A stretch of DNA of 48,204 nucleotides, from NCBI GenBank assembly GCA_964550225.1, contig CAZJXT010000001.1, positions 1 to 48,204 of the forward strand, read 5' to 3'. This document shows positions 1 through 48,204 of the stretch, piece after piece (within the stretch, counting starts at the first letter, position 1; each line of letters begins with the position of its first letter). Source of the stretch: an uncultured Candidatus Saccharibacteria bacterium (GTDB lineage Bacteria; Patescibacteriota; Minisyncoccia; Phycocordibacterales; UBA1006). Below the pieces are notes generated by a model. It was not told the origin of the DNA. It did no database searches and saw only the letters and a list, made by a program, of their open reading frames with translations. The translations under genes were made by a program, and so were the position numbers.

Positions 1-339
1 AAAATATTTTTCCAGTTCTATAGCGATCACGCGACACTCGGTATTCGTATTTCCATACTGATCTATGAGCTTGTATTTTTTTGTAATAAATTCTGGAAAA
101 TTATATAAAATAGATTATGGTTTTTCTTTGGTAAAAATAGCTGTACCACTGTATCCTTTTTTTTCTGCTGAATTCCAAAATTCATGATACTCGGGGAGGT
201 CAAGCGGGGATTCGTGTTGCATTGCTTTTGTTTCTTGGAGACAAACAACGTCTGGATTTTCTTGTTCAATAAAAGGAACAAAGAGATTTTTCTTATGTAC
301 GGCACGAATACCGTTTACGTTCCACGAGATAAGTTTCAT
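1..339 (-). pseudogene. xth: Exodeoxyribonuclease III (Xth/ExoA family), interrupted by an in-frame TAA and truncated by the window edge
   Basis: MKLISWNVNGIRA...CLQETK...EKKGYSGTAIFTKEKP is the canonical ExoIII N-terminus. TAA lies at 115-117. The same frame continues (SILYNF...ECRVIAIELEKYF), matching the EGRVI..EF..F segment of ExoA. Confidence 0.7.
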
Positions 340-382
340 AGGAAAACTATAGCATAAAAAACATCTCATGAAGAGATGTTTT

Positions 383-1045
383 TTATTTCAATTGATACAC
401 CGAGAAGAGAAGTACAAGCGAGTCCAGTGGATCTGTTTTCGGTTCGAAACTATGTGTTTTTTGTTCAACGAGTTCAAATCCATGATGACGAAATAGATCA
501 TTTATTTCATCAGCTGAGAAAAAATGATACAGCACTCCAAATTTTTCAAATTGATTTTCTGGTGATGCTTTAGGTCTAAACCCTAAAAATCGAGGTGTAT
601 CTTTTGAAAGTGATACATTCATCACATATCCACCTGGTTTTAATACTCGCTTTATTTCTGACATATATTGATGCCAATACATAACATCGATATGTTGCAT
701 TACTCCAATATCAGTGACCGCATCAAACGAATGATCTACGAGGGGAATATCTAACACATCACCATGAATATATCGCGCACGATCTGCATAATCATTTAAT
801 TTAATATCCTGATTTCCTTTACGTACAACATCATGAATATATTCTAATCCAATTGCACGATACCCCTCGGCAACGAGTTTTGAAATCCAAATTCCTCGTC
901 CTGCACCAACATCGAGCACCATCGCATCAGCTGGCATGTTAGGCATCATATTAATTGCGATCGTATGATAGGGAATATGAGTCCATACATCGGACCCGGT
1001 ACGATACGCAATTTCAAAATATTGTTTTTGAGCATCTGGGTTCAT
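383..1045 (-). CDS. Class I SAM-dependent methyltransferase
   Basis: Motif I VLDVGAGRGIW, later LKPGGYV. 220 aa ORF. Confidence 0.8.
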   Translation of the reverse strand: MNPDAQKQYFEIAYRTGSDVWTHIPYHTIAINMMPNMPADAMVLDVGAGRGIWISKLVAEGYRAIGLEYIHDVVRKGNQDIKLNDYADRARYIHGDVLDIPLVDHSFDAVTDIGVMQHIDVMYWHQYMSEIKRVLKPGGYVMNVSLSKDTPRFLGFRPKASPENQFEKFGVLYHFFSADEINDLFRHHGFELVEQKTHSFEPKTDPLDSLVLLFSVYQLK

Positions 1046-1051
1046 AGATAT

Positions 1052-1057
1052 AGTATA
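1052..1057 (-). promoter_or_regulatory. -10-like TATACT, 6 nt upstream of the methyltransferase ATG (leaderless-type)
   Basis: Minus strand reads cTGTATACTatatctATG. Confidence 0.45.
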
Positions 1058-1099
1058 CAGTATACTCTATACTCTATATAGGGTCTCTGTTGAAAAGTT

Positions 1100-1996
1100 T
1101 TATTTCCCGTGAAATTTTTTGTGCACCTCGCGTAATTGTTTGTCAGTAACATGGGTATAAACTTGTGTCGTGGCAATATTTGCATGCCCTAACATTATTT
1201 GCACCGAACGAATATCAGCACCATTTGATAATAAATCAGTTGCAAACGAGTGGCGCAGTACATGCGGAGTAACCTTCTTGTAAATACCTGCTTTGGTAGC
1301 ATAGTGTTTCACAATACGCTGAATCGATCGAGGCGTCAGGCGCGCATCATCTGTTTTTCGAAATGACTCATTTACAAATAATGGTTCTGCCATATCTTTG
1401 CGTGATTTCAAATATTCACGCAATACATCCTTGGCACGATCTGATAGAAAAACCACACGCACCTTGTCACCTTTTCCGCGAATAGAAAACTCATCTTTTG
1501 AGAGATCAATATCACGGTTGAGTGAACATAATTCTGAAAGACGTAATCCTGTAGAAAAAAATAATTCAAGGATTGCAAGATCTCGTAAATTATTACTCGC
1601 AGCTGCGAGAAATCGTTTTAATTCTGCACCAGATAACGGATCAATATCTCGAGATCCTGTTTTTGCAAGCTCAATTGCATCAGGTGCAATACAAGAAATA
1701 TTTCTTTTTTTTAAATATTTTAAAAAAGAACGAATGGCAATCAAGTAATAATTCTGTGTTGCTTTTTTCATTGTACCTTGTGACTGACCTTTTACACGCG
1801 CACCCTTTGATCGATTGAGCGTTAATCGAAATTCTCGCAACATGTTTTCTGTAATATCGCTTGGACTATTCACTTTTCCAAATGCAAAAAAAACATCGAG
1901 ATAGTGTTCGTAGTTACGCACCGTGTTTAATGCGCGACCTTTTTCGATTTCTACATATTCCAAAAATTGACGCTTGAGATCTTGGATTGAATACAT
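1100..1996 (-). CDS. Tyrosine site-specific recombinase, XerC/XerD family
   Basis: N-terminal SAM-like core-binding domain. Catalytic signature GLRLSEL, HVLRHSFAT, GHANIATTQVYTHV (R..HxxR..H..Y). Confidence 0.88.
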   Translation of the reverse strand: MYSIQDLKRQFLEYVEIEKGRALNTVRNYEHYLDVFFAFGKVNSPSDITENMLREFRLTLNRSKGARVKGQSQGTMKKATQNYYLIAIRSFLKYLKKRNISCIAPDAIELAKTGSRDIDPLSGAELKRFLAAASNNLRDLAILELFFSTGLRLSELCSLNRDIDLSKDEFSIRGKGDKVRVVFLSDRAKDVLREYLKSRKDMAEPLFVNESFRKTDDARLTPRSIQRIVKHYATKAGIYKKVTPHVLRHSFATDLLSNGADIRSVQIMLGHANIATTQVYTHVTDKQLREVHKKFHGK

Positions 1997-2002
1997 ACAT
2001 CT

Positions 2003-2011
2003 ATTGTATCA
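2003..2011 (-). promoter_or_regulatory. Extended -10 (TGATACAAT), 6 nt upstream of the xer ATG
   Basis: Minus strand reads cTTGATACAATagatgtATG. Confidence 0.5.
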
Positions 2012-2099
2012 AGTTTCATTTCTTTTGCGACACTTATTGACAATGCGCTTGAAAATGGTAGTATCATAAATAAATTTTCTTAACCATTAACTTCTGCTT

Positions 2100-2462
2100 A
2101 TGAAAAATCTCAACGATTTTGACGAACCTTTTCTATTTGATGATGATGGTATTAAAAGAGACATTATTACTAAAGGCGATAGAAAAGCCATTCTCTACAA
2201 ACTGCTCGGATTTATCTTCATGTTGATATGTATTTGGATAATTACTTACACAACCTCTTTTGAAGAAGGTATTGGGTATAGTTATATACCCGCAAGTATT
2301 GTTTATATCACCGCAATTTGTCTTGTAAGCAACAAAAGAGTTATCTATCTTTTGGAACTCATGAAGGTTGGATGCTTTAGAGAAGAAAATAACCAAAAAA
2401 TACCTAAAGCCGTACGTGAACAGCGGGCATATGATCAAATGAAAGCTCTTTTTTTGAAATAG
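2100..2462 (+). CDS. Hypothetical small membrane protein (two hydrophobic helices)
   Basis: 120 aa ORF with LLGFIFMLICIWIITY and IPASIVYITAICLV segments. No recognisable family. Confidence 0.45.
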   Translation: MKNLNDFDEPFLFDDDGIKRDIITKGDRKAILYKLLGFIFMLICIWIITYTTSFEEGIGYSYIPASIVYITAICLVSNKRVIYLLELMKVGCFREENNQKIPKAVREQRAYDQMKALFLK

Positions 2463-2536
2463 TAAAACTGTTTTTGCCAAGATGTCTATATTTTATAGAT
2501 AGCTTGGCTTTTTTACTTGCAAAAAAAACATATCTA

Positions 2537-2545
2537 TGCTATAGT
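2537..2545 (+). promoter_or_regulatory. Extended -10 (TGCTATAGT), 9 nt upstream of the rpsO ATG
   Basis: tatcTATGCTATAGTcacctcactATG. Confidence 0.5.
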
Positions 2546-2554
2546 CACCTCACT

Positions 2555-2818
2555 ATGTTAACTACAGCAAAAAAACAAAAAGTAATTGCTTCCGCAGCCC
2601 GAAAGGCAGGTGATACTGGATCTCCTGAGGTTCAAATTGCGCTTTTGTCTGAACAAATCAGTCAATTGACCAACCACTTGAAAGACCACAAAAAAGACAT
2701 CCATTCTCGACGAGGGTTGGTGATCATGGTTGCACAACGCCGAAAACTCTTGAACTACCTTAAACGAAAAGATGTTAAAGCGTACGAAAAAACATTGAAA
2801 CAAGTTGGATTGAAATAA
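2555..2818 (+). CDS. rpsO: 30S ribosomal protein S15
   Basis: MLTTAKKQKVI...GDTGSPEVQIALLSEQISQLTNHLKDHKKDIHSRRGLVIMVAQRRKLLNYLKRKD is the S15 signature. The start is set at the internal ATG behind the -10 element, not the ORF-track start 2474. Confidence 0.93.
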   Translation: MLTTAKKQKVIASAARKAGDTGSPEVQIALLSEQISQLTNHLKDHKKDIHSRRGLVIMVAQRRKLLNYLKRKDVKAYEKTLKQVGLK

Positions 2819-2831
2819 CTTGAACTACTAT

Positions 2832-2873
2832 AAAAACTCTCTTATTGACTATATATAAATAAGAGAGTTTTTA
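2832..2873 (+). terminator. Rho-independent terminator after rpsO
   Basis: ctctcttatt (2837-2846) pairs with aataagagag (2858-2867), followed by a T-run. Confidence 0.7.
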
Positions 2874-2874
2874 T

Positions 2875-3360
2875 TTGACCCAAATAAAACATGTACTATA
2901 CTGGTTCAGTATGACAACTATAATTCTTATCACCCTTATCGGGTCTCTTGTTTCATTAACCATTGGAACATTCTGGTATTCAGATAAAACACCCATGGGC
3001 CGATTGCATATGCAAGTTCTCGGATTTGATAAATTATCAGCCGATGAACAGAAAAAACTTATTGAGGAAGCTAAGCCTCATATGTGGAAATCATTCCTTG
3101 GGCAATTTATATTATCAGCAATGACCTCATTTTTTATCGCACTCGTAAGTGTGACCGGAACGAATAACGGACTACCTTTCAGTATGGTAATAGGATATGC
3201 GGTAATGGCATGGTTCTGTTTCATGGTTCCGGTAATTGGATCAAGTATTATTTGGGGAAATATTGACCGCAAAATTGCATGGAAGAAATTCTTTTTTGAT
3301 ATTTTTTCTTATTTAATAACAATTGGAGCTGTGCTCGTTGTTGCTCGATTGTTTGTATAA
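2875..3360 (+). CDS. DUF1761-like membrane protein (probable true start ATG 2911)
   Basis: Four hydrophobic helices. The GTFWYS...MG...LGF pattern is typical of DUF1761. The track start is TTG. Confidence 0.55.
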   Translation: MTQIKHVLYWFSMTTIILITLIGSLVSLTIGTFWYSDKTPMGRLHMQVLGFDKLSADEQKKLIEEAKPHMWKSFLGQFILSAMTSFFIALVSVTGTNNGLPFSMVIGYAVMAWFCFMVPVIGSSIIWGNIDRKIAWKKFFFDIFSYLITIGAVLVVARLFV

Positions 3361-3375
3361 AATTATAAGCTCATG

Positions 3376-3407
3376 AAAAAAACCGCTCCGAGAGGAGCGG
3401 TTTTTTT
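3376..3407 (+). terminator. Rho-independent terminator
   Basis: ccgctcc-gaga-ggagcgg followed by T7. Confidence 0.8.
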
Positions 3408-3422
3408 CATATCAAGCAGTCA

Positions 3423-3431
3423 TGATATACT
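3423..3431 (+). promoter_or_regulatory. Extended -10 (TGATATACT), 6 nt upstream of the ATG at 3438
   Basis: caTGATATACTcgccctATG. Confidence 0.55.
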
Positions 3432-3437
3432 CGCCCT

Positions 3438-3785
3438 ATGGCAACCTCCAAAGAATTCATGGAATACATCGTTGATCAAGTCGGACGCAGTGTCGGCGTT
3501 GAAAATATTTCTGTGCGTAAAATGTTTGGAGAATATGCGCTGTATTATCTAGGTGTGACCATTGGATTAATTTGCGACAATACATTGTTTATCAAAGTGA
3601 CTGATGCAACAACCGCAATCCTTGGTGATCACGAAACAGGATTTCCGTATCCTGGCGCGAATCCGTGGTATCAGTTAGATGAGAGTGATTTAGATAATTA
3701 TGAGCTAATGCAAAAGATTGTGAATGTGGTGTATGAGGAAAGTGTGACAAAGAAGAAAAGTAATAAAGCAAAGAAAAAAAAGTGA
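3438..3785 (+). CDS. TfoX/Sxy N-terminal domain family protein
   Basis: SKEFMEYIVDQV...VRKMFGEYALYYLGVTIGLICDNTLFIKV matches the TfoX_N pattern. Lysine-rich tail. Confidence 0.7.
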   Translation: MATSKEFMEYIVDQVGRSVGVENISVRKMFGEYALYYLGVTIGLICDNTLFIKVTDATTAILGDHETGFPYPGANPWYQLDESDLDNYELMQKIVNVVYEESVTKKKSNKAKKKK

Positions 3786-3791
3786 GCCACT

Positions 3792-3825
3792 AAAAAAGCC
3801 GAACGACATGTTCGGCTTTTGTTTT
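3792..3825. terminator. Bidirectional intrinsic terminator between convergent genes
   Basis: gccgaac-gacat-gttcggc flanked by an A-run (left) and a T-run (right). Confidence 0.75.
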
Positions 3826-3836
3826 AGCAAAAAGTT

Positions 3837-4559
3837 TTATTTCTTTCGTGCAACAACAATTAAATGAGTAGGGTAAATATCACCACCAATTTGTTCCGCT
3901 GCGGGGAATTCGTAATCCTCCTTGATTTCAAGTAATTCAAAATGTTCAAGGAAATAAGGACTCAAATAGTCCTGCATGGTATGCGTTGGTTCGTACACTG
4001 TAATTTGTTTGTCGAAGATTTCAGATGCAACTATTTCTTGCTTGAAATAATCCTTGCCTGATTTTTTCTTTTCAAGAAATTGACGCAAGGGATGTACCGT
4101 GAGAAAAATGAAATAACCATCTCTTACCAGCAAACGATCTACATTTTCCCAAACAATGCTTAAGTCTTCCGCGGTTTGAAGTGCCCATTTTGAAACAATC
4201 AATTGAAAATGGAATCCCTTGAATGGACGGATATTTTTTTGCGAGAAATCCTCGCATTCCAGAATAATCTTTTTTGGAAATTTTTCCTCCACCAAAGAAA
4301 TCATTTCCTGGGAAGCATCTAAACCGAAACAGCAAACTTTTCTTTGTTTTGAATAAAGTTCAAAATCTGTTCCTGATCCGCAGCCCAGATCTAGCAAGTG
4401 CACAAGGGATCTTTCGTGTTCTATTGTTTGTATTTTTTCAATATATCTAAGGACAATATTTAAAAAAATTCCAGTTGATTTCTTATTCTCACCAGTATGT
4501 AGTTCTTCGTAATTTTTCGCAGAATTGTTGTACTGCGTTGAAAGATTTTTCTTTTTCAT
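3837..4559 (-). CDS. Class I SAM-dependent methyltransferase (last gene of the radical-SAM operon)
   Basis: Motif I LLDLGCGSGTD. The start is set at MKKKNLST (4559), 10 nt after the stop of the upstream gene. The track extension to 4631 overlaps that gene. Confidence 0.75.
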   Translation of the reverse strand: MKKKNLSTQYNNSAKNYEELHTGENKKSTGIFLNIVLRYIEKIQTIEHERSLVHLLDLGCGSGTDFELYSKQRKVCCFGLDASQEMISLVEEKFPKKIILECEDFSQKNIRPFKGFHFQLIVSKWALQTAEDLSIVWENVDRLLVRDGYFIFLTVHPLRQFLEKKKSGKDYFKQEIVASEIFDKQITVYEPTHTMQDYLSPYFLEHFELLEIKEDYEFPAAEQIGGDIYPTHLIVVARKK

Positions 4560-4569
4560 GTTAAATATT

Positions 4570-5463
4570 TTATTTGTTTGAAATGTAAGCAAACTCTCCA
4601 CAACCTGCCTGTAACGGTCTTCCTGCGGCAAGAAACCTAATGATTTTATTTTTTAAACCTGCATCTAGAAGATATCGTTTGAATCTATCAATATCTGATT
4701 TATCTCCTCGATCATAATTTAAAAAATCTACATCATTTGGTTCTGTTAATTGAAGTGTGATTAAACTACTGGTTCCATCAAGCAACGAAACGAGTTGTTC
4801 GGCATCCGAAAATGAATCATTGAACGATTTGTAGAGTAAATAATTCACTCGAACCTCAGAATTTGTTTTCTGATGAAATAATACACCTGCCTCTATTAAA
4901 GATTTAAGTGTAAAGTTTCCGGCAAAAGGAATTATTTCTTTTCTTTTAATTTCGTTTGGCGCATGTAGAGAAATCCACATCATTCTCATAGGAATTTTCT
5001 CGTTTGCAAATTGAATAATTTTTTTAGGTCCGCCAATCGTTGCAAATGAAAGCTTGTCTAAATATCCCAACATATTCAGATTTCTTAATGCTCCAGTAAA
5101 TTGGACATAGTTATCCAACGGTTCACCAATTCCCATAAAAACCACATGATCTAGGGTGGGAACACTAAATCTTTCGGCAATATGTTGCACTTGTTCAACA
5201 ATTTCGTTTTGAGTAAGATTGCGCGTAAACCCATTTTTTCCTGATACACACATTCTGCAGGCAAATTTACATCCGGCTTGAACAGAAACACATGCGTGGA
5301 ATTCTGTTTTTTCTCCACGAAGAATTTTAAATCCAGCGGTTTGAATAATCAATCCATCATGTAACCTTATCGAAGACTTAATATCTGCGACCGGCTGAAA
5401 TGTCGTATCACTCCAGTTTTCTGTACTAAGATACAAATGTTTTTGATCTTTAATAATTTTCAT
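4570..5463 (-). CDS. Radical SAM enzyme, RlmN/Cfr family-like (short form, 297 aa)
   Basis: ACVSVQAGCKFACRMCVSGKNGFTRNLTQNEIVEQV aligns with RlmN [36 protein letters not shown] (CX3CX2C). Also FMGIGEPLDN, ISLHAPN..R.EIIP and a C-terminal QAGCGEF resembling AACGQL. Confidence 0.8.
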   Translation of the reverse strand: MKIIKDQKHLYLSTENWSDTTFQPVADIKSSIRLHDGLIIQTAGFKILRGEKTEFHACVSVQAGCKFACRMCVSGKNGFTRNLTQNEIVEQVQHIAERFSVPTLDHVVFMGIGEPLDNYVQFTGALRNLNMLGYLDKLSFATIGGPKKIIQFANEKIPMRMMWISLHAPNEIKRKEIIPFAGNFTLKSLIEAGVLFHQKTNSEVRVNYLLYKSFNDSFSDAEQLVSLLDGTSSLITLQLTEPNDVDFLNYDRGDKSDIDRFKRYLLDAGLKNKIIRFLAAGRPLQAGCGEFAYISNK

Positions 5464-5489
5464 AGTCTTTTATTTTTTTGTGAACAATT

Positions 5490-5774
5490 TTAAAATAACC
5501 CGAAGGGAAATACTAGTGGAAAAATCATTCCAATCATCACTAGAACATAAGCAAGTAGGTTACTTGCGAGTTCTAAATTACAAACTCTTGAATGTTCTTT
5601 GTATACTTTTTCTTTATATCGGTCCGTTCTTTTTTCGAACTGTTCATTCAGCACCTCTTTTGTAAGAGACTTATTTTTTTCTTTAAACCGAAGACTAAGA
5701 ATGTGAAAGAACAATGCGGAGGTAAGTAGTGTTACGCGAATGTGATTAACGAATAAAGGATTTGTAAAGTCCAT
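5490..5774 (-). CDS. Hypothetical small membrane protein
   Basis: 94 aa with hydrophobic N- and C-terminal segments. Preceded by the same A-rich pre-start motif as the radical SAM gene. Confidence 0.45.
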   Translation of the reverse strand: MDFTNPLFVNHIRVTLLTSALFFHILSLRFKEKNKSLTKEVLNEQFEKRTDRYKEKVYKEHSRVCNLELASNLLAYVLVMIGMIFPLVFPFGLF

Positions 5775-5799
5775 ACTTTTATTTTTTTTGTGAAAGAAA

Positions 5800-5850
5800 T
5801 CTGTTTCGCTCTTTTGAGCTCATCAGTCGAGATACACATCTCGAGACAGA
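5800..5850 (-). ncRNA. Hammerhead ribozyme, type III topology (stems I and II capped, stem III open)
   Basis: Minus strand reads UCUGUC|UCGAGAU-GUGU-AUCUCGA-CUGAUGA-GCUC-AAAA-GAGC-GAAA-CAGA. The full invariant core, a GUC cleavage triplet and three Watson-Crick stems (7, 4 and 5 bp) are present. Confidence 0.85.
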
Positions 5851-5877
5851 AGGGGATTATCCATCCCCCCGTAATTT

Positions 5878-5991
5878 CTAATTGAAAGTGTGTAGTAGTA
5901 ATACTGCGACAAACATAACAATAACTGCAACTAAAGCAGAAAATATTATCGCGAGTTTAAAAACTCCCCATTGATAACCATCCCATTTCAT
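5878..5991 (-). CDS. Putative 37-aa hydrophobic peptide (below the ORF-track cutoff)
   Basis: ATG...TAG translates to MKWDGYQWGVFKLAIIFSALVAVIVMFVAVLLLHTFN, a single TM helix. It has the same TTCGAAAAATAAAAT pre-start motif as downstream genes. Confidence 0.4.
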   Translation of the reverse strand: MKWDGYQWGVFKLAIIFSALVAVIVMFVAVLLLHTFN

Positions 5992-6124
5992 AGGTCTATA
6001 TTTTATTTTTCGAAAGAACATTCTTTCTTGATACTAGCGTACCAGACATTTGACACACTTGCATTTATATTGCAAGAAATATATATTTATTAAACTATTG
6101 GTTTAATTTTGATATACTGTTTTT

Positions 6125-6952
6125 ATGCTCCTTGGAACCAAGAAAACTCTATACGACCATATAATGGAAGCCCTTTTGGGGGATTCTATGACTGTTTCAC
6201 AAATACAAGACTATTTAAAAGGTCTTTCTGTACATGCTTCGGTGCAGGGAATTTATAAAACTCTACGAGAATTATTAGCAGAAGATATTATTGTAAAACA
6301 CAAAACCGTCTATGCTATTAGTAATGTTTGGCGTGATCGGTTACTAAAAATCGTTTCACAGGATTTTGGATTTAAATTACAGCCCAATGAAGAGGTTTCA
6401 TATAAATTTAATACTATTGAAAATACTGATGCATTTTGGAAACACATGTTCCAAGACATTCGCAATGAAGTAAAAGATTTTCCTGTGTACCACTTTACAC
6501 CTCATCAGTACTGGCTCATGATTCCATCACGAAAACAAAGCGAGGAAGATTACTATAAAACATATGAGCAGGAAAAAATTTACTCATTCAATATTATTGG
6601 AGGTGAAACTATTTTTGATAACGAACGCAAGCGAGCACTGTCGTCACATTTTAATCAGGTAACTACTAATAGTAAGATCAACTTCAACCGTCGTGATCAC
6701 CTCTCTGTTATTGGTCCCTATATCATCACCACTCGTGTTTCAGTTACACTCGCACGTGTAACGGATCGACTGTACGAAACTTGTTTCACAGAAAAAGAAT
6801 TGCAAGAAAAACTTGAGCCTGAATTTAAAAAACATGGATCGGTTACGATGACGGTGGAACATAATTTAGAGAAAGCAAAATCAATGCGCAAAAAAATGTC
6901 TGCTGATTTTCATATTCCACGTGAACTACGCGAGAGATTTGATTTATTTTAA
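6125..6952 (+). CDS. Hypothetical protein with an N-terminal winged-helix-like DNA-binding region
   Basis: N-terminus LYDHIMEALLGDSMTVSQIQDYL...IYKTLRELLAEDIIVKHKTVYAIS resembles a wHTH. The rest is unassigned. -10 TATACT at 6113-6118 lies 6 nt before the ATG. Confidence 0.45.
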   Translation: MLLGTKKTLYDHIMEALLGDSMTVSQIQDYLKGLSVHASVQGIYKTLRELLAEDIIVKHKTVYAISNVWRDRLLKIVSQDFGFKLQPNEEVSYKFNTIENTDAFWKHMFQDIRNEVKDFPVYHFTPHQYWLMIPSRKQSEEDYYKTYEQEKIYSFNIIGGETIFDNERKRALSSHFNQVTTNSKINFNRRDHLSVIGPYIITTRVSVTLARVTDRLYETCFTEKELQEKLEPEFKKHGSVTMTVEHNLEKAKSMRKKMSADFHIPRELRERFDLF

Positions 6953-6986
6953 AAACTCACATCCATTATTTGTGAGTTTTTGTTTT
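6951..6986 (+). terminator. Rho-independent terminator
   Basis: actcaca (6955-6961) pairs with tgtgagt (6971-6977), then a T-run. Confidence 0.7.
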
Positions 6987-7019
6987 GGATAAAATTTTTT
7001 TTACGTTATACTTTATCTA

Positions 7020-8546
7020 ATGAAATCTGCTTATATTTTTCACGATGCATTTTCTAGTGCGAATGAAGATTGGTACCCATGGATGAAAACAACTCTCGAA
7101 GGGATGGGCTATTTTGTAGTTGTTCCAAACTTTCCAACACCAGGAGGACAATCCTATGAATCATGGAAAGTATCTCTCAAAAATTATATTGAAAAATTTG
7201 ATGAAGAAACTCTTTTTATTGGACATGGAGTAGGGGGGTTATTTGCACTACGTATTATTGAAGAAATAAATAGACCTATTAAAGGAATCATTCTTGTCGC
7301 CAGTTATGCCGAGCCTCTTCAGCACGATGGATACAATCATGTAAATAGCACTTTCTATAAATCTGATATTGCATGGGATCGAGTGAAGCAGAACGTTTTG
7401 TTTACCCATGTCTATGCAGGCGAACATGATCCCTTTGTTTCCGAATCAACCAGTCAAAACCTCGCAAATTTCTTAGCAACACCTCTGCAAATAATTCCAG
7501 AAGGCGGACATATCAATCGAGCATCAGGATTTACTCAACTGGTTGTTGTTGCTCAAGACATCAAACAAAGCACAGGATCTCTGCAAAAAGGAATTGAGGT
7601 TATTGCTACGGCTCCTGAAGAAGTTTCAGTAAATAATCCTGAACAAGAAAAACCTGCTATGGTTTCCGAGCCTGCTCAACCTCTGCCTCCGGAAGAAATT
7701 AAAGATGATCGTAAAAATATTCATACGATGTATCAAGACATGTCGACCTTAATTAATTCGAATCAAGGATCAGTCGCATCGTCACTCCTTACCAAGGCTC
7801 GTACTGATGAAGAGAACAAGAAAAACACCTCTCCTACATCATTGCGTAACATGCTCTATATCGGTGGAACGATTATCAGTGTTATTGGTATTGGAATCGT
7901 TTTATATTTCTTGGCTCAAAAATATCTTCCTGCGTTACAAAACCAAATTCAACCCGAGATTCAATCTTTGGTTCCTGCAGAAAAACATATTTTAGTTACT
8001 ACTACTTCTGAAGAGTCATATCTTTTAGATAAAAAAATACGAGAGAGCCTCTCTCAAAAACCAGATACTTTAGCGATTCATGATATTTATTATCAAGAAG
8101 GAGGATCTCGGGTATCGTTTGCATCTCTTATTGAAAAAACTGGGATCACTACAATTCCTCCTCAGCTAATTAATGAATTTTCACAACCATTTTTCATGCA
8201 TGGGAAAATAGGATTAGCTGACAATTCATTCGGTCATTTTTTAATTATTCCTATTAAAAATTACGATCAAACGTTTTCATTCATGCAAGAATGGGAACCG
8301 GTCATGATGCGTGACTTAGGAATTTTTATGGAAACCGATTCTGATGTTGTGCGTAAAAAAAATAACCGAGATACTTTCGAGGAAAAACTTGTTTATAATC
8401 GAAGTGTTCGTATTGCAAATGATCGTGAAAATAATCTGACATTATTATATTTCTTTATTAATGAAAAAACTCTGATTATTACCGACAATACGCTCGGTAT
8501 CCCCGAATTACTCAAGCGTTACGCAAATAGACAGATTTATCAATAA
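7020..8546 (+). CDS. YdeN/RBBP9-type alpha/beta-hydrolase-fold domain (nucleophile Ser replaced by Gly) fused to a Pro-rich linker, a TM helix and an unknown C-terminal domain
   Basis: N-terminus IFHDAFSSANEDWYPWMK...FIGHGVGG...GEHDPFV...PEGGHI matches the Ser_hydrolase fold. GHGVG replaces GHSxG. TM segment MLYIGGTIISVIGIGIVLYFLAQ. Confidence 0.6.
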   Translation: MKSAYIFHDAFSSANEDWYPWMKTTLEGMGYFVVVPNFPTPGGQSYESWKVSLKNYIEKFDEETLFIGHGVGGLFALRIIEEINRPIKGIILVASYAEPLQHDGYNHVNSTFYKSDIAWDRVKQNVLFTHVYAGEHDPFVSESTSQNLANFLATPLQIIPEGGHINRASGFTQLVVVAQDIKQSTGSLQKGIEVIATAPEEVSVNNPEQEKPAMVSEPAQPLPPEEIKDDRKNIHTMYQDMSTLINSNQGSVASSLLTKARTDEENKKNTSPTSLRNMLYIGGTIISVIGIGIVLYFLAQKYLPALQNQIQPEIQSLVPAEKHILVTTTSEESYLLDKKIRESLSQKPDTLAIHDIYYQEGGSRVSFASLIEKTGITTIPPQLINEFSQPFFMHGKIGLADNSFGHFLIIPIKNYDQTFSFMQEWEPVMMRDLGIFMETDSDVVRKKNNRDTFEEKLVYNRSVRIANDRENNLTLLYFFINEKTLIITDNTLGIPELLKRYANRQIYQ

Positions 8547-8583
8547 TGCTTGATAAAAGGGTCAAATATGCTAGACTATTCCT

Positions 8584-8943
8584 ATGAAAAAAGAACGTGT
8601 GAACTACTTTAAAGAAAAGCTTTTGAAAGAAAAAGCGGCTCTTGAAGAAGAACTGAATAGTATCGGACGACAAGACCCTAATGGCGATTGGTCAGTAGTA
8701 CCACTATCTCAAGAAGGCGCTGAACCTGATGAAGCAGATCAAGCAGACTTTGTAGAAGATTTTGAATCTCGAATTGGGCGCTTAGGATCTCTTGAAACAA
8801 AATACGTTCAAATTATCGAAGCTCTCAAACGAGTGGAAAATGGAACCTATGGACGATGTCTCAAATCAGGAGCTCTCATCGAAGAAGATCGACTAGAAGC
8901 AAACCCTGCTGCTGAAACTTGTAAAGCAATGATGAATGCATAA
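8584..8943 (+). CDS. TraR/DksA family protein with a degenerate zinc finger
   Basis: Coiled-coil N-terminus, then GTYGRCLKSGALIEEDRLEANPAAETCKAM. Only 2 of the 4 usual Cys are present. Confidence 0.65.
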   Translation: MKKERVNYFKEKLLKEKAALEEELNSIGRQDPNGDWSVVPLSQEGAEPDEADQADFVEDFESRIGRLGSLETKYVQIIEALKRVENGTYGRCLKSGALIEEDRLEANPAAETCKAMMNA

Positions 8944-9050
8944 TCTCTATAAAAACCCCACTGTATTGGTGGTTTTTATTTTTAAAAAATTTATTTTTTC
9001 TTTATTTTTTCTTAGGAATTTCTTTATCTTCTATTTGTTAAAGTATGCCT

Positions 9051-10580
9051 ATGTCAAAAAATTTTTCACGAGTTTATTCAGCTCAGCCTTATCAATTGCG
9101 AGGACACATTGTTTCTGTTGAAATCGACATTACCAATGGACTCCATGCATTTTCAATTGTTGGATTACCCGATAAAGCAGTAGAAGAAGCACGCGATCGT
9201 GTTGGAAGTGCAATTAAAAATTCTGGATTCACATCACCAAAACAAGAAAATCAAAAAACTATTGTTTCTTTGGCTCCGGCAGAATTAAAAAAAGAAGGTT
9301 CCTATTTTGATCTTGCTATAGCCCTCGGTTATTTATTATCAAGTCACAACATTATATTCGAACCGGAAAAAAAATTATTTATTGGCGAATTATCACTGAA
9401 TGGAGAATTACAACCCGTGACAGGAATTTTACCTATTGTTCAGGAGGCAAAACAATTAGGTTTTACTGAAATATTCTTACCTGTAAAAAATGCAATCGAA
9501 GCTGCATTAATAGATAATATTATTATTTATCCAGCACAAACATTACGCGATGTTATTAATCACATTGATGAAGAAAGTGATACACGACTATTCATTTCAC
9601 CTCAACCAAAAACTGTTTGTGAAACAACACCAGAGAGAGATTTTTCTATAGATTTTTCAAATATCAAAGGACAAGAAGTTGCAAAACGAGGCTTAGAAAT
9701 TGCTGCAGCTGGTGGACATAATGTGATTATGTCAGGACCACCCGGAACAGGAAAAACAATGCTTGCAAAAGCATTTGCCGGATTATTACCACCTCTCTCA
9801 GAAGAGGCCATGCTTGAAATTACAGGAATCCATAGTGTTGCAGGAATATTAAAAGACCCTATCATTATTCATCCTCCTTTTCGAAACCCTCATCATACAT
9901 CAAGCTACGTCTCAGTTATTGGAGGAGGGTCTTTTCCTCGACCAGGAGAAGTAACCCTTGCTCATCGAGGGGTACTATTTCTCGATGAATTCCCAGAATT
10001 TGATAAACGAGTCATCGAGTCATTGCGACAACCTATGGAAGATCGTGTTGTTCACATATCACGAGCACGTGGAATTGCAAGTTTTCCAGCAGGATTTACA
10101 CTAATCGCTGCAATGAATCCATGCCCATGTGGTAATCATGGAGCATTACATAAAAAATGTATTTGCACACCAAATGATCTCGCACGGTATCAACGTAAAA
10201 TATCTGGACCTATTTTAGATCGTGTCGATTTGTGGATGAATGTCGAACATATTGATTATGATAAACTATCGAATAATCAAACATTTCAAGAATCATCTAC
10301 AACCATTCGTGAACGTGTATCAAAAGCACGAGATATTCAGCACGCTCGTTTTGAAAATAAAACAACCCTCAACAGCCATATGACCGCACGAGATATTGAA
10401 AAACTAACACTTACTAATGATGTAAAGAAAATACTCAACGATAGTTCTACAACAATGAAATTATCTCCTCGCGCATATCATCGTATGATCAAACTAGCGC
10501 GAACAATTGCAGATCTCGAACAATCAGAACATATCCATACCGATCACATACTCGAAGCATTTCAATATAGAAATAAATAA
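9051..10580 (+). CDS. comM: YifB/ComM family Mg-chelatase-like AAA+ ATPase
   Basis: Lon-like N-terminal domain, Walker A GPPGTGKTMLA, LFLDEFPEF, and CPCG in MNPCPCGNHG. The start is chosen 6 nt after -10 TAAAGT; the ORF-track start is 9045. Confidence 0.92.
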   Translation: MSKNFSRVYSAQPYQLRGHIVSVEIDITNGLHAFSIVGLPDKAVEEARDRVGSAIKNSGFTSPKQENQKTIVSLAPAELKKEGSYFDLAIALGYLLSSHNIIFEPEKKLFIGELSLNGELQPVTGILPIVQEAKQLGFTEIFLPVKNAIEAALIDNIIIYPAQTLRDVINHIDEESDTRLFISPQPKTVCETTPERDFSIDFSNIKGQEVAKRGLEIAAAGGHNVIMSGPPGTGKTMLAKAFAGLLPPLSEEAMLEITGIHSVAGILKDPIIIHPPFRNPHHTSSYVSVIGGGSFPRPGEVTLAHRGVLFLDEFPEFDKRVIESLRQPMEDRVVHISRARGIASFPAGFTLIAAMNPCPCGNHGALHKKCICTPNDLARYQRKISGPILDRVDLWMNVEHIDYDKLSNNQTFQESSTTIRERVSKARDIQHARFENKTTLNSHMTARDIEKLTLTNDVKKILNDSSTTMKLSPRAYHRMIKLARTIADLEQSEHIHTDHILEAFQYRNK

Positions 10581-10604
10581 AAAATCCCGTTTGGGATTTT
10601 TTAT
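10579..10604. terminator. Bidirectional intrinsic terminator
   Basis: aaaaatccc-gttt-gggatttttt between convergent comM and the M23 peptidase. Confidence 0.7.
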
Positions 10605-11689
10605 TAATATAAAACAGGTGTTGGTCTAATTCCTCGAATTTCAAAATGAAGATGCGGACCTGTTGATCGTCCTGTATTTCCGACTTGTCCAATAATCTCT
10701 CCTTGTGAAACCGTATCTCCTACTGAAACATTAAGACATTTTTGATGAGCATAGAGCGTTTGGGTTCCATTTGAATGTTGGATAATAGTAAGATTTCCAT
10801 ACCCTCCATTCCAATATGTTGGAGAAGTACTTGAGCATGTTGGGCCTTTTGCAATAATAACGGTACCACTCGCCATTGCATGGATTGGTGTTCCAATAGG
10901 AGCCCCAATGTCTACAGCGTTATAACGATCGTGGAATCCTTGTGTTTTTCTAATGCGTGGATTTCCATCCAAAACAATCGGTCGTTTGTAATATCCTTTT
11001 GATGCAGAGACAACAGATTTTGTTTCTGGAATATTGGCTCGATTTTTAATAGTTTTTGAAGAAGATTTTGATTGAGCAGCTCCAGCTGTTACAGGAATTT
11101 GACCATCTGGAACGATAACCACCTGACCGATCACGAGAGCATCACTACTTTCGATTCCGTTATAGTCAGCAATATCTTGAGCATCTGCTTTATATCGTTT
11201 TGCAATGGTTACAAGAGTATCTCCTTTGGTAACTATGTGTTTTACTCCAGAGATAGGCAAAATAGTGAGTGTTTGCCCTACGTGTAATACATCTGTTTTC
11301 TTGAGATTGTTTGCCCAACGAATAGTACTTTCTGACACTCCAAATCGTTTTGCTACCGCAACAACAGTATCTCCAGGAGAAACCTTGTATACAATAATTT
11401 CATCACTTACAGGAATATCATACACATCTGCCAAGGTTCCTAATGGTCCGATTTCAGGAGTCATAGCACCATCATCTTGTAAAACAATATCAATACCATC
11501 ATCTGGTTTTAAGTTAAAATTCATTGCAATTGCAGGAGTAAGCAAATCCATGGTTTGGGCATTTTCAAGAGAAAAACCTTGTTCTGAAAGAGGTTCCTGA
11601 GCAGACACAGAAGAAAACAGCCACGCTTGTGAAGCCTGAGGAAAAATAAAGGTACTGAGCACCAAACAAGGAATAAATCCTTGTTTCAT
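10604..11689 (-). CDS. LysM-domain M23 family metallopeptidase (secreted)
   Basis: Signal peptide MKQGFIPCLVLSTFIFPQASQA. Two LysM repeats (GDTVVAVAKRFGVSESTIRWANNL; GDTLVTIAKRYKADAQDIADYNGI). M23 motifs HDRYNAVDI and GNTGRSTGPHLHFEI. Confidence 0.9.
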   Translation of the reverse strand: MKQGFIPCLVLSTFIFPQASQAWLFSSVSAQEPLSEQGFSLENAQTMDLLTPAIAMNFNLKPDDGIDIVLQDDGAMTPEIGPLGTLADVYDIPVSDEIIVYKVSPGDTVVAVAKRFGVSESTIRWANNLKKTDVLHVGQTLTILPISGVKHIVTKGDTLVTIAKRYKADAQDIADYNGIESSDALVIGQVVIVPDGQIPVTAGAAQSKSSSKTIKNRANIPETKSVVSASKGYYKRPIVLDGNPRIRKTQGFHDRYNAVDIGAPIGTPIHAMASGTVIIAKGPTCSSTSPTYWNGGYGNLTIIQHSNGTQTLYAHQKCLNVSVGDTVSQGEIIGQVGNTGRSTGPHLHFEIRGIRPTPVLY

Positions 11690-12011
11690 TATGTTCAAAA
11701 AAGACAATGTCTTAGAATCTTGTGAGTTATGTGTTATAAGCCAAATAAGAAATATCAAAATATACGGGACCAATATAAATTATTGAAATAAACGTATTTT
11801 TGAAATTACAAGCATTTCAGTCATTCTGTCATGAAAACCAAACCCCAGTATCTGATGAGGGAATATCCCTCTTGCACATATCTAGGGTAACAAATGACAT
11901 CTTTTGGTCAATAGAAACTGTGGATAGCATGTGATTTGACATATTGTAAAGAAATGTTTCATAATCACTATTGCTTAGTCGAGACTATTACTTTATAATA
12001 AAGTAATAATT

Positions 12012-12875
12012 ATGAGTATTCAAGAACTTTTTCCAAGTCAACCACTTCCACGTTTTGCAGGCATTGAAAACGATAGCCAGTCTGGGGTTATTTTAAAAAT
12101 ACTTTCTGACGCAAAATTTACACCACGAACAGGTGGAACCTATCGTATTTATCACATTCCTCAGAGTAATGATTTCACTGTTGAGGAAAACTGGAGCGAA
12201 ACAGGCTCAGATGGAATAATAACTCCTCGTAAAAAATATACTCATTTTACTATCACTAGTAACATACCACCTATTTCAGAACCCGTTCCCAATCAACCCC
12301 GTATACCAGGAACATCTCCAACACCTGAACCTGAACAACCAGACCATCATGAAAAAATCCCTTCTCTAGAACCAGATCCCTTGAAAAATCCATTGCCAGT
12401 CGAAAAACCAGGATCTTTTGAAATTTCTCCAGATCGAGAGCCAAAACCTCGACAAAAAACATCTCTTGAGATACTTACCGAAAAATTTAAAATAGGTAGG
12501 CAACAAATAGAAAATAATATTGTTCCAGATCCTATTATTCCTGACACTATTCACGAAACTCCTGACAAAGAACCAACAACCGCGGAGCCATCAATGAAAC
12601 CAAATACGCCTGAAAATTCACCGCTATCTCTCCTTAATACTATTTACGGACCAAACCAAGAAGAATGGCGCCATATTGAAAATATGCCTTTTGATACATT
12701 TATGCATCCAGAAAATTATTACTGGGGGACTGATACTTTTGGAAAACCTATTGAGCACACCTTTTCAGATTATCCAGAGCGATCTCAAAAACTCCATCAA
12801 CTGCTTGTTGAAAAAAATATAAGTACTGATTTTTCTGAAAAACCACTCAAGGAAGTCATTGCTTCTCTTAAATAA
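12012..12875 (+). CDS. Hypothetical protein with a Pro/Glu-rich disordered centre
   Basis: 287 aa ORF followed by a terminator. No recognisable family. Confidence 0.5.
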   Translation: MSIQELFPSQPLPRFAGIENDSQSGVILKILSDAKFTPRTGGTYRIYHIPQSNDFTVEENWSETGSDGIITPRKKYTHFTITSNIPPISEPVPNQPRIPGTSPTPEPEQPDHHEKIPSLEPDPLKNPLPVEKPGSFEISPDREPKPRQKTSLEILTEKFKIGRQQIENNIVPDPIIPDTIHETPDKEPTTAEPSMKPNTPENSPLSLLNTIYGPNQEEWRHIENMPFDTFMHPENYYWGTDTFGKPIEHTFSDYPERSQKLHQLLVEKNISTDFSEKPLKEVIASLK

Positions 12876-12876
12876 T

Positions 12877-12898
12877 AAAAACGCGTAATGCGTTTTTA
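12877..12898 (+). terminator. Rho-independent terminator
   Basis: aaaaacgc-gtaat-gcgttttt. Confidence 0.6.
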
Positions 12899-12932
12899 TT
12901 ATTTATTAAATTTATTAGAAAAAAATATTTTC

Positions 12933-12941
12933 TGATATAAT
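12933..12941 (+). promoter_or_regulatory. Extended -10 (TGATATAAT) upstream of pcrA
   Basis: tcTGATATAATcaaccagcttATG. Confidence 0.55.
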
Positions 12942-12951
12942 CAACCAGCTT

Positions 12952-14883
12952 ATGAATTCTATGCACCAAGAAAACCACCTTGATTTTTTAAACACAAAAC
13001 AACGCGAAGCAGTACTCGCCACAGAGGGGCCATTATTAATTATCGCCGGAGCAGGAACAGGAAAAACAAAAACATTAACTCATCGTATTTATCATATAAT
13101 TCACCAAGGTGTTCATCCAAATAATATTCTTGCAATTACGTTCACCAATAAAGCAGCAAAAGAAATGCATGAACGTGTGATGCATATGATTGGTGAAAAT
13201 TTTCATGAGACCCCATTTATGAAAACATTTCACTCACTGGGTGTTTATATCTTACGGAGATTTTCTCGAGAGGCTGGATTAAAAAAAGATTTCACGATAT
13301 TAGATACCGATGATACGATGAAAATTATTAAGCAAGCAATGGAGCAACATGGGATCAACCCAAAACTCTATGAACCTCGTAAGATACGAAATTTTATTTC
13401 CAGTAAAAAAAGTGATGGGTTCAACGCTGAACAATTTGGACGAGCAACTCATAGCTCATTTACAGAAATCGTAGCAACTGTTTGGGCAACCTACGAATTA
13501 ATAAAATCAAAAGAATCTAGTGTTGATTTTGATGATCTTCTCTTAAAAACTCAAGAACTTCTTGAAAAAAATATCGAAGTGCGTACAACATTACAAAATC
13601 AATGGAAATATATTCATATCGATGAGTATCAAGATACCAATGCGGTTCAATATGACATTGTTAAACTCCTTGCAGAAAAACACCACAACCTATGTGTTGT
13701 AGGGGATACAGACCAGAATATTTATTCTTGGCGAGGTGCGAACTTGAGAAATATTTTAAATTTCGAAAAAGATTATCCTGAAGCACAAACAATTCTTTTG
13801 GAAGAAAATTATCGATCTACAAAAAATATTCTTTTAGCTGCTGATGAGGTAATTAAAAAAAATACTGCTCGTATTCACAAAACACTCACTACAAAACAAC
13901 ACGATGGAGAAAAAATAATTTTATTTACCGCAATGAATGAAGGGGATGAAGCGCGCCATATTGCACACACCGCTAAAAAACTAATTGCTCAAGGTGTTTC
14001 AACTGATGAAATTGCAGTTCTCTACAGAACAAATTTTCAATCGCGAGTTTTAGAAGAAGCTTTTCTTGGTGAAAACGTTTCATATCAACTCCTCGGAACA
14101 AAATTCTTTGAACGAAAAGAAATCAAAGATATTGTTTCTTATATTCGAGCCTCTCGCAACCGCGACGGACTCTCTGATATTAAACGTATTATCAATGAAC
14201 CAAAACGAGGACTTGGTCCGGCAGCAATTGCAAAAATTTTTTCTGGTCAATCTGTTGAATTATCACCTTCTCAGTTTAAGTCATATCAGATTTTTCAAAA
14301 CATTCTCGATACTATTTCAAGTTTTGCAGAAACAAATACCCCGGCCGATCTTGTACGTTTTGTAATAGAAAAAACAGGTTTTTATGATCTGTACAAAAAT
14401 GGAAGTGAAGATGAACAAGAGCGACTTGAAAACCTGGAGGAGTTGGTAACCTATGCGACCCGCTATGAAGATCTCGATACTATGCTCGAAGATGTTGCAT
14501 TGCAGTCTGATCAAGACCAGTTAGATAATCCTGAGAAAAATAATGGCGTGAAACTCATGACGATTCACTCATCAAAAGGTTTGGAATTTGATTATGTATT
14601 TATTGGTGGATTAGAACAAGGATTATTTCCGCATGATGGATTTGATGAAAAGAAAACTGTAGAAGACCAAGAAGAGGAACGCCGATTGTTTTATGTAGCT
14701 CTCACACGAGCTCGCAAACAATTACTTCTTTCGTATGCTATGACACGAACAATTTACGGTGAGCAGAAATTTAATATGCCGTCTGATTTCTTGGTTGATA
14801 TTCCTGAAGAAATTATTGAACGAGAAGATGGATTTGGTGGAAATACTCCAGAACCCCTAAAAACTGTTTATTTGGATTGGTGA
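12952..14883 (+). CDS. pcrA: UvrD/PcrA-type ATP-dependent DNA helicase (SF1)
   Basis: AGAGTGKTKTLTHR (motif I), DEYQDTN (II), NYRST, VLYRTN, TIHSSKGLEFD, RLFYVALTRA. Confidence 0.92.
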   Translation: MNSMHQENHLDFLNTKQREAVLATEGPLLIIAGAGTGKTKTLTHRIYHIIHQGVHPNNILAITFTNKAAKEMHERVMHMIGENFHETPFMKTFHSLGVYILRRFSREAGLKKDFTILDTDDTMKIIKQAMEQHGINPKLYEPRKIRNFISSKKSDGFNAEQFGRATHSSFTEIVATVWATYELIKSKESSVDFDDLLLKTQELLEKNIEVRTTLQNQWKYIHIDEYQDTNAVQYDIVKLLAEKHHNLCVVGDTDQNIYSWRGANLRNILNFEKDYPEAQTILLEENYRSTKNILLAADEVIKKNTARIHKTLTTKQHDGEKIILFTAMNEGDEARHIAHTAKKLIAQGVSTDEIAVLYRTNFQSRVLEEAFLGENVSYQLLGTKFFERKEIKDIVSYIRASRNRDGLSDIKRIINEPKRGLGPAAIAKIFSGQSVELSPSQFKSYQIFQNILDTISSFAETNTPADLVRFVIEKTGFYDLYKNGSEDEQERLENLEELVTYATRYEDLDTMLEDVALQSDQDQLDNPEKNNGVKLMTIHSSKGLEFDYVFIGGLEQGLFPHDGFDEKKTVEDQEEERRLFYVALTRARKQLLLSYAMTRTIYGEQKFNMPSDFLVDIPEEIIEREDGFGGNTPEPLKTVYLDW

Positions 14884-14900
14884 TGTATCTTTCCAACGAG

Positions 14901-14935
14901 AAAGAGTGTGCGGAAATTTCCGCACACTCTTTTTT
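14901..14935. terminator. Bidirectional intrinsic terminator
   Basis: aaagagtgtgcgg-aaattt-ccgcacactcttt, a 13-bp stem. Confidence 0.8.
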
Positions 14936-15401
14936 AGTCTTCAAATCTTTTCAAATGATAGTCGATATGTCTCCACATCAGTCGCTGCCATTGAGCAATT
15001 GAAATATCGCCAAACACAGGATGATCTCTTAACTTAGCCGATGGTCCAAGATCTGCCATTCTTTTGATGTAATCAATAAGAACCTGCTTATCTTGATTAA
15101 ACCCATTGGGTAATGTTCCACCTTTTCCAGGAATAAATTCCGGCTGTGCGGGTACTGGCGGCCAAGGTAAAAACCAAATAGCAGCCCATCTGATAATACT
15201 CCATGAAAAAATCCAGTACATAACCGACCCCTTCTTTGCTGACTTTTCTCCTAATGCAACACGCATTGGATCAGTAAGGTGGGGCAGTATCTGACTTGAA
15301 GACATTGTTGAGAATCGTGGTTTGCGTAAATATTGCAAATTTTTGATTCTTTCTACGATTTCTGCCTGATCATTTTGATTGGCAATTGTTTTAAAGGTCA
15401 T
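14934..15401 (-). CDS. DUF1569 (DinB-superfamily) protein
   Basis: IVERIKNL...MSSSQILPHL...HPVFGDISIAQWQRLMWRHIDYHLKRF matches the DUF1569 pattern. Confidence 0.65.
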   Translation of the reverse strand: MTFKTIANQNDQAEIVERIKNLQYLRKPRFSTMSSSQILPHLTDPMRVALGEKSAKKGSVMYWIFSWSIIRWAAIWFLPWPPVPAQPEFIPGKGGTLPNGFNQDKQVLIDYIKRMADLGPSAKLRDHPVFGDISIAQWQRLMWRHIDYHLKRFED

Positions 15402-15435
15402 ACTCTCTCTATTTACTTTTTGGAAAATTCCAATA

Positions 15436-15459
15436 TTATCATATCATAATATATGATAA
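15436..15459. promoter_or_regulatory. Perfect 9-bp inverted repeat (TTATCATAT-N6-ATATGATAA) in a divergent promoter region; candidate operator
   Basis: Read directly from the sequence. It lies between the divergent DUF1569 and UbiA-like genes. Confidence 0.4.
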
Positions 15460-15484
15460 ATGTCAATTAATCCTTAAATTCAAT

Positions 15485-17098
15485 ATGATATACTTCACCA
15501 ATATGAAAAAGATTATTGATTTTTTAGACTCTCTTGATTTTTCACCAACAACCATGGCGCTCACCATTTTTGGACTGGCAACCATTCGACTCTTTTTAGA
15601 AAATTTTTCAAGTCCAGAAGCGGGCGGTTTATTTGCTCCTGTTGTTGGAATTATCAGCTATGCGAGTCTTTATGGGATGCTTCTTATTCTATTTACCATA
15701 ACACTTTCCTTGCTTACGAAAAAAAATACTTTGTGGTCGGCTCGTGTCATGACATTCTTATTTCCAATTGTTATTCTTACCCCAATCATTGATCTCATAG
15801 CATCCCGGGGAGTAGGACATTGTATTGGATATGTACAACCAGGAGGTCAGAATATGTTTCAGCTCTTTATAAATTTCTTGCTTCCTCATGCGCAACAATG
15901 TGGGATTACTCCTGGATTACGCATTCAAATTATTGCAGGGAGTCTTGGACTCGGTTTGATTGTCTGGTTGTTTTCAAAATCATGGATAAAATCACTCTTA
16001 GGAATAATGTTAGCCTATACTATTTCTTTTATTGGTGGAGCGCTTCCTATTATTGTTAATCTTATTACAAGATCTGATTCGTCTCATACTTTTTATTCCG
16101 ATGCGCTTTCCAGTCTTCTTGCTACGATTCACTATCCTTCAAGTTCTCTATTCTTTACAATCATTCCATCAGTTATTACCACAACCCTCCTTGCCCGTAT
16201 TCAATTTCTCCTAGCAATTATTGGATTTGGATTTATTTGGTATTTAGGATCTCGCACCACATGGCGAGCCTGGTGGTTAGGATCTTGGAAAAAAATCCCT
16301 ATCGCGGGTATCCATTTTGTTCTTCTTGTTTTTGGATTTAGTTTAGGATTTGCGGTAGGAAAACCAATGCTTATCTGGCCTGATATTGTTGGAATTGCAA
16401 CCGTTCTTGTCTCTCTCTTCTTTGCATGCTGGTCAGTTGCAGTACCTAACGATATTAATGATATAGAGATTGATAGAATTAGTAATCCTGAAAGACCTCT
16501 CATTAAATATAAAATGGAGGTAGGAACTATTAGAACGATTCAATACATCTCTGGAATATTTTCTATTGGACTAGCTATTCTTGTAAATTATAACGTGGCT
16601 TATTGTATCGGCGTATTCATAATACTCTACATGATCCACTCGTCTGGAATTCGACTCAAGCGCTTTTGGTTCACCTCTAGTATTCTTATTACTTTATCAA
16701 GTATTACTGCATTTCTTACTGGATATTTTACTCTATCTACCGACCAAATCGCTTCTCATATACCGCTCTCTATTATCTTGGTTCTTATATTAATGATCAT
16801 TCCTTATACACTTATAAAAGATATTCCTGATATTGCAGGGGATTCGTCTCAGAATATTCAAACATTCGCAGCGCTTTATGGAAAAAATAAAACTCTTGTA
16901 TTAGTATTAGCAATTATTCTAACGTGGCTCATATTATTTATCAGTATTATTCCTTGGTTTTTTGCTCTCGGTGTTATTATTCCTATTATCTTTTTCACGA
17001 TTAAGCCCAAGCTTATTGATCAGAAAATATGGCTCCTGGGATTACCTGTTGGTATTTGGTTTTTTGGAGTATTGATTCATATTCTTATTATAAAATAG
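15485..17098 (+). CDS. Polytopic membrane protein with a C-terminal UbiA-family prenyltransferase domain
   Basis: More than 12 hydrophobic helices. UbiA motifs NDINDIEIDR (NDxxDxxxD) and KDIPDIAGD. Confidence 0.7.
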   Translation: MIYFTNMKKIIDFLDSLDFSPTTMALTIFGLATIRLFLENFSSPEAGGLFAPVVGIISYASLYGMLLILFTITLSLLTKKNTLWSARVMTFLFPIVILTPIIDLIASRGVGHCIGYVQPGGQNMFQLFINFLLPHAQQCGITPGLRIQIIAGSLGLGLIVWLFSKSWIKSLLGIMLAYTISFIGGALPIIVNLITRSDSSHTFYSDALSSLLATIHYPSSSLFFTIIPSVITTTLLARIQFLLAIIGFGFIWYLGSRTTWRAWWLGSWKKIPIAGIHFVLLVFGFSLGFAVGKPMLIWPDIVGIATVLVSLFFACWSVAVPNDINDIEIDRISNPERPLIKYKMEVGTIRTIQYISGIFSIGLAILVNYNVAYCIGVFIILYMIHSSGIRLKRFWFTSSILITLSSITAFLTGYFTLSTDQIASHIPLSIILVLILMIIPYTLIKDIPDIAGDSSQNIQTFAALYGKNKTLVLVLAIILTWLILFISIIPWFFALGVIIPIIFFTIKPKLIDQKIWLLGLPVGIWFFGVLIHILIIK

Positions 17099-17114
17099 TG
17101 ACAAATCTTTTTTC

Positions 17115-17145
17115 AAAACACCCTCTTTTCAAGGAGGGTGTTTTG
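17115..17145 (+). terminator. Rho-independent terminator
   Basis: caccctc (17119-17125) pairs with gagggtg (17134-17140), then TTTT. Confidence 0.7.
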
Positions 17146-17169
17146 TGGTATAGTATTAAGACATTATTT

Positions 17170-18003
17170 ATGTATCATCATATTGCTAAAAAATCACTGG
17201 GTCAAAACTTTCTCAACAATCAAGCAATTATTGATAAAATCATAACTGCCGCAAGTCCAACTACTACTGAAACAGTTTTAGAAATAGGTCCTGGAAAGGG
17301 AATTCTCACAAAATCTCTTGTTGCTTGTGCTGGTACTACCATTGCAATCGAAAAAGATAATGGTCTCTTTGCTCATCTCGGTGAATTATTTGAACAAGAG
17401 GTTAATCAAGGAAAACTTTCTCTGACTCATGGAGACGCTCTTGATTTTGACCCTGAAACATTAAGATCTTACGGGTCTTATAAACTTGTTGCTAATATTC
17501 CTTATAATATTACTGGTGCTATTATTGAAAAATTTCTCTCATGCTCATTTCAGCCAACAATGATGGTTTTAATGGTTCAAAAAGAAGTAGCTGAACGTAT
17601 TGTTGCAAAAAATAAAAAAACTGGAGGCCGCGGAAAAGAAAGCATTTTGTCTATTGCTGTAAAAGCCTATGGGGAACCAGAATATATTTGCACAGTAAAA
17701 GCAGGTAATTTCACTCCGGCACCCAAAATAGACTCTGCGGTAATAAAAATTAACAATATTTCTCGAGAGAAATTTTTGAATAAGCATCACGAAGAGGTCT
17801 TTTTCCAAATAATGAAGGCCGGTTTTGCGCATAAAAGAAAAACCCTCGCAGGAAATTTGAAAAACATTCTCGAACCTGAACTTGTAACTGCAATTCTTTC
17901 ATCAAGTAAACTTTCTCCATCAACGCGAGCTGAGGATTTGGGGATTAATGACTGGCTTGTATTGGCACACTTGGTATATAATAACCAATATGTCACTGAA
18001 TAA
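17170..18003 (+). CDS. rsmA: 16S rRNA (adenine1518/1519-N6)-dimethyltransferase
   Basis: KKSLGQNFLNNQAIIDKI, LEIGPGKGILT, ANIPYNIT. The start is set at MYHHIAKK. The track start 17029 overlaps the upstream gene and terminator. Confidence 0.9.
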   Translation: MYHHIAKKSLGQNFLNNQAIIDKIITAASPTTTETVLEIGPGKGILTKSLVACAGTTIAIEKDNGLFAHLGELFEQEVNQGKLSLTHGDALDFDPETLRSYGSYKLVANIPYNITGAIIEKFLSCSFQPTMMVLMVQKEVAERIVAKNKKTGGRGKESILSIAVKAYGEPEYICTVKAGNFTPAPKIDSAVIKINNISREKFLNKHHEEVFFQIMKAGFAHKRKTLAGNLKNILEPELVTAILSSSKLSPSTRAEDLGINDWLVLAHLVYNNQYVTE

Positions 18004-18904
18004 TGTTCCAAGTTCATATACCAAAAACTATCTGCCAAGTAAAAATATTCTTATTATAATTGGGATTCTTGTGTTTGCAGGAATTCTTTATTTTGTAGGG
18101 CCAAAAATTTATAATTTTTATCAAGAAAATAAAGGTCGTATTAATTTATCAGGAAACCCACCAGAACCTCTCATTGCATCATCAACAACAACTAATGATC
18201 TAGATAAAGACACTGATCGAGATGGCATTCCTGACTGGAAAGAAACCCTATTTGGACTTAATCCAAAACTACAGGACTCAAACGGTGACGGAACACCAGA
18301 TGAATTACCTATGATTAACGGAACCTCTGCAGGAGATCTCATCAGTATTCCTGATATTGGTAAATTTACTCTTTCTATTTATGATACCCTTGCAACAGGG
18401 GGAGTTGCAGCAACACCCGATCAGTTAGAAAACGTAACAGCAGAAAAAATGCTTGTGTATGCCGAAAACCTAGAAAAAGGATTGAAACAATACAAGATGG
18501 TTGATATTACACTTACTGATTCAACCAAAGAAACTATGGCTACATATCACCAAACCATTGTTGGTATTGCTAATAATGCACCAGATGTTGGAATGTTTAC
18601 AAAAAACACTCAGGAGTATTTTTTGAAAAATGGACCTACCCCTACCAAAGAAATTACTTTTCTTAAAACAACTATTACGAAACTTCTTGCGACACCTGTT
18701 CCAACACAAGCAAATACACTTCATTTAGAACTCATCAACAGTGCATATGTTCTTCTTCAAATACTTGAACTTCCTATTGAAAAACGATCTGATGAATTAA
18801 ATTCTTATGCCTTGTCGCTCATTGCTCAAAAAAATATTAACCTTGCTGCAAAAACTATTTATAGCATTCAAGCGCTCGGAAATATTTATAAACTCAACCA
18901 ATAA
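17990..18904 (+). CDS. Membrane-anchored protein with TSP3-like Ca-binding repeats (first gene of the T4SS-like locus)
   Basis: TM helix ILIIIGILVFAGILYFVG. DKDTDRDGIPDWKE...DSNGDGTPDE (DxDxDG repeats). Overlaps the rsmA stop by 14 nt. Confidence 0.5.
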   Translation: MSLNNVPSSYTKNYLPSKNILIIIGILVFAGILYFVGPKIYNFYQENKGRINLSGNPPEPLIASSTTTNDLDKDTDRDGIPDWKETLFGLNPKLQDSNGDGTPDELPMINGTSAGDLISIPDIGKFTLSIYDTLATGGVAATPDQLENVTAEKMLVYAENLEKGLKQYKMVDITLTDSTKETMATYHQTIVGIANNAPDVGMFTKNTQEYFLKNGPTPTKEITFLKTTITKLLATPVPTQANTLHLELINSAYVLLQILELPIEKRSDELNSYALSLIAQKNINLAAKTIYSIQALGNIYKLNQ

Positions 18905-18925
18905 TCTTGCAATTAATGTAATCCT

Positions 18926-21649
18926 ATGAAAAAAAATATTTTTATAAAAATAATAATCCTTAGTTGTGCACTATTTCCACTGTTATCATTTGCAGAGTCT
19001 CCTGTATTGGATGCCGGAAACGCTGGAACTCACGGAGCAAATCTTGCAACCAACGCAAACACTACAGCTCAACAAGTTCTAAAAACATTGAAGGATTATG
19101 GACTTGATCAGGTTGCTTATGTACTCGCTCAAAAACTCGGACAAAAAATGTCCACTCTTGCGATCAACAAAGCAACCGGTGGGGCAAGTGGTGATAAAGA
19201 TCCAAACTTTGTTCAAGATTTTGGAGATGTCTTAACTCAAATAGAACAACAAGAAAAAGATATTCTTTCTTCTCAACTCATGCTCAGTAATAACCCTTTT
19301 GCAAAAGATATTGCAATCAACATGATTGGAGGAAAAGACCAGGACGGAATCTTTCCAGGTTTTACTTTAGGTGATGCTGTCCAGGGTGAAGTAGATTGGC
19401 AAGATGTTGGAAACGATCTTACTTTAGCTGGAGCAAACGGACTAAATTTTTATGGACAACTAGGACTTCCACAAAATACTCCTATGGGAGCAGGAATGAT
19501 TGCTCAGGCAAAACTTGCCTCTCAGATTAAATCAAAGGAAGATATTAAAAAATTAAAACTCACGAGTTCTGGATTTCTCCCTCAATCAAAATGTAATTCA
19601 AAAGTTTCTGACTATGTAAACAATGTCAGCGCTATCATTGGATCTCAAAATCAAGAATTTGATGATCCTGCAAAAGCAGCAGCCTACCAAGAAGCTGTTG
19701 CAAAGAAAAATAACGCAAGTATGCAAGGGATGACGAATGATCTTTCAGGATGTATCGAAGAAATGATTAGTAATCCGCTAGAAACTACTGCAAAAATCAC
19801 AACCGAAGCTGGAAAATTCGGTATGGATATGACAAAAAATATTACTGGTTGGGGGCAAATTGTTGCAGGAGTATTCGTTTCACTGTTCAATGGTTTCATT
19901 AATGAAGGACTTTCATCACTCAAAGCAGATTATGGGCAGATGAAGCAGGCAAACACTGGAGGACCTGAACAAATCAACACAACATCTACAGGGCAACCTA
20001 CTAATAATTTTGCAAACACTCCGTTTAATATTATCGACCTAAAAAATGATTTTGAACCAGCATTAGAAGGTACTCGTAAAAATATTAAATCTCTATCAGA
20101 AGCTCGGCTCTATCTTGAAAAAACACCTGCTCGACTTGCAGTTCTTGATATGTGTATTCCTGGACCCGACGAAATCGGTCTCAAGAAACGATTAGTTGAC
20201 TACTATTCTCAACAAACTGACTGGTTGATGAAAAAATCAATCATGGGGAGTGGTAGTGACCAAGAAAAAACAAACGCATACCAAGAAGAGATTCTCAAAA
20301 TAATTGAACAAGACTATGCTGTTTCTGAAAGTGAGAGAACTCGAGACATGCTCGACGGAACTCGTAACATTCCAGGAGTTGCAGTTATGAAATCAATGGT
20401 AGGAACATTTAGTACCAAGAAGAAAAATTATGCAGGTGTTCTTGAGTCTCTCAATAAGTCATATGACACCGAAATTAAACTTCAGGGAATTATTACTGAA
20501 CTTCGAAAAAACCTTACTTGGTTACGAAATCAAAATATTCCTGGCTTAAACACTATCCCAGATCTTATATTTACAAAAGAAGAGTGGACTGGTCTTCCTC
20601 AAAATATTAAAGATACTGCATATAACTGGGCTCTCACAAATACTACAGGCGCAACTGCAGTGACAGGGGATGATGCACGAAGAGATTTCGTTATTGCTAC
20701 TACGTGGAGATTATGGGAATATCCAGTACAGTTTATTGTAGGAAACCAATGGCCTGATGATACCGATGGTGCATCAGCCCTTGCTGAAGAATTTCTTATG
20801 AATAAAAATAAGGTTCGTGCAATCTACAGTTCTCTAAAAAGCAATATTCCGTCTGATTGGGAAATAGAACAAAATGAACAATCTCGTGATTCTTATAAAC
20901 TAGGAATCACTCGAATTGATGAACTCATTCATGATTGTAATAAAATGCGCGAATTGTTCTGGGGAACAAATGATAACGGTGCCTTTCATGGAAAAACAAA
21001 ACAGCAAATGCTTGCTGACCTCCTTGCAAATCGTAATACCTATTTCAAATCAACGGAGTTAAAAAATAATCTCTCATTGCCAAGTATTTTAACAACTGAT
21101 AGAACCCCTGAGGAAGATGGATGTCTTCCAAACCCACCTCAATATCAAGCAAGTGATTCTACTGGTAAAAACTTTGGAGATCATGGATGGTCAGGATTTA
21201 ATTATTCGTGTTACGGAGGATTTGGTCATATTTATGGAGTACGAGACGACATTGGAGATCACACCTTTAATCAATGGCTCGATAATGCATCTAATATTTA
21301 TCAAGCAATACCATCTCCATTTAACGTTTCCGATATTTATTGGAAAGGGCGTATTGTTAACATGATCCCTGAAAATGATACTGATGGGGATGGTCTGCCT
21401 AATGAAATTCCTTCTATGCCATTTTCTGTAGGATGGACAGTTCAAGAACTTCCTACAGGGCAACCTGATAAAAAAGATGGTGGACACTCTCGAGCTTTAT
21501 ATTGTCGTATGAGTTCTGTATTAGCAACCTATGCAAAATGGAGTGCGACTCTTGATCGGGAAAGTAAAAATATTTACTGTTCATCAAAATGGGCCGACGT
21601 TTCAATATCTGAAGCAATTGGGCTCTTTATTCTTGATCAGCTTAACTAA
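18926..21649 (+). CDS. Large secreted protein of unknown function (907 aa) in the T4SS-like locus
   Basis: Signal peptide MKKNIFIKIIILSCALFPLLSFA. One NDTDGDGLPNE repeat. No recognised catalytic motif. Confidence 0.55.
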   Translation: MKKNIFIKIIILSCALFPLLSFAESPVLDAGNAGTHGANLATNANTTAQQVLKTLKDYGLDQVAYVLAQKLGQKMSTLAINKATGGASGDKDPNFVQDFGDVLTQIEQQEKDILSSQLMLSNNPFAKDIAINMIGGKDQDGIFPGFTLGDAVQGEVDWQDVGNDLTLAGANGLNFYGQLGLPQNTPMGAGMIAQAKLASQIKSKEDIKKLKLTSSGFLPQSKCNSKVSDYVNNVSAIIGSQNQEFDDPAKAAAYQEAVAKKNNASMQGMTNDLSGCIEEMISNPLETTAKITTEAGKFGMDMTKNITGWGQIVAGVFVSLFNGFINEGLSSLKADYGQMKQANTGGPEQINTTSTGQPTNNFANTPFNIIDLKNDFEPALEGTRKNIKSLSEARLYLEKTPARLAVLDMCIPGPDEIGLKKRLVDYYSQQTDWLMKKSIMGSGSDQEKTNAYQEEILKIIEQDYAVSESERTRDMLDGTRNIPGVAVMKSMVGTFSTKKKNYAGVLESLNKSYDTEIKLQGIITELRKNLTWLRNQNIPGLNTIPDLIFTKEEWTGLPQNIKDTAYNWALTNTTGATAVTGDDARRDFVIATTWRLWEYPVQFIVGNQWPDDTDGASALAEEFLMNKNKVRAIYSSLKSNIPSDWEIEQNEQSRDSYKLGITRIDELIHDCNKMRELFWGTNDNGAFHGKTKQQMLADLLANRNTYFKSTELKNNLSLPSILTTDRTPEEDGCLPNPPQYQASDSTGKNFGDHGWSGFNYSCYGGFGHIYGVRDDIGDHTFNQWLDNASNIYQAIPSPFNVSDIYWKGRIVNMIPENDTDGDGLPNEIPSMPFSVGWTVQELPTGQPDKKDGGHSRALYCRMSSVLATYAKWSATLDRESKNIYCSSKWADVSISEAIGLFILDQLN

Positions 21650-21661
21650 TAGTAGTATTAC

Positions 21662-21688
21662 AAAAAACTCCCAAAAGGGAGTTTTTTA
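21662..21688 (+). terminator. Rho-independent terminator
   Basis: actccc-aaaa-gggagt followed by T-run. Confidence 0.75.
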
Positions 21689-21731
21689 CTTCTCTTTTTT
21701 TAATTTCAGTAGTACAATATTACATAACATC

Positions 21732-24347
21732 ATGAAGCAAAAATTTTTTGCAAAGATTGCCATAGCTCTCATTATTTTCAGCGGGGTGATTTCACCAAGC
21801 CTTAGTTTTATTTCGTCAACTTTTTCTACCCCTCATGCCTATGCAGGTACAACAACAGTAGCACCTAATACTGATGCTATTAATACACAAAATCAACAGA
21901 CTGAAAATACTATTTCTGCGCAATCTGCTGAATGTGGGAGTCTTGATTTATTCTGTGCCCTTGGTAAATTTTTTTCATATATTCTACTCTTTGTTCCAAC
22001 CATAATTACAACTATAACAGGAATGCTCTTTGATATGAGTATTTGGCACTCACTGCAAAGTAGTACCTATACTAAATATGACGGACAGGTTGGAAACGAA
22101 GGCGTTGTGGTAACTGGTTGGAAACTTGTTCGCGATTTTACTAATCTTTTATTTATATTTGCATTATTTGCCATTGCTTTTAGTCTTATTTTAAATGTTA
22201 ATTTCGGATTAGAGCCTAAAAAAACCATTGCTCGAGTTGTTGTTATGGCGCTTCTTGTAAATTTTAGTTTTTTCTTTACACGAGCACTAGTAGATGTCAG
22301 CAATACATTAGCATTGAGTTTTTATAATAATATGACTAGTGCGCCAGAAATGAGCGCCGCATTGAGTGATTATGATACTGCTACAAAAAATGCCTTAGGA
22401 AATCCTGCTGGTTTTTATAAAAACGCAGGAGGAATTCGATCTATTTCAGCTGCTCTTATTTCAAAGATAAATCCTCATAATCTAGTTCTTTTAAGTACTC
22501 AGTCAAACTCAACAAAATCTTGGTCACTAAGTACTTTAGTGATAAATATTGTAACTTCGTTTATGGTCGCCGTATTTAACATATTTCTTATTTATATCTT
22601 TTTATCTGTTGCAATACTCTTTGTGGCGCGAACCATTGGTATTTATATTGCCGTTATTTTATCACCTATTGCATTTGTAAGTAGAACCATTCCTAAACTT
22701 GAAAATAAAAACTATATCGGATTTGATGACTGGCTCAAACAACTCGTCGGCATTGCATTTATGGGTCCAATTTATCTTTTCTTTTTATATATCACCATTC
22801 AATTTTTAAATATCGGTGGAACAAGTGCTGGTGATGGTCAAATATTTGCACTATCTGCTCAAATCTTCTTTAAATTACTTCTCGTTGGCTTCTTCATGTA
22901 CTATTCTAAAAAAATAGCTAAAGACATGTCTGGGCGAATAGGAGAAATGACCGTAAATGCTGTATCTTCTGTGGCAACAACAGGTGCCATGTTTGCAGGG
23001 GCAGCAGCAACAGGAGGTGCTGCGGGGATGCTCCAAATGGGGCGACGTATGGCAACCGATAGTATTAAATCAGGTGCAATCAATGTTGGAACGAGAATTC
23101 TTGGTGAAGAAAAGGTTGAAGAAATTCGAAAACGACAAGGAGTTCTTATGAATTTTGCCAATAATCCACGCGCAGCAATTAATGCCTCACGAAAAATTAT
23201 GGCAACAGGATCAACAGGGGAACCTACCACTCTTGGTAAAATAGGAGATGCATTCCGTTATGGAGGCGTAAGTAATCGAAAATTCGATCTCGAACAGGCG
23301 GCAAAAGCAGCAGATACTGCCAAAAAACAAAAAGCGGCTGCAGATGCTTTCAAAACGCGTAATATTGATAAAAAAATTGCTGAAAACAAAAAAGATTTTG
23401 ATGATGGTGTAAAAACCAAAAAAGAATACGAGGAAAAACTTAAAGAACTTGTTCTTGAGAAACGAGCGGTCTTAGATCCTACGTTATCTGAAAAAAATGC
23501 CAATGTGTCAGCTAATGCGACACTTGCGGCGGTTACAAAAGAACGTAAAGATGCTTCTCTCGATACAAAACTAGCAACAACTCAATCAAAAATTGTTGAT
23601 CTTGATACAAAAATTGCAACAAATACTACAGCTTTGGCAAACGCCGCAACAAAACTTGCTAATGCCGTAAAAGATCGACAACTTGCCAATAAAGAAGTTG
23701 CTGATAAAAAATCAGCACTTGCATCCCGTACCAATGACGATCAGCAACTCCAAGCAGAACTTGTTAGTGTAGAAAAAGAATTGGAAGGATTACCAAAAAC
23801 AGGCTTTGGAGTTGACCGAAACAAAATTAGTGCACTAGAACAAAAGAGGTCTGATATCAGTACTAAACGTAGTCTCATTGCTGCTGATATTGCAAAAATG
23901 TCTGTTGAATTAAATAACCTAGAACAACAAGAAAAGATTGCACTATCGGTTGAAGACGCAGCCATTAACCAAAAGGATTCTTTGGAAGCTGCTGATATTG
24001 AATTCAAGCGTAAGAAATCTGAGGCTGAAAACGAAAAAAATGTTTTGGAACAAGAAAAAATACGACTCGATAATGCAGTATCAGATGCTGAAAAAAATCT
24101 ACAAACTTCTGAAATAAATCTTATAAATAAAAAAGAGTCTATTTCTTTGCAAAACGAACTCGCCGCGAGAACTCGTGTAGAAAAAACAGATACTGATAAT
24201 AAAAAAAGAAATGATGAGCGTGTATCTGAGATACAAAAAAGATTACAGATGATTTCAACAGGAGGATCAGCTTCGCCTACTGGAACACCTTTTGGTGGAC
24301 CATCTTCTTCGAATGGAACAGGAACAGGAGGATCTGTACAGCCTTAA
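21732..24347 (+). CDS. VirB6/TrbL-like polytopic membrane protein with a long C-terminal coiled-coil/low-complexity tail
   Basis: Signal-like N-terminus, about 7 hydrophobic helices (residues ~140-470), then an A/K/E-rich coiled coil and a G/S/T-rich end. Position and topology match T4SS VirB6 analogues. The start is set at MKQKFFAK, after the terminator. Confidence 0.6.
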   Translation: MKQKFFAKIAIALIIFSGVISPSLSFISSTFSTPHAYAGTTTVAPNTDAINTQNQQTENTISAQSAECGSLDLFCALGKFFSYILLFVPTIITTITGMLFDMSIWHSLQSSTYTKYDGQVGNEGVVVTGWKLVRDFTNLLFIFALFAIAFSLILNVNFGLEPKKTIARVVVMALLVNFSFFFTRALVDVSNTLALSFYNNMTSAPEMSAALSDYDTATKNALGNPAGFYKNAGGIRSISAALISKINPHNLVLLSTQSNSTKSWSLSTLVINIVTSFMVAVFNIFLIYIFLSVAILFVARTIGIYIAVILSPIAFVSRTIPKLENKNYIGFDDWLKQLVGIAFMGPIYLFFLYITIQFLNIGGTSAGDGQIFALSAQIFFKLLLVGFFMYYSKKIAKDMSGRIGEMTVNAVSSVATTGAMFAGAAATGGAAGMLQMGRRMATDSIKSGAINVGTRILGEEKVEEIRKRQGVLMNFANNPRAAINASRKIMATGSTGEPTTLGKIGDAFRYGGVSNRKFDLEQAAKAADTAKKQKAAADAFKTRNIDKKIAENKKDFDDGVKTKKEYEEKLKELVLEKRAVLDPTLSEKNANVSANATLAAVTKERKDASLDTKLATTQSKIVDLDTKIATNTTALANAATKLANAVKDRQLANKEVADKKSALASRTNDDQQLQAELVSVEKELEGLPKTGFGVDRNKISALEQKRSDISTKRSLIAADIAKMSVELNNLEQQEKIALSVEDAAINQKDSLEAADIEFKRKKSEAENEKNVLEQEKIRLDNAVSDAEKNLQTSEINLINKKESISLQNELAARTRVEKTDTDNKKRNDERVSEIQKRLQMISTGGSASPTGTPFGGPSSSNGTGTGGSVQP

Positions 24348-24360
24348 TATTGTTTATAAT

Positions 24361-24391
24361 AAATAAAACCCTTATCAAGGGTTTTATTTAT
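24361..24391 (+). terminator. Rho-independent terminator
   Basis: ataaaaccct-tatca-agggttttat. Confidence 0.7.
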
Positions 24392-24416
24392 TATAAGAAA
24401 TTGTTACAATATTTTC

Positions 24417-24938
24417 ATGACAACACTTTCTCCATCATTACAATCAATTCTTGATAATCGCTTACGTTATTTACCAGAAATAACCGGTCGCGCAATCGCA
24501 TCAATTGACTGGTCTTCGAAATTAATCACTATTGGAAAAAAATATGGCCTTCATATTGACGATATGGAAGATTTTCAAACAGTTGTTTTGAAATCTATGA
24601 TAGGACTTATTCCACCTGAAAAATTTGAAACTGAAATTATTAGTGCTGTTGCATTATCACCCATCGATACCGAAAAAATTATTCACGAGATTAACGATCA
24701 AATATTTGAACCTATTCATGATTTTGTAATAAATGGTGGTAAATCAGACCCCTTAAAAGCAACAGGATTAGAAGTAAGTGCAGCTCCATCTGAAACGATT
24801 TTTCCTAGTACTCATCATGAAGAATTGTCTCCGGTAGCTGATTCTAACTTGCTTGAGATACCAGCATCCCCAAAAACAATTCGCTCGAAACCAATGGTTT
24901 CTGGTGACTTTAGTGCTTTCTTTAATTCACAAAACTAA
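24417..24938 (+). CDS. Hypothetical soluble protein in the T4SS-like locus
   Basis: 173 aa ORF. -10 TACAAT at 24405-24410 lies 6 nt before the ATG. Confidence 0.5.
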   Translation: MTTLSPSLQSILDNRLRYLPEITGRAIASIDWSSKLITIGKKYGLHIDDMEDFQTVVLKSMIGLIPPEKFETEIISAVALSPIDTEKIIHEINDQIFEPIHDFVINGGKSDPLKATGLEVSAAPSETIFPSTHHEELSPVADSNLLEIPASPKTIRSKPMVSGDFSAFFNSQN

Positions 24939-24960
24939 TTTGTGATACAATACATACTAT

Positions 24961-25359
24961 ATGCGATTTGAGGTACCACAATTTATTGATGTTGAAGAAA
25001 AAATATTTGGCCCACTTACTTTTAAACAATTTATTTATCTTCTTGGAGGAGCTGGTCTTGCCTATGTTTCATATAAATTAATTCCTTTTCCTTTTTGGAT
25101 TATTGTATCGGGAGCGTTTGTAGCATTGGCACTCCTGTTGGCATTTTACAAATTAAACAATCGACCATTCATTGAGATTGCTCAAAATTATATTAATTTT
25201 AAACTCAAGGGGAAATTGTATATTTGGAAACGTACTCCTACTCAAATAAAACCAGTTGAAAAACCTATTGAGCCTACAAACGCTCAACCTACTGAAAAAA
25301 TTATTACTGGAAAAACAATTAGTGATCTTGCAAAAAATCTTGATATTCTTGATTCATAA
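24961..25359 (+). CDS. PrgI family protein (VirB3-like small membrane component)
   Basis: MRFEVPQFIDVEEKIFGPLTFKQFIYLLGG followed by two TM helices, the hallmark PrgI N-terminus. Confidence 0.8.
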   Translation: MRFEVPQFIDVEEKIFGPLTFKQFIYLLGGAGLAYVSYKLIPFPFWIIVSGAFVALALLLAFYKLNNRPFIEIAQNYINFKLKGKLYIWKRTPTQIKPVEKPIEPTNAQPTEKIITGKTISDLAKNLDILDS

Positions 25360-25363
25360 CTAT

Positions 25364-25996
25364 ATGGCAAACTCAACTCAACAATTTGTACCTATAAAGG
25401 AAATTCGTGATAATGTAGCAGTTCTTAAAACCGGAGAACTGCGTGCGGTGCTATTGTGCCAAGCTATTAATCTTGATTTAAAATCAACAGATGAACAAAC
25501 TGCTGTAATTTTACAATTTCAAAACTTTCTTAATAGTCTTGATTTTTCAATTCAAATTATTGCATCTTCTCGAAGACTTGATATTCGTCCTTATATTATG
25601 AAACTTGAAAACCGTCTTGAGCAGATCGAAGGAGACTTATTACGTATTCAAACCAGTGAATATATTCAATTCATTCAAAAATTCAATGAGAGTTATGATG
25701 TTATGTCTAAATATTTCTATGTTATTGTTCCTTATGGAGCACAAGCATTGATTGGTGAGAGTTTTTTAGGCAACCTCTTTAAAACAAAGAAAGAAACTAC
25801 GGGAGTTACTCAAAATAAACAATTTGAAGAATCGCGCAGTCAACTAGAACAGAGAATTGCTGTAGTAACAAGCGGCTTACAGAATCTAGGAATTGACTGC
25901 AAACAACTCGACACTCCAGCTCTTGTTGAGCTCTATCAAAAAACATTTAATCCTGGAGAATTGCACTCTACTGCTGGAGCAATGGGGCAATCATAA
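25364..25996 (+). CDS. T4SS-associated protein resembling the N-terminal domain of Gram-positive VirB4 (TcpF/TrsE-like)
   Basis: TQQFVPIKEIRDNVAVLKTGELRAVLLCQAINLDLKSTDEQ resembles the conserved VirB4 N-terminal motif. There is no Walker motif. Confidence 0.5.
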   Translation: MANSTQQFVPIKEIRDNVAVLKTGELRAVLLCQAINLDLKSTDEQTAVILQFQNFLNSLDFSIQIIASSRRLDIRPYIMKLENRLEQIEGDLLRIQTSEYIQFIQKFNESYDVMSKYFYVIVPYGAQALIGESFLGNLFKTKKETTGVTQNKQFEESRSQLEQRIAVVTSGLQNLGIDCKQLDTPALVELYQKTFNPGELHSTAGAMGQS

Positions 25997-26018
25997 AAAA
26001 CACCGTGGGTGTTTTTTA
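25995..26018 (+). terminator. Intrinsic terminator-like hairpin inside the T4SS-like locus
   Basis: aaaaaacacc-gtg-ggtgtttttt followed by more T. Confidence 0.6.
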
Positions 26019-26067
26019 TTTTTTTAAAATCCTTGGTAGTTCTGTTTTAATTTTGTATACTATAATT

Positions 26068-27900
26068 ATGAGTTTACTTGGAGATCTCTTTGGGTCAAAT
26101 AAAAAAAATACCTCTCTTGCTATTCCGGTACTTCCATCGGATATTTATAATGCGGCAACAATGGAATTGCAGGATGTTATTGCTCCAAGTGCTGTCGAGG
26201 TTGGTACTAATACTATAAAAATAGGAGATAAAATATCTAAAACATATTTTGCGATGTCATATCCACGTATTCTTACAACAGGATGGCTCGCGCCTATTGT
26301 AAACCTTGATAAAATATTTGATGTTTCTATTCATATTAACCCTGTAGACACTTCTAGTGTATTGAAAGATTTTCAAAAAAAAGTTGCTGAGGTAGAATCT
26401 CAGATTATCGGTCGCCAAAAAGCAGGAATGGTTCGCGACCCCCAACTCGATGCTGCATATCAAAATCTTGAATCATTACGCGACAGCCTCATGCAGGCAA
26501 CCGAAAAAATGTTTGATGTTGGACTCTATATCACTATTTATGCAAGTAACGAAAACGAATTATTTAAACTTGAAAATAAAATTCGTTCCGAATTAGAAGG
26601 AAAACAAATTTATCTCAAACCAGCACTTTTCCAGCAAGAACAAGGTTTTCGTAGTGTTATTCCTACAGGATCTGACGAATTGCGAATTACTAATAAACTT
26701 AATTCCGGACCTCTCTCCTCATTTTTTCCATTTATTTCAAGCGAACTTACTGACAATAAAGGAATTCTGTATGGAGTAAATCGACAAAATGCAGGACTTG
26801 TTATTTTCGATCGATTCTCAATGCCCAACTATAACTCAGTAATTTTTGCACGATCAGGAGCGGGGAAGTCTTATGCAACGAAACTAGAAATTCTCCGTAC
26901 GATGATGTTCGATACTGACGTATTGATTATCGACCCAGAAAACGAATATCAATATTTAGCCGAAGCAGTAGGAGGAAGATTTTTTAAGGTGTCACTATCT
27001 TCAAATAGCCACATTAACCCATTTGATCTTCCTAAGCCACTTCCTGATGAATCACCATCTGATGTATTACGCGCAAATATTACAAGTCTTATCGGTTTAT
27101 TTCGAATTATTTTAGGAGGACTTACTCCAGAAGAAGATTCTATTGTTGACCGTGCTATTACAGAAACCTACGCATTAAAAGATATCACCGCAGATACTGA
27201 TTTTACACAAATTCCACCTCCATTAATACATGATTTTGAAATGGTACTAAGGTCGATGGATGGTAGTGAGTCTTTGGTAGAGCGATTAAAAAAATATACC
27301 GAGGGAACATGGGCAGGGTTTATGAATCAGCCAACAAATGTTGATATTGATCAAAAATTAGTAGTATTTTCAATTCGAGACATGGAAGACGAATTAAAAC
27401 CTGCAGCAATGTACATCATTACTCATTTTATTTGGAACGCTGTTCGAAAAAGTCTTAAAAAACGGCTTCTCGTTGTAGATGAAGCTTGGGTTATGATGCA
27501 AAACGAGGAAGCAGCTAGTTTCTTGTTTGGGATGGCAAAACGAGGACGTAAATATTTCTTAGGACTTGCAACCATTACTCAAGATGTTGGAGATTTCGTA
27601 AAATCAAAATACGGAATCCCTATTATTACCAACTCTTCACTCCAACTTCTTTTAGGGCAATCACCAACCGCAATTGATACTTTGCAAACCGTATTTAACC
27701 TAACTGATGGTGAAAAATATGCACTTTTGGAATCAGGGGTAGGAGAGGGAATCTTTTTTGCAGGAAAACAACACGTTTCTATCAAAGTTATTTCTAGCTA
27801 TACCGAAGACCAAATTGTGAGCTCTGATCCTCATCAAATTTTAGCACTGAGAAAAGCAAAAGAAGATATCGCCTCATCTGATAGTGCGTTTGTGAATTAA
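26068..27900 (+). CDS. virB4: VirB4/TrsE-family type IV secretion ATPase
   Basis: IAPSAVEVGTNTIKIGDK..YFAMSYPR..TGWLAPIVNLD N-terminal domain. Walker A ARSGAGKSYATK. Walker B LLVVDEAW. ATITQD. Confidence 0.88.
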   Translation: MSLLGDLFGSNKKNTSLAIPVLPSDIYNAATMELQDVIAPSAVEVGTNTIKIGDKISKTYFAMSYPRILTTGWLAPIVNLDKIFDVSIHINPVDTSSVLKDFQKKVAEVESQIIGRQKAGMVRDPQLDAAYQNLESLRDSLMQATEKMFDVGLYITIYASNENELFKLENKIRSELEGKQIYLKPALFQQEQGFRSVIPTGSDELRITNKLNSGPLSSFFPFISSELTDNKGILYGVNRQNAGLVIFDRFSMPNYNSVIFARSGAGKSYATKLEILRTMMFDTDVLIIDPENEYQYLAEAVGGRFFKVSLSSNSHINPFDLPKPLPDESPSDVLRANITSLIGLFRIILGGLTPEEDSIVDRAITETYALKDITADTDFTQIPPPLIHDFEMVLRSMDGSESLVERLKKYTEGTWAGFMNQPTNVDIDQKLVVFSIRDMEDELKPAAMYIITHFIWNAVRKSLKKRLLVVDEAWVMMQNEEAASFLFGMAKRGRKYFLGLATITQDVGDFVKSKYGIPIITNSSLQLLLGQSPTAIDTLQTVFNLTDGEKYALLESGVGEGIFFAGKQHVSIKVISSYTEDQIVSSDPHQILALRKAKEDIASSDSAFVN

Positions 27901-27929
27901 AAATCATGGTATACTAAAACCATGATTTT
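27900..27929 (+). terminator. Hairpin (11-bp stem) after virB4 that overlaps the first ATG of the next ORF
   Basis: aaaatcatggt-atactaaa-accatgatttt. Confidence 0.5.
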
Positions 27930-28947
27930 TAATATGAAAAAAAATGTTTTTCTTGGAATACTTTTTATGCTTATTACAATCCCGGTCTTTACGTATGCTC
28001 AGGTACAGGAAAACATTCAGTCGTACGACACAATGGTGAATGAGGGAGACTTTGTTTTCGAAGTGAATCCAGAAAATCCAGGACCTAATGAATTAGTTAC
28101 TATTAAATTAACTAGTGACTTAGTTGATACAAATCGATACCCAATTACATGGACGGTGGATGGCATTGTTGTTGAAACGGGAATCGGAAAACGCACTATT
28201 CAAACAAAGACTAAAAATTATGGCGAGACAACTGTTGTAGAAATCTCAATTAAGCTTGCTGAGTCTACCGTTACTAAACGAATCGCACTCAGTCCAAACG
28301 ATTCAACTATTCTTTGGGAAGCAATTGATTCCTATGTCCCACCATTTTATCCAGGTAAAAAACTACCAAGTGCTGAAGCATTAGTTCGCATTGTAAGTAT
28401 TCCAAATTTTTTATCAAGTAAACTTTCAACAGCAACAAAAAATGCTGTGTACACTTGGACACGTAATAAAAGTGCTATCACAGAAGCGAGTGGCTATGGC
28501 AAAGATTTTATTCTCATCAAACATAATAAAATCAGAGAGAGTGAAATTATCGGAGTTACCAGTAGTAGTACCGATGGGAGCCGTGTAGCTAAAACAAATA
28601 TTGTTATTCCATTCTTTGATCCTCAAATTGTATTTTATACAAAAAATAGAGCAACGGGAATTACTGAACAAAATGCAATTTCATCGCTTAATTTAACAGC
28701 TCCTGTAACAACCTTGATTGCAACTCCTTATTTCTTTTCAACAGTTGATGATACTCCACAGTTTTTAAAAACAAAATGGACTATGAATAATAAAAAAATA
28801 AACCCTTCTGATGCGTCAAAACCAAATCGTCTCATTATTCAAAAACCAGAATCTTCAGGTTCTGCAACTATTGGAATATCTATTGAAAACCCAGGGACTC
28901 TATTCCAAACGGCTACTAAAAATATTTCTGTTTCATTCAGAAAATAA
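27922..28947 (+). CDS. Secreted protein of unknown function (alternative start 27934, MKKNVF...)
   Basis: Signal peptide MKKNVFLGILFMLITIPVFTYA. Beta-rich composition. Confidence 0.55.
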   Translation: MIFNMKKNVFLGILFMLITIPVFTYAQVQENIQSYDTMVNEGDFVFEVNPENPGPNELVTIKLTSDLVDTNRYPITWTVDGIVVETGIGKRTIQTKTKNYGETTVVEISIKLAESTVTKRIALSPNDSTILWEAIDSYVPPFYPGKKLPSAEALVRIVSIPNFLSSKLSTATKNAVYTWTRNKSAITEASGYGKDFILIKHNKIRESEIIGVTSSSTDGSRVAKTNIVIPFFDPQIVFYTKNRATGITEQNAISSLNLTAPVTTLIATPYFFSTVDDTPQFLKTKWTMNNKKINPSDASKPNRLIIQKPESSGSATIGISIENPGTLFQTATKNISVSFRK

Positions 28948-28956
28948 TTTATCCTT

Positions 28957-30702
28957 ATGAATTTCTCTTATATTAAAAAACTAATTTTTATTGTAGTAAT
29001 CAGTATTTTCGCTATTCCTTTTTCCGTCTATGCGCAACAAGCAGGAGGGGCAACTACGTTTTCTGGAAAAACGCCTAGCACGAGCACTTTTACTACAAAC
29101 ACTGAAACTGGAATAACTACTGGTACAAATGATTGCGAAATAATTTCTGCTGAGTTTTCACCATTCACAAACACCTCTTCAACAACCCAGGCAATGGAGG
29201 GGTTTTATAAAAGTAATATAGTTACTCCTATTATTGTAACCATAACTACCAAAGATTGTGCTCAGAAAAAAATTAAAGTTTCTCTCATGGAAAAAGATAA
29301 AGGTCCTGGTGTTAATATCTTTGATAGCCTTACAGGAGATGATCCCGTAAGCATTCTCAACAACAAAGAATTAACAGTTGGTCCTGATGAGCAAATAATT
29401 ATTAGTCTTCAGGCTGGTGAATCTGAATGTGAAACAGGCCAAACTATTCAAATAGGAAATGTTTTTCCTGACTGTGTTTATTATCTTCATATTGAAAATA
29501 GTAACGGTGTTGTTTTCGAAACCATGGATGATAATCTTGTTTTTAAACATGCCGGAATGCTTGCTTATGAATGTGATGTTTCTGATATTGTAGGAACTAT
29601 TATTACAGTAACAACAGCAGGAACACAAAGCGGTTGTCTTGATGATTGGAAATATACTGGAGACACCTCTCTTAAAGACAGTAGCAGTGTTACTCTCGAA
29701 GAAGCAGGGTCCCTCACTGACCCAAATTCTGCATGTGGAGACAATCCTGATTGTTATGAATTATTTGCAGGATTTGGAAAAGCTTTAGGTGAAAAATTTG
29801 CAACCGTAAAACCTTCAAGTCTTGGCGACTTCATCAATATGCTTATCATGTTTGCTATTGGTATCTTTGGAATTATTTTAATTGTCCGTATTTTCTTACT
29901 CGGGTTTCAAATAGCTCAAGATAAAAAAGATGGTAAAGTAGTCGCACTAAGTGATACTAAAGAAGAACTTTTTAAGGCAATCGGTGGATTCATTCTCTTG
30001 TTATGTATCTTTATTATTTTGCGAACGATTAATCCTGACTTGTTAAATCTTACACCAAGAATTGATGCGTTGTCTCTTGAGGTTAAAAGTCGTACTGATG
30101 ACCCTAATGTTAAATCATATGTTGATTCTATTGATACTTCAGAAATTACCAGTCATCCAGTTGATTATGACGATGAGACATTCTTAACCTATCTCGGACA
30201 TCAACAAGGTGCAGCAGGTGCAGCATCTATTTTGTGGGCGTACCATCGAGGATACTCATCAATTCCTAACACTACTCCATTTTTAAGTAACGCATCTATT
30301 ACAAATATGCGTATGCAAAAAAATTATTTTGGCTCAGGAACCGCCACTCCTCAAGCATTTCTTGATTACTGGTGGAAAAAAACCGAGGCAAATAAGAAAA
30401 AAACTGATGCTATTCCTGAAGAAATAAACAACGTCTTGAAAAAAGTTGCTGCTGATACCAACGTATCTCTCAAAACAATTCAAGTAATGTGTATGATCGA
30501 AAGTTTTGGATGTAGTAATCCCAATGCTGTAAATGGGAGCTATAAGGGGTTATTTCAAATGGGACCCACTGAATTTGCAACCTATAAACGAACTGGTGCC
30601 ACGAATATTTTTGACCCTTATGAAAACGCATATGCTGGAGCAATGTATTCGAAAAGTAATTATTCTTATATAAAAAACAAATGGAATAAAATACTTCCAT
30701 AA
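28957..30702 (+). CDS. Fusion protein: secreted N-terminal domain, T4SS pilin-like two-helix hairpin and C-terminal SLT lytic transglycosylase (VirB1-like)
   Basis: Signal peptide. FINMLIMFAIGIFGIILIVRIFLLGF...charged loop...GGFILLLCIFIILRTINP. SLT motifs MIESFG, YKGLFQM, NAYAGAMY. Confidence 0.65.
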   Translation: MNFSYIKKLIFIVVISIFAIPFSVYAQQAGGATTFSGKTPSTSTFTTNTETGITTGTNDCEIISAEFSPFTNTSSTTQAMEGFYKSNIVTPIIVTITTKDCAQKKIKVSLMEKDKGPGVNIFDSLTGDDPVSILNNKELTVGPDEQIIISLQAGESECETGQTIQIGNVFPDCVYYLHIENSNGVVFETMDDNLVFKHAGMLAYECDVSDIVGTIITVTTAGTQSGCLDDWKYTGDTSLKDSSSVTLEEAGSLTDPNSACGDNPDCYELFAGFGKALGEKFATVKPSSLGDFINMLIMFAIGIFGIILIVRIFLLGFQIAQDKKDGKVVALSDTKEELFKAIGGFILLLCIFIILRTINPDLLNLTPRIDALSLEVKSRTDDPNVKSYVDSIDTSEITSHPVDYDDETFLTYLGHQQGAAGAASILWAYHRGYSSIPNTTPFLSNASITNMRMQKNYFGSGTATPQAFLDYWWKKTEANKKKTDAIPEEINNVLKKVAADTNVSLKTIQVMCMIESFGCSNPNAVNGSYKGLFQMGPTEFATYKRTGATNIFDPYENAYAGAMYSKSNYSYIKNKWNKILP

Positions 30703-30727
30703 AAAACACCTTCATAGGGTGTTTTTT
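30701..30727 (+). terminator. Rho-independent terminator
   Basis: aaaaacacc-ttcatag-ggtgttttt. Confidence 0.65.
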
Positions 30728-30754
30728 ATATTTGTTCTATATTATAATAATCAC

Positions 30755-32329
30755 ATGCCTCCAGAAAAAAAATATGACCTCAAAAAAATAATTATCGTAG
30801 GGGTTTTACTTCTTGTTATTATGGGACTATTAGGATATTGGTTTTTTGTCATAAGAAAACCTGCTTTTAATGACCCATCTCAAACAAAAAATCTTTTTCC
30901 TTTCGGTGATAATCAAACCACAACATCTCTCACTGATCAAGGAAACACTCCTGGTATTGTAACTCCACCTCTTGGCGAAAATCCAATTAAGGTTACCGAA
31001 GGTGATAGGTTACGCATGGTTGCAAATTATCCTGTTACTGGATACTACTCATTTATTGAAAATAGATTGACCCCTCAACCAAAATTTGATGAAAAAACAA
31101 AAGAAACCATCGTATCTACATTAAATGTTCCTGTAAATATTTTACGATTTAATGTGAAAGAAAAAGGTTTTCTTATTGATGCAGAAATTAATACTGATTC
31201 AATTATTGTTTCTCAAAAAACAAAAACTGAGTTTCCTGTACCTGAAGAATTATGGTTTACTCGCGCAGGTAGTGGTTTTGTATTTAGAACCTGGAACGAT
31301 TATGAAAATACCATTGATTCATTTGTTGCATCACTTCCTGAAATTAAACCTCTTGGATATTGCGAAAAAACTCTTACTGGGATAGTCGCACAAGGATCCA
31401 AAAATGAAACCGTTAAAGAGTTACAAAAATATCTTGCTAAGAAACTCGCTGTGGTTATTACGGCAGATGGATCGTTTGGTGCCAAGACAACAACATTAGT
31501 GAAACAACTTCAAAACCTTTTTGCACTTCCTCAGACAGGAAAACTTGATGATCTTACCCGTGAAGCAATCAATGGAGACTGTCTCAATATTCAAACCGAT
31601 TACGCAAACAAAAACAAGGGACCCTTTGTTCTTACTGGAGCATTTCTCCCTTCAAATATTTTACGAGGAACCTCTTCGCCTGATGGAACATCTCTATTTT
31701 TCCTCAAAAAAAATAATTCTGGATCTGTTATTGGAACTCTTGCATCTGCAAACGGAACGAATCAAAAACCATTTTTCGAATCTCCTTTTTCTGAATGGAA
31801 CCCTGTATGGATTAATGAAAATCTTATTACGATGACCACACTGGCATCACGTGAAGCAAATGGATATCTCTATGGATTAAACCCAAAGACAGGAGACTTC
31901 AAAAAAATACTTGGTCCAATTCGAGGACTTACCACGAATACAAATCCTGACGGAACCAAGGTGCTCTATACGACCAGTACCGATAAAGGTATCATTACTC
32001 GTGTGTACACCATAGCGAACGGTAATTTACAAACCCTTGAAATGCCTACACTTGCCGAAAAATGTGTATGGAAAGACAATGTGATTATTATTTGTGCAAT
32101 ACCTCAAACTACACCTTCTGCACAATATCCAGATGCGTGGTATCAAGGACTTCTCAGTTTTTCAGATTCAATCTGGTCAATAAATACTGATTCTGGTGTG
32201 ACCAATCTTATTCTTGCCCCTTTGAAAGCATTTGATATGATCAAACCAGGATTAAGTCCTGATAAAAACTACTTTTTCTTTATTAATAAAAAAGATTCTA
32301 CGTTATGGTCATATCGACTCAATGATTAG
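30755..32329 (+). CDS. Membrane-anchored protein with a peptidoglycan-binding (PG_binding_1) domain and TolB-like beta-propeller repeats
   Basis: TM IIIVGVLLLVIMGLLGYWFFV. VKELQKYLAK...ADGSFGAKTTTLVKQLQNLFALPQTGKLD. Repeated SPDGT/NPDGT/SPDKN motifs. Confidence 0.65.
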   Translation: MPPEKKYDLKKIIIVGVLLLVIMGLLGYWFFVIRKPAFNDPSQTKNLFPFGDNQTTTSLTDQGNTPGIVTPPLGENPIKVTEGDRLRMVANYPVTGYYSFIENRLTPQPKFDEKTKETIVSTLNVPVNILRFNVKEKGFLIDAEINTDSIIVSQKTKTEFPVPEELWFTRAGSGFVFRTWNDYENTIDSFVASLPEIKPLGYCEKTLTGIVAQGSKNETVKELQKYLAKKLAVVITADGSFGAKTTTLVKQLQNLFALPQTGKLDDLTREAINGDCLNIQTDYANKNKGPFVLTGAFLPSNILRGTSSPDGTSLFFLKKNNSGSVIGTLASANGTNQKPFFESPFSEWNPVWINENLITMTTLASREANGYLYGLNPKTGDFKKILGPIRGLTTNTNPDGTKVLYTTSTDKGIITRVYTIANGNLQTLEMPTLAEKCVWKDNVIIICAIPQTTPSAQYPDAWYQGLLSFSDSIWSINTDSGVTNLILAPLKAFDMIKPGLSPDKNYFFFINKKDSTLWSYRLND

Positions 32330-32346
32330 ATTATTAATAAAAATCT

Positions 32347-32387
32347 TACGTAAAACAAAAACCCTTATTGGGTTTTTGTTTTACGTA
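32347..32387. terminator. 18-bp perfect palindrome, bidirectional terminator overlapping the yidC stop
   Basis: tacgtaaaacaaaaaccc-ttatt-gggtttttgttttacgta. The yidC stop codon lies in the loop. Confidence 0.75.
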
Positions 32388-33066
32388 GAATAAATTGTTC
32401 TTGAGCAATCATTGTAAGATTTGAAACAATCCAATACAGCGCAACAGCTCCAGGAACTGCATAGGCAAACAATGTGATCATGATAGGCATAGTATACTTC
32501 ATCGATTTTTGCATATTAGCCATCATTGCGCCCTGCATATCAGAGGTGTCTGGTTTTGTTTCAGGTGTTTGCATTGCAGGTGAATAATACATTTGTGCAA
32601 ATTGCGAAATTCCAGCAAGTATTGCAAGAATAATACTTTTAGCACTCATGTCTAATCCTAGAAACACTGTGTTCACCATTGCTGGTGCATGAACAAAACT
32701 ATAAAGACTTTCTGGGACAATAGTAGCCCCCGCAAGAAATACTCGATACAGTGCAATAATAACAGGAAGCTGAAGGAGGATCAGGAGACATCCAGCAAAC
32801 GGATTCGTCTTGTGCTCCTTGTACAATTCCATTAATTTTTGAGACTGTTCTTTTTGATCAGGGTATTTTTTTCTCAAGTCGTCTACAAGTGGCTGTAATT
32901 TCTTTTGTTCTATTTGTGAAACAATGGATTTATGTGACAGTGGGGCAAGTATTAATTTTACAAGTAACGTGAGTCCGATAACCGCAAGTCCGAGCGATCC
33001 TCCCAAAAGACCTGTGAGGACTACTAATGCATTATAAAGAGGGAGAAAAAAAATAGTATGAAACAT
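32365..33066 (-). CDS. yidC: YidC/Oxa1 family membrane protein insertase (short form)
   Basis: LTLLVKLILAPL, Q.KLQPL...YKEHK.NPFAGCLLILLQLPVIIALY. Synteny with yidD-rnpA-rpmH. Confidence 0.9.
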   Translation of the reverse strand: MFHTIFFLPLYNALVVLTGLLGGSLGLAVIGLTLLVKLILAPLSHKSIVSQIEQKKLQPLVDDLRKKYPDQKEQSQKLMELYKEHKTNPFAGCLLILLQLPVIIALYRVFLAGATIVPESLYSFVHAPAMVNTVFLGLDMSAKSIILAILAGISQFAQMYYSPAMQTPETKPDTSDMQGAMMANMQKSMKYTMPIMITLFAYAVPGAVALYWIVSNLTMIAQEQFILRKTKTQ

Positions 33067-33089
33067 AGGTTTTTAGTATAACATAACAA

Positions 33090-33311
33090 CTACAAAGGGT
33101 CAGTAAAATTCTTTTGCCAAGGATGGCATCGTAATATCCTCCATAATGCCAAAAACCACCCCTTGATTGCACCATATCGACATATTGATATTATTGCATA
33201 TTCTGAACAACTTGATGCGCCATGAGCATAGAACATACAACTATTAGGCAATATTGGCCGAAAAACAATTCTATAAAAATAAATAGGGGATAGTGCTATT
33301 TTTTTAAACAT
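33090..33311 (-). CDS. yidD: Membrane protein insertion efficiency factor YidD
   Basis: YFYRIVFRPILPNSCMFYAHGASSCSEYA...YGAIKG..LALWRILRCHPW. Confidence 0.88.
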   Translation of the reverse strand: MFKKIALSPIYFYRIVFRPILPNSCMFYAHGASSCSEYAIISICRYGAIKGWFLALWRILRCHPWQKNFTDPL

Positions 33312-33625
33312 ATATCAACAAGATTTTGTTTAATCTCTTGAAAAGAAATATTTGTTTTATAAAAACTCTGTTTTGGAAAAACAGTAATGTATGAAACAGG
33401 TAATTGTTCTTTTATTGAACCTAGTATTTCATATACTACTCTTCGTGTTGCATTTCGAGCCACAGCTGTTTTCGCAATTTTCTGAGAAATAACCGCTGCG
33501 CATTTGGGGTTTTTTAAAGCGACATCATTATGAAAAACCACTCGAAAGAATTCATTTTGAAAAGTTTTCCCTCGAAGCACCTTGGGGAATTGTTTTGTTT
33601 CAATTCTATATTTTGAAGATAACAT
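33296..33625 (-). CDS. rnpA: Ribonuclease P protein component
   Basis: 109 aa basic protein immediately downstream of rpmH. FRVVF...AAVISQKIAKTAVARNATRR matches the RNase P protein RNR motif region. Confidence 0.8.
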   Translation of the reverse strand: MLSSKYRIETKQFPKVLRGKTFQNEFFRVVFHNDVALKNPKCAAVISQKIAKTAVARNATRRVVYEILGSIKEQLPVSYITVFPKQSFYKTNISFQEIKQNLVDICLKK

Positions 33626-33677
33626 AGGGTAAGTATAACAAAAAAGGACCTTTGTGGGGTCTTTTTTGAAAATAAGA

Positions 33678-33812
33678 TTAAATAGCAACTTTTGCACGAC
33701 CTTTTTGTCGTCGTCGTCGAATCATGTTTCTTCCTCCTGAGGTTGCTTGGCGACCCAAGAATCCATGAGCTCGTGCTCGTTTTCGTTTGTGTGGGTTATA
33801 AGTAAATGACAT
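33678..33812 (-). CDS. rpmH: 50S ribosomal protein L34 (not in the ORF track, 44 aa)
   Basis: Translates to [44 protein letters not shown]. Confidence 0.93.
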
Positions 33813-33901
33813 AATGATGGGATTATTACACAATTTCGTTTTTTTTGCAAGGAAATCTTTACATGTTTTTCATTATGTGTTTTTAAACAATGTACACATA
33901 G

Positions 33902-33948
33902 TTATCCACAGGTCTTTAGTGTATAATTTTTTGGTATACTTATCCACA
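33902..33948 (+). promoter_or_regulatory. dnaA promoter region with two perfect DnaA boxes and two -10 elements
   Basis: TTATCCACA at 33902-33910 and 33940-33948. TGTATAAT at 33920-33927. TGGTATACT at 33932-33940, overlapping the second box. Confidence 0.75.
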
Positions 33949-33951
33949 CTT

Positions 33952-35307
33952 ATGCATAACGACGCTCAAAAAACATGGAATCAGGCACTTGTTGACTTAG
34001 AACTCGTTGTTTCTAAGGGTAATTTTGCGACATGGTTCAAAAATACTCATGGTATTCGTATTGATGACGGTGTTTTCTATGTAGGTGTTCCTAATGAGTT
34101 CTATCGAGAATGGCTTTCGACTAAATTTCATAAAGAAATTTTGAAATCCCTCCGTCACCATAACGAACATATTAGAAATGTTGAATACACTATTTCTAAA
34201 AACTCTCCTGAGATTATCGATGTCAAAAAAACATCTCCATCGGAACAAGTTGTTCATGTAAAAGAGCTTCCTTTAGAGGTTGCAACGAATAAAAAAGACA
34301 ACTTGAATCCTAAATACACCTTTGAAAACTTCATTATTGGACCATTTAACGAGGTTGCATACTCTGCAGCCCAAGCAACTCTGCGTCAACCAGGAATTTA
34401 CAATCCATTATTTATTTATGGATCAACCGGTCTTGGAAAAACACACTTAATCCAAGCGGTGGGGAATGCCTTAAAGCAAAAAAATCCTCATATTTCAATT
34501 CTTTATACAAACTCTGAAAAATTCACGAATGATGTAGTGGGTGCAATGCAATCAGGTAAAATTACTTCTCTTAAAGAAAAATATCGAAGTTATGATGTGT
34601 TTATTATGGACGATATTCAATTCTTATCAGGGCGAGATAAAACCCAAGAAGAATTGTTTCACTTATTTAATATTTTCTTTGATAAAAATAGACAAGTAAT
34701 CTTTTCGTCTGATAAACACCCTAACCATATTCTTGGACTAGAAGATCGTTTAAAATCAAGACTTTCTCAGGGAATGATTATTGATATTTCAAAACCGGAA
34801 TATGAATCACGTATTGCTATTTTGCAAGCTAAGGCTCGTGAAAACGATCTCTCAATTTCCCCAGAAACACTTGATTTCATTGCCTCAAATGTCGAAGGTA
34901 ACATTCGGGAACTCGAAGGTATTTTTAACACCTTACTTGTTCAAATTCAAGCAAAACGACGTGATTTAAATATTAATGAGATAAAATCTCTGATAAAAAA
35001 CAATATTAAACCAAAGAAAAACGTTTCTACAGAAGATATTATTAAAACTATTGCTCATTTTTATAATATCGAAGAGTCTCTTATTTATGAAAAAACACGT
35101 CGTAAGGAAGTTGTTGCCGCACGGCAAGTTGCAATGTTTCTCCTTCGAGAAGATTTTAATATTTCATTTCCTCTCATTGGTCGTAAAATGGGTGGGCGAG
35201 ACCATACTACCGTCATTCACTCTTGTGACAAGATTAAACACGACCTTGAAACCGATGCGGGGCTCGCTCAAGAAGTTGAACAAATTCGATCAATGCTTTC
35301 AATGTAG
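33952..35307 (+). CDS. dnaA: Chromosomal replication initiator protein DnaA
   Basis: NPLFIYGSTGLGKTHL, DDIQFL, sensor and box VII regions, and C-terminal HTH (VAARQVAMFLLRE...GGRDHTTVIH). The start is set at MHNDAQKTWN. Confidence 0.95.
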   Translation: MHNDAQKTWNQALVDLELVVSKGNFATWFKNTHGIRIDDGVFYVGVPNEFYREWLSTKFHKEILKSLRHHNEHIRNVEYTISKNSPEIIDVKKTSPSEQVVHVKELPLEVATNKKDNLNPKYTFENFIIGPFNEVAYSAAQATLRQPGIYNPLFIYGSTGLGKTHLIQAVGNALKQKNPHISILYTNSEKFTNDVVGAMQSGKITSLKEKYRSYDVFIMDDIQFLSGRDKTQEELFHLFNIFFDKNRQVIFSSDKHPNHILGLEDRLKSRLSQGMIIDISKPEYESRIAILQAKARENDLSISPETLDFIASNVEGNIRELEGIFNTLLVQIQAKRRDLNINEIKSLIKNNIKPKKNVSTEDIIKTIAHFYNIEESLIYEKTRRKEVVAARQVAMFLLREDFNISFPLIGRKMGGRDHTTVIHSCDKIKHDLETDAGLAQEVEQIRSMLSM

Positions 35308-35600
35308 TCTGTGGAAAAAGATGTTTATAATGTTTGTATAACTTGCGTATAAAAGGTCTTATAGGTTAGGGAAAACATACCCATCACTCTGTGTATAAAA
35401 AAATATTGTTTTTTTCTCCCCTATTCTCTACCACGTTATCCACAATACATTTTTATGTCTTTTATTAAAAAAACCATTATTTTATAATGGTTTTTTTAAT
35501 ATCCCCACTATCCACACCCCTAATAGTAATAATAATTTATATATATATAAAATTTAAATAAGAAACCTATTGAGTATTTTTTACTCATAAAAATCATCAG
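35308..35600. other. Probable oriC (dnaA-dnaN intergenic region)
   Basis: DnaA boxes: TTATCCACA 35435-35443, CTATCCACA 35508-35516, TGTGGAAAA (= TTTTCCACA) 35310-35318. AT-rich unwinding candidate 35521-35562 (taatagtaataataatttatatatatataaaatttaaataag). Confidence 0.75.
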
Positions 35601-35618
35601 TTGAAATCAAGTCTCTTG

Positions 35619-35627
35619 TGCTATACT
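35619..35627 (+). promoter_or_regulatory. Extended -10 (TGCTATACT), 6 nt upstream of the dnaN ATG
   Basis: ttgTGCTATACTaaaaacATG. Confidence 0.55.
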
Positions 35628-35633
35628 AAAAAC

Positions 35634-36734
35634 ATGAAAGCTGAATGTCTTATTGAAAAACTTAAAAATACGGTTTCGCAAATCGAACGAGTTTCTGGTA
35701 AGAATCTAACATTACCCATTCTTGGATCACTGTTTATTGAAACAGGTGATTCTTGTTTAATAGTACGAGCAACTAATTTAAACATTGGTGCAGAAATATC
35801 AATTCCTGCAAAAATATTAGAATCAGGCTCTGTTGCTGTACCTGCAAACCTTTTTGCTCAGATTTGTAGCGGGTTACAAGGAGATACACCAGTAACCCTC
35901 ACTGTTTCAAATGAAAACCTAGTTATTCAAACAAAAACAGCAAAAATGACCATTAAATCAATGTCTGCTGATGATTTCCCAACAATTCCCCATGTACAAT
36001 CGTCAGATATTTTTGAAATTCCTGCAGAGCAATTTATTTTAGGGGTAAAAGCGGTTGCTTATGCAGCAGCAACATCTGATATCAAGCCTGAAATTTCAAG
36101 TATTTATATCTACCCAGATCAAGAAAATTTGGTATTTGTTGCAACTGATGCGTTTCGACTTGCTGAGAAAAAAATAAAGGTAAAAAACCTTGTTGCTTTT
36201 CCAGAAATATTACTTCCAGTAAAAAACATTCCGGAAATTATTAGAATTCTTGATACCGTCTCTGGAAATGTGCAGGTTGCGGTTGCTGAAAATCAAATAT
36301 CATTTAGTAATGAAATGATTTATTTAACCTCTCGACTAACAGGTGGATCATATCCAAATTATCGACAAATTATTCCCAAAGAAAGCAAAACACAGATTGT
36401 TGTGTTGAAATCAGATATTCAAAACATCCTACGATCACTTACGGTATTTTCTGATAAATTTAATCAAATTGATCTTGTGGTTAATCCGGCTGAAAAAATA
36501 TGCACGGTCACCTCTCGAAATAACGACACGGGTGAAGGAATTATTACCATCGAAGCAGCATTGTCAGGAAGTCCTTTAGAAACAAGGATGAATAACCGAT
36601 ATATCAATGATGCCTTGCAATCAATTACCACAGATTCAGTAACCTTTTCATTTACCGAACCAAATAAGCCGATGATTATTCAAGGAGTTGGAGATACATC
36701 GTTTCTGTATTTGGTAATGCCGATGAATCGATAA
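35634..36734 (+). CDS. dnaN: DNA polymerase III beta sliding clamp
   Basis: 366 aa. Its position after dnaA, the three-domain length and the C-terminal YLVMPM motif fit the beta clamp. Confidence 0.92.
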   Translation: MKAECLIEKLKNTVSQIERVSGKNLTLPILGSLFIETGDSCLIVRATNLNIGAEISIPAKILESGSVAVPANLFAQICSGLQGDTPVTLTVSNENLVIQTKTAKMTIKSMSADDFPTIPHVQSSDIFEIPAEQFILGVKAVAYAAATSDIKPEISSIYIYPDQENLVFVATDAFRLAEKKIKVKNLVAFPEILLPVKNIPEIIRILDTVSGNVQVAVAENQISFSNEMIYLTSRLTGGSYPNYRQIIPKESKTQIVVLKSDIQNILRSLTVFSDKFNQIDLVVNPAEKICTVTSRNNDTGEGIITIEAALSGSPLETRMNNRYINDALQSITTDSVTFSFTEPNKPMIIQGVGDTSFLYLVMPMNR

Positions 36735-36740
36735 TGGTTT

Positions 36741-37001
36741 ATGGAATTTAATCTCAAAGACTATCTTAAAAAATTTGAACAGTTTTTACCTCTTGAGACT
36801 CAAATAAAAAACGCGACGATCAAAGCAGTCTCTGATGTGCTCCACATATCGCTTGAGAGGCAAAAAATTGCCGTTTCTAGAACCAATATCTTCATTACCG
36901 CCCCATCAGTAGTAAAATCAGAAATAGGTCTTAAAAAGGCAAAAATTTTAGAAAAAATTCGAGAGCAGTTACCAGGAATTGTGATTGATAATGTTCAGTA
37001 G
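36741..37001 (+). CDS. DUF721/DciA-like small protein
   Basis: 86 aa directly after dnaN. IAVSRTNIFITAPSVVKSEIGLKKAKILEKIREQL resembles the DUF721 core pattern. Confidence 0.45.
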   Translation: MEFNLKDYLKKFEQFLPLETQIKNATIKAVSDVLHISLERQKIAVSRTNIFITAPSVVKSEIGLKKAKILEKIREQLPGIVIDNVQ

Positions 37002-37017
37002 ATAAAATAAATAAAAT

Positions 37018-37043
37018 AAAAACCCACCGAAAGGTGGGTTTTT
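37018..37043. terminator. Bidirectional intrinsic terminator
   Basis: aaaaacccacc-gaaa-ggtgggttttt. Confidence 0.8.
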
Positions 37044-37061
37044 GTAAATAAGATAAATAAA

Positions 37062-37826
37062 TTACTCAAAATACTCCTCATGTTCTCCGTTTTTGAAAAT
37101 CCAAACATTGTTCCAAAACACACTTTTGTTTGTTGTTTGATAAATATATATCGTCCATATATTTATATGTAAACCAAGATGTTTTTTTACAAAATGAATA
37201 CCTTCACAAGTAGGTCTTTGACAGGTTGCAGGTATAAACGAAACGAGATTTTTGATACCGCTTTTTTCTAATTCAACTAAAAATGGTACAAACTCCTGAG
37301 CACAACCATTCTTTAAAGAACAAGTGCTTCTGAATTTTGTATCAAACTTATTCCGTAGTCGCGATTCACTGAAGTGAAGTTTTGATTTAAAAACTCGGCA
37401 TTCTGATGATGGTTTCAAAAAAACATCATCAGTAAAACCATTTTTTGAGATTAGGTCGCTGTATATTTTAGGAACCTCATCTTTTTCATAGTAATGTTTT
37501 CTAAAAACATTCGGATCTTTGTTATCAGGATCATTTTTGGGTACCTTTTGCCAATCGTTAACCAAAGAAATAAGTTTTGACTGCGGATTTGCTTTTAAAA
37601 GATGTAGTCCGGCCAAAAATGTTTCCATTGGAAATTCTGAAGAATAAGGATCCGTTTTTAATTCGTTTTTAAGAGAAACATTTTTAATTTCTTGATAAAT
37701 ACCAGGTATTAATATGTTATTATCAGGAACAAGTTGATAGTGTCCACACATAATACCAATAGAACCAGTAGATGTTTTTAATTGATTATTTAAAAAATGA
37801 ATGAGTGCAGTTTTACGGTTTTTCAT
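37062..37826 (-). CDS. Hypothetical Cys-containing protein, no recognised family
   Basis: 254 aa ORF bounded by a terminator and an AT-rich promoter region. Confidence 0.45.
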   Translation of the reverse strand: MKNRKTALIHFLNNQLKTSTGSIGIMCGHYQLVPDNNILIPGIYQEIKNVSLKNELKTDPYSSEFPMETFLAGLHLLKANPQSKLISLVNDWQKVPKNDPDNKDPNVFRKHYYEKDEVPKIYSDLISKNGFTDDVFLKPSSECRVFKSKLHFSESRLRNKFDTKFRSTCSLKNGCAQEFVPFLVELEKSGIKNLVSFIPATCQRPTCEGIHFVKKHLGLHINIWTIYIYQTTNKSVFWNNVWIFKNGEHEEYFE

Positions 37827-37969
37827 ATGAAATTGTTTAGATTTATGATAAAGAATACAAAACTTTTTAATTTTTGTGTTTTATGATATAAATTAAGAAC
37901 AGAACAGGTATTATAAAACAAGGTTTTATTAAAAATAATATAAATTTGTTCGTAATAAGTAACAAAAAT

Positions 37970-38758
37970 ATGTATGAATTAGCAGAAAAATTAGAACTTG
38001 TTGGTCTGAATCAAAAAGAGTCTCGCATCTATGCTTATTTACTATCGGTTCCAGGCGCATATCCTTCTGATATTGCTGAAAAAACAAAAATAAACAGAAG
38101 TACTACCTACAAAACTTTGACATCTCTTGCAATAAAAGGACTGGTTGCAGAAATTGAAAAAGGCAAGAAGATTTTTTATCGAAGTGAAAATCCAAAGAAG
38201 TTAAAATACTTGGCAAAAAATAGAATAATGCAGGCAGAGTTAATGAATGATCGGATTGAAAAAATATCACCGATCTTAGAAGGTGTTTTTAATAAAGCGT
38301 CCGGAAGACCAGGTGTTACTTATTATGAAGGAAAGGATGCGGTTGTTAATGCATACATGAGTCATGTTCAGGTTGAAAAAGGATATCAAATGCTTGCTTT
38401 CGTAAGCGTCGTTGATCTTAAAGATTTCCTACCAACAAAACAGTTTAAATTTTATATCAAGGAAAAAGAAAGGTTGGGTATTACAGCAAAAGGTATTACA
38501 TCAACACATTCTTATAGTTATCAATTTTCTGAAGATATGTTTTTAGGAATTAATAAAAAAATATGGCCAGAATTTCACTATATTAAAGAAGACTTATTTA
38601 ATTTTCCTGGAGAAATAACACTATTTGATAACAATAAAATATCAATTGTAAAATTTGATACATTACAACCAATTGCTGTAATTATTGAGGATCAAATGAT
38701 TTATGATGTTTTAAAAGCAATTTTTAATATCGTTTGGAATTACGGCAGTAGTAAGTAA
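37970..38758 (+). CDS. TrmB-family transcriptional regulator
   Basis: LELVGLNQKESRIYAYLLSVPGAYPSDIAEKTKINRSTTYKTLTSLAIKGLV wHTH plus a C-terminal TrmB-like domain. Confidence 0.75.
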   Translation: MYELAEKLELVGLNQKESRIYAYLLSVPGAYPSDIAEKTKINRSTTYKTLTSLAIKGLVAEIEKGKKIFYRSENPKKLKYLAKNRIMQAELMNDRIEKISPILEGVFNKASGRPGVTYYEGKDAVVNAYMSHVQVEKGYQMLAFVSVVDLKDFLPTKQFKFYIKEKERLGITAKGITSTHSYSYQFSEDMFLGINKKIWPEFHYIKEDLFNFPGEITLFDNNKISIVKFDTLQPIAVIIEDQMIYDVLKAIFNIVWNYGSSK

Positions 38759-38764
38759 ATAAAT

Positions 38765-38788
38765 AAAAACCACTGAGAAGTGGTTTTT
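38765..38788. terminator. Bidirectional intrinsic terminator
   Basis: aaaaaccac-tgagaa-gtggttttt. Confidence 0.7.
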
Positions 38789-38791
38789 ATT

Positions 38792-39538
38792 TTATATTTT
38801 GGAATTTTCTCCAAGCGAATCCCATGTAAAATCAAATAAACCTTTTATCATCTGAGTAAAAACAGGAGAATCAATAATAATAGATTCCAGTTTTTCTTTA
38901 TTGAATATAAATAAAGCAACCTTATCTCCATAAATAGTTAAGTCACCAGTAAAGAGATATTTTTCAGGCATTGCACGTACTTCTTGTCCGGAGTCCGACC
39001 GTAGGTGCTGATGTCCATTGTGTACAATAAGTTTTGCAAACACTTGAGACCTTCTTCGTCGTTCAATCCATTGAGGGAAATATTTAGGAAGTACCGAATA
39101 GAGATCTGTGTGAGAAATAGCGAAGACAAATTGAGGCTTGTTTGTTTCAAGATAAGAAATAATATCCTCCCAAACCGTTTTCAAACCTTCTTTACCTGTA
39201 AAAAGCCTTACAGATGAATCTTTTTCTTTAGAAAAATGAGCCACTTGTTTCAAAAGAGGTAACAACTCATCCAAAACAACCTTCTTTTGTTCTAAAAGAA
39301 GTGGAAATTGTTGAATACTTTCAGAAACCCAATATTGTGTTTTATTTTTTCGAAACGAAGAAACAAGCGATTGTTGTTTTAATTCGTTAAGTATCGAATA
39401 AGTAGTAGTCCTAGGAATGTTTAATGCTCGAGATATCTCCAAAACAGTATCCTCCATTTTTTCAAGAAGATAGAGGTACACTTTCGCATGACGTTCTGAT
39501 AGTCCGTATTTTGTAAGAAGGTTAATAATATTCTCCAT
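38792..39538 (-). CDS. TrmB-family transcriptional regulator
   Basis: LTKYGLSERHAKVYLYLLEKMEDTVLEISRALNIPRTTTYSILNELKQQSLV. Confidence 0.75.
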   Translation of the reverse strand: MENIINLLTKYGLSERHAKVYLYLLEKMEDTVLEISRALNIPRTTTYSILNELKQQSLVSSFRKNKTQYWVSESIQQFPLLLEQKKVVLDELLPLLKQVAHFSKEKDSSVRLFTGKEGLKTVWEDIISYLETNKPQFVFAISHTDLYSVLPKYFPQWIERRRRSQVFAKLIVHNGHQHLRSDSGQEVRAMPEKYLFTGDLTIYGDKVALFIFNKEKLESIIIDSPVFTQMIKGLFDFTWDSLGENSKI

Positions 39539-39670
39539 ATTTCATAGATGTCTCAAAAAAAGACACATTTATATTCTATAATATCTTTATAAATAAAGCA
39601 AATATTAGAAATATTATAAATAATGACTAAAAAATAGTACAATACTTGAAATATGTTGTAAAGTATTTAT

Positions 39671-40423
39671 ATGAATAAAGATATAAAAACAAACAATAAA
39701 GAAGCGTGGAATTCATTATATGGACAAAAATATCTTTCAGGGGGTTCGGCACTACCAGCATGGGGTATCACATCAATTGGTTCTGATATAACCCCAAAGA
39801 TTATAACTATTAATAATAAAACAATCTTAGAACTAGGTTGCGGTGACGGACAATCCGTTGAGTATATTTTAAAAAATAAACCAAAACAGTATGTCGGTAT
39901 TGATATATCAGAAGAAGCTATTAAAAAATCAAAAGAAAAATACCAATCAGAACTAGTTCATTTTATCCAAGGTGATATTTCTAAAAAACTACCATTTGCA
40001 GATAATTCATTTGATGAGGTTATCAGTATTTATGGGTTAGGGTGGTCAGAAAATATTGAATTTACCGTACAGGAAATCTATCGCGTATTAAAACCTGGTG
40101 GGAAAATAACATTTAGTTGGGATCATTATCTAGCGAGAGTGGTCGGAGAATCTGATGGAAAAATATTTTTTCAGGGATCATATAACGAAGAAAATCCAAC
40201 CGTTCGTTTTAATTGGAATCAAACAGGTTATAACATTACTTCTTTTCAGGCGAAACCAAGTACGTGGATAAATCTTTTCTTAACAAAAGGATTTCATTTA
40301 CAACATTTTTATGAACTCTCAGCTGATATTAAAAACCAAACAGATCACTCGTTTTCCCAAATCTATTCACTCAGTCGTAGTGAAAAGATCCCTTTTACTT
40401 TATTAATGCAATTTATAAAATAA
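39671..40423 (+). CDS. Class I SAM-dependent methyltransferase
   Basis: ILELGCGDGQS (motif I), DISEEAI, FDEVISIYGL, LKPGGKI. -10 TAAAGT lies 6 nt before the ATG. Confidence 0.8.
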   Translation: MNKDIKTNNKEAWNSLYGQKYLSGGSALPAWGITSIGSDITPKIITINNKTILELGCGDGQSVEYILKNKPKQYVGIDISEEAIKKSKEKYQSELVHFIQGDISKKLPFADNSFDEVISIYGLGWSENIEFTVQEIYRVLKPGGKITFSWDHYLARVVGESDGKIFFQGSYNEENPTVRFNWNQTGYNITSFQAKPSTWINLFLTKGFHLQHFYELSADIKNQTDHSFSQIYSLSRSEKIPFTLLMQFIK

Positions 40424-40425
40424 TT

Positions 40426-41267
40426 ATGAAAAACAATTTTGATAAACAATATAAAAAAATAATCAAAGATTGCCTTGAGCGTGGATTTTTGAGACCGACC
40501 CGTTCTGAAATATCAGCCTATAGTTTAATGGGTTCGGTAATTACTCATGATATGAAAGAGGGTTTTCCATTGTCTACGTTGCGTAAAATGCCCCAGAAAA
40601 GCATGCGTGTAGAAACAGAGTTTTATCTCAAAGGATATACAGATAAAAAGTGGCTCCAAGATCGAGGATGTCACTTCTGGGACCATTGGTCTAACAAAAC
40701 ATCAGATGATGAAAATGATCTTGGTCCAACCTATGGTTTCGAATGGCGACATTTTGGTGCAGACTATAAAGGTATTGGTGACTATACCGGACAGGGGGGG
40801 TTGATCAAATTAAATGGGTTATTGAAAAACTAAAAAAGTATCCCGAAAATAAGAGACTTGTTGTTTCACAATGGAATCCAAAAGATATTGATCAACAGGC
40901 TATTCCGCCGTGTCCTTTTGCCTTTCAATTACTTAAACATGGTGATGAATTAAATTTAATTTTTTACCAAAGAAGCGCAGATGTATGCTTAGGACTTCCA
41001 AACGATTTTGCACAACATGCACTTCTTCTTGAGTTGTTCTGTAAAGAAGTTGGATATAAACCAGGAAAAGTAATTGGAATGTTTGGACAAGTAGAGCTTT
41101 ACGAGAATCATATTGAGGGTGCAAAAGAATTATTAAAACGAAGAAGTAAAAAACTTCCTCAAGTGATTACTGAAAAATTCAAAACAATATTTGATTGGTC
41201 TTATGAAGATACGCAGGTTATTAATTATAAATCAGGGGAGGTAATTAAATTCCCCATAGCAATTTAA
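40426..41267 (+). pseudogene. Thymidylate synthase (ThyA) family homologue, split by a frameshift in a G7 run; Asp at the Asn177-equivalent position
   Basis: Frame 1 (40426-40800) reads ...GFPL..LRK...FWDHW...DLGPTYGFEWRHFG...DYTGQGG. The -1 frame from 40800 reads VDQIKWVIEKLKKYPENKRLVVSQWNP...IPPCPFAFQ...YQRSADVCLGLPNDFAQHALL...LYENH...PIAI*, collinear with ThyA. Confidence 0.8.
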
Positions 41268-41278
41268 TCTAAATAATT

Positions 41279-41857
41279 ATGAAAAAAATTTCAATTATCG
41301 GAAAATCAACAGTAGATAGTAACTCGCAAGAATTTAAAATGATTCACAGTCTTGCAAAAAAACTAGTAGAAAATGGTAGAGGTGTTATTCATGGAGGATA
41401 CGCAGGAGGAATTATGGAAGCCGTATCGAATGGTGCACATGAAGCGATTCAAGAAAATAATTTATCAAAAGAGTTTAATCTAGGGATCCCTGAAGAACGA
41501 TTTGATAAAGATTGGCCTCGAGTAGAAGGTGCTCATTTTTCAGATCCATCAAAAGATATTTTTGATCGATTAAGATTAGTCACCGCAGGAGATGTTGTTG
41601 TCGTGGCACCAATTGGTGGTGATGGGACAGCTCTTGAAGTTGATATTGTTATTCATGAAAACCTTCTCACAAAATATTCAGGAGAAAAAATAAAACCAGT
41701 TATTTTTTTAGAAACAGAAAACGGTACAAAATGGAAAGAATTTATTTCAAGTAGGAACTTATTAGCTACAAGTGAAAAAATTTTGGAAAAAGATTGGATT
41801 TATTTTGTAAAAAATATAGATGATATTATAACAATTATTAATAATCATACACAATAA
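41279..41857 (+). CDS. LOG/TIGR00730-like Rossmann-fold protein (possible nucleotide N-glycosidase)
   Basis: HGGYAGGIMEAV and PIGGDGTALE resemble the GGGxGxM and PGGxGTxxE LOG motifs. Confidence 0.6.
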   Translation: MKKISIIGKSTVDSNSQEFKMIHSLAKKLVENGRGVIHGGYAGGIMEAVSNGAHEAIQENNLSKEFNLGIPEERFDKDWPRVEGAHFSDPSKDIFDRLRLVTAGDVVVVAPIGGDGTALEVDIVIHENLLTKYSGEKIKPVIFLETENGTKWKEFISSRNLLATSEKILEKDWIYFVKNIDDIITIINNHTQ

Positions 41858-41864
41858 AAACCGC

Positions 41865-41886
41865 ATATGCGGTTTTTATTGTTTTT
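41865..41886. terminator. Bidirectional intrinsic terminator
   Basis: aaaaaccgcatatgcggttttt. Confidence 0.8.
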
Positions 41887-41899
41887 ATTTGATTACTAA

Positions 41900-44467
41900 C
41901 TATTCTCCCATAATCACCGTATCTAAAACCCCCTTATTATACACCTGATCAGTTACAATAATTTTTAAACTATTTGGTCCTGAGGTCATAGATGTATCAC
42001 TTGGAATAAATGAAAAAGTGTTTGTCGTACTTGTTCCAATAAATTGATCGTTGAGATAGTAATCAATTTTTTTCAATGGTGATTTAAGGGTTAGGTTTAA
42101 ATTAAGATTCACAGGATTTTGTAGTGATAATGATTCAGTATTGGTCGGAGTAGTTAATTCCACAATAGGAAGATTTTCTAGTATATGGACATTATCAAAA
42201 CTCGTTGGTCTTGCTGGTGGATAGGGAATAATTCCCGGATGAGTAGTAATCCAATTTTGAACTGACGTTTCCCAGTTTACATACTGTGCATTTTTACCTG
42301 GACTCAAAGGTTTTGCACCCTTAGGATCACTCGGATCAATCCAATATAAAATCGAATGCACATTAGGAATCGTATATTCTTTCTTGGTTTCATTAGGTGT
42401 CAAATCAGTTGCAAGTTTTCCAGAAACAGTATCAACAATAAATGACTCACCTCCAGCCCATCCGCCACGCAATACCGGTGCACCGGTATAATAGTTTGGA
42501 TCAGGGTCGGGTGCAGGAAACGATTCGGAAGGTAGTTTTGCAAGTGCCTTGTCCATGAATGCTCGCCATGCAGGCCCAGAAATTGCAGAACCTTTTTTCA
42601 TAGGAGTGTTGTCGTTATTTCCTGACCATACCCCAACGGCAATTGATGGAGTATATCCAAATACCCAAGCGTCTTTGTTACTGTTCGTCGTTCCGGTTTT
42701 TCCAGCAACAGGACGATTTCCAAAATAGAAAAATGAATTAGGTCCAAACAGTGGAGTACGCGCAGAATTATCAGAAAGAACACTTGATAATTTACGTACC
42801 GCATTATAATTCATCACAGTTTCAGGTGCTGCAGTATATTGTTCAAGAATTGCTCCTGAATTATCAGTTACTTGTAATATTCCAACAGGTGGATTACGAA
42901 CCCCGTCATTTGCAAAGACGCTATAGACCGATGTCATATCAAGGAGTGAGACTTCACCACCTCCTAATACTAGGGTTAATCCATAACGGTCTGCATTACG
43001 ATCAAGAGTAGTAAGACCGAGACGTTTCCCTGTTTGTAACGCATCAGCAATTCCTGTAAGCCATAATAATTTTACTGCAGGAATGTTTCGTGATTGCGCA
43101 AGTGCGTTTCGCAACGAAATAGGACCAAGGAATTTTCCGTCATAGTTACTTGGTGCATAGCATGGCAAGATGTCTTTAGTAGATCCAGCAGGACATTGTG
43201 ATCCTGTTCCGAATTGGGTAGGTGTATCGAATAACACTGTTTCAGGCTCAAATCCTTTTTCAAAAGCTCGTGCGTACACAATAGGTTTAAATGATGATCC
43301 GGGTTGTCGCCCCGCAGTTGCAATATTAAACATCCCATCAATAGTAGTATCAGAATAATCACGTGAACCAACCATGGATAAAATCTGTCCAGTTTTAGGA
43401 TCAATTGCGACCAAGGCACTGTTGGTTGCGCCGTAATCTTTTTCGTTTTTCAAAGAGTTTTCTTTAATGACTTGTTCTGCAGTTTGTTGCAGCTCCCAAT
43501 CAAGAGTGGTGATTACTTTTAATCCACCAGAGAGTACCTTTTCCTCGCCGTATTTTTGTTCCAAGTATTGTCGAACATATTCAATAAAATGAAGCGCTTT
43601 TCCATGGGTGTCTTCTCGAGGCTTGAACACCACTTCTTCTGATTTTGCATTCGTATATTCAGTGTCGGTGATATATCCTTGTTCCAACATATTTTTCAAC
43701 ACAAGATTTTTACGCGCGTTCAAATTTGGACGATTTTTTCCATAGGGAGAATAATATGATGGAGCATTAGGAATCGCGGCAAGATATGCCGATTGCGCAA
43801 GATCTAATTCAGACGCCTTTTTTCCAAAGAATGTTTGTGCTGCCTCCTCAATTCCATAAATTTGTCCTCCATAGGGAGCTTCGTTTAAATACGATGTCAG
43901 GATTTGATCCTTGGTCATAATCCGTTCCAATTTTATCGCCAATACCCACTCTTTAATTTTTCGAGAAATACTGCGCTCTTGGGTGAGGAGAGTGTTTTTT
44001 ACAAGTTGTTGCGTAATCGTTGAGCCTCCTTGAGTGTTGGTACTAAATCCAGGGATAATGTTTGATAGTACGGCGCGCACAATGGCTTTAGGTTCGATAC
44101 CGTGATGATTGTAAAAATTTTTATCCTCGGTTGCGATGAGGGCATCTTTTACATCTTGAGTAATCATGTCGCCGGTAACCACAGTGCGTTTTACGTTTTC
44201 ATGAACATCGTACAAAACAATTTGTCCGGTTTTGTCATAAATTTTTGTAGAACTTGAAACTTTACGATCGACAAAAGAGTCGAGCGTAGGAACCTTGAGT
44301 GTTGCCATCCAGATGATGAAAATCGCAAGAAGAAATGTTCCGAGGGTGAGACTGATCCACCCAATAAGGGTTGCATGATGACGAACCCATTCCCATGTGG
44401 TTTTCGTGTGATGTTTTACTGTTTTAGAGTGTTTATGAAATAAATGTTTATGTTTTTCAAGTTTCAT
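41900..44467 (-). CDS. Class A penicillin-binding protein (glycosyltransferase GT51 + transpeptidase) with a C-terminal extension
   Basis: EDKNFYNHHGIEP, GGSTITQQLVKN, RKIKEWVLAIKLE. Transpeptidase motifs SSFKP, SRN, KTGTT. N-terminal TM anchor. Confidence 0.93.
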   Translation of the reverse strand: MKLEKHKHLFHKHSKTVKHHTKTTWEWVRHHATLIGWISLTLGTFLLAIFIIWMATLKVPTLDSFVDRKVSSSTKIYDKTGQIVLYDVHENVKRTVVTGDMITQDVKDALIATEDKNFYNHHGIEPKAIVRAVLSNIIPGFSTNTQGGSTITQQLVKNTLLTQERSISRKIKEWVLAIKLERIMTKDQILTSYLNEAPYGGQIYGIEEAAQTFFGKKASELDLAQSAYLAAIPNAPSYYSPYGKNRPNLNARKNLVLKNMLEQGYITDTEYTNAKSEEVVFKPREDTHGKALHFIEYVRQYLEQKYGEEKVLSGGLKVITTLDWELQQTAEQVIKENSLKNEKDYGATNSALVAIDPKTGQILSMVGSRDYSDTTIDGMFNIATAGRQPGSSFKPIVYARAFEKGFEPETVLFDTPTQFGTGSQCPAGSTKDILPCYAPSNYDGKFLGPISLRNALAQSRNIPAVKLLWLTGIADALQTGKRLGLTTLDRNADRYGLTLVLGGGEVSLLDMTSVYSVFANDGVRNPPVGILQVTDNSGAILEQYTAAPETVMNYNAVRKLSSVLSDNSARTPLFGPNSFFYFGNRPVAGKTGTTNSNKDAWVFGYTPSIAVGVWSGNNDNTPMKKGSAISGPAWRAFMDKALAKLPSESFPAPDPDPNYYTGAPVLRGGWAGGESFIVDTVSGKLATDLTPNETKKEYTIPNVHSILYWIDPSDPKGAKPLSPGKNAQYVNWETSVQNWITTHPGIIPYPPARPTSFDNVHILENLPIVELTTPTNTESLSLQNPVNLNLNLTLKSPLKKIDYYLNDQFIGTSTTNTFSFIPSDTSMTSGPNSLKIIVTDQVYNKGVLDTVIMGE

Positions 44468-44473
44468 AGAACT

Positions 44474-44481
44474 ACTCTACA
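44474..44481 (-). promoter_or_regulatory. -10-like TGTAGAGT, 6 nt upstream of the PBP ATG
   Basis: Minus strand reads cttGTAGAGTagttctATG. Confidence 0.45.
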
Positions 44482-44609
44482 AGAAAATCGGGTTTTGTGC
44501 TAGAGTAAGTTTATTAACAAGAGATAAATATATTTTATACCCATGAGAAATAACGTAGCTTAAATTAATAGTATTTTAATTAAGAAGGGCAAAGCCCATG
44601 TTATTTTTT

Positions 44610-46073
44610 ATGAAAAAAGAATTAATAAATATTCATAATGGATCAATAGGAAATCATGACCCATTAATTGAAAAAATAAACCTCGGAATTTTAGAAGGAG
44701 ATCGTATTGGGGTCATAGGAACGAACGGTTCTGGTAAGACGACATTTTTAAAAAGTGTTGCACATGAAATAGATTTTTTAGAAGGGAATCTTCATACAAA
44801 AGGAAAAATTGTCTATGTTTCACAATTAAAAACAAATAGCGAGGCAATTCTTTCTGGGGGAGAGCAATCGAAAAAAATCATTCAAGAGGCTCTTGATCAA
44901 AATCCTGATATCTTACTTCTTGATGAGCCAACAAACCATTTAGATATTCATGCCAAGAAAAAATTGATTGCAGACCTGAACAACTTTAATGGGGTTATTG
45001 TTTGCGTGAGTCATGATACGTGGTTTTTAAATCAAATCACAAATAGGTTATTGATTGTAGAAAGTGGTCACATGAGATCATTTACAGGTTCTTATGAAGA
45101 ATATCAAAATGAGGTTTTGAAAAATAAAGAAGCACAATCACGAAGACGTAAGGTTGCTTTGAAAGAAAAAAGAAAACTTGAAAATGATATACAGCACCAA
45201 CAGCAAAGAAAATCTCAATCAGAAAAATCTGCACATCGTGCAAAGTTTGATCGTAGTGAATCACGAATGGCAATTGCAAATAAAAAAACAAAAATAGAAA
45301 AAGTTTCTGCGAAAAATAAAAAAATGTTTGATGAGAAAAAAGAACAAATAGATAAATCTCTCGCGACACTAGAAGATAAAAAAAGAAAAAAAGTATCAGG
45401 GAGTATTCTTGCGCCGCACAACAAAGGAATTATTTTACGAATAGATAATGCAGATCTCGTTGTTGCAAAAAAAATATTTTCACAAGAAATAAATTTTACA
45501 ATAGAAGCAGGTAAACGAATTGCAATTATTGGAAACAACGGATCAGGAAAAAGTTCTTTAGTAAAAGCAATACTTGGTACAAAAGATTACTTATTGAATC
45601 CGCAACCAAAAATAAATAAACGCATGCGAATTGAATATTTGGATCAGCACTATGGATTAATTGATAAAGAAAAAAGTGTTTTAGAAAATGTGGCGCATTT
45701 TTCAAACACTGACCATGAGCGAGCATATCAGCACCTATCACATTTTTTATTTGATGATAGAGTCCTTGTTGATCAGAAGGCAAAAATACTAAGCGGAGGA
45801 ATGTTGGCGCGACTTGCTTTTGTAATGCTTACTATTATCCCGATTGATCTTTTAATATTAGATGAACCAACGAACAATCTTGACCAGGATACTATTACTG
45901 AGATTGTTGATATTATCAATCAATACGAAGGTGCATTGCTAGTGATATCGCACGACATAGGCTTCCTAGAGAGGATTAATATTACTCAGGTGGCAGTTAT
46001 GGCGAAATGGTTTAAAATGCATGACTTAAGCCAGGAAAAGACATTGGATGAAATAATAGAACAGAGCTTATAA
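44610..46073 (+). CDS. ABC-F family ATPase (two ABC domains, K/R-rich interdomain linker, no TM domain), Msr-like compact architecture
   Basis: GTNGSGKTTFLK / LSGGEQSKK / LLLDEPTNHLD, and GNNGSGKSSLVK / LSGGMLARLAF / LILDEPTNNLD. A ~100-aa basic linker lies between them. Confidence 0.88.
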   Translation: MKKELINIHNGSIGNHDPLIEKINLGILEGDRIGVIGTNGSGKTTFLKSVAHEIDFLEGNLHTKGKIVYVSQLKTNSEAILSGGEQSKKIIQEALDQNPDILLLDEPTNHLDIHAKKKLIADLNNFNGVIVCVSHDTWFLNQITNRLLIVESGHMRSFTGSYEEYQNEVLKNKEAQSRRRKVALKEKRKLENDIQHQQQRKSQSEKSAHRAKFDRSESRMAIANKKTKIEKVSAKNKKMFDEKKEQIDKSLATLEDKKRKKVSGSILAPHNKGIILRIDNADLVVAKKIFSQEINFTIEAGKRIAIIGNNGSGKSSLVKAILGTKDYLLNPQPKINKRMRIEYLDQHYGLIDKEKSVLENVAHFSNTDHERAYQHLSHFLFDDRVLVDQKAKILSGGMLARLAFVMLTIIPIDLLILDEPTNNLDQDTITEIVDIINQYEGALLVISHDIGFLERINITQVAVMAKWFKMHDLSQEKTLDEIIEQSL

Positions 46074-46104
46074 AAAAGACATTTTTGTGTTAAAGTAACA
46101 TCAT

Positions 46105-47325
46105 ATGACAGTAATCACCGATGAAAAATTAATAGACAATTTGTTGTCTCGTTCAGTAAAAGAGATTTTACCAAGTAAAGAGTTTCTCAAAAAAGAATTG
46201 CTTTCTGGAAAAAAACTCCGTATTTATATTGGAACCGATGCTACAGGATCATCACTTCATTTAGGTCACGCAACAAATTATATGTTGCTTGAAAAATTTC
46301 GAAAACTTGGACATGAAGTAATTTTTCTTATCGGTGATTTTACGTCACGCATTGGAGACCCAACTGATAAGTCAGCCGCACGCGTACCTCTTACGCGGGA
46401 ACAAGTTGTAGAGAATACTAAAACATGGCTTGAACAAGTTCGCCCTGTAATTAATTTTGATGACACAGAAAACCCTGTAAAAATTTTGTACAATCATGAA
46501 TGGCTTTCAAAACTTAATTTTGAACAAGTTATTGACATTGCATCACACTTTACGGTTCAGCAGATGCTGGAACGTGATATGTTTGAAAAAAGAATGACAG
46601 AAGGAAAGCCGATCCATCTTCACGAATTCTTCTATCCACTGATGCAAGGATATGATTCTGTAGTAATGGATGTTGATATTGAGGTGTGTGGTAATGATCA
46701 GAAGTTCAACGCACTAGCAGGACGACATCTCCAAAAAAGAATTAACGACAAGGAAAAAATTGTATTCATTACACCACTTCTCGAAAATCCAAAAACAGGA
46801 GAGAAGATGATGTCGAAATCATTAAACACAGGAGTATTTCTTGATTGGGATGCAGATAAAATGTTTGGAGGAATTATGGCACAGCCTGACGAAAACATTC
46901 ACCAACTATTTGTTGATTGTACCTACGTACCCGATGAAGAAATCCTTGAAATGAATATTGCGATGCAAAACGGAGAAAATCCGATGCAGTACAAAAAACG
47001 TTTAGCTCGAGAAATTATTTCAATCTACCACAACGATGTTGAGGCAGAAACAGCTCAAGCGAATTGGGAAAAAACATTTTCAGATGGAGGAGTCCCTGAA
47101 ACAATTCCAGAGGTTACAGCTATAGTGAATGCATTATTAATGGATGTGTTAAATGATGCGGGTTCTGTTGAGTCAAAATCAGATTTTCGAAGATTGGTAA
47201 AAGAAGGAGGTATTAAAATTATGACGCAGCAAGGTGAAGAAAAAATTACTGATGAAAAAATAATGATCACAGAAACTATTATTGTAAAAATTGGAAAGAA
47301 AAAGTTTATAAAGATTGTTGTGTAA
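46105..47325 (+). CDS. tyrS: Tyrosine--tRNA ligase
   Basis: YIGTDATGSSLHLGHA (HIGH region), EKMMSKS (KMSKS-like), and a C-terminal S4-like SDFRRLVKEGGIKI. Confidence 0.9.
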   Translation: MTVITDEKLIDNLLSRSVKEILPSKEFLKKELLSGKKLRIYIGTDATGSSLHLGHATNYMLLEKFRKLGHEVIFLIGDFTSRIGDPTDKSAARVPLTREQVVENTKTWLEQVRPVINFDDTENPVKILYNHEWLSKLNFEQVIDIASHFTVQQMLERDMFEKRMTEGKPIHLHEFFYPLMQGYDSVVMDVDIEVCGNDQKFNALAGRHLQKRINDKEKIVFITPLLENPKTGEKMMSKSLNTGVFLDWDADKMFGGIMAQPDENIHQLFVDCTYVPDEEILEMNIAMQNGENPMQYKKRLAREIISIYHNDVEAETAQANWEKTFSDGGVPETIPEVTAIVNALLMDVLNDAGSVESKSDFRRLVKEGGIKIMTQQGEEKITDEKIMITETIIVKIGKKKFIKIVV

Positions 47326-47329
47326 ATAT

Positions 47330-47353
47330 AAAAACCGCTCGTCAGCGGTTTTT
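47330..47353. terminator. Bidirectional intrinsic terminator
   Basis: aaaaaccgct-cgtc-agcggttttt. Confidence 0.8.
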
Positions 47354-47356
47354 ATA

Positions 47357-47539
47357 TTAAAAATCTTCTTCTTCTGATCCGAATCCTACATTACTGAAAA
47401 TATCATCATCTTCAGCAAGTCCTAGAAAATCAGGATCTTCAAAATCTTCATCGTCGAGTAATAATTCGTCATCATGAAGACCTTTCTTTTTTGGATCTAA
47501 AATATCTGCTCCTCCAAAATCCACATCGTCATTATACAT
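47357..47539 (-). CDS. Highly acidic 60-aa protein of unknown function
   Basis: About 45% D/E, ending ...GFGSEEEDF. Terminator downstream. -10 TATACT lies 12 nt upstream. Confidence 0.45.
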   Translation of the reverse strand: MYNDDVDFGGADILDPKKKGLHDDELLLDDEDFEDPDFLGLAEDDDIFSNVGFGSEEEDF

Positions 47540-47633
47540 AGTGTAAAATTTAGTATATTAATCAACAATTGTTCTTATAACGACATATTTGTAACAAAAT
47601 ATAAGATTCTATGCAAGTCACATGTTTCTTTTT

Positions 47634-48128
47634 TTAAGAAATCTGTGGATAAGTATTTTTCGTATGCGCAATATGGGTCAGTCCGACAGCTATTGCATCA
47701 ATTTCATCATCTATTTTTTCACGAGTATCGAACGCGACAAGTTTCGGAATCATAAATGCAATACTGGTTTTATCTGCACGACCATCACCTGTAATTGCAA
47801 TTTTGATTTGATTTGGATGATATTCAAAAATATCGAGTCCACATTCTTTACATATATACTGTATAACTCCACGAGCTTCGGCAACTATCATAGCAGTCTT
47901 GGTATTTTTTGCGAAATAGAGCTCTTCTATTGCAACCGCATCTGGTTGATATTTTTTTATCACATGAGAAAGTGCTTGACCTATTTCAAAAAGCCGATCC
48001 TGCATTTTAGATTTTGAACTGGTTTTGATGCAGTCAGAAAAAATCACAACCTCCTTGCCCTGTGATGGTTTTTCAATTATAGCAACCCCGAGGCGTTCAT
48101 AACCTGGATCTATGCCGAGTATTTTCAT
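47634..48128 (-). CDS. ruvC: Crossover junction endodeoxyribonuclease RuvC
   Basis: MKILGIDPGYERLGVAIIE..., AVAIEELYFAKN, ARGV, DAIAVGLTH. Confidence 0.9.
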   Translation of the reverse strand: MKILGIDPGYERLGVAIIEKPSQGKEVVIFSDCIKTSSKSKMQDRLFEIGQALSHVIKKYQPDAVAIEELYFAKNTKTAMIVAEARGVIQYICKECGLDIFEYHPNQIKIAITGDGRADKTSIAFMIPKLVAFDTREKIDDEIDAIAVGLTHIAHTKNTYPQIS

Positions 48129-48204
48129 ATCAATATATTTTGTCTATTCTCTGGGAAGTCAAAACCTAAATGCTCATACGCTTTTTTGGTTGCAATACGC
48201 CCAC
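48125..48204 (-). CDS. 3' end of an unidentified upstream gene (partial); its stop overlaps the ruvC start (ATGA)
   Basis: The frame reads ...GRIATKKAYEHLGFDFPENRQNILI*. It is too short to assign. Confidence 0.3.
   Translation of the reverse strand, partial: GRIATKKAYEHLGFDFPENRQNILI

Follow-up and report, generated by a model that had tools for sequence, protein, structure and literature searches.

An origin-proximal type IV secretion locus in a Patescibacteria genome, probably serving the epibiont-host interface

Gene content and chromosomal setting

The window analysed here is a single stretch of 48,204 nucleotides from an uncultured bacterium. Ten open reading frames, all on the plus strand and co-directional, occupy positions 17990-32329, and are referred to below as g1 to g10. 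An earlier note, made from the sequence alone, had placed ten genes here, and its coordinates match the public gene calls: these are available for three contigs of identical sequence and share its starts for g1 (17990), the VirB6-like g3 (21732) and the VirB4 gene g7 (26068). The same calls put the start of g10 at 30755.

The left neighbour is rsmA/ksgA (17098..18003, plus strand; Pfam RrnaAD 2e-52, with a supporting gene call), which overlaps the start of g1 and is conserved as a neighbour in relatives. On the right flank yidC (32365-33066, minus) is convergent with g10, and is followed by rnpA (33296-33625, minus), an L34 reading frame taken as rpmH (about 33678-33812, minus), dnaA (33952-35307, plus) and dnaN (35601-36734, plus), all but rpmH being recognised by Pfam. 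This is an origin context: there are clusters of DnaA boxes at 33902-33948 and 35310-35516, and the cumulative GC skew has its minimum at about 36 kb. The locus thus sits between rsmA/ksgA and yidC-rnpA-rpmH-dnaA-dnaN, beside oriC and about 1.4 kb from it. The order ksgA, g1-g10, yidC, rnpA, dnaA, dnaN is kept in at least ten loci from Paceibacteria/Nomurabacteria genomes, and a position near dnaA, dnaN, rnpA, ksgA and rpmH is the pattern of Paceibacteria and Microgenomatia, as found here. The comparison of synteny that the earlier note had proposed places the locus next to dnaA in many Patescibacteria genomes.

Terminator-like hairpins on the plus strand lie 3' of g2 (21662..21687; an 11-bp stem followed by a T run), which is a possible internal attenuator or sub-operon boundary, between g6 and g7 (25993..26019), and 3' of g9 (30699..30729), the last two being similar in sequence (repeat D12). 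The second of these overlaps an alternative GTG start for VirB4 at 26005 and so speaks for the ATG at 26068, in agreement with the gene call. A hairpin with an 18-bp stem (32347..32387, given without strand) lies in the 35-nt gap between the convergent g10 and yidC and overlaps both gene ends. The terminator scan called it as a minus-strand site only; it is probably a bidirectional terminator, and the locus ends there.

The motor and the channel

The gene g7 (26068..27900, plus) encodes a VirB4 ATPase, corresponding to the C-terminal two thirds of a canonical VirB4 of the monoderm CD1110/MPF-FATA type. It scores 364 bits against the NCBIfam CD1110 family, above the cut-off of 325 (E 1.2e-108, profile positions 183-734), and matches Pfam P-loop_TraG at 1.8e-23. 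Walker A (ARSGAGKS) and Walker B (LLVVDE, at aa 467) were both read as intact, as had been claimed. The N-terminal domain of VirB4 is encoded as its own TrsD-type gene, g6 (25364..25996, plus), which matches the NCBIfam profiles VirB4_plasma (6.2e-14) and TrsD/TraD (1.5e-7), positions 1-119 of the CD1110 profile and, on the public gene call, PF26593 (TraC-like). A separate trsD-like reading frame 5' of VirB4 is found in at least 25 related loci. The description of this 210-aa product as a soluble protein of no assignable function is accordingly rejected; the other five of the six proteins so listed in the earlier note remain without a T4SS assignment. The small membrane protein g5 (24961..25359, plus; TM aa 45-63) is of the PrgI/VirB3 type, as had been proposed, matching Pfam PrgI directly (2.1e-9; 38.2 bits, cut-off 27), and would be the membrane tether of VirB4.

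Judged by their profiles, VirB4, PrgI and TrsD are all of the monoderm MPF-FATA type, in line with the Gram-positive type of core originally suggested. The best plasmid relatives of g7 come from monoderm plasmids (Firmicutes/Actinobacteria; 28-37% identity). Its 34 genome relatives, at 50-89% identity, are all uncultured-bacterium MAGs, mostly labelled as Patescibacteria/CPR lineages, and by similarity to these genome and plasmid matches VirB4 probably belongs in the monophyletic Patescibacteria clade.

The 871-aa product of g3 (21732..24347, plus) is an extended, polytopic VirB6/TrbL-like protein, with a signal peptide and, from a TM scan, about seven TM segments within aa 70-390, followed by a tail of about 430 aa. 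The tail is A/K/E-rich and coiled-coil-like, with an SMC-type match over aa 505-840 that bears out the earlier reading of a coiled coil; from the TM count and the positive-inside rule, it is probably cytoplasmic. The VirB6-like reading of the whole protein holds by a less direct route. Searched directly against Pfam, g3 has no match even at E 10, but aa 84-407 align with a relative, P0042 (BLASTP 4e-31), in which aa 142-341 match Pfam TrbL/VirB6 (37.9 bits against a gathering cut-off of 25.9), and PF04610/PF19590 are present in distant relatives. The assignment of g3 as a putative VirB6 is thus transitive, through close relatives over the aligned segment.

The pilin-like hairpin and wall hydrolase

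The gene g9 (28957..30702, plus) encodes a 581-aa VirB2-like/VirB1-like fusion, consisting of a signal peptide, a variable Cys-containing N-terminal domain (about 260 aa), a TM hairpin (296-314 and 337-355) and a C-terminal SLT lytic transglycosylase. The SLT half of the fusion described in the earlier note is supported directly (Pfam 2.1e-5; 24.5 bits against a cut-off of 21.3). The pilin half has no direct T4SS_pilin match in Pfam, and is supported through relatives: P0066 has a T4SS_pilin domain (39.4 bits against 26.6) to which aa ~289-360 align, suggesting a VirB2-like hairpin. No stand-alone pilin reading frame was found in the window, so that the only candidate for a VirB2-like pilin (PF18895/PF04956) near virB4 is this hairpin, aligned via relatives and embedded in the 581-aa fusion. 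Saccharimonadia differ in having an array of small stand-alone pilins. Flanked as it is by extracellular domains of about 260 aa and about 220 aa, the hairpin may be a mere membrane anchor that does not polymerise. In relatives of g9, NlpC/P60 or VanY stands in place of SLT, the wall-hydrolase domain having been swapped.

Accessory envelope proteins

Synteny and fold are the sole basis of the roles suggested here for g1, g2, g4, g8 and g10. The 304-aa product of g1 (17990..18904, plus; start from the gene call) has an N-terminal membrane anchor (TM aa 20-38), a Ca-binding TSP3-type motif and a helical domain. TSP3_bac is found in nine of its 11 relatives (best E 1.7e-11), in agreement with the TSP3 repeat noted previously, the motif DxDxDGxxDWxE is invariant in the family alignment, and the gene is syntenic in 11 loci. 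At the other end of the locus g10 (30755..32329, plus; 524 aa) also has an N-terminal membrane anchor (TM aa 12-30), followed by PG_binding_1 and a C-terminal TolB-like β-propeller. The reading of this protein as a peptidoglycan-binding propeller holds for both parts, PG_binding_1 being matched directly (Pfam 1.1e-10) and the propeller through a family profile that finds TolB in the PDB (1.8e-6).

The 341-aa product of g8 (27922..28947, plus), encoded directly 3' of virB4, has an N-terminal anchor or signal helix and then three tandem Ig/FnIII-like β-sandwich domains, in an AlphaFold2 model with a pLDDT of 92.8. Foldseek matches the model to tandem Ig/FnIII arrays (E about 1e-8). The family is widespread in Patescibacteria (2609 representative clusters at E≤1e-3), adjoins virB4 in 24 loci, and has weak BiPBP_C/PKD matches in 13 of 70 members. 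We infer that g8 is a wall-spanning stalk or scaffold.

Modelling and Foldseek searches, also proposed in the earlier note, thus gave g8 a fold family, whereas the 907-aa Sec-signal exoprotein g2 (18926..21649, plus) has no relative in either structure database: its model matches nothing in the PDB or BFVD at E≤1e-3, and is thus an orphan fold. It has no match in Pfam or NCBIfam, and none of its 38 relatives carries a Pfam domain. The AlphaFold2 model (mean pLDDT 70, about 90 for aa 370-907) predicts mostly long helical bundles and a small C-terminal β/Cys-containing domain. The protein evolves fast, being only 26-42% identical in genomes where VirB4 is 89% identical, and is a candidate for a distal or host-contact component. 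Finally, g4 (24417..24938, plus) encodes a soluble protein of 173 aa with a conserved N-terminal part of about 105 aa and a variable Pro-rich tail. It has no TM segment, no Pfam domain in 14 family members and no match in a PDB sequence search; it is syntenic in 15 loci, with 51-61% identity in the closest relatives.

Unequal rates of evolution

In sister genomes in which VirB4 is 89% identical, KsgA and YidC are about 57-73% and DnaA 33-50% identical, and g1, g2 and g9 are only 23-44% identical. This pattern is consistent with strong constraint on the motor and diversification of the exposed parts. That VirB4 is conserved above DnaA points to a core gene of benefit to its host genome.

Mobility genes

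The profiles of VirB4, PrgI and TrsD derive from monoderm conjugative elements, and the locus could in principle be an integrative conjugative element, or the decayed remnant of one, with its relaxase, coupling protein and integrase lost or lying outside the locus. Pfam searches of all reading frames of at least 100 aa, which outside the locus took in all 30 other large ones, found no T4CP/VirD4, relaxase, VirB11 or plasmid Rep in the 48-kb window, and the coupling-ATPase families T4SS-DNA_transf, TraG-D_C and TrwB have no match in it; these absences had all been called correctly from the sequence. The further claim that the window holds no integrase stands for the locus itself, but there is a Xer-type tyrosine recombinase at 1100-1996 (minus strand). 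Its presence would favour a conjugative element, as would the relaxases that do occur in some Patescibacteria (PMC12102498), but it is Xer-like and lies about 16 kb off, past and among housekeeping genes, and most genomes of the phylum are without relaxases (PMC12102498). VirD4-like genes are present in most Patescibacteria genomes, far from virB4 (PMC12102498), and here too such a gene, or a relaxase, may lie outside the window.

Other marks of mobility were also sought. There is no tRNA in the window, no att-like flanking repeat beyond chance-size pairs of 16-34 nt, and no shift in GC content between the locus and its flanks, the two being equal. The locus keeps its place between ksgA and yidC/dnaA even where VirB4 identity falls to about 57-64%, and the conservation of VirB4 above that of DnaA speaks against a mobile element as well. 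The conjugative-element reading is thus already largely refuted, and we regard it as very improbable; the earlier note was right to set it aside.

Comparison with known systems

A T4SS of the same architecture and genomic context has been described across the Patescibacteria (Quinonero-Coronel et al. 2025, PMC12102498). The present locus shares with it the MPF-FATA-related VirB4, a separate TrsD, PrgI/VirB3, VirB6, perhaps a VirB2-like pilin domain, a wall hydrolase beside virB4 (noted for Paceibacteria), the absence of a relaxase or T4CP nearby, and a chromosomal position beside dnaA, dnaN, rnpA, ksgA and rpmH. The TSP3 anchor, the 907-aa exoprotein, the 173-aa protein, the triple-Ig stalk and the TolB-like peptidoglycan-binding protein are undescribed in PMC12102498 and PMC10633639.

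Among the Gram-positive MPF-FATA systems, three bear comparison: the CTn2 CD1110 type, whose equivalog cut-off is exceeded by the VirB4 of the locus; the TrsD-TrsE pair of pGO1/pSK41, in which the VirB4 N-domain is likewise split off; and PrgH-PrgI-PrgJ-PrgK of pCF10. A PrgI-type VirB3, a VirB6-type channel and a membrane-anchored wall hydrolase (compare PrgK/TraG) are common ground. Unlike these systems, the locus has no relaxase, T4CP/VirD4, oriT or PrgB-type adhesin, no VirB8-like (NTF2-fold) protein is recognised in it, and it is chromosomal, origin-proximal and vertically inherited; conversely, it has a putative VirB2-like hairpin, which the Gram-positive systems lack.

With H. pylori ComB and archaeal Ced the locus shares a VirB4-family ATPase as sole motor, a chromosomal location and the lack of a relaxase or coupling protein. 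This likeness favours natural-transformation DNA uptake of a ComB-like or Ced-like kind, acting with ComEC and with the TfoX and ComM encoded in the window, as do a weak CedB match (2.6e-8) and the co-localisation of the T4SS with comF, recG and radA in class ABY1 (PMC12102498). TfoX_N (3438-3785) and ComM (9045-10580) are indeed both present by Pfam, as had been noted, but the suggested link to the locus finds no support: they lie about 14 and 7 kb upstream, with unrelated genes on both strands between. Neither Pfam nor NCBIfam finds ComB7-10 (VirB7-10-like; ComB8/9/10 included) or CedA/A1/A2 partners, and the CedB-like similarity is weak and partial, and inherent to VirB4/HerA ATPases. In S. 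epibionticum, a Saccharibacterium whose T4SS is SEML1_0006-0019 (Wang et al. 2023, PMC10633639), Tn-seq found the T4SS genes essential for epibiotic growth and comEC not; deletion of comEC kills competence, not viability (PMC10633639; PMC12857230). The essential role of the T4SS is therefore not ComEC-coupled transformation, the genetics separating the two, and DNA uptake of this kind appears improbable. This essentiality is known from one Saccharibacterium only (PMC10633639).

Proposed function

Profiles and alignments show the inner-membrane core to be monoderm and MPF-FATA-derived, with a split VirB4 (TrsD plus ATPase), PrgI/VirB3 and an extended VirB6. The envelope module comprises the hairpin/lytic-transglycosylase fusion, the triple-Ig stalk, the peptidoglycan-binding TolB-like propeller, the Ca-binding TSP3 anchor and the 907-aa exoprotein. 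We conclude with good confidence that the locus is a vertically inherited chromosomal T4SS typical of Patescibacteria (CPR), serving the epibiont-host interface and not conjugative DNA export; the present copy would come from a Paceibacteria/Nomurabacteria-like genome. At a parasite-host interface, tubular structures that may be T4SS pili have been reported together with feeding on host RNA (bioRxiv 10.64898/2026.06.21.733656). Against this explanation, the operon is oriented head-on to replication, contrary to what a dosage or high-expression argument predicts.

In such a machine PrgI would tether TrsD/VirB4 to the VirB6 channel, and this motor would power the assembly, through the cell's own wall, of a conduit or a structure resembling a pilus. 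The g9 hairpin-hydrolase may make a local opening in that wall; the conduit may be braced by the Ig-stalk, propeller and TSP3 proteins, and the fast-evolving exoproteins (g2 and the N-terminal domain of g9) would make host-specific contact.

For substrate and direction, we rank first, tentatively and at rather less than an even chance, that the cell imports or gains access to macromolecules of its host, nucleic acids for example. Protein or effector export is ranked second, as a possibility we hold to be on the unlikely side. The machine would then pass proteins, either Sec-exported or cytoplasmic and possibly with g2 among them, into the host cell or onto it, as do Ptl, Brucella VirB and S. 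suis 89K. Exporters without a T4CP exist (PMC12102498; PMC12857230), the locus encodes large, fast-evolving proteins with Sec signals, and those who carried out the Tn-seq work prefer protein export, or some alternative role, as the explanation (PMC10633639). Against this, no effector, chaperone or secretion signal was identified; the T4CP-less exporters known so far also possess VirB11 and outer-membrane components, which the present locus lacks; and g2 is syntenic and looks structural, not like variable cargo. A function in pilus formation or adhesion only is ranked third and is improbable.

We also put forward, as a speculation that is more likely wrong than right by a wide measure, that the five lineage-conserved accessory proteins and the g9 fusion form an outer module of a monoderm T4SS that spans the wall and has not been described before, with g2 as a host-recognition or membrane-breaching tip, and that the machine is reversed, importing host RNA or DNA as a nucleotide supply.

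Loci of this kind have been known since 2023-2025, and the non-conjugative reading is right, though not new (PMC12102498; PMC10633639; PMC12857230). What is added to the published picture of this epibiont system is the g8 triple-Ig stalk family, the orphan fold of g2, the g10 propeller, the hydrolase swapping in g9, and the fast evolution of the exposed parts.

Gene content and the ATPase core

Ten co-directional ORFs on the + strand, g1 to g10, fill positions 17990-32329, with intergenic gaps of 4-82 nt. The identical sequence occurs on three public metagenome contigs, whose gene calls reproduce the coordinates of the earlier note, with starts at 17990 for g1, 21732 for the VirB6-like gene g3, 26068 for virB4 (g7) and 30755 for the last gene, g10. 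Given the long ORFs at 35% GC, the identical public calls and the dozens of genomes that conserve it, the ten-ORF locus cannot be a product of chance. A GTG start for virB4 at 26005 was rejected: an exact look-up gave no match, and ATG 26068 is the called start.

In Pfam the ATPase at 26068-27900 matches P-loop_TraG/AAA_10. NCBIfam assigns it to CD1110, a family of conjugal ATPases of the VirB4 type, at 1.2e-108 and with a score of 364 bits, where the cut-off is 325. Both Walker motifs are intact, as had been proposed: motif A reads ARSGAGKS, and motif B, LLVVDE, lies at aa 467. The CD1110 match is limited to profile positions 183-734. Positions 1-119 are covered by the 210-aa ORF just 5' of virB4 (g6, 25364-25996), which also matches the TrsD/TraD family (1.5e-7) and VirB4_plasma (6e-14) in NCBIfam, and which carries PF26593 (TraC-like) on its public gene call. 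Because of these matches we identify this ORF, described previously as a soluble protein of no assignable function, as TrsD, a separately encoded VirB4 N-domain. The N-domain is likewise encoded separately in pGO1/pSK41, and the TrsD/VirB4 split is kept in at least 25 related loci. The protein at 24961-25359 (g5) is of the PrgI family (VirB3-type), as proposed, with a direct Pfam match over the cut-off (2.1e-9).

Two near-identical terminator-like hairpins (ATAAAAAACACC...GGTGTTTTTTAT) are found after trsD (25993-26019) and after g9 (30699-30729), and a third follows g2 (21662-21687). These may attenuate transcription or divide the locus into sub-operons. A promoter scan was uninformative, with 64 sites found against 71 expected.

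The VirB6-like protein and the pilin-hairpin/hydrolase fusion

Pfam searches with the transmembrane domain of g3 and the hairpin of g9 gave no match at E up to 10, and both assignments were therefore made through relatives. The membrane domain of g3 (21732-24347) has about seven TM segments and 58 relatives, and its more distant relatives carry PF04610 (TrbL/VirB6) or PF19590. Residues 84-407 align with residues 73-358 of a relative's protein, P0042 (BLASTP 4e-31), of which residues 142-341 are over the Pfam TrbL threshold (37.9 bits against 25.9), so that the VirB6/TrbL-like claim is borne out via P0042, and not on the window protein itself. The coiled-coil nature of the tail, of about 430 aa, is also supported by SMC/PspA-type matches; tail length is highly variable among relatives, whole proteins ranging from 524 to 1330 aa.

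The protein encoded at 28957-30702 (g9) ends in an SLT domain, matched directly by Pfam. Its hairpin consists of two helices (TM 296-314 and 337-355), and it is only through alignment to the T4SS_pilin domain of another relative's protein, P0066 (39.4 bits against 26.6), that the proposed pilin-like identity is supported. The two proteins are 33% identical overall (BLASTP 1e-67), and PF18895 T4SS_pilin is present in 10 of 23 relatives of g9. The relatives retain the hairpin, while the C-terminal wall hydrolase varies between SLT, NlpC/P60 and VanY. No stand-alone two-TM pilin ORF was found in the window. In the related locus L003 (L003:12941-18029; CAZUIQ010000001.1) the g9 slot is expanded: the first copy is of 819 aa, and the second is apparently in two parts, an N-terminal one of 528 aa and one of 257 aa with the hairpin helix and C-terminus. 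Together with the hydrolase exchange, this suggests paralogue turnover at the g9 position.

Accessory proteins

The product of g1 (17990-18904) has a single N-terminal TM segment and an invariant motif, DxDxDGxxDWxE, and TSP3_bac is matched in 9 of its 11 relatives, in agreement with its earlier description as a TSP3-repeat anchor. The last gene, g10 (30755-32329), encodes a membrane anchor, a PG_binding_1 domain and a TolB-like β-propeller. The first of these two domains was matched directly by Pfam and the propeller by the family profile against PDB (TolB, 1.8e-6), again as had been predicted.

For the accessory proteins of no assigned function, Pfam searches at E up to 10 gave nothing usable, and the family profiles of g8, g2 and g4 had no match among PDB sequences; the soluble protein g4 (24417-24938; 173 aa) received no assignment from either Pfam or PDB sequence searches. 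Structure prediction was more productive for g8 (27922-28947; 341 aa), whose family is very large (2609 representative clusters at E<=1e-3, of which 2138 remain at E<=1e-10). In the AlphaFold2 model (pLDDT 92.8) a helix at the N-terminus precedes three tandem β-sandwich domains, and in Foldseek the model resembles tandem Ig/FnIII arrays in a generic way. The position of g8 and its N-terminal anchor had suggested a VirB8-like protein. Since the modelled domains are Ig-like β-sandwiches, with no NTF2 fold, this candidate was rejected.

For g2 (18926-21649; 907 aa), none of the 38 relatives found has a Pfam domain. The AlphaFold2 model has a mean pLDDT of 70, rising to about 90 over residues 370-907, and shows long helical bundles with a small β domain. 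Foldseek against PDB and BFVD returned nothing at E<=1e-3.

Conservation among relatives

VirB4 relatives at 50-89% identity were found in 34 genome loci. All of these lie in MAGs of uncultured bacteria, mostly labelled Patescibacteria/CPR (Nomurabacteria, Paceibacterota, Vogelbacteria, Portnoybacteria and others). The best plasmid VirB4s come from monoderm plasmids, at 28-37% identity. The gene order ksgA, g1-g10, yidC, rnpA, dnaA, dnaN is kept in at least 10 loci, and the core block PrgI-TrsD-VirB4-g8 in many more.

In the closest genomes, identity is 89% for VirB4, 72-78% for TrsD and 60-78% for PrgI, compared with 59-72% for KsgA, 57-74% for YidC and 33-50% for DnaA. It is 40-52% for g8, 30-44% for g9, 26-42% for g2 and 23-42% for g1. 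This contrast indicates that the VirB4 motor is more constrained than the replication initiator, and that the exposed parts are diversifying. Judged from sequence, this would be the pattern expected of an important machine with host-facing surfaces.

Genomic context and mobility

Upstream of the locus are a UbiA-family gene and then rsmA/ksgA, which overlaps g1; downstream are yidC(-), rnpA(-), rpmH(-), dnaA(+) and dnaN(+). DnaA-box clusters at 33902-33948 and 35310-35516, and a cumulative GC-skew minimum near 36 kb, mark the origin, and the locus thus ends about 1.4 kb from oriC. Window-wide, DnaA boxes are not above chance (15 against 16.6 expected), and only their clustering around dnaA is informative. 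Lying on the + strand directly left of oriC, the 14-kb operon is read in the direction of the origin and runs head-on into the leftward fork, an orientation retained in relatives. A rationale of high expression or gene dosage for the proximity to the origin fits poorly with this orientation.

In Pfam scans, none of the 30 other large ORFs in the window matched T4CP/VirD4, VirB11, relaxase or Rep, in line with the earlier note. The window has no tRNA, no att-like repeat flanking the locus and no GC discontinuity. The earlier statement that it holds no integrase is strictly wrong: a Xer-type tyrosine recombinase (Phage_integrase 1.6e-41, with an N-terminal SAM-like domain) lies at 1100-1996 (-). 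It adjoins rpsO, about 16 kb from the locus, and the non-conjugative conclusion is unaffected. Synteny, composition and the absence of mobility genes in the window speak strongly against an ICE and support a non-conjugative T4SS, a reading already published for the phylum. TfoX_N (3438-3785) and ComM (9045-10580) were confirmed by Pfam; unrelated genes on both strands intervene, and nothing links them to the locus.

It is worth adding some observations on the neighbouring genes. In the UbiA-family gene (15485-17098, +) the prenyltransferase domain covers only residues 287-512 of a polytopic protein of 531-537 aa, leaving a hydrophobic N-terminal extension of ~280 aa without annotation; the gene is kept upstream of ksgA in some relatives (loci L001 and L003). 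Downstream of dnaN, at 37000-42000, GC falls to 0.28-0.31. This segment, which may be acquired or fast-evolving, holds a 254-aa ORF without a Pfam match, a methyltransferase, a SLOG/LOG-like protein and a broken thyA (thymidylate synthase), and a divergent pair of TrmB-family regulators lies at 37946-38758 (+) and 38792-39538 (-). The thyA gene (40426-41267) is apparently in at least three pieces: a 135-aa N-terminal ORF (Pfam positions 1-104 of 266) and, in other frames, a short ORF for the middle and one of 77 aa for the C-terminus. Either the gene is a pseudogene or the assembly has a frameshift here.

Relation to the published system

The architecture and context of the locus match the Patescibacteria-clade T4SS of Quinonero-Coronel et al. 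2025 (PMC12102498). These authors described a Patescibacteria VirB4 clade nested in MPF-FATA, with TrsD as the most frequent partner, in a system including PrgI/VirB3, VirB6 and VirB2-like pilins. VirB1-like hydrolases are tied to virB4, in Paceibacteria in particular, relaxases are almost absent and T4CP genes are usually distant; in Paceibacteria and Microgenomatia the system is sited beside dnaA, dnaN, rnpA, ksgA and rpmH (PMC12102498). Tn-seq in Southlakia epibionticum showed the corresponding cluster there, SEML1_0006-0019, to be essential and comEC to be dispensable (PMC10633639; PMC12857230). A 2024 perspective called the function of the Patescibacterial T4SS "completely unknown" (PMC11665869), and a 2026 preprint describes tubular structures, possibly T4SS pili, at a parasite-host interface, together with feeding on host RNA (bioRxiv 10.64898/2026.06.21.733656). 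What we add to this is modest: the 210-aa ORF is corrected to TrsD, g8, g2 and g10 are characterised structurally, the pilin-hairpin fusion is seen to swap its hydrolase between relatives, and the motor contrasts in rate with the exposed parts.

Possible mechanism and significance

The analysis establishes the component list of the locus and its predicted topology, from which a working model may be drawn. TrsD/VirB4 would dock via PrgI onto the VirB6 channel. The hairpin-hydrolase fusion g9 could open the cell's own wall and seed or anchor the conduit, which would be braced through the wall by the Ig-stalk g8, the PG-binding TolB-like propeller g10 and the TSP3 anchor g1. The fast-evolving g2 and the N-terminal domain of g9 would face the host.

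Conjugation by this locus is unlikely. The characterised systems with a VirB4-family ATPase as sole motor, ComB and Ced, are importers. Since these systems import, and since the essential function in Saccharibacteria needs no T4CP homologue, we would place import of host macromolecules, or access to them, slightly ahead of effector export.

Nothing in the locus is categorically new; what it provides is a clean case from Paceibacteria in which the parts list is defined. Three of its proteins are concrete targets for genetics, for the prediction of complexes and for interpreting cryo-ET data, namely g8, a ubiquitous Ig-like stalk with a high-confidence model, g2, a fast-evolving exoprotein of orphan fold, and g9, a pilin-hairpin with interchangeable wall hydrolases. 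The Patescibacterial T4SS to which they belong is apparently central to the host-cell lifestyle of a very large bacterial radiation.

What the first reader, a model, noticed from the sequence alone, without database searches (positions are those of the whole stretch)
39671..41857. Methyltransferase + ThyA-like (Asp variant) + LOG-like cassette resembling 5-hydroxymethylcytosine/bacimethrin-type pyrimidine pathways
Three tightly packed co-directional genes (2-nt and 11-nt spacers) are bounded by a promoter region and a strong terminator (41865-41886). They encode a SAM methyltransferase, a thymidylate-synthase-fold enzyme and a LOG-like Rossmann protein of the kind that hydrolyses nucleoside-monophosphate N-glycosidic bonds. 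The same three chemistries form the core of the Clostridium botulinum bacimethrin (thiamin antivitamin) pathway. There a ThyA homologue acts as a CMP hydroxymethylase, an N-glycosidase releases 5-hydroxymethylcytosine, and an O-methyltransferase completes the product. The first two steps also occur in mildiomycin biosynthesis (MilA/MilB). The cassette sits in what looks like an accessory stretch (37062-41857) between dnaN/DUF721 and a PBP gene. That stretch also holds two TrmB-family regulators and an unknown Cys-containing protein. No ThiD-like kinase is present. An ordinary thyA with unrelated neighbours remains the null hypothesis.
Basis: inference. Interest (0 to 1): 0.68.

Follow-up and report, generated by a model that had tools for sequence, protein, structure and literature searches.

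The report
Cytosine-methylating ThyA, LOG hydrolase, methyltransferase operon
A tiny symbiotic-type (CPR) bacterium carries a regulated three-gene operon, conserved in its relatives and not described in the papers searched, that probably turns a cytosine nucleotide into a free methylated pyrimidine base using a re-purposed thymidylate synthase, a LOG-type sugar-base cleaving enzyme and a methyltransferase; in this strain the synthase gene is broken by a frameshift.

Summary
Three co-directional genes (SAM methyltransferase 39671-40423, ThyA-like 40426-41267, LOG-like 41279-41857) lie between a conserved promoter/operator region and a strong terminator. The ThyA-like gene carries Asp at the Asn177 specificity position and is interrupted by a +2 G frameshift (G7, 40794-40800), which an independent assembly reproduces.

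The module is real. All 11 independent Patescibacteria loci with this ThyA type have a methyltransferase and the same rare LOG-like protein adjacent, with gene order shuffled in two. Two independent LOG-methyltransferase fusions exist.

The bacimethrin/5-hydroxymethylcytosine reading is only partly supported:
- The ThyA-like enzyme branches within true thymidylate synthases, far from MilA and T4 dCH.
- It keeps the methyl-transfer machinery (Trp83, Ile143, Asp169, C-terminal tail), so 5-methyl-(d)CMP is the likelier product.
- The glycosidase has a LOG fold, not the MilB/BcmB (NDT) fold.
- The methyltransferase family varies between loci.

Searched from the LOG side, LOG plus methyltransferase is the constant core and ThyA(Asp) is present in about half of the loci.

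Best model: a regulated pathway that releases a methylated cytosine-type free base. This is a new variant of a known logic. The chemistry is untested.

The parts
38792..39538 (-). Divergently transcribed TrmB-family HTH regulator (TrmB2, 248 aa), the presumed regulator of the operon
   Evidence: Pfam TrmB 52.7 bits. Orthologues at 69-89% identity sit in the same divergent position in L001, L009, L013 and L014. Other loci carry a different 276-aa wHTH-like protein or another TrmB protein in the same position.
39548..39565 (.). Conserved palindrome ATGTC-N9-GACA in the divergent intergenic region (candidate operator)
   Evidence: Invariant columns in an alignment of five loci whose proteins are 57-75% identical. 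The operator function is inferred.
39585..39598 (.). Perfect palindrome CTTTAT-AA-ATAAAG (candidate operator)
   Evidence: Conserved in all five aligned loci, with a single substitution in L009. The function is inferred.
39638..39643 (+). Conserved -10-like hexamer TACAAT, 28 nt upstream of the methyltransferase start codon
   Evidence: GTACAA is invariant in five loci. The consensus sigma-70 scan did not call it.
39671..40423 (+). Class I SAM-dependent methyltransferase (250 aa), a small module-specific family
   Evidence: Pfam Methyltransf_11, 88.9 bits. Only about 17 full-length homologues were found, on contigs whose sizes coincide with those carrying ThyA(Asp). AF2 model pLDDT 81; structural neighbours are uncharacterised or small-molecule methyltransferases. 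pN/pS against L001 is 0.13.
40426..41267 (+). Thymidylate-synthase-fold enzyme with signature K126/I143/P147/D177/E207 (E. coli numbering). Predicted cytosine-nucleotide C5-methylase, interrupted by a frameshift in this strain.
   Evidence: PF00303, 245 bits after repair. Residue table. Tree. Intact orthologues of 278-279 aa, P0001-P0060.
40794..40800 (+). G7 homopolymer, a +2 insertion relative to G5 in relatives, which shifts the reading frame. A -1 slip on G_GGG_GGG would restore the full-length frame.
   Evidence: Alignment with L001 and L002. Same G7 in the independent assembly L043. pN/pS is 0.07 upstream and 0.08 downstream of the lesion. The slippage idea is inference from the sequence.
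41279..41857 (+). LOG-fold (SLOG superfamily) protein, 192 aa. Predicted nucleoside-5'-monophosphate N-glycosidase (phosphoribohydrolase).
   Evidence: AF2 pLDDT 93.9. Foldseek matches YgdH, type-I/II LOG, TT1465 and PpnN at TM 0.69-0.79. Invariant HGGY.GG.M, Arg97 and GG.GT..E120. Rare family: 19 cluster representatives at E<=1e-30 among 1.84 billion.
41851..41882 (+). Intrinsic terminator: 14-bp stem, 4-nt loop and T-run. It overlaps the LOG stop codon and faces the convergent PBP gene.
   Evidence: Terminator scan and the sequence itself.

Best explanation
This is a regulator-controlled operon of a Patescibacteria (CPR) chromosome that makes a free, methylated cytosine-type nucleobase from a cytosine nucleotide.

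Proposed steps:
1. The TS-derived enzyme uses 5,10-methylene-THF to modify C5 of CMP (slightly favoured) or dCMP. The Asn177-to-Asp change switches the base from uracil to cytosine. The product is most likely 5-methyl-(d)CMP plus DHF, because the hydride-transfer machinery of TS is retained. 5-hydroxymethyl is less likely.
2. A SAM methyltransferase adds a second methyl group to the same pyrimidine, either before or after cleavage. The position is unknown.
3. The LOG-type phosphoribohydrolase cleaves the N-glycosidic bond, releasing the base and (deoxy)ribose 5-phosphate. This is the same 'modify the nucleotide, then release the base' logic as cytokinin activation.

The LOG plus methyltransferase pair is the evolutionary core, and ThyA(Asp) is an add-on present in about half of the loci. 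In this strain the ThyA-like gene has a recent +2 G frameshift. Step 1 is therefore probably lost or much reduced here, leaving the core pair.

What is shown: gene anatomy, family and fold assignments, residue signatures, conservation of the linkage, the fusions, and the frameshift.
What is inferred: substrates, products, order of steps and physiological role (antimetabolite, signal or other).
For: Linkage:
- 11 of 11 independent ThyA(K126/I143/P147/D177/E207) loci have a methyltransferase and the LOG-like gene adjacent. These are the window, L001, L003, L005, L007 and L009-L014.
- They sit in at least 5 different genomic neighbourhoods.
- The order is methyltransferase-LOG-ThyA in L010 and L011.
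- The sister clade locus L019 has TrmB, then a LOG~methyltransferase fusion, then ThyA(Asp).
- P0211 is an independent methyltransferase~LOG fusion.
- Both partner families are tiny and module-specific.

Base specificity: Asp at position 177 in all clade members. Asp177 confers cytosine preference (PMC5175136, PMC8670742, PMC13326640).

Methyl product:
- Ile143, Trp83, Asp169, Tyr94 and the C-terminal 'PIAI' tail are retained.
- These are the features that seal the site and orient the pterin for hydride transfer.
- T4 dCH and MilA have Asp at position 143, and T4 dCH additionally has Val in place of Trp83 and no C-terminal tail.

Ribose hints:
- Lys126, as in MilA and BcmA.
- His207 replaced by Glu.
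- The L028 variant has Ala167 with an orthologous LOG partner.

LOG catalysis: invariant Arg97 and Glu120 motifs and the LOG fold.

Not housekeeping: other CPR Asp177 ThyAs that keep R126/L143/H207 sit in dCMP-deaminase-ThyA-DHFR-Tmk operons. This clade never does.

Not phage-borne: no relatives in IMG/VR.

Dedicated regulation: a divergent HTH regulator at every locus and conserved palindromes.
Against: - No biochemical data exist for any member.
- The sugar signals are mixed. Ser167, the deoxy-type residue of TS and T4 dCH, is retained.
- Two features resemble T4 dCH and could favour hydroxymethylation. Thr93 in most of the clade lies where T4 dCH has Ser94, which contacts the candidate substrate water. 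Asn176 precedes Asp177, as in T4 'RND'.
- A TS-type methylase yields DHF, yet no DHFR gene is adjacent.
- The methyltransferase is replaced by at least five non-orthologous families. Its substrate may therefore differ between loci, or may not be the pyrimidine at all.
- LOG plus methyltransferase pairs exist without ThyA, so the LOG substrate need not be C5-modified.
- SLOG domains can also act as nucleotide sensors rather than hydrolases.
- In this window the ThyA gene is frameshifted.
Confidence: 0.5

Rival explanations
1. Bacimethrin/mildiomycin-type pathway. The ThyA-like enzyme is a CMP hydroxymethylase, the LOG-like enzyme releases 5-hydroxymethylcytosine, and the methyltransferase O-methylates it to a bacimethrin-like thiamin antivitamin.
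For: - The same three chemistries occur in one operon.
- Asp177 is present.
- Lys126 is shared with MilA and BcmA.
- Thr93 and Asn176 resemble T4 dCH Ser94 and Asn178.
- No DHFR gene is adjacent. Hydroxymethylases regenerate THF and would not need one.
Against: - Position 143 is Ile, not Asp/Glu. Trp83, Asp169 and the C-terminal tail are retained.
- The enzyme is phylogenetically within TS, not with MilA or T4 dCH.
- The glycosidase is not an NDT-family enzyme and lacks the hmCMP-recognition motif.
- No ThiD or thiaminase gene is present.
- The methyltransferase in sister locus L019 is an amino-group N-methyltransferase type.
- LOG plus methyltransferase occurs without ThyA.
Confidence: 0.15
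2. Alternative thymine or thymidylate supply. (d)CMP is methylated to 5-methyl-(d)CMP, which is deaminated to (d)TMP, or is cleaved to 5-methylcytosine, deaminated to thymine and then salvaged.
For: - The signature is methylase-type.
- Other CPR ThyA(Asp177) genes sit with dCMP deaminase, DHFR and Tmk. So 5-methyl-dCMP-based thymidylate synthesis may exist in this phylum.
Against: - This clade is never next to a deaminase, DHFR or Tmk gene.
- It has a dedicated regulator and is patchily present.
- This reading leaves the methyltransferase unexplained.
- The gene is frameshifted in this strain, which is unlikely to be tolerated for an essential function.
Confidence: 0.1
3. Processing of scavenged modified nucleotides. 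The LOG-like enzyme degrades modified NMPs or dNMPs obtained from foreign nucleic acids to recover ribose 5-phosphate. The ThyA-like enzyme and the methyltransferase act in clean-up or interconversion, for example by reversing a hydroxymethylation.
For: - From general knowledge, CPR bacteria depend on nucleotide salvage.
- LOG and PpnN enzymes hydrolyse NMPs to base plus ribose 5-phosphate (structural matches).
- TrmB-family regulators typically respond to sugars (family name only).
Against: - It gives no obvious role for a SAM methyltransferase that is fused to the LOG domain twice.
- The TS-type methyl transfer is not reversible.
- The module is rare rather than widespread in CPR.
Confidence: 0.08
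4. Nucleotide-pool modification for DNA (5-methyl-dC replacement) or an anti-phage nucleotide-depletion defence.
For: - ThyA(Asp) homologues in phages make modified dCMP for DNA.
- The nearest outgroups, P0059 and P0061, include a phage-like contig, L008.
- The SLOG domain gives weak hits to ThsA.
Against: - No dNMP kinase, dCTPase or other phage-type partner is present.
- The LOG enzyme would destroy the product.
- There is no PADLOC system match.
- No relatives occur in viral contigs.
- Lys126 and Glu207 replace the deoxyribose-type residues.
Confidence: 0.05
5. Null hypothesis: an ordinary, decaying thyA with unrelated neighbours.
For: - The protein scores above the TIGR03284 thymidylate synthase cut-off (215 against 108 bits).
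- Sources annotate homologues as thymidylate synthase.
- The gene is frameshifted here.
Against: - Asn177 is replaced by Asp, together with four co-varying active-site changes, in more than 60 orthologues.
- Linkage with the methyltransferase and LOG gene holds in 11 of 11 loci despite rearrangement.
- There is strong purifying selection.
- The housekeeping context of DHFR and Tmk is seen only for other lineages.
Confidence: 0.03

Closest known systems
Bacimethrin pathway BcmA/BcmB/BcmC (Clostridium botulinum) and MilA/MilB (mildiomycin, Streptomyces rimofaciens)
   Same: - A TS-fold enzyme with Asp at the 177-equivalent position modifies C5 of a cytosine nucleotide.
- An N-glycosidase releases the free base.
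- In bacimethrin biosynthesis, a SAM methyltransferase finishes the product.
- Lys at TS position 126' is shared.
   Different: - The ThyA-like enzyme here arose independently from within TS.
- It has Ser167 and Ile143 where MilA has Ala and Asp.
- It keeps the TS C-terminal tail, so a methyl product is predicted rather than hydroxymethyl.
- The glycosidase has the LOG fold, not the NDT fold.
- The methyltransferase family varies between loci.
- No ThiD or thiaminase gene is present.
- The host is a CPR bacterium.
Thymidylate synthase ThyA (EC 2.1.1.45) and its N177D/N229D mutants, which act as dCMP methylases
   Same: - 45-50% identity to CPR/DPANN-type ThyA and 32% to E. coli ThyA.
- All catalytic and folate-handling residues are kept (Cys146, Glu58, Arg21, Arg166, Asp169, Trp80, Trp83, Tyr94, C-terminal tail).
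- The Asp177 change is known to turn TS into a dCMP methylase.
   Different: - It is a natural variant with four extra co-varying changes: R126K, L143I, H147P and H207E.
- It sits in a regulated operon with LOG and a methyltransferase, not with DHFR and Tmk.
LOG / PpnN (YgdH) nucleotide phosphoribohydrolases and the IPT+LOG cytokinin route
   Same: - The fold and the catalytic motifs match.
- The logic is the same: modify a nucleoside monophosphate, then release the active free base.
   Different: - It is a separate small subfamily, below the TIGR00730 and LOG HMM thresholds.
- It is coupled to a pyrimidine C5-modifying enzyme and a methyltransferase.
- The substrate is unknown.
Phage dCMP hydroxymethylase (T4 gp42) and related 5-hydroxy-dCMP or 5-methyl-dCMP synthases
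   Same: - An Asn-Asp dipeptide at positions 176-177, as in T4 'RND'.
- Cytosine specificity.
   Different: - Ile143 and Trp83 replace T4's Asp145 and Val85, and the C-terminal tail is present.
- There is no D169N change.
- It is cellular, not viral.
- There are no kinase or glycosyltransferase partners.

Membership tests
Thymidylate synthase ThyA (dUMP-specific) | TS fold / PF00303 match with catalytic Cys146, Glu58, Arg166 and Asp169 | tested here: met
   245 bits to PF00303. All four residues are present.
Thymidylate synthase ThyA (dUMP-specific) | Asn177, which selects uracil | tested here: not met
   Asp in the window and in all of P0001-P0061.
Thymidylate synthase ThyA (dUMP-specific) | Housekeeping context (DHFR, Tmk, deaminase) or being the sole thymidylate synthase of the genome | tested here: inconclusive
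   DHFR and Tmk are never adjacent in 11 loci, unlike L044 and L045. The whole-genome content could not be examined.
MilA/BcmA CMP 5-hydroxymethylase | Asp at the TS-177 equivalent | tested here: met
MilA/BcmA CMP 5-hydroxymethylase | Ala at TS-167 and Lys at TS-126' (ribose preference; PMC5175136) | tested here: inconclusive
   Lys126 is present and Ser167 is retained.
MilA/BcmA CMP 5-hydroxymethylase | Asp/Glu at TS-143 (hydroxymethyl product; PMC13326640) | tested here: not met
   Ile143.
MilA/BcmA CMP 5-hydroxymethylase | Phylogenetic grouping with MilA | tested here: not met
   The NJ tree places the clade within TS. It scores 42 bits over 105 aa to MilA against 198 bits to TS 7ta9. BcmA itself was not available.
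T4-type dCMP hydroxymethylase | Asp145 (TS-143), Val85 (TS-83) and no C-terminal tail | tested here: not met
   Ile143 and Trp83, with the tail 'KFPIAI' present.
5-hydroxy-dCMP synthase | D169N | tested here: not met
   Asp169 is retained.
Natural (d)CMP C5-methylase (TS-like with Asp177) | Asp177 plus intact hydride-transfer features (hydrophobic 143, Trp83, Asp169, C-terminal tail) | tested here: met
   with criteria taken.
Natural (d)CMP C5-methylase (TS-like with Asp177) | Demonstrated formation of 5-methyl-(d)CMP plus DHF | not testable with these tools
   Needs an enzyme assay.
MilB/BcmB/BlsM N-glycosidase (NDT family) | NDT flavodoxin-like fold and the F-L-(G/A)-(G/A)-P-F-(R/K)-x-L motif | tested here: not met
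   The motif is absent from the sequence. No NDT-family structure appears among the top 50 Foldseek hits. There is no PF05014 hit.
LOG family / SLOG superfamily phosphoribohydrolase | LOG Rossmann-like fold | tested here: met
   TM 0.69-0.79 to 9us2, 5zi9, 5zbl, 1wek and 6gfl.
LOG family / SLOG superfamily phosphoribohydrolase | GGGxGxMG-like and PGGxGTxxE motifs, with catalytic Arg and Glu | tested here: met
   HGGYAGGxM, Arg97 and P-x-GGDGT-x-L-E120 are invariant or nearly so in 26 sequences.
LOG family / SLOG superfamily phosphoribohydrolase | Score above curated family thresholds | tested here: inconclusive
   PF18306 SLOG cluster4 scores 28.5 against a 26.3 cut-off, so it passes, but only over residues 3-56. 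TIGR00730 (16 against 96) and TIGR00725 (28 against 107) fail.
Bacimethrin gene cluster | ThiD-type kinase and thiaminase I accompany bcmABC | tested here: not met
   None was found among window ORFs of 120 aa or more, nor in the related loci inspected.
Known anti-phage defence systems (PADLOC) | Match of the components to a defence-system model set | tested here: not met
   Only generic methyltransferase-domain and weak STALD hits. ThyA has no hit.

The most novel reading that the evidence does not exclude
Ultra-small CPR bacteria use a cytokinin-like 'modify the nucleotide, then let LOG release the base' route to make diffusible methylated cytosine-type nucleobases. One example would be a dimethylated cytosine built by a TS-derived CMP C5-methylase plus interchangeable SAM methyltransferases. 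These bases would act as signals or antimetabolites toward hosts or competitors. The frequent swapping of the methyltransferase and the gain or loss of ThyA(Asp) would reflect chemical diversification of the product.
Probability: 0.3. Interest if true: 0.8.

Novelty: new variant of a known kind. Interest (0 to 1): 0.6.

Why it matters
If the model holds, it has four consequences:
1. It defines a natural, cellular cytosine-nucleotide C5-methylase lineage that evolved from thymidylate synthase independently of MilA/BcmA and of phage enzymes. The lineage has a new residue signature (K126/I143/P147/D177/E207) that could be used to re-annotate many proteins now labelled 'thymidylate synthase'.
2. 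It shows a LOG-type hydrolase taking the role that NDT-type enzymes play in pyrimidine natural-product pathways.
3. It gives CPR bacteria, which are thought to have almost no specialised metabolism, a small regulated pathway for a modified nucleobase.
4. The three enzymes are small and soluble, so the prediction can be tested directly in vitro.

Tried and rejected
- Phage collections. tblastn of the ThyA-like protein against 50,697 phage records found only hits below 40% identity. IMG/VR scans with the ThyA-like protein and with the LOG-like profile found no relatives. A phage origin or phage DNA-modification role is rejected.
- PADLOC. There is no defence-system match.
- Methyltransferase substrate. 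PDB sequence search and Foldseek on the AF2 model returned only uncharacterised or assorted small-molecule methyltransferases such as RebM, MitM, TleD, ToxA and METTL6. This is not informative.
- Literature. Six searches found no description of a ThyA(Asp)+LOG+methyltransferase module. The original bacimethrin paper (Cooper et al. 2014) is not held, so BcmA, BcmB and BcmC could not be aligned directly.
- Sigma-70 promoter scan. It found no convincing + strand site upstream of 39671. Conservation analysis was used instead.
- Second thyA or thyX and folA. None was found in the 48-kb window.
- L020 (sister-clade ThyA P0067). The contig ends 474 nt upstream of the gene, so the absence of partners there is uninformative.


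Full report
**1. Anatomy**

On the + strand there are three genes:
- A 250-aa methyltransferase gene at 39671-40423.
- After a 2-nt spacer, a thymidylate-synthase-like gene at 40426-41267.
- After an 11-nt spacer, a 192-aa gene at 41279-41857.

A 14-bp stem-loop with a T-run follows at 41851-41882. Upstream, a TrmB-family regulator (38792-39538) is transcribed divergently.

The 132-nt intergenic region is AT-rich and gives no consensus sigma-70 hit. I aligned it with the equivalent regions of four loci whose proteins are only 57-75% identical. Three conserved blocks appear:
- A palindrome ATGTC-N9-GACA at 39548-39565.
- A perfect palindrome CTTTAT-AA-ATAAAG at 39585-39598.
- A -10-like TACAAT at 39638-39643.

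The window as a whole is the origin region of a low-GC Patescibacteria chromosome. It contains yidC, rnpA, dnaA and dnaN, then the cassette, then a class A PBP and TyrRS. The closest loci come from MAGs labelled Saccharibacteria, Paceibacterota, Nomurabacteria or Parcubacteria.

**2. The frameshift**

The ThyA-like reading frame changes from frame 1 to frame 3 at a G7 run (40794-40800). Relatives with 91% DNA identity have G5 and an intact 279-aa protein. An independent Logan assembly of run SRR6837549, L043, has 1 mismatch in 5602 bp and carries the same G7. The lesion is therefore reproducible and not a one-off assembly error.

There is no other lesion in the gene. pN/pS against L001 is 0.07 upstream and 0.08 downstream of the G-run. 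The frameshift is therefore very recent or is bypassed. Read directly from the sequence, a -1 slip on G_GGG_GGG would give '...GQGG|VDQIKW...', a full-length product. That is inference only.

**3. The ThyA-like enzyme**

The repaired protein scores 245 bits on PF00303 and 198 bits against a solved TS, 7ta9.

About 60 orthologues (51-95% identity, 272-285 aa, all intact) share a five-residue signature relative to E. coli TS:

| E. coli TS | This clade |
|---|---|
| Arg126 | Lys |
| Leu143 | Ile |
| His147 | Pro |
| Asn177 | Asp |
| His207 | Glu |

They retain Arg21, Glu58, Trp80, Trp83, Tyr94, Cys146, Arg166, Ser167, Asp169, Tyr209 and the C-terminal tail.

Published work assigns meaning to these positions:
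- Asp177 switches the base from uracil to cytosine.
- A bulky hydrophobic residue at 143 supporting Trp83, together with Asp169 and the C-terminal tail, seals the site for hydride transfer and gives a methyl product. Hydroxymethylases (T4 dCH, MilA) have Asp at 143, and T4 dCH also has Val at 83 and no tail.
- D169N marks 5-hydroxy-dCMP synthases.
- Ala167 and Lys126' mark the ribo-preferring MilA and BcmA.

By these rules the enzyme is a cytosine-nucleotide C5-methylase. The sugar signals are mixed: Lys126 is ribo-like, Ser167 is deoxy-like, and Glu207 is new.

Two caveats point the other way. Thr93 (in most of the clade) and Asn176 resemble T4 dCH Ser94 and Asn178.

In an NJ tree the Asp177/Glu207 proteins form one clade. 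It comprises the window's group, a ~292-aa sister group, and two phage-like sequences. The clade sits inside TS-like enzymes of CPR/DPANN type, far from MilA and from T4 dCH (the T4 sequence was verified). The Asp switch therefore arose independently here.

**4. The LOG-like protein**

Sequence searches give only weak SLOG and TIGR00725 hits. The AF2 model (pLDDT 93.9) matches YgdH, type-I and type-II LOG, TT1465 and PpnN at TM 0.69-0.79. No NDT-family structure (MilB, BlsM, Rcl) appears among the top 50 hits.

The LOG hallmarks are invariant or nearly so in 26 family members: HGGYAGGxM, Arg97 and P-x-GGDGT-x-L-Glu120. The MilB/BcmB motif F-L-(G/A)-(G/A)-P-F-(R/K) is absent.

The subfamily is rare. 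Only 33 homologues were found by the word-indexed search. Only 19 cluster representatives reach E<=1e-30 among 1.84 billion.

**5. The methyltransferase**

It is a class I Methyltransf_11 enzyme. Only about 17 full-length relatives were found, on contigs whose sizes coincide with those carrying ThyA(Asp). Its structural neighbours are uncharacterised or small-molecule methyltransferases, so the substrate cannot be read from the fold.

**6. Linkage**

Starting from ThyA(Asp), every independent locus has a methyltransferase and the LOG-like gene adjacent, plus a divergent HTH regulator (except L007, where none was identified upstream). These loci are the window, L001/L002, L003/L004, L005/L006, L007 and L009-L014. 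They occupy at least five different neighbourhoods. The order is methyltransferase-LOG-ThyA in L010 and L011.

The sister-clade locus L019 has TrmB, then a canonical LOG domain fused to an NPPF (HemK/RsmC-type amino-group) methyltransferase, then ThyA(Asp). That contig has one apparent frameshift inside the LOG part. P0211 is an independent fusion in the opposite order, with a different methyltransferase family.

Starting from the LOG-like family (22 metagenome loci), a SAM methyltransferase lies next to LOG in most loci with enough flank (none was seen in L034). It belongs to at least five unrelated families. ThyA(Asp) is present in about half of these loci:
- Present: L022, L023, L025, L026, L028, L039 and L040.
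- Firmly absent within about 4 kb on both sides: L031/L038, L032, L035, L036, L037 and L041.

In the LOG tree, ThyA-linked and ThyA-less loci are interleaved. L028 carries a more MilA-like ThyA (Ala167, Asp177, Glu207) with an orthologous LOG partner. That nudges the sugar call toward ribose.

**7. Contrast and exclusions**

Other CPR ThyAs with Asp177 that keep Arg126, Leu143 and His207 sit in dCMP deaminase-ThyA-DHFR-thymidylate kinase operons. That is a housekeeping context never seen for the window's clade.

The module has no relatives in viral contigs and no close ThyA relative (above 40% identity) in cultured phages. It matches no PADLOC defence system. No ThiD, thiaminase, DHFR or second ThyA is present in the window.

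The stretch 37062-38758 (an unknown 254-aa protein and a second TrmB paralogue) is an insertion. It is absent from L001, L002 and L009 but present in L043.

**8. Interpretation**

The idea of a functional pyrimidine-modifying cassette is right, and the null hypothesis is rejected.

The specific analogy is only partial, for three reasons:
- The TS-fold enzyme is an independently derived, methylase-type cytosine enzyme.
- The glycosidase is LOG-type.
- The methyltransferase is interchangeable.

I propose a regulated pathway:
1. (d)CMP is converted to 5-methyl-(d)CMP.
2. A second SAM-dependent methylation takes place.
3. The LOG-type enzyme releases a methylated cytosine-type base plus (deoxy)ribose 5-phosphate.

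LOG plus methyltransferase is the core, and ThyA(Asp) is an accessory. In this strain ThyA(Asp) has just been inactivated or down-tuned by the G7 frameshift. Confidence is about 0.5.

Gene anatomy, folds, signatures, linkage and fusions are shown. Substrates, product, order of steps and role are inferred.

I found no description of this module in the searchable literature. I classify it as a new variant of a known kind of pathway. It is of moderate-to-high interest and can be tested directly in vitro.

Noticed in passing
L044 3894-7080 and L045 4484-6364: In other Patescibacteria contigs, a ThyA with Asp177 that keeps Arg126, Leu143 and His207 (Tyr or Phe at 147) sits in an operon with dCMP deaminase, DHFR and (in L044) a P-loop kinase and thymidylate kinase. 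This suggests that some CPR bacteria may make dTMP through 5-methyl-dCMP and deamination rather than through dUMP.
   Followed up: partly
L005 10360-12010 (- strand): A second ThyA-like protein of 321 aa belongs to the MilA family (PDB 5b6d, E 1e-21). It has the ribo-type R-A-N-D and S-K-R motifs, but Asn at the base-specificity position. It is paired with a Methyltransf_3 O-methyltransferase and lies 4 kb from the triad. It may be a UMP-modifying pair.
   Followed up: partly
L003 2254-4409; L026 204-2244: A second, ThyA-less module sits directly beside the triad. It consists of a regulator paralogue, then a methyltransferase (235 aa), then a different SLOG protein (182 aa, TIGR00725-like). 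Methyltransferase+SLOG pairs are therefore a recurring theme in these genomes.
   Followed up: partly
window 37062-38758: A 254-aa Cys-containing protein has no hit in Pfam, NCBIfam or PADLOC. Together with an extra TrmB paralogue (TrmB1) it forms an insertion relative to close relatives (L001, L002, L009). The insertion is present in the near-identical assembly L043. This stretch has the lowest GC of the window (0.28-0.31).
   Followed up: partly
L008 (whole locus, ThyA at 6001-6846): The most distant 'PNDF' ThyA (P0061: Asn176/Asp177/Glu207, but Arg126/Gln127/Leu143/Ile147) lies in a phage-like contig with terminase, PolA, VapE-like and SNF2 genes. It has no methyltransferase or LOG partner. 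It is a likely viral dCMP-modifying relative of the clade.
   Followed up: no
L019 3622-4946: The LOG~NPPF-methyltransferase fusion gene of the sister clade has an apparent 1-nt frameshift inside the LOG domain, between '...GIALA' and 'EPHAFLDEYE...'. I could not tell whether it is real or an assembly error.
   Followed up: no
window 24961-32329; 1100-1996; 3837-5463: There is a type IV secretion-like block (PrgI-family protein, VirB4/TraG-like ATPase, peptidoglycan-binding protein). There is also a tyrosine integrase, and a radical-SAM plus methyltransferase pair. None has an apparent link to the cassette.
   Followed up: no
It gives no Pfam match at E<=0.01. An ORF of the same size follows dnaN in L002 and L043.
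   Followed up: partly
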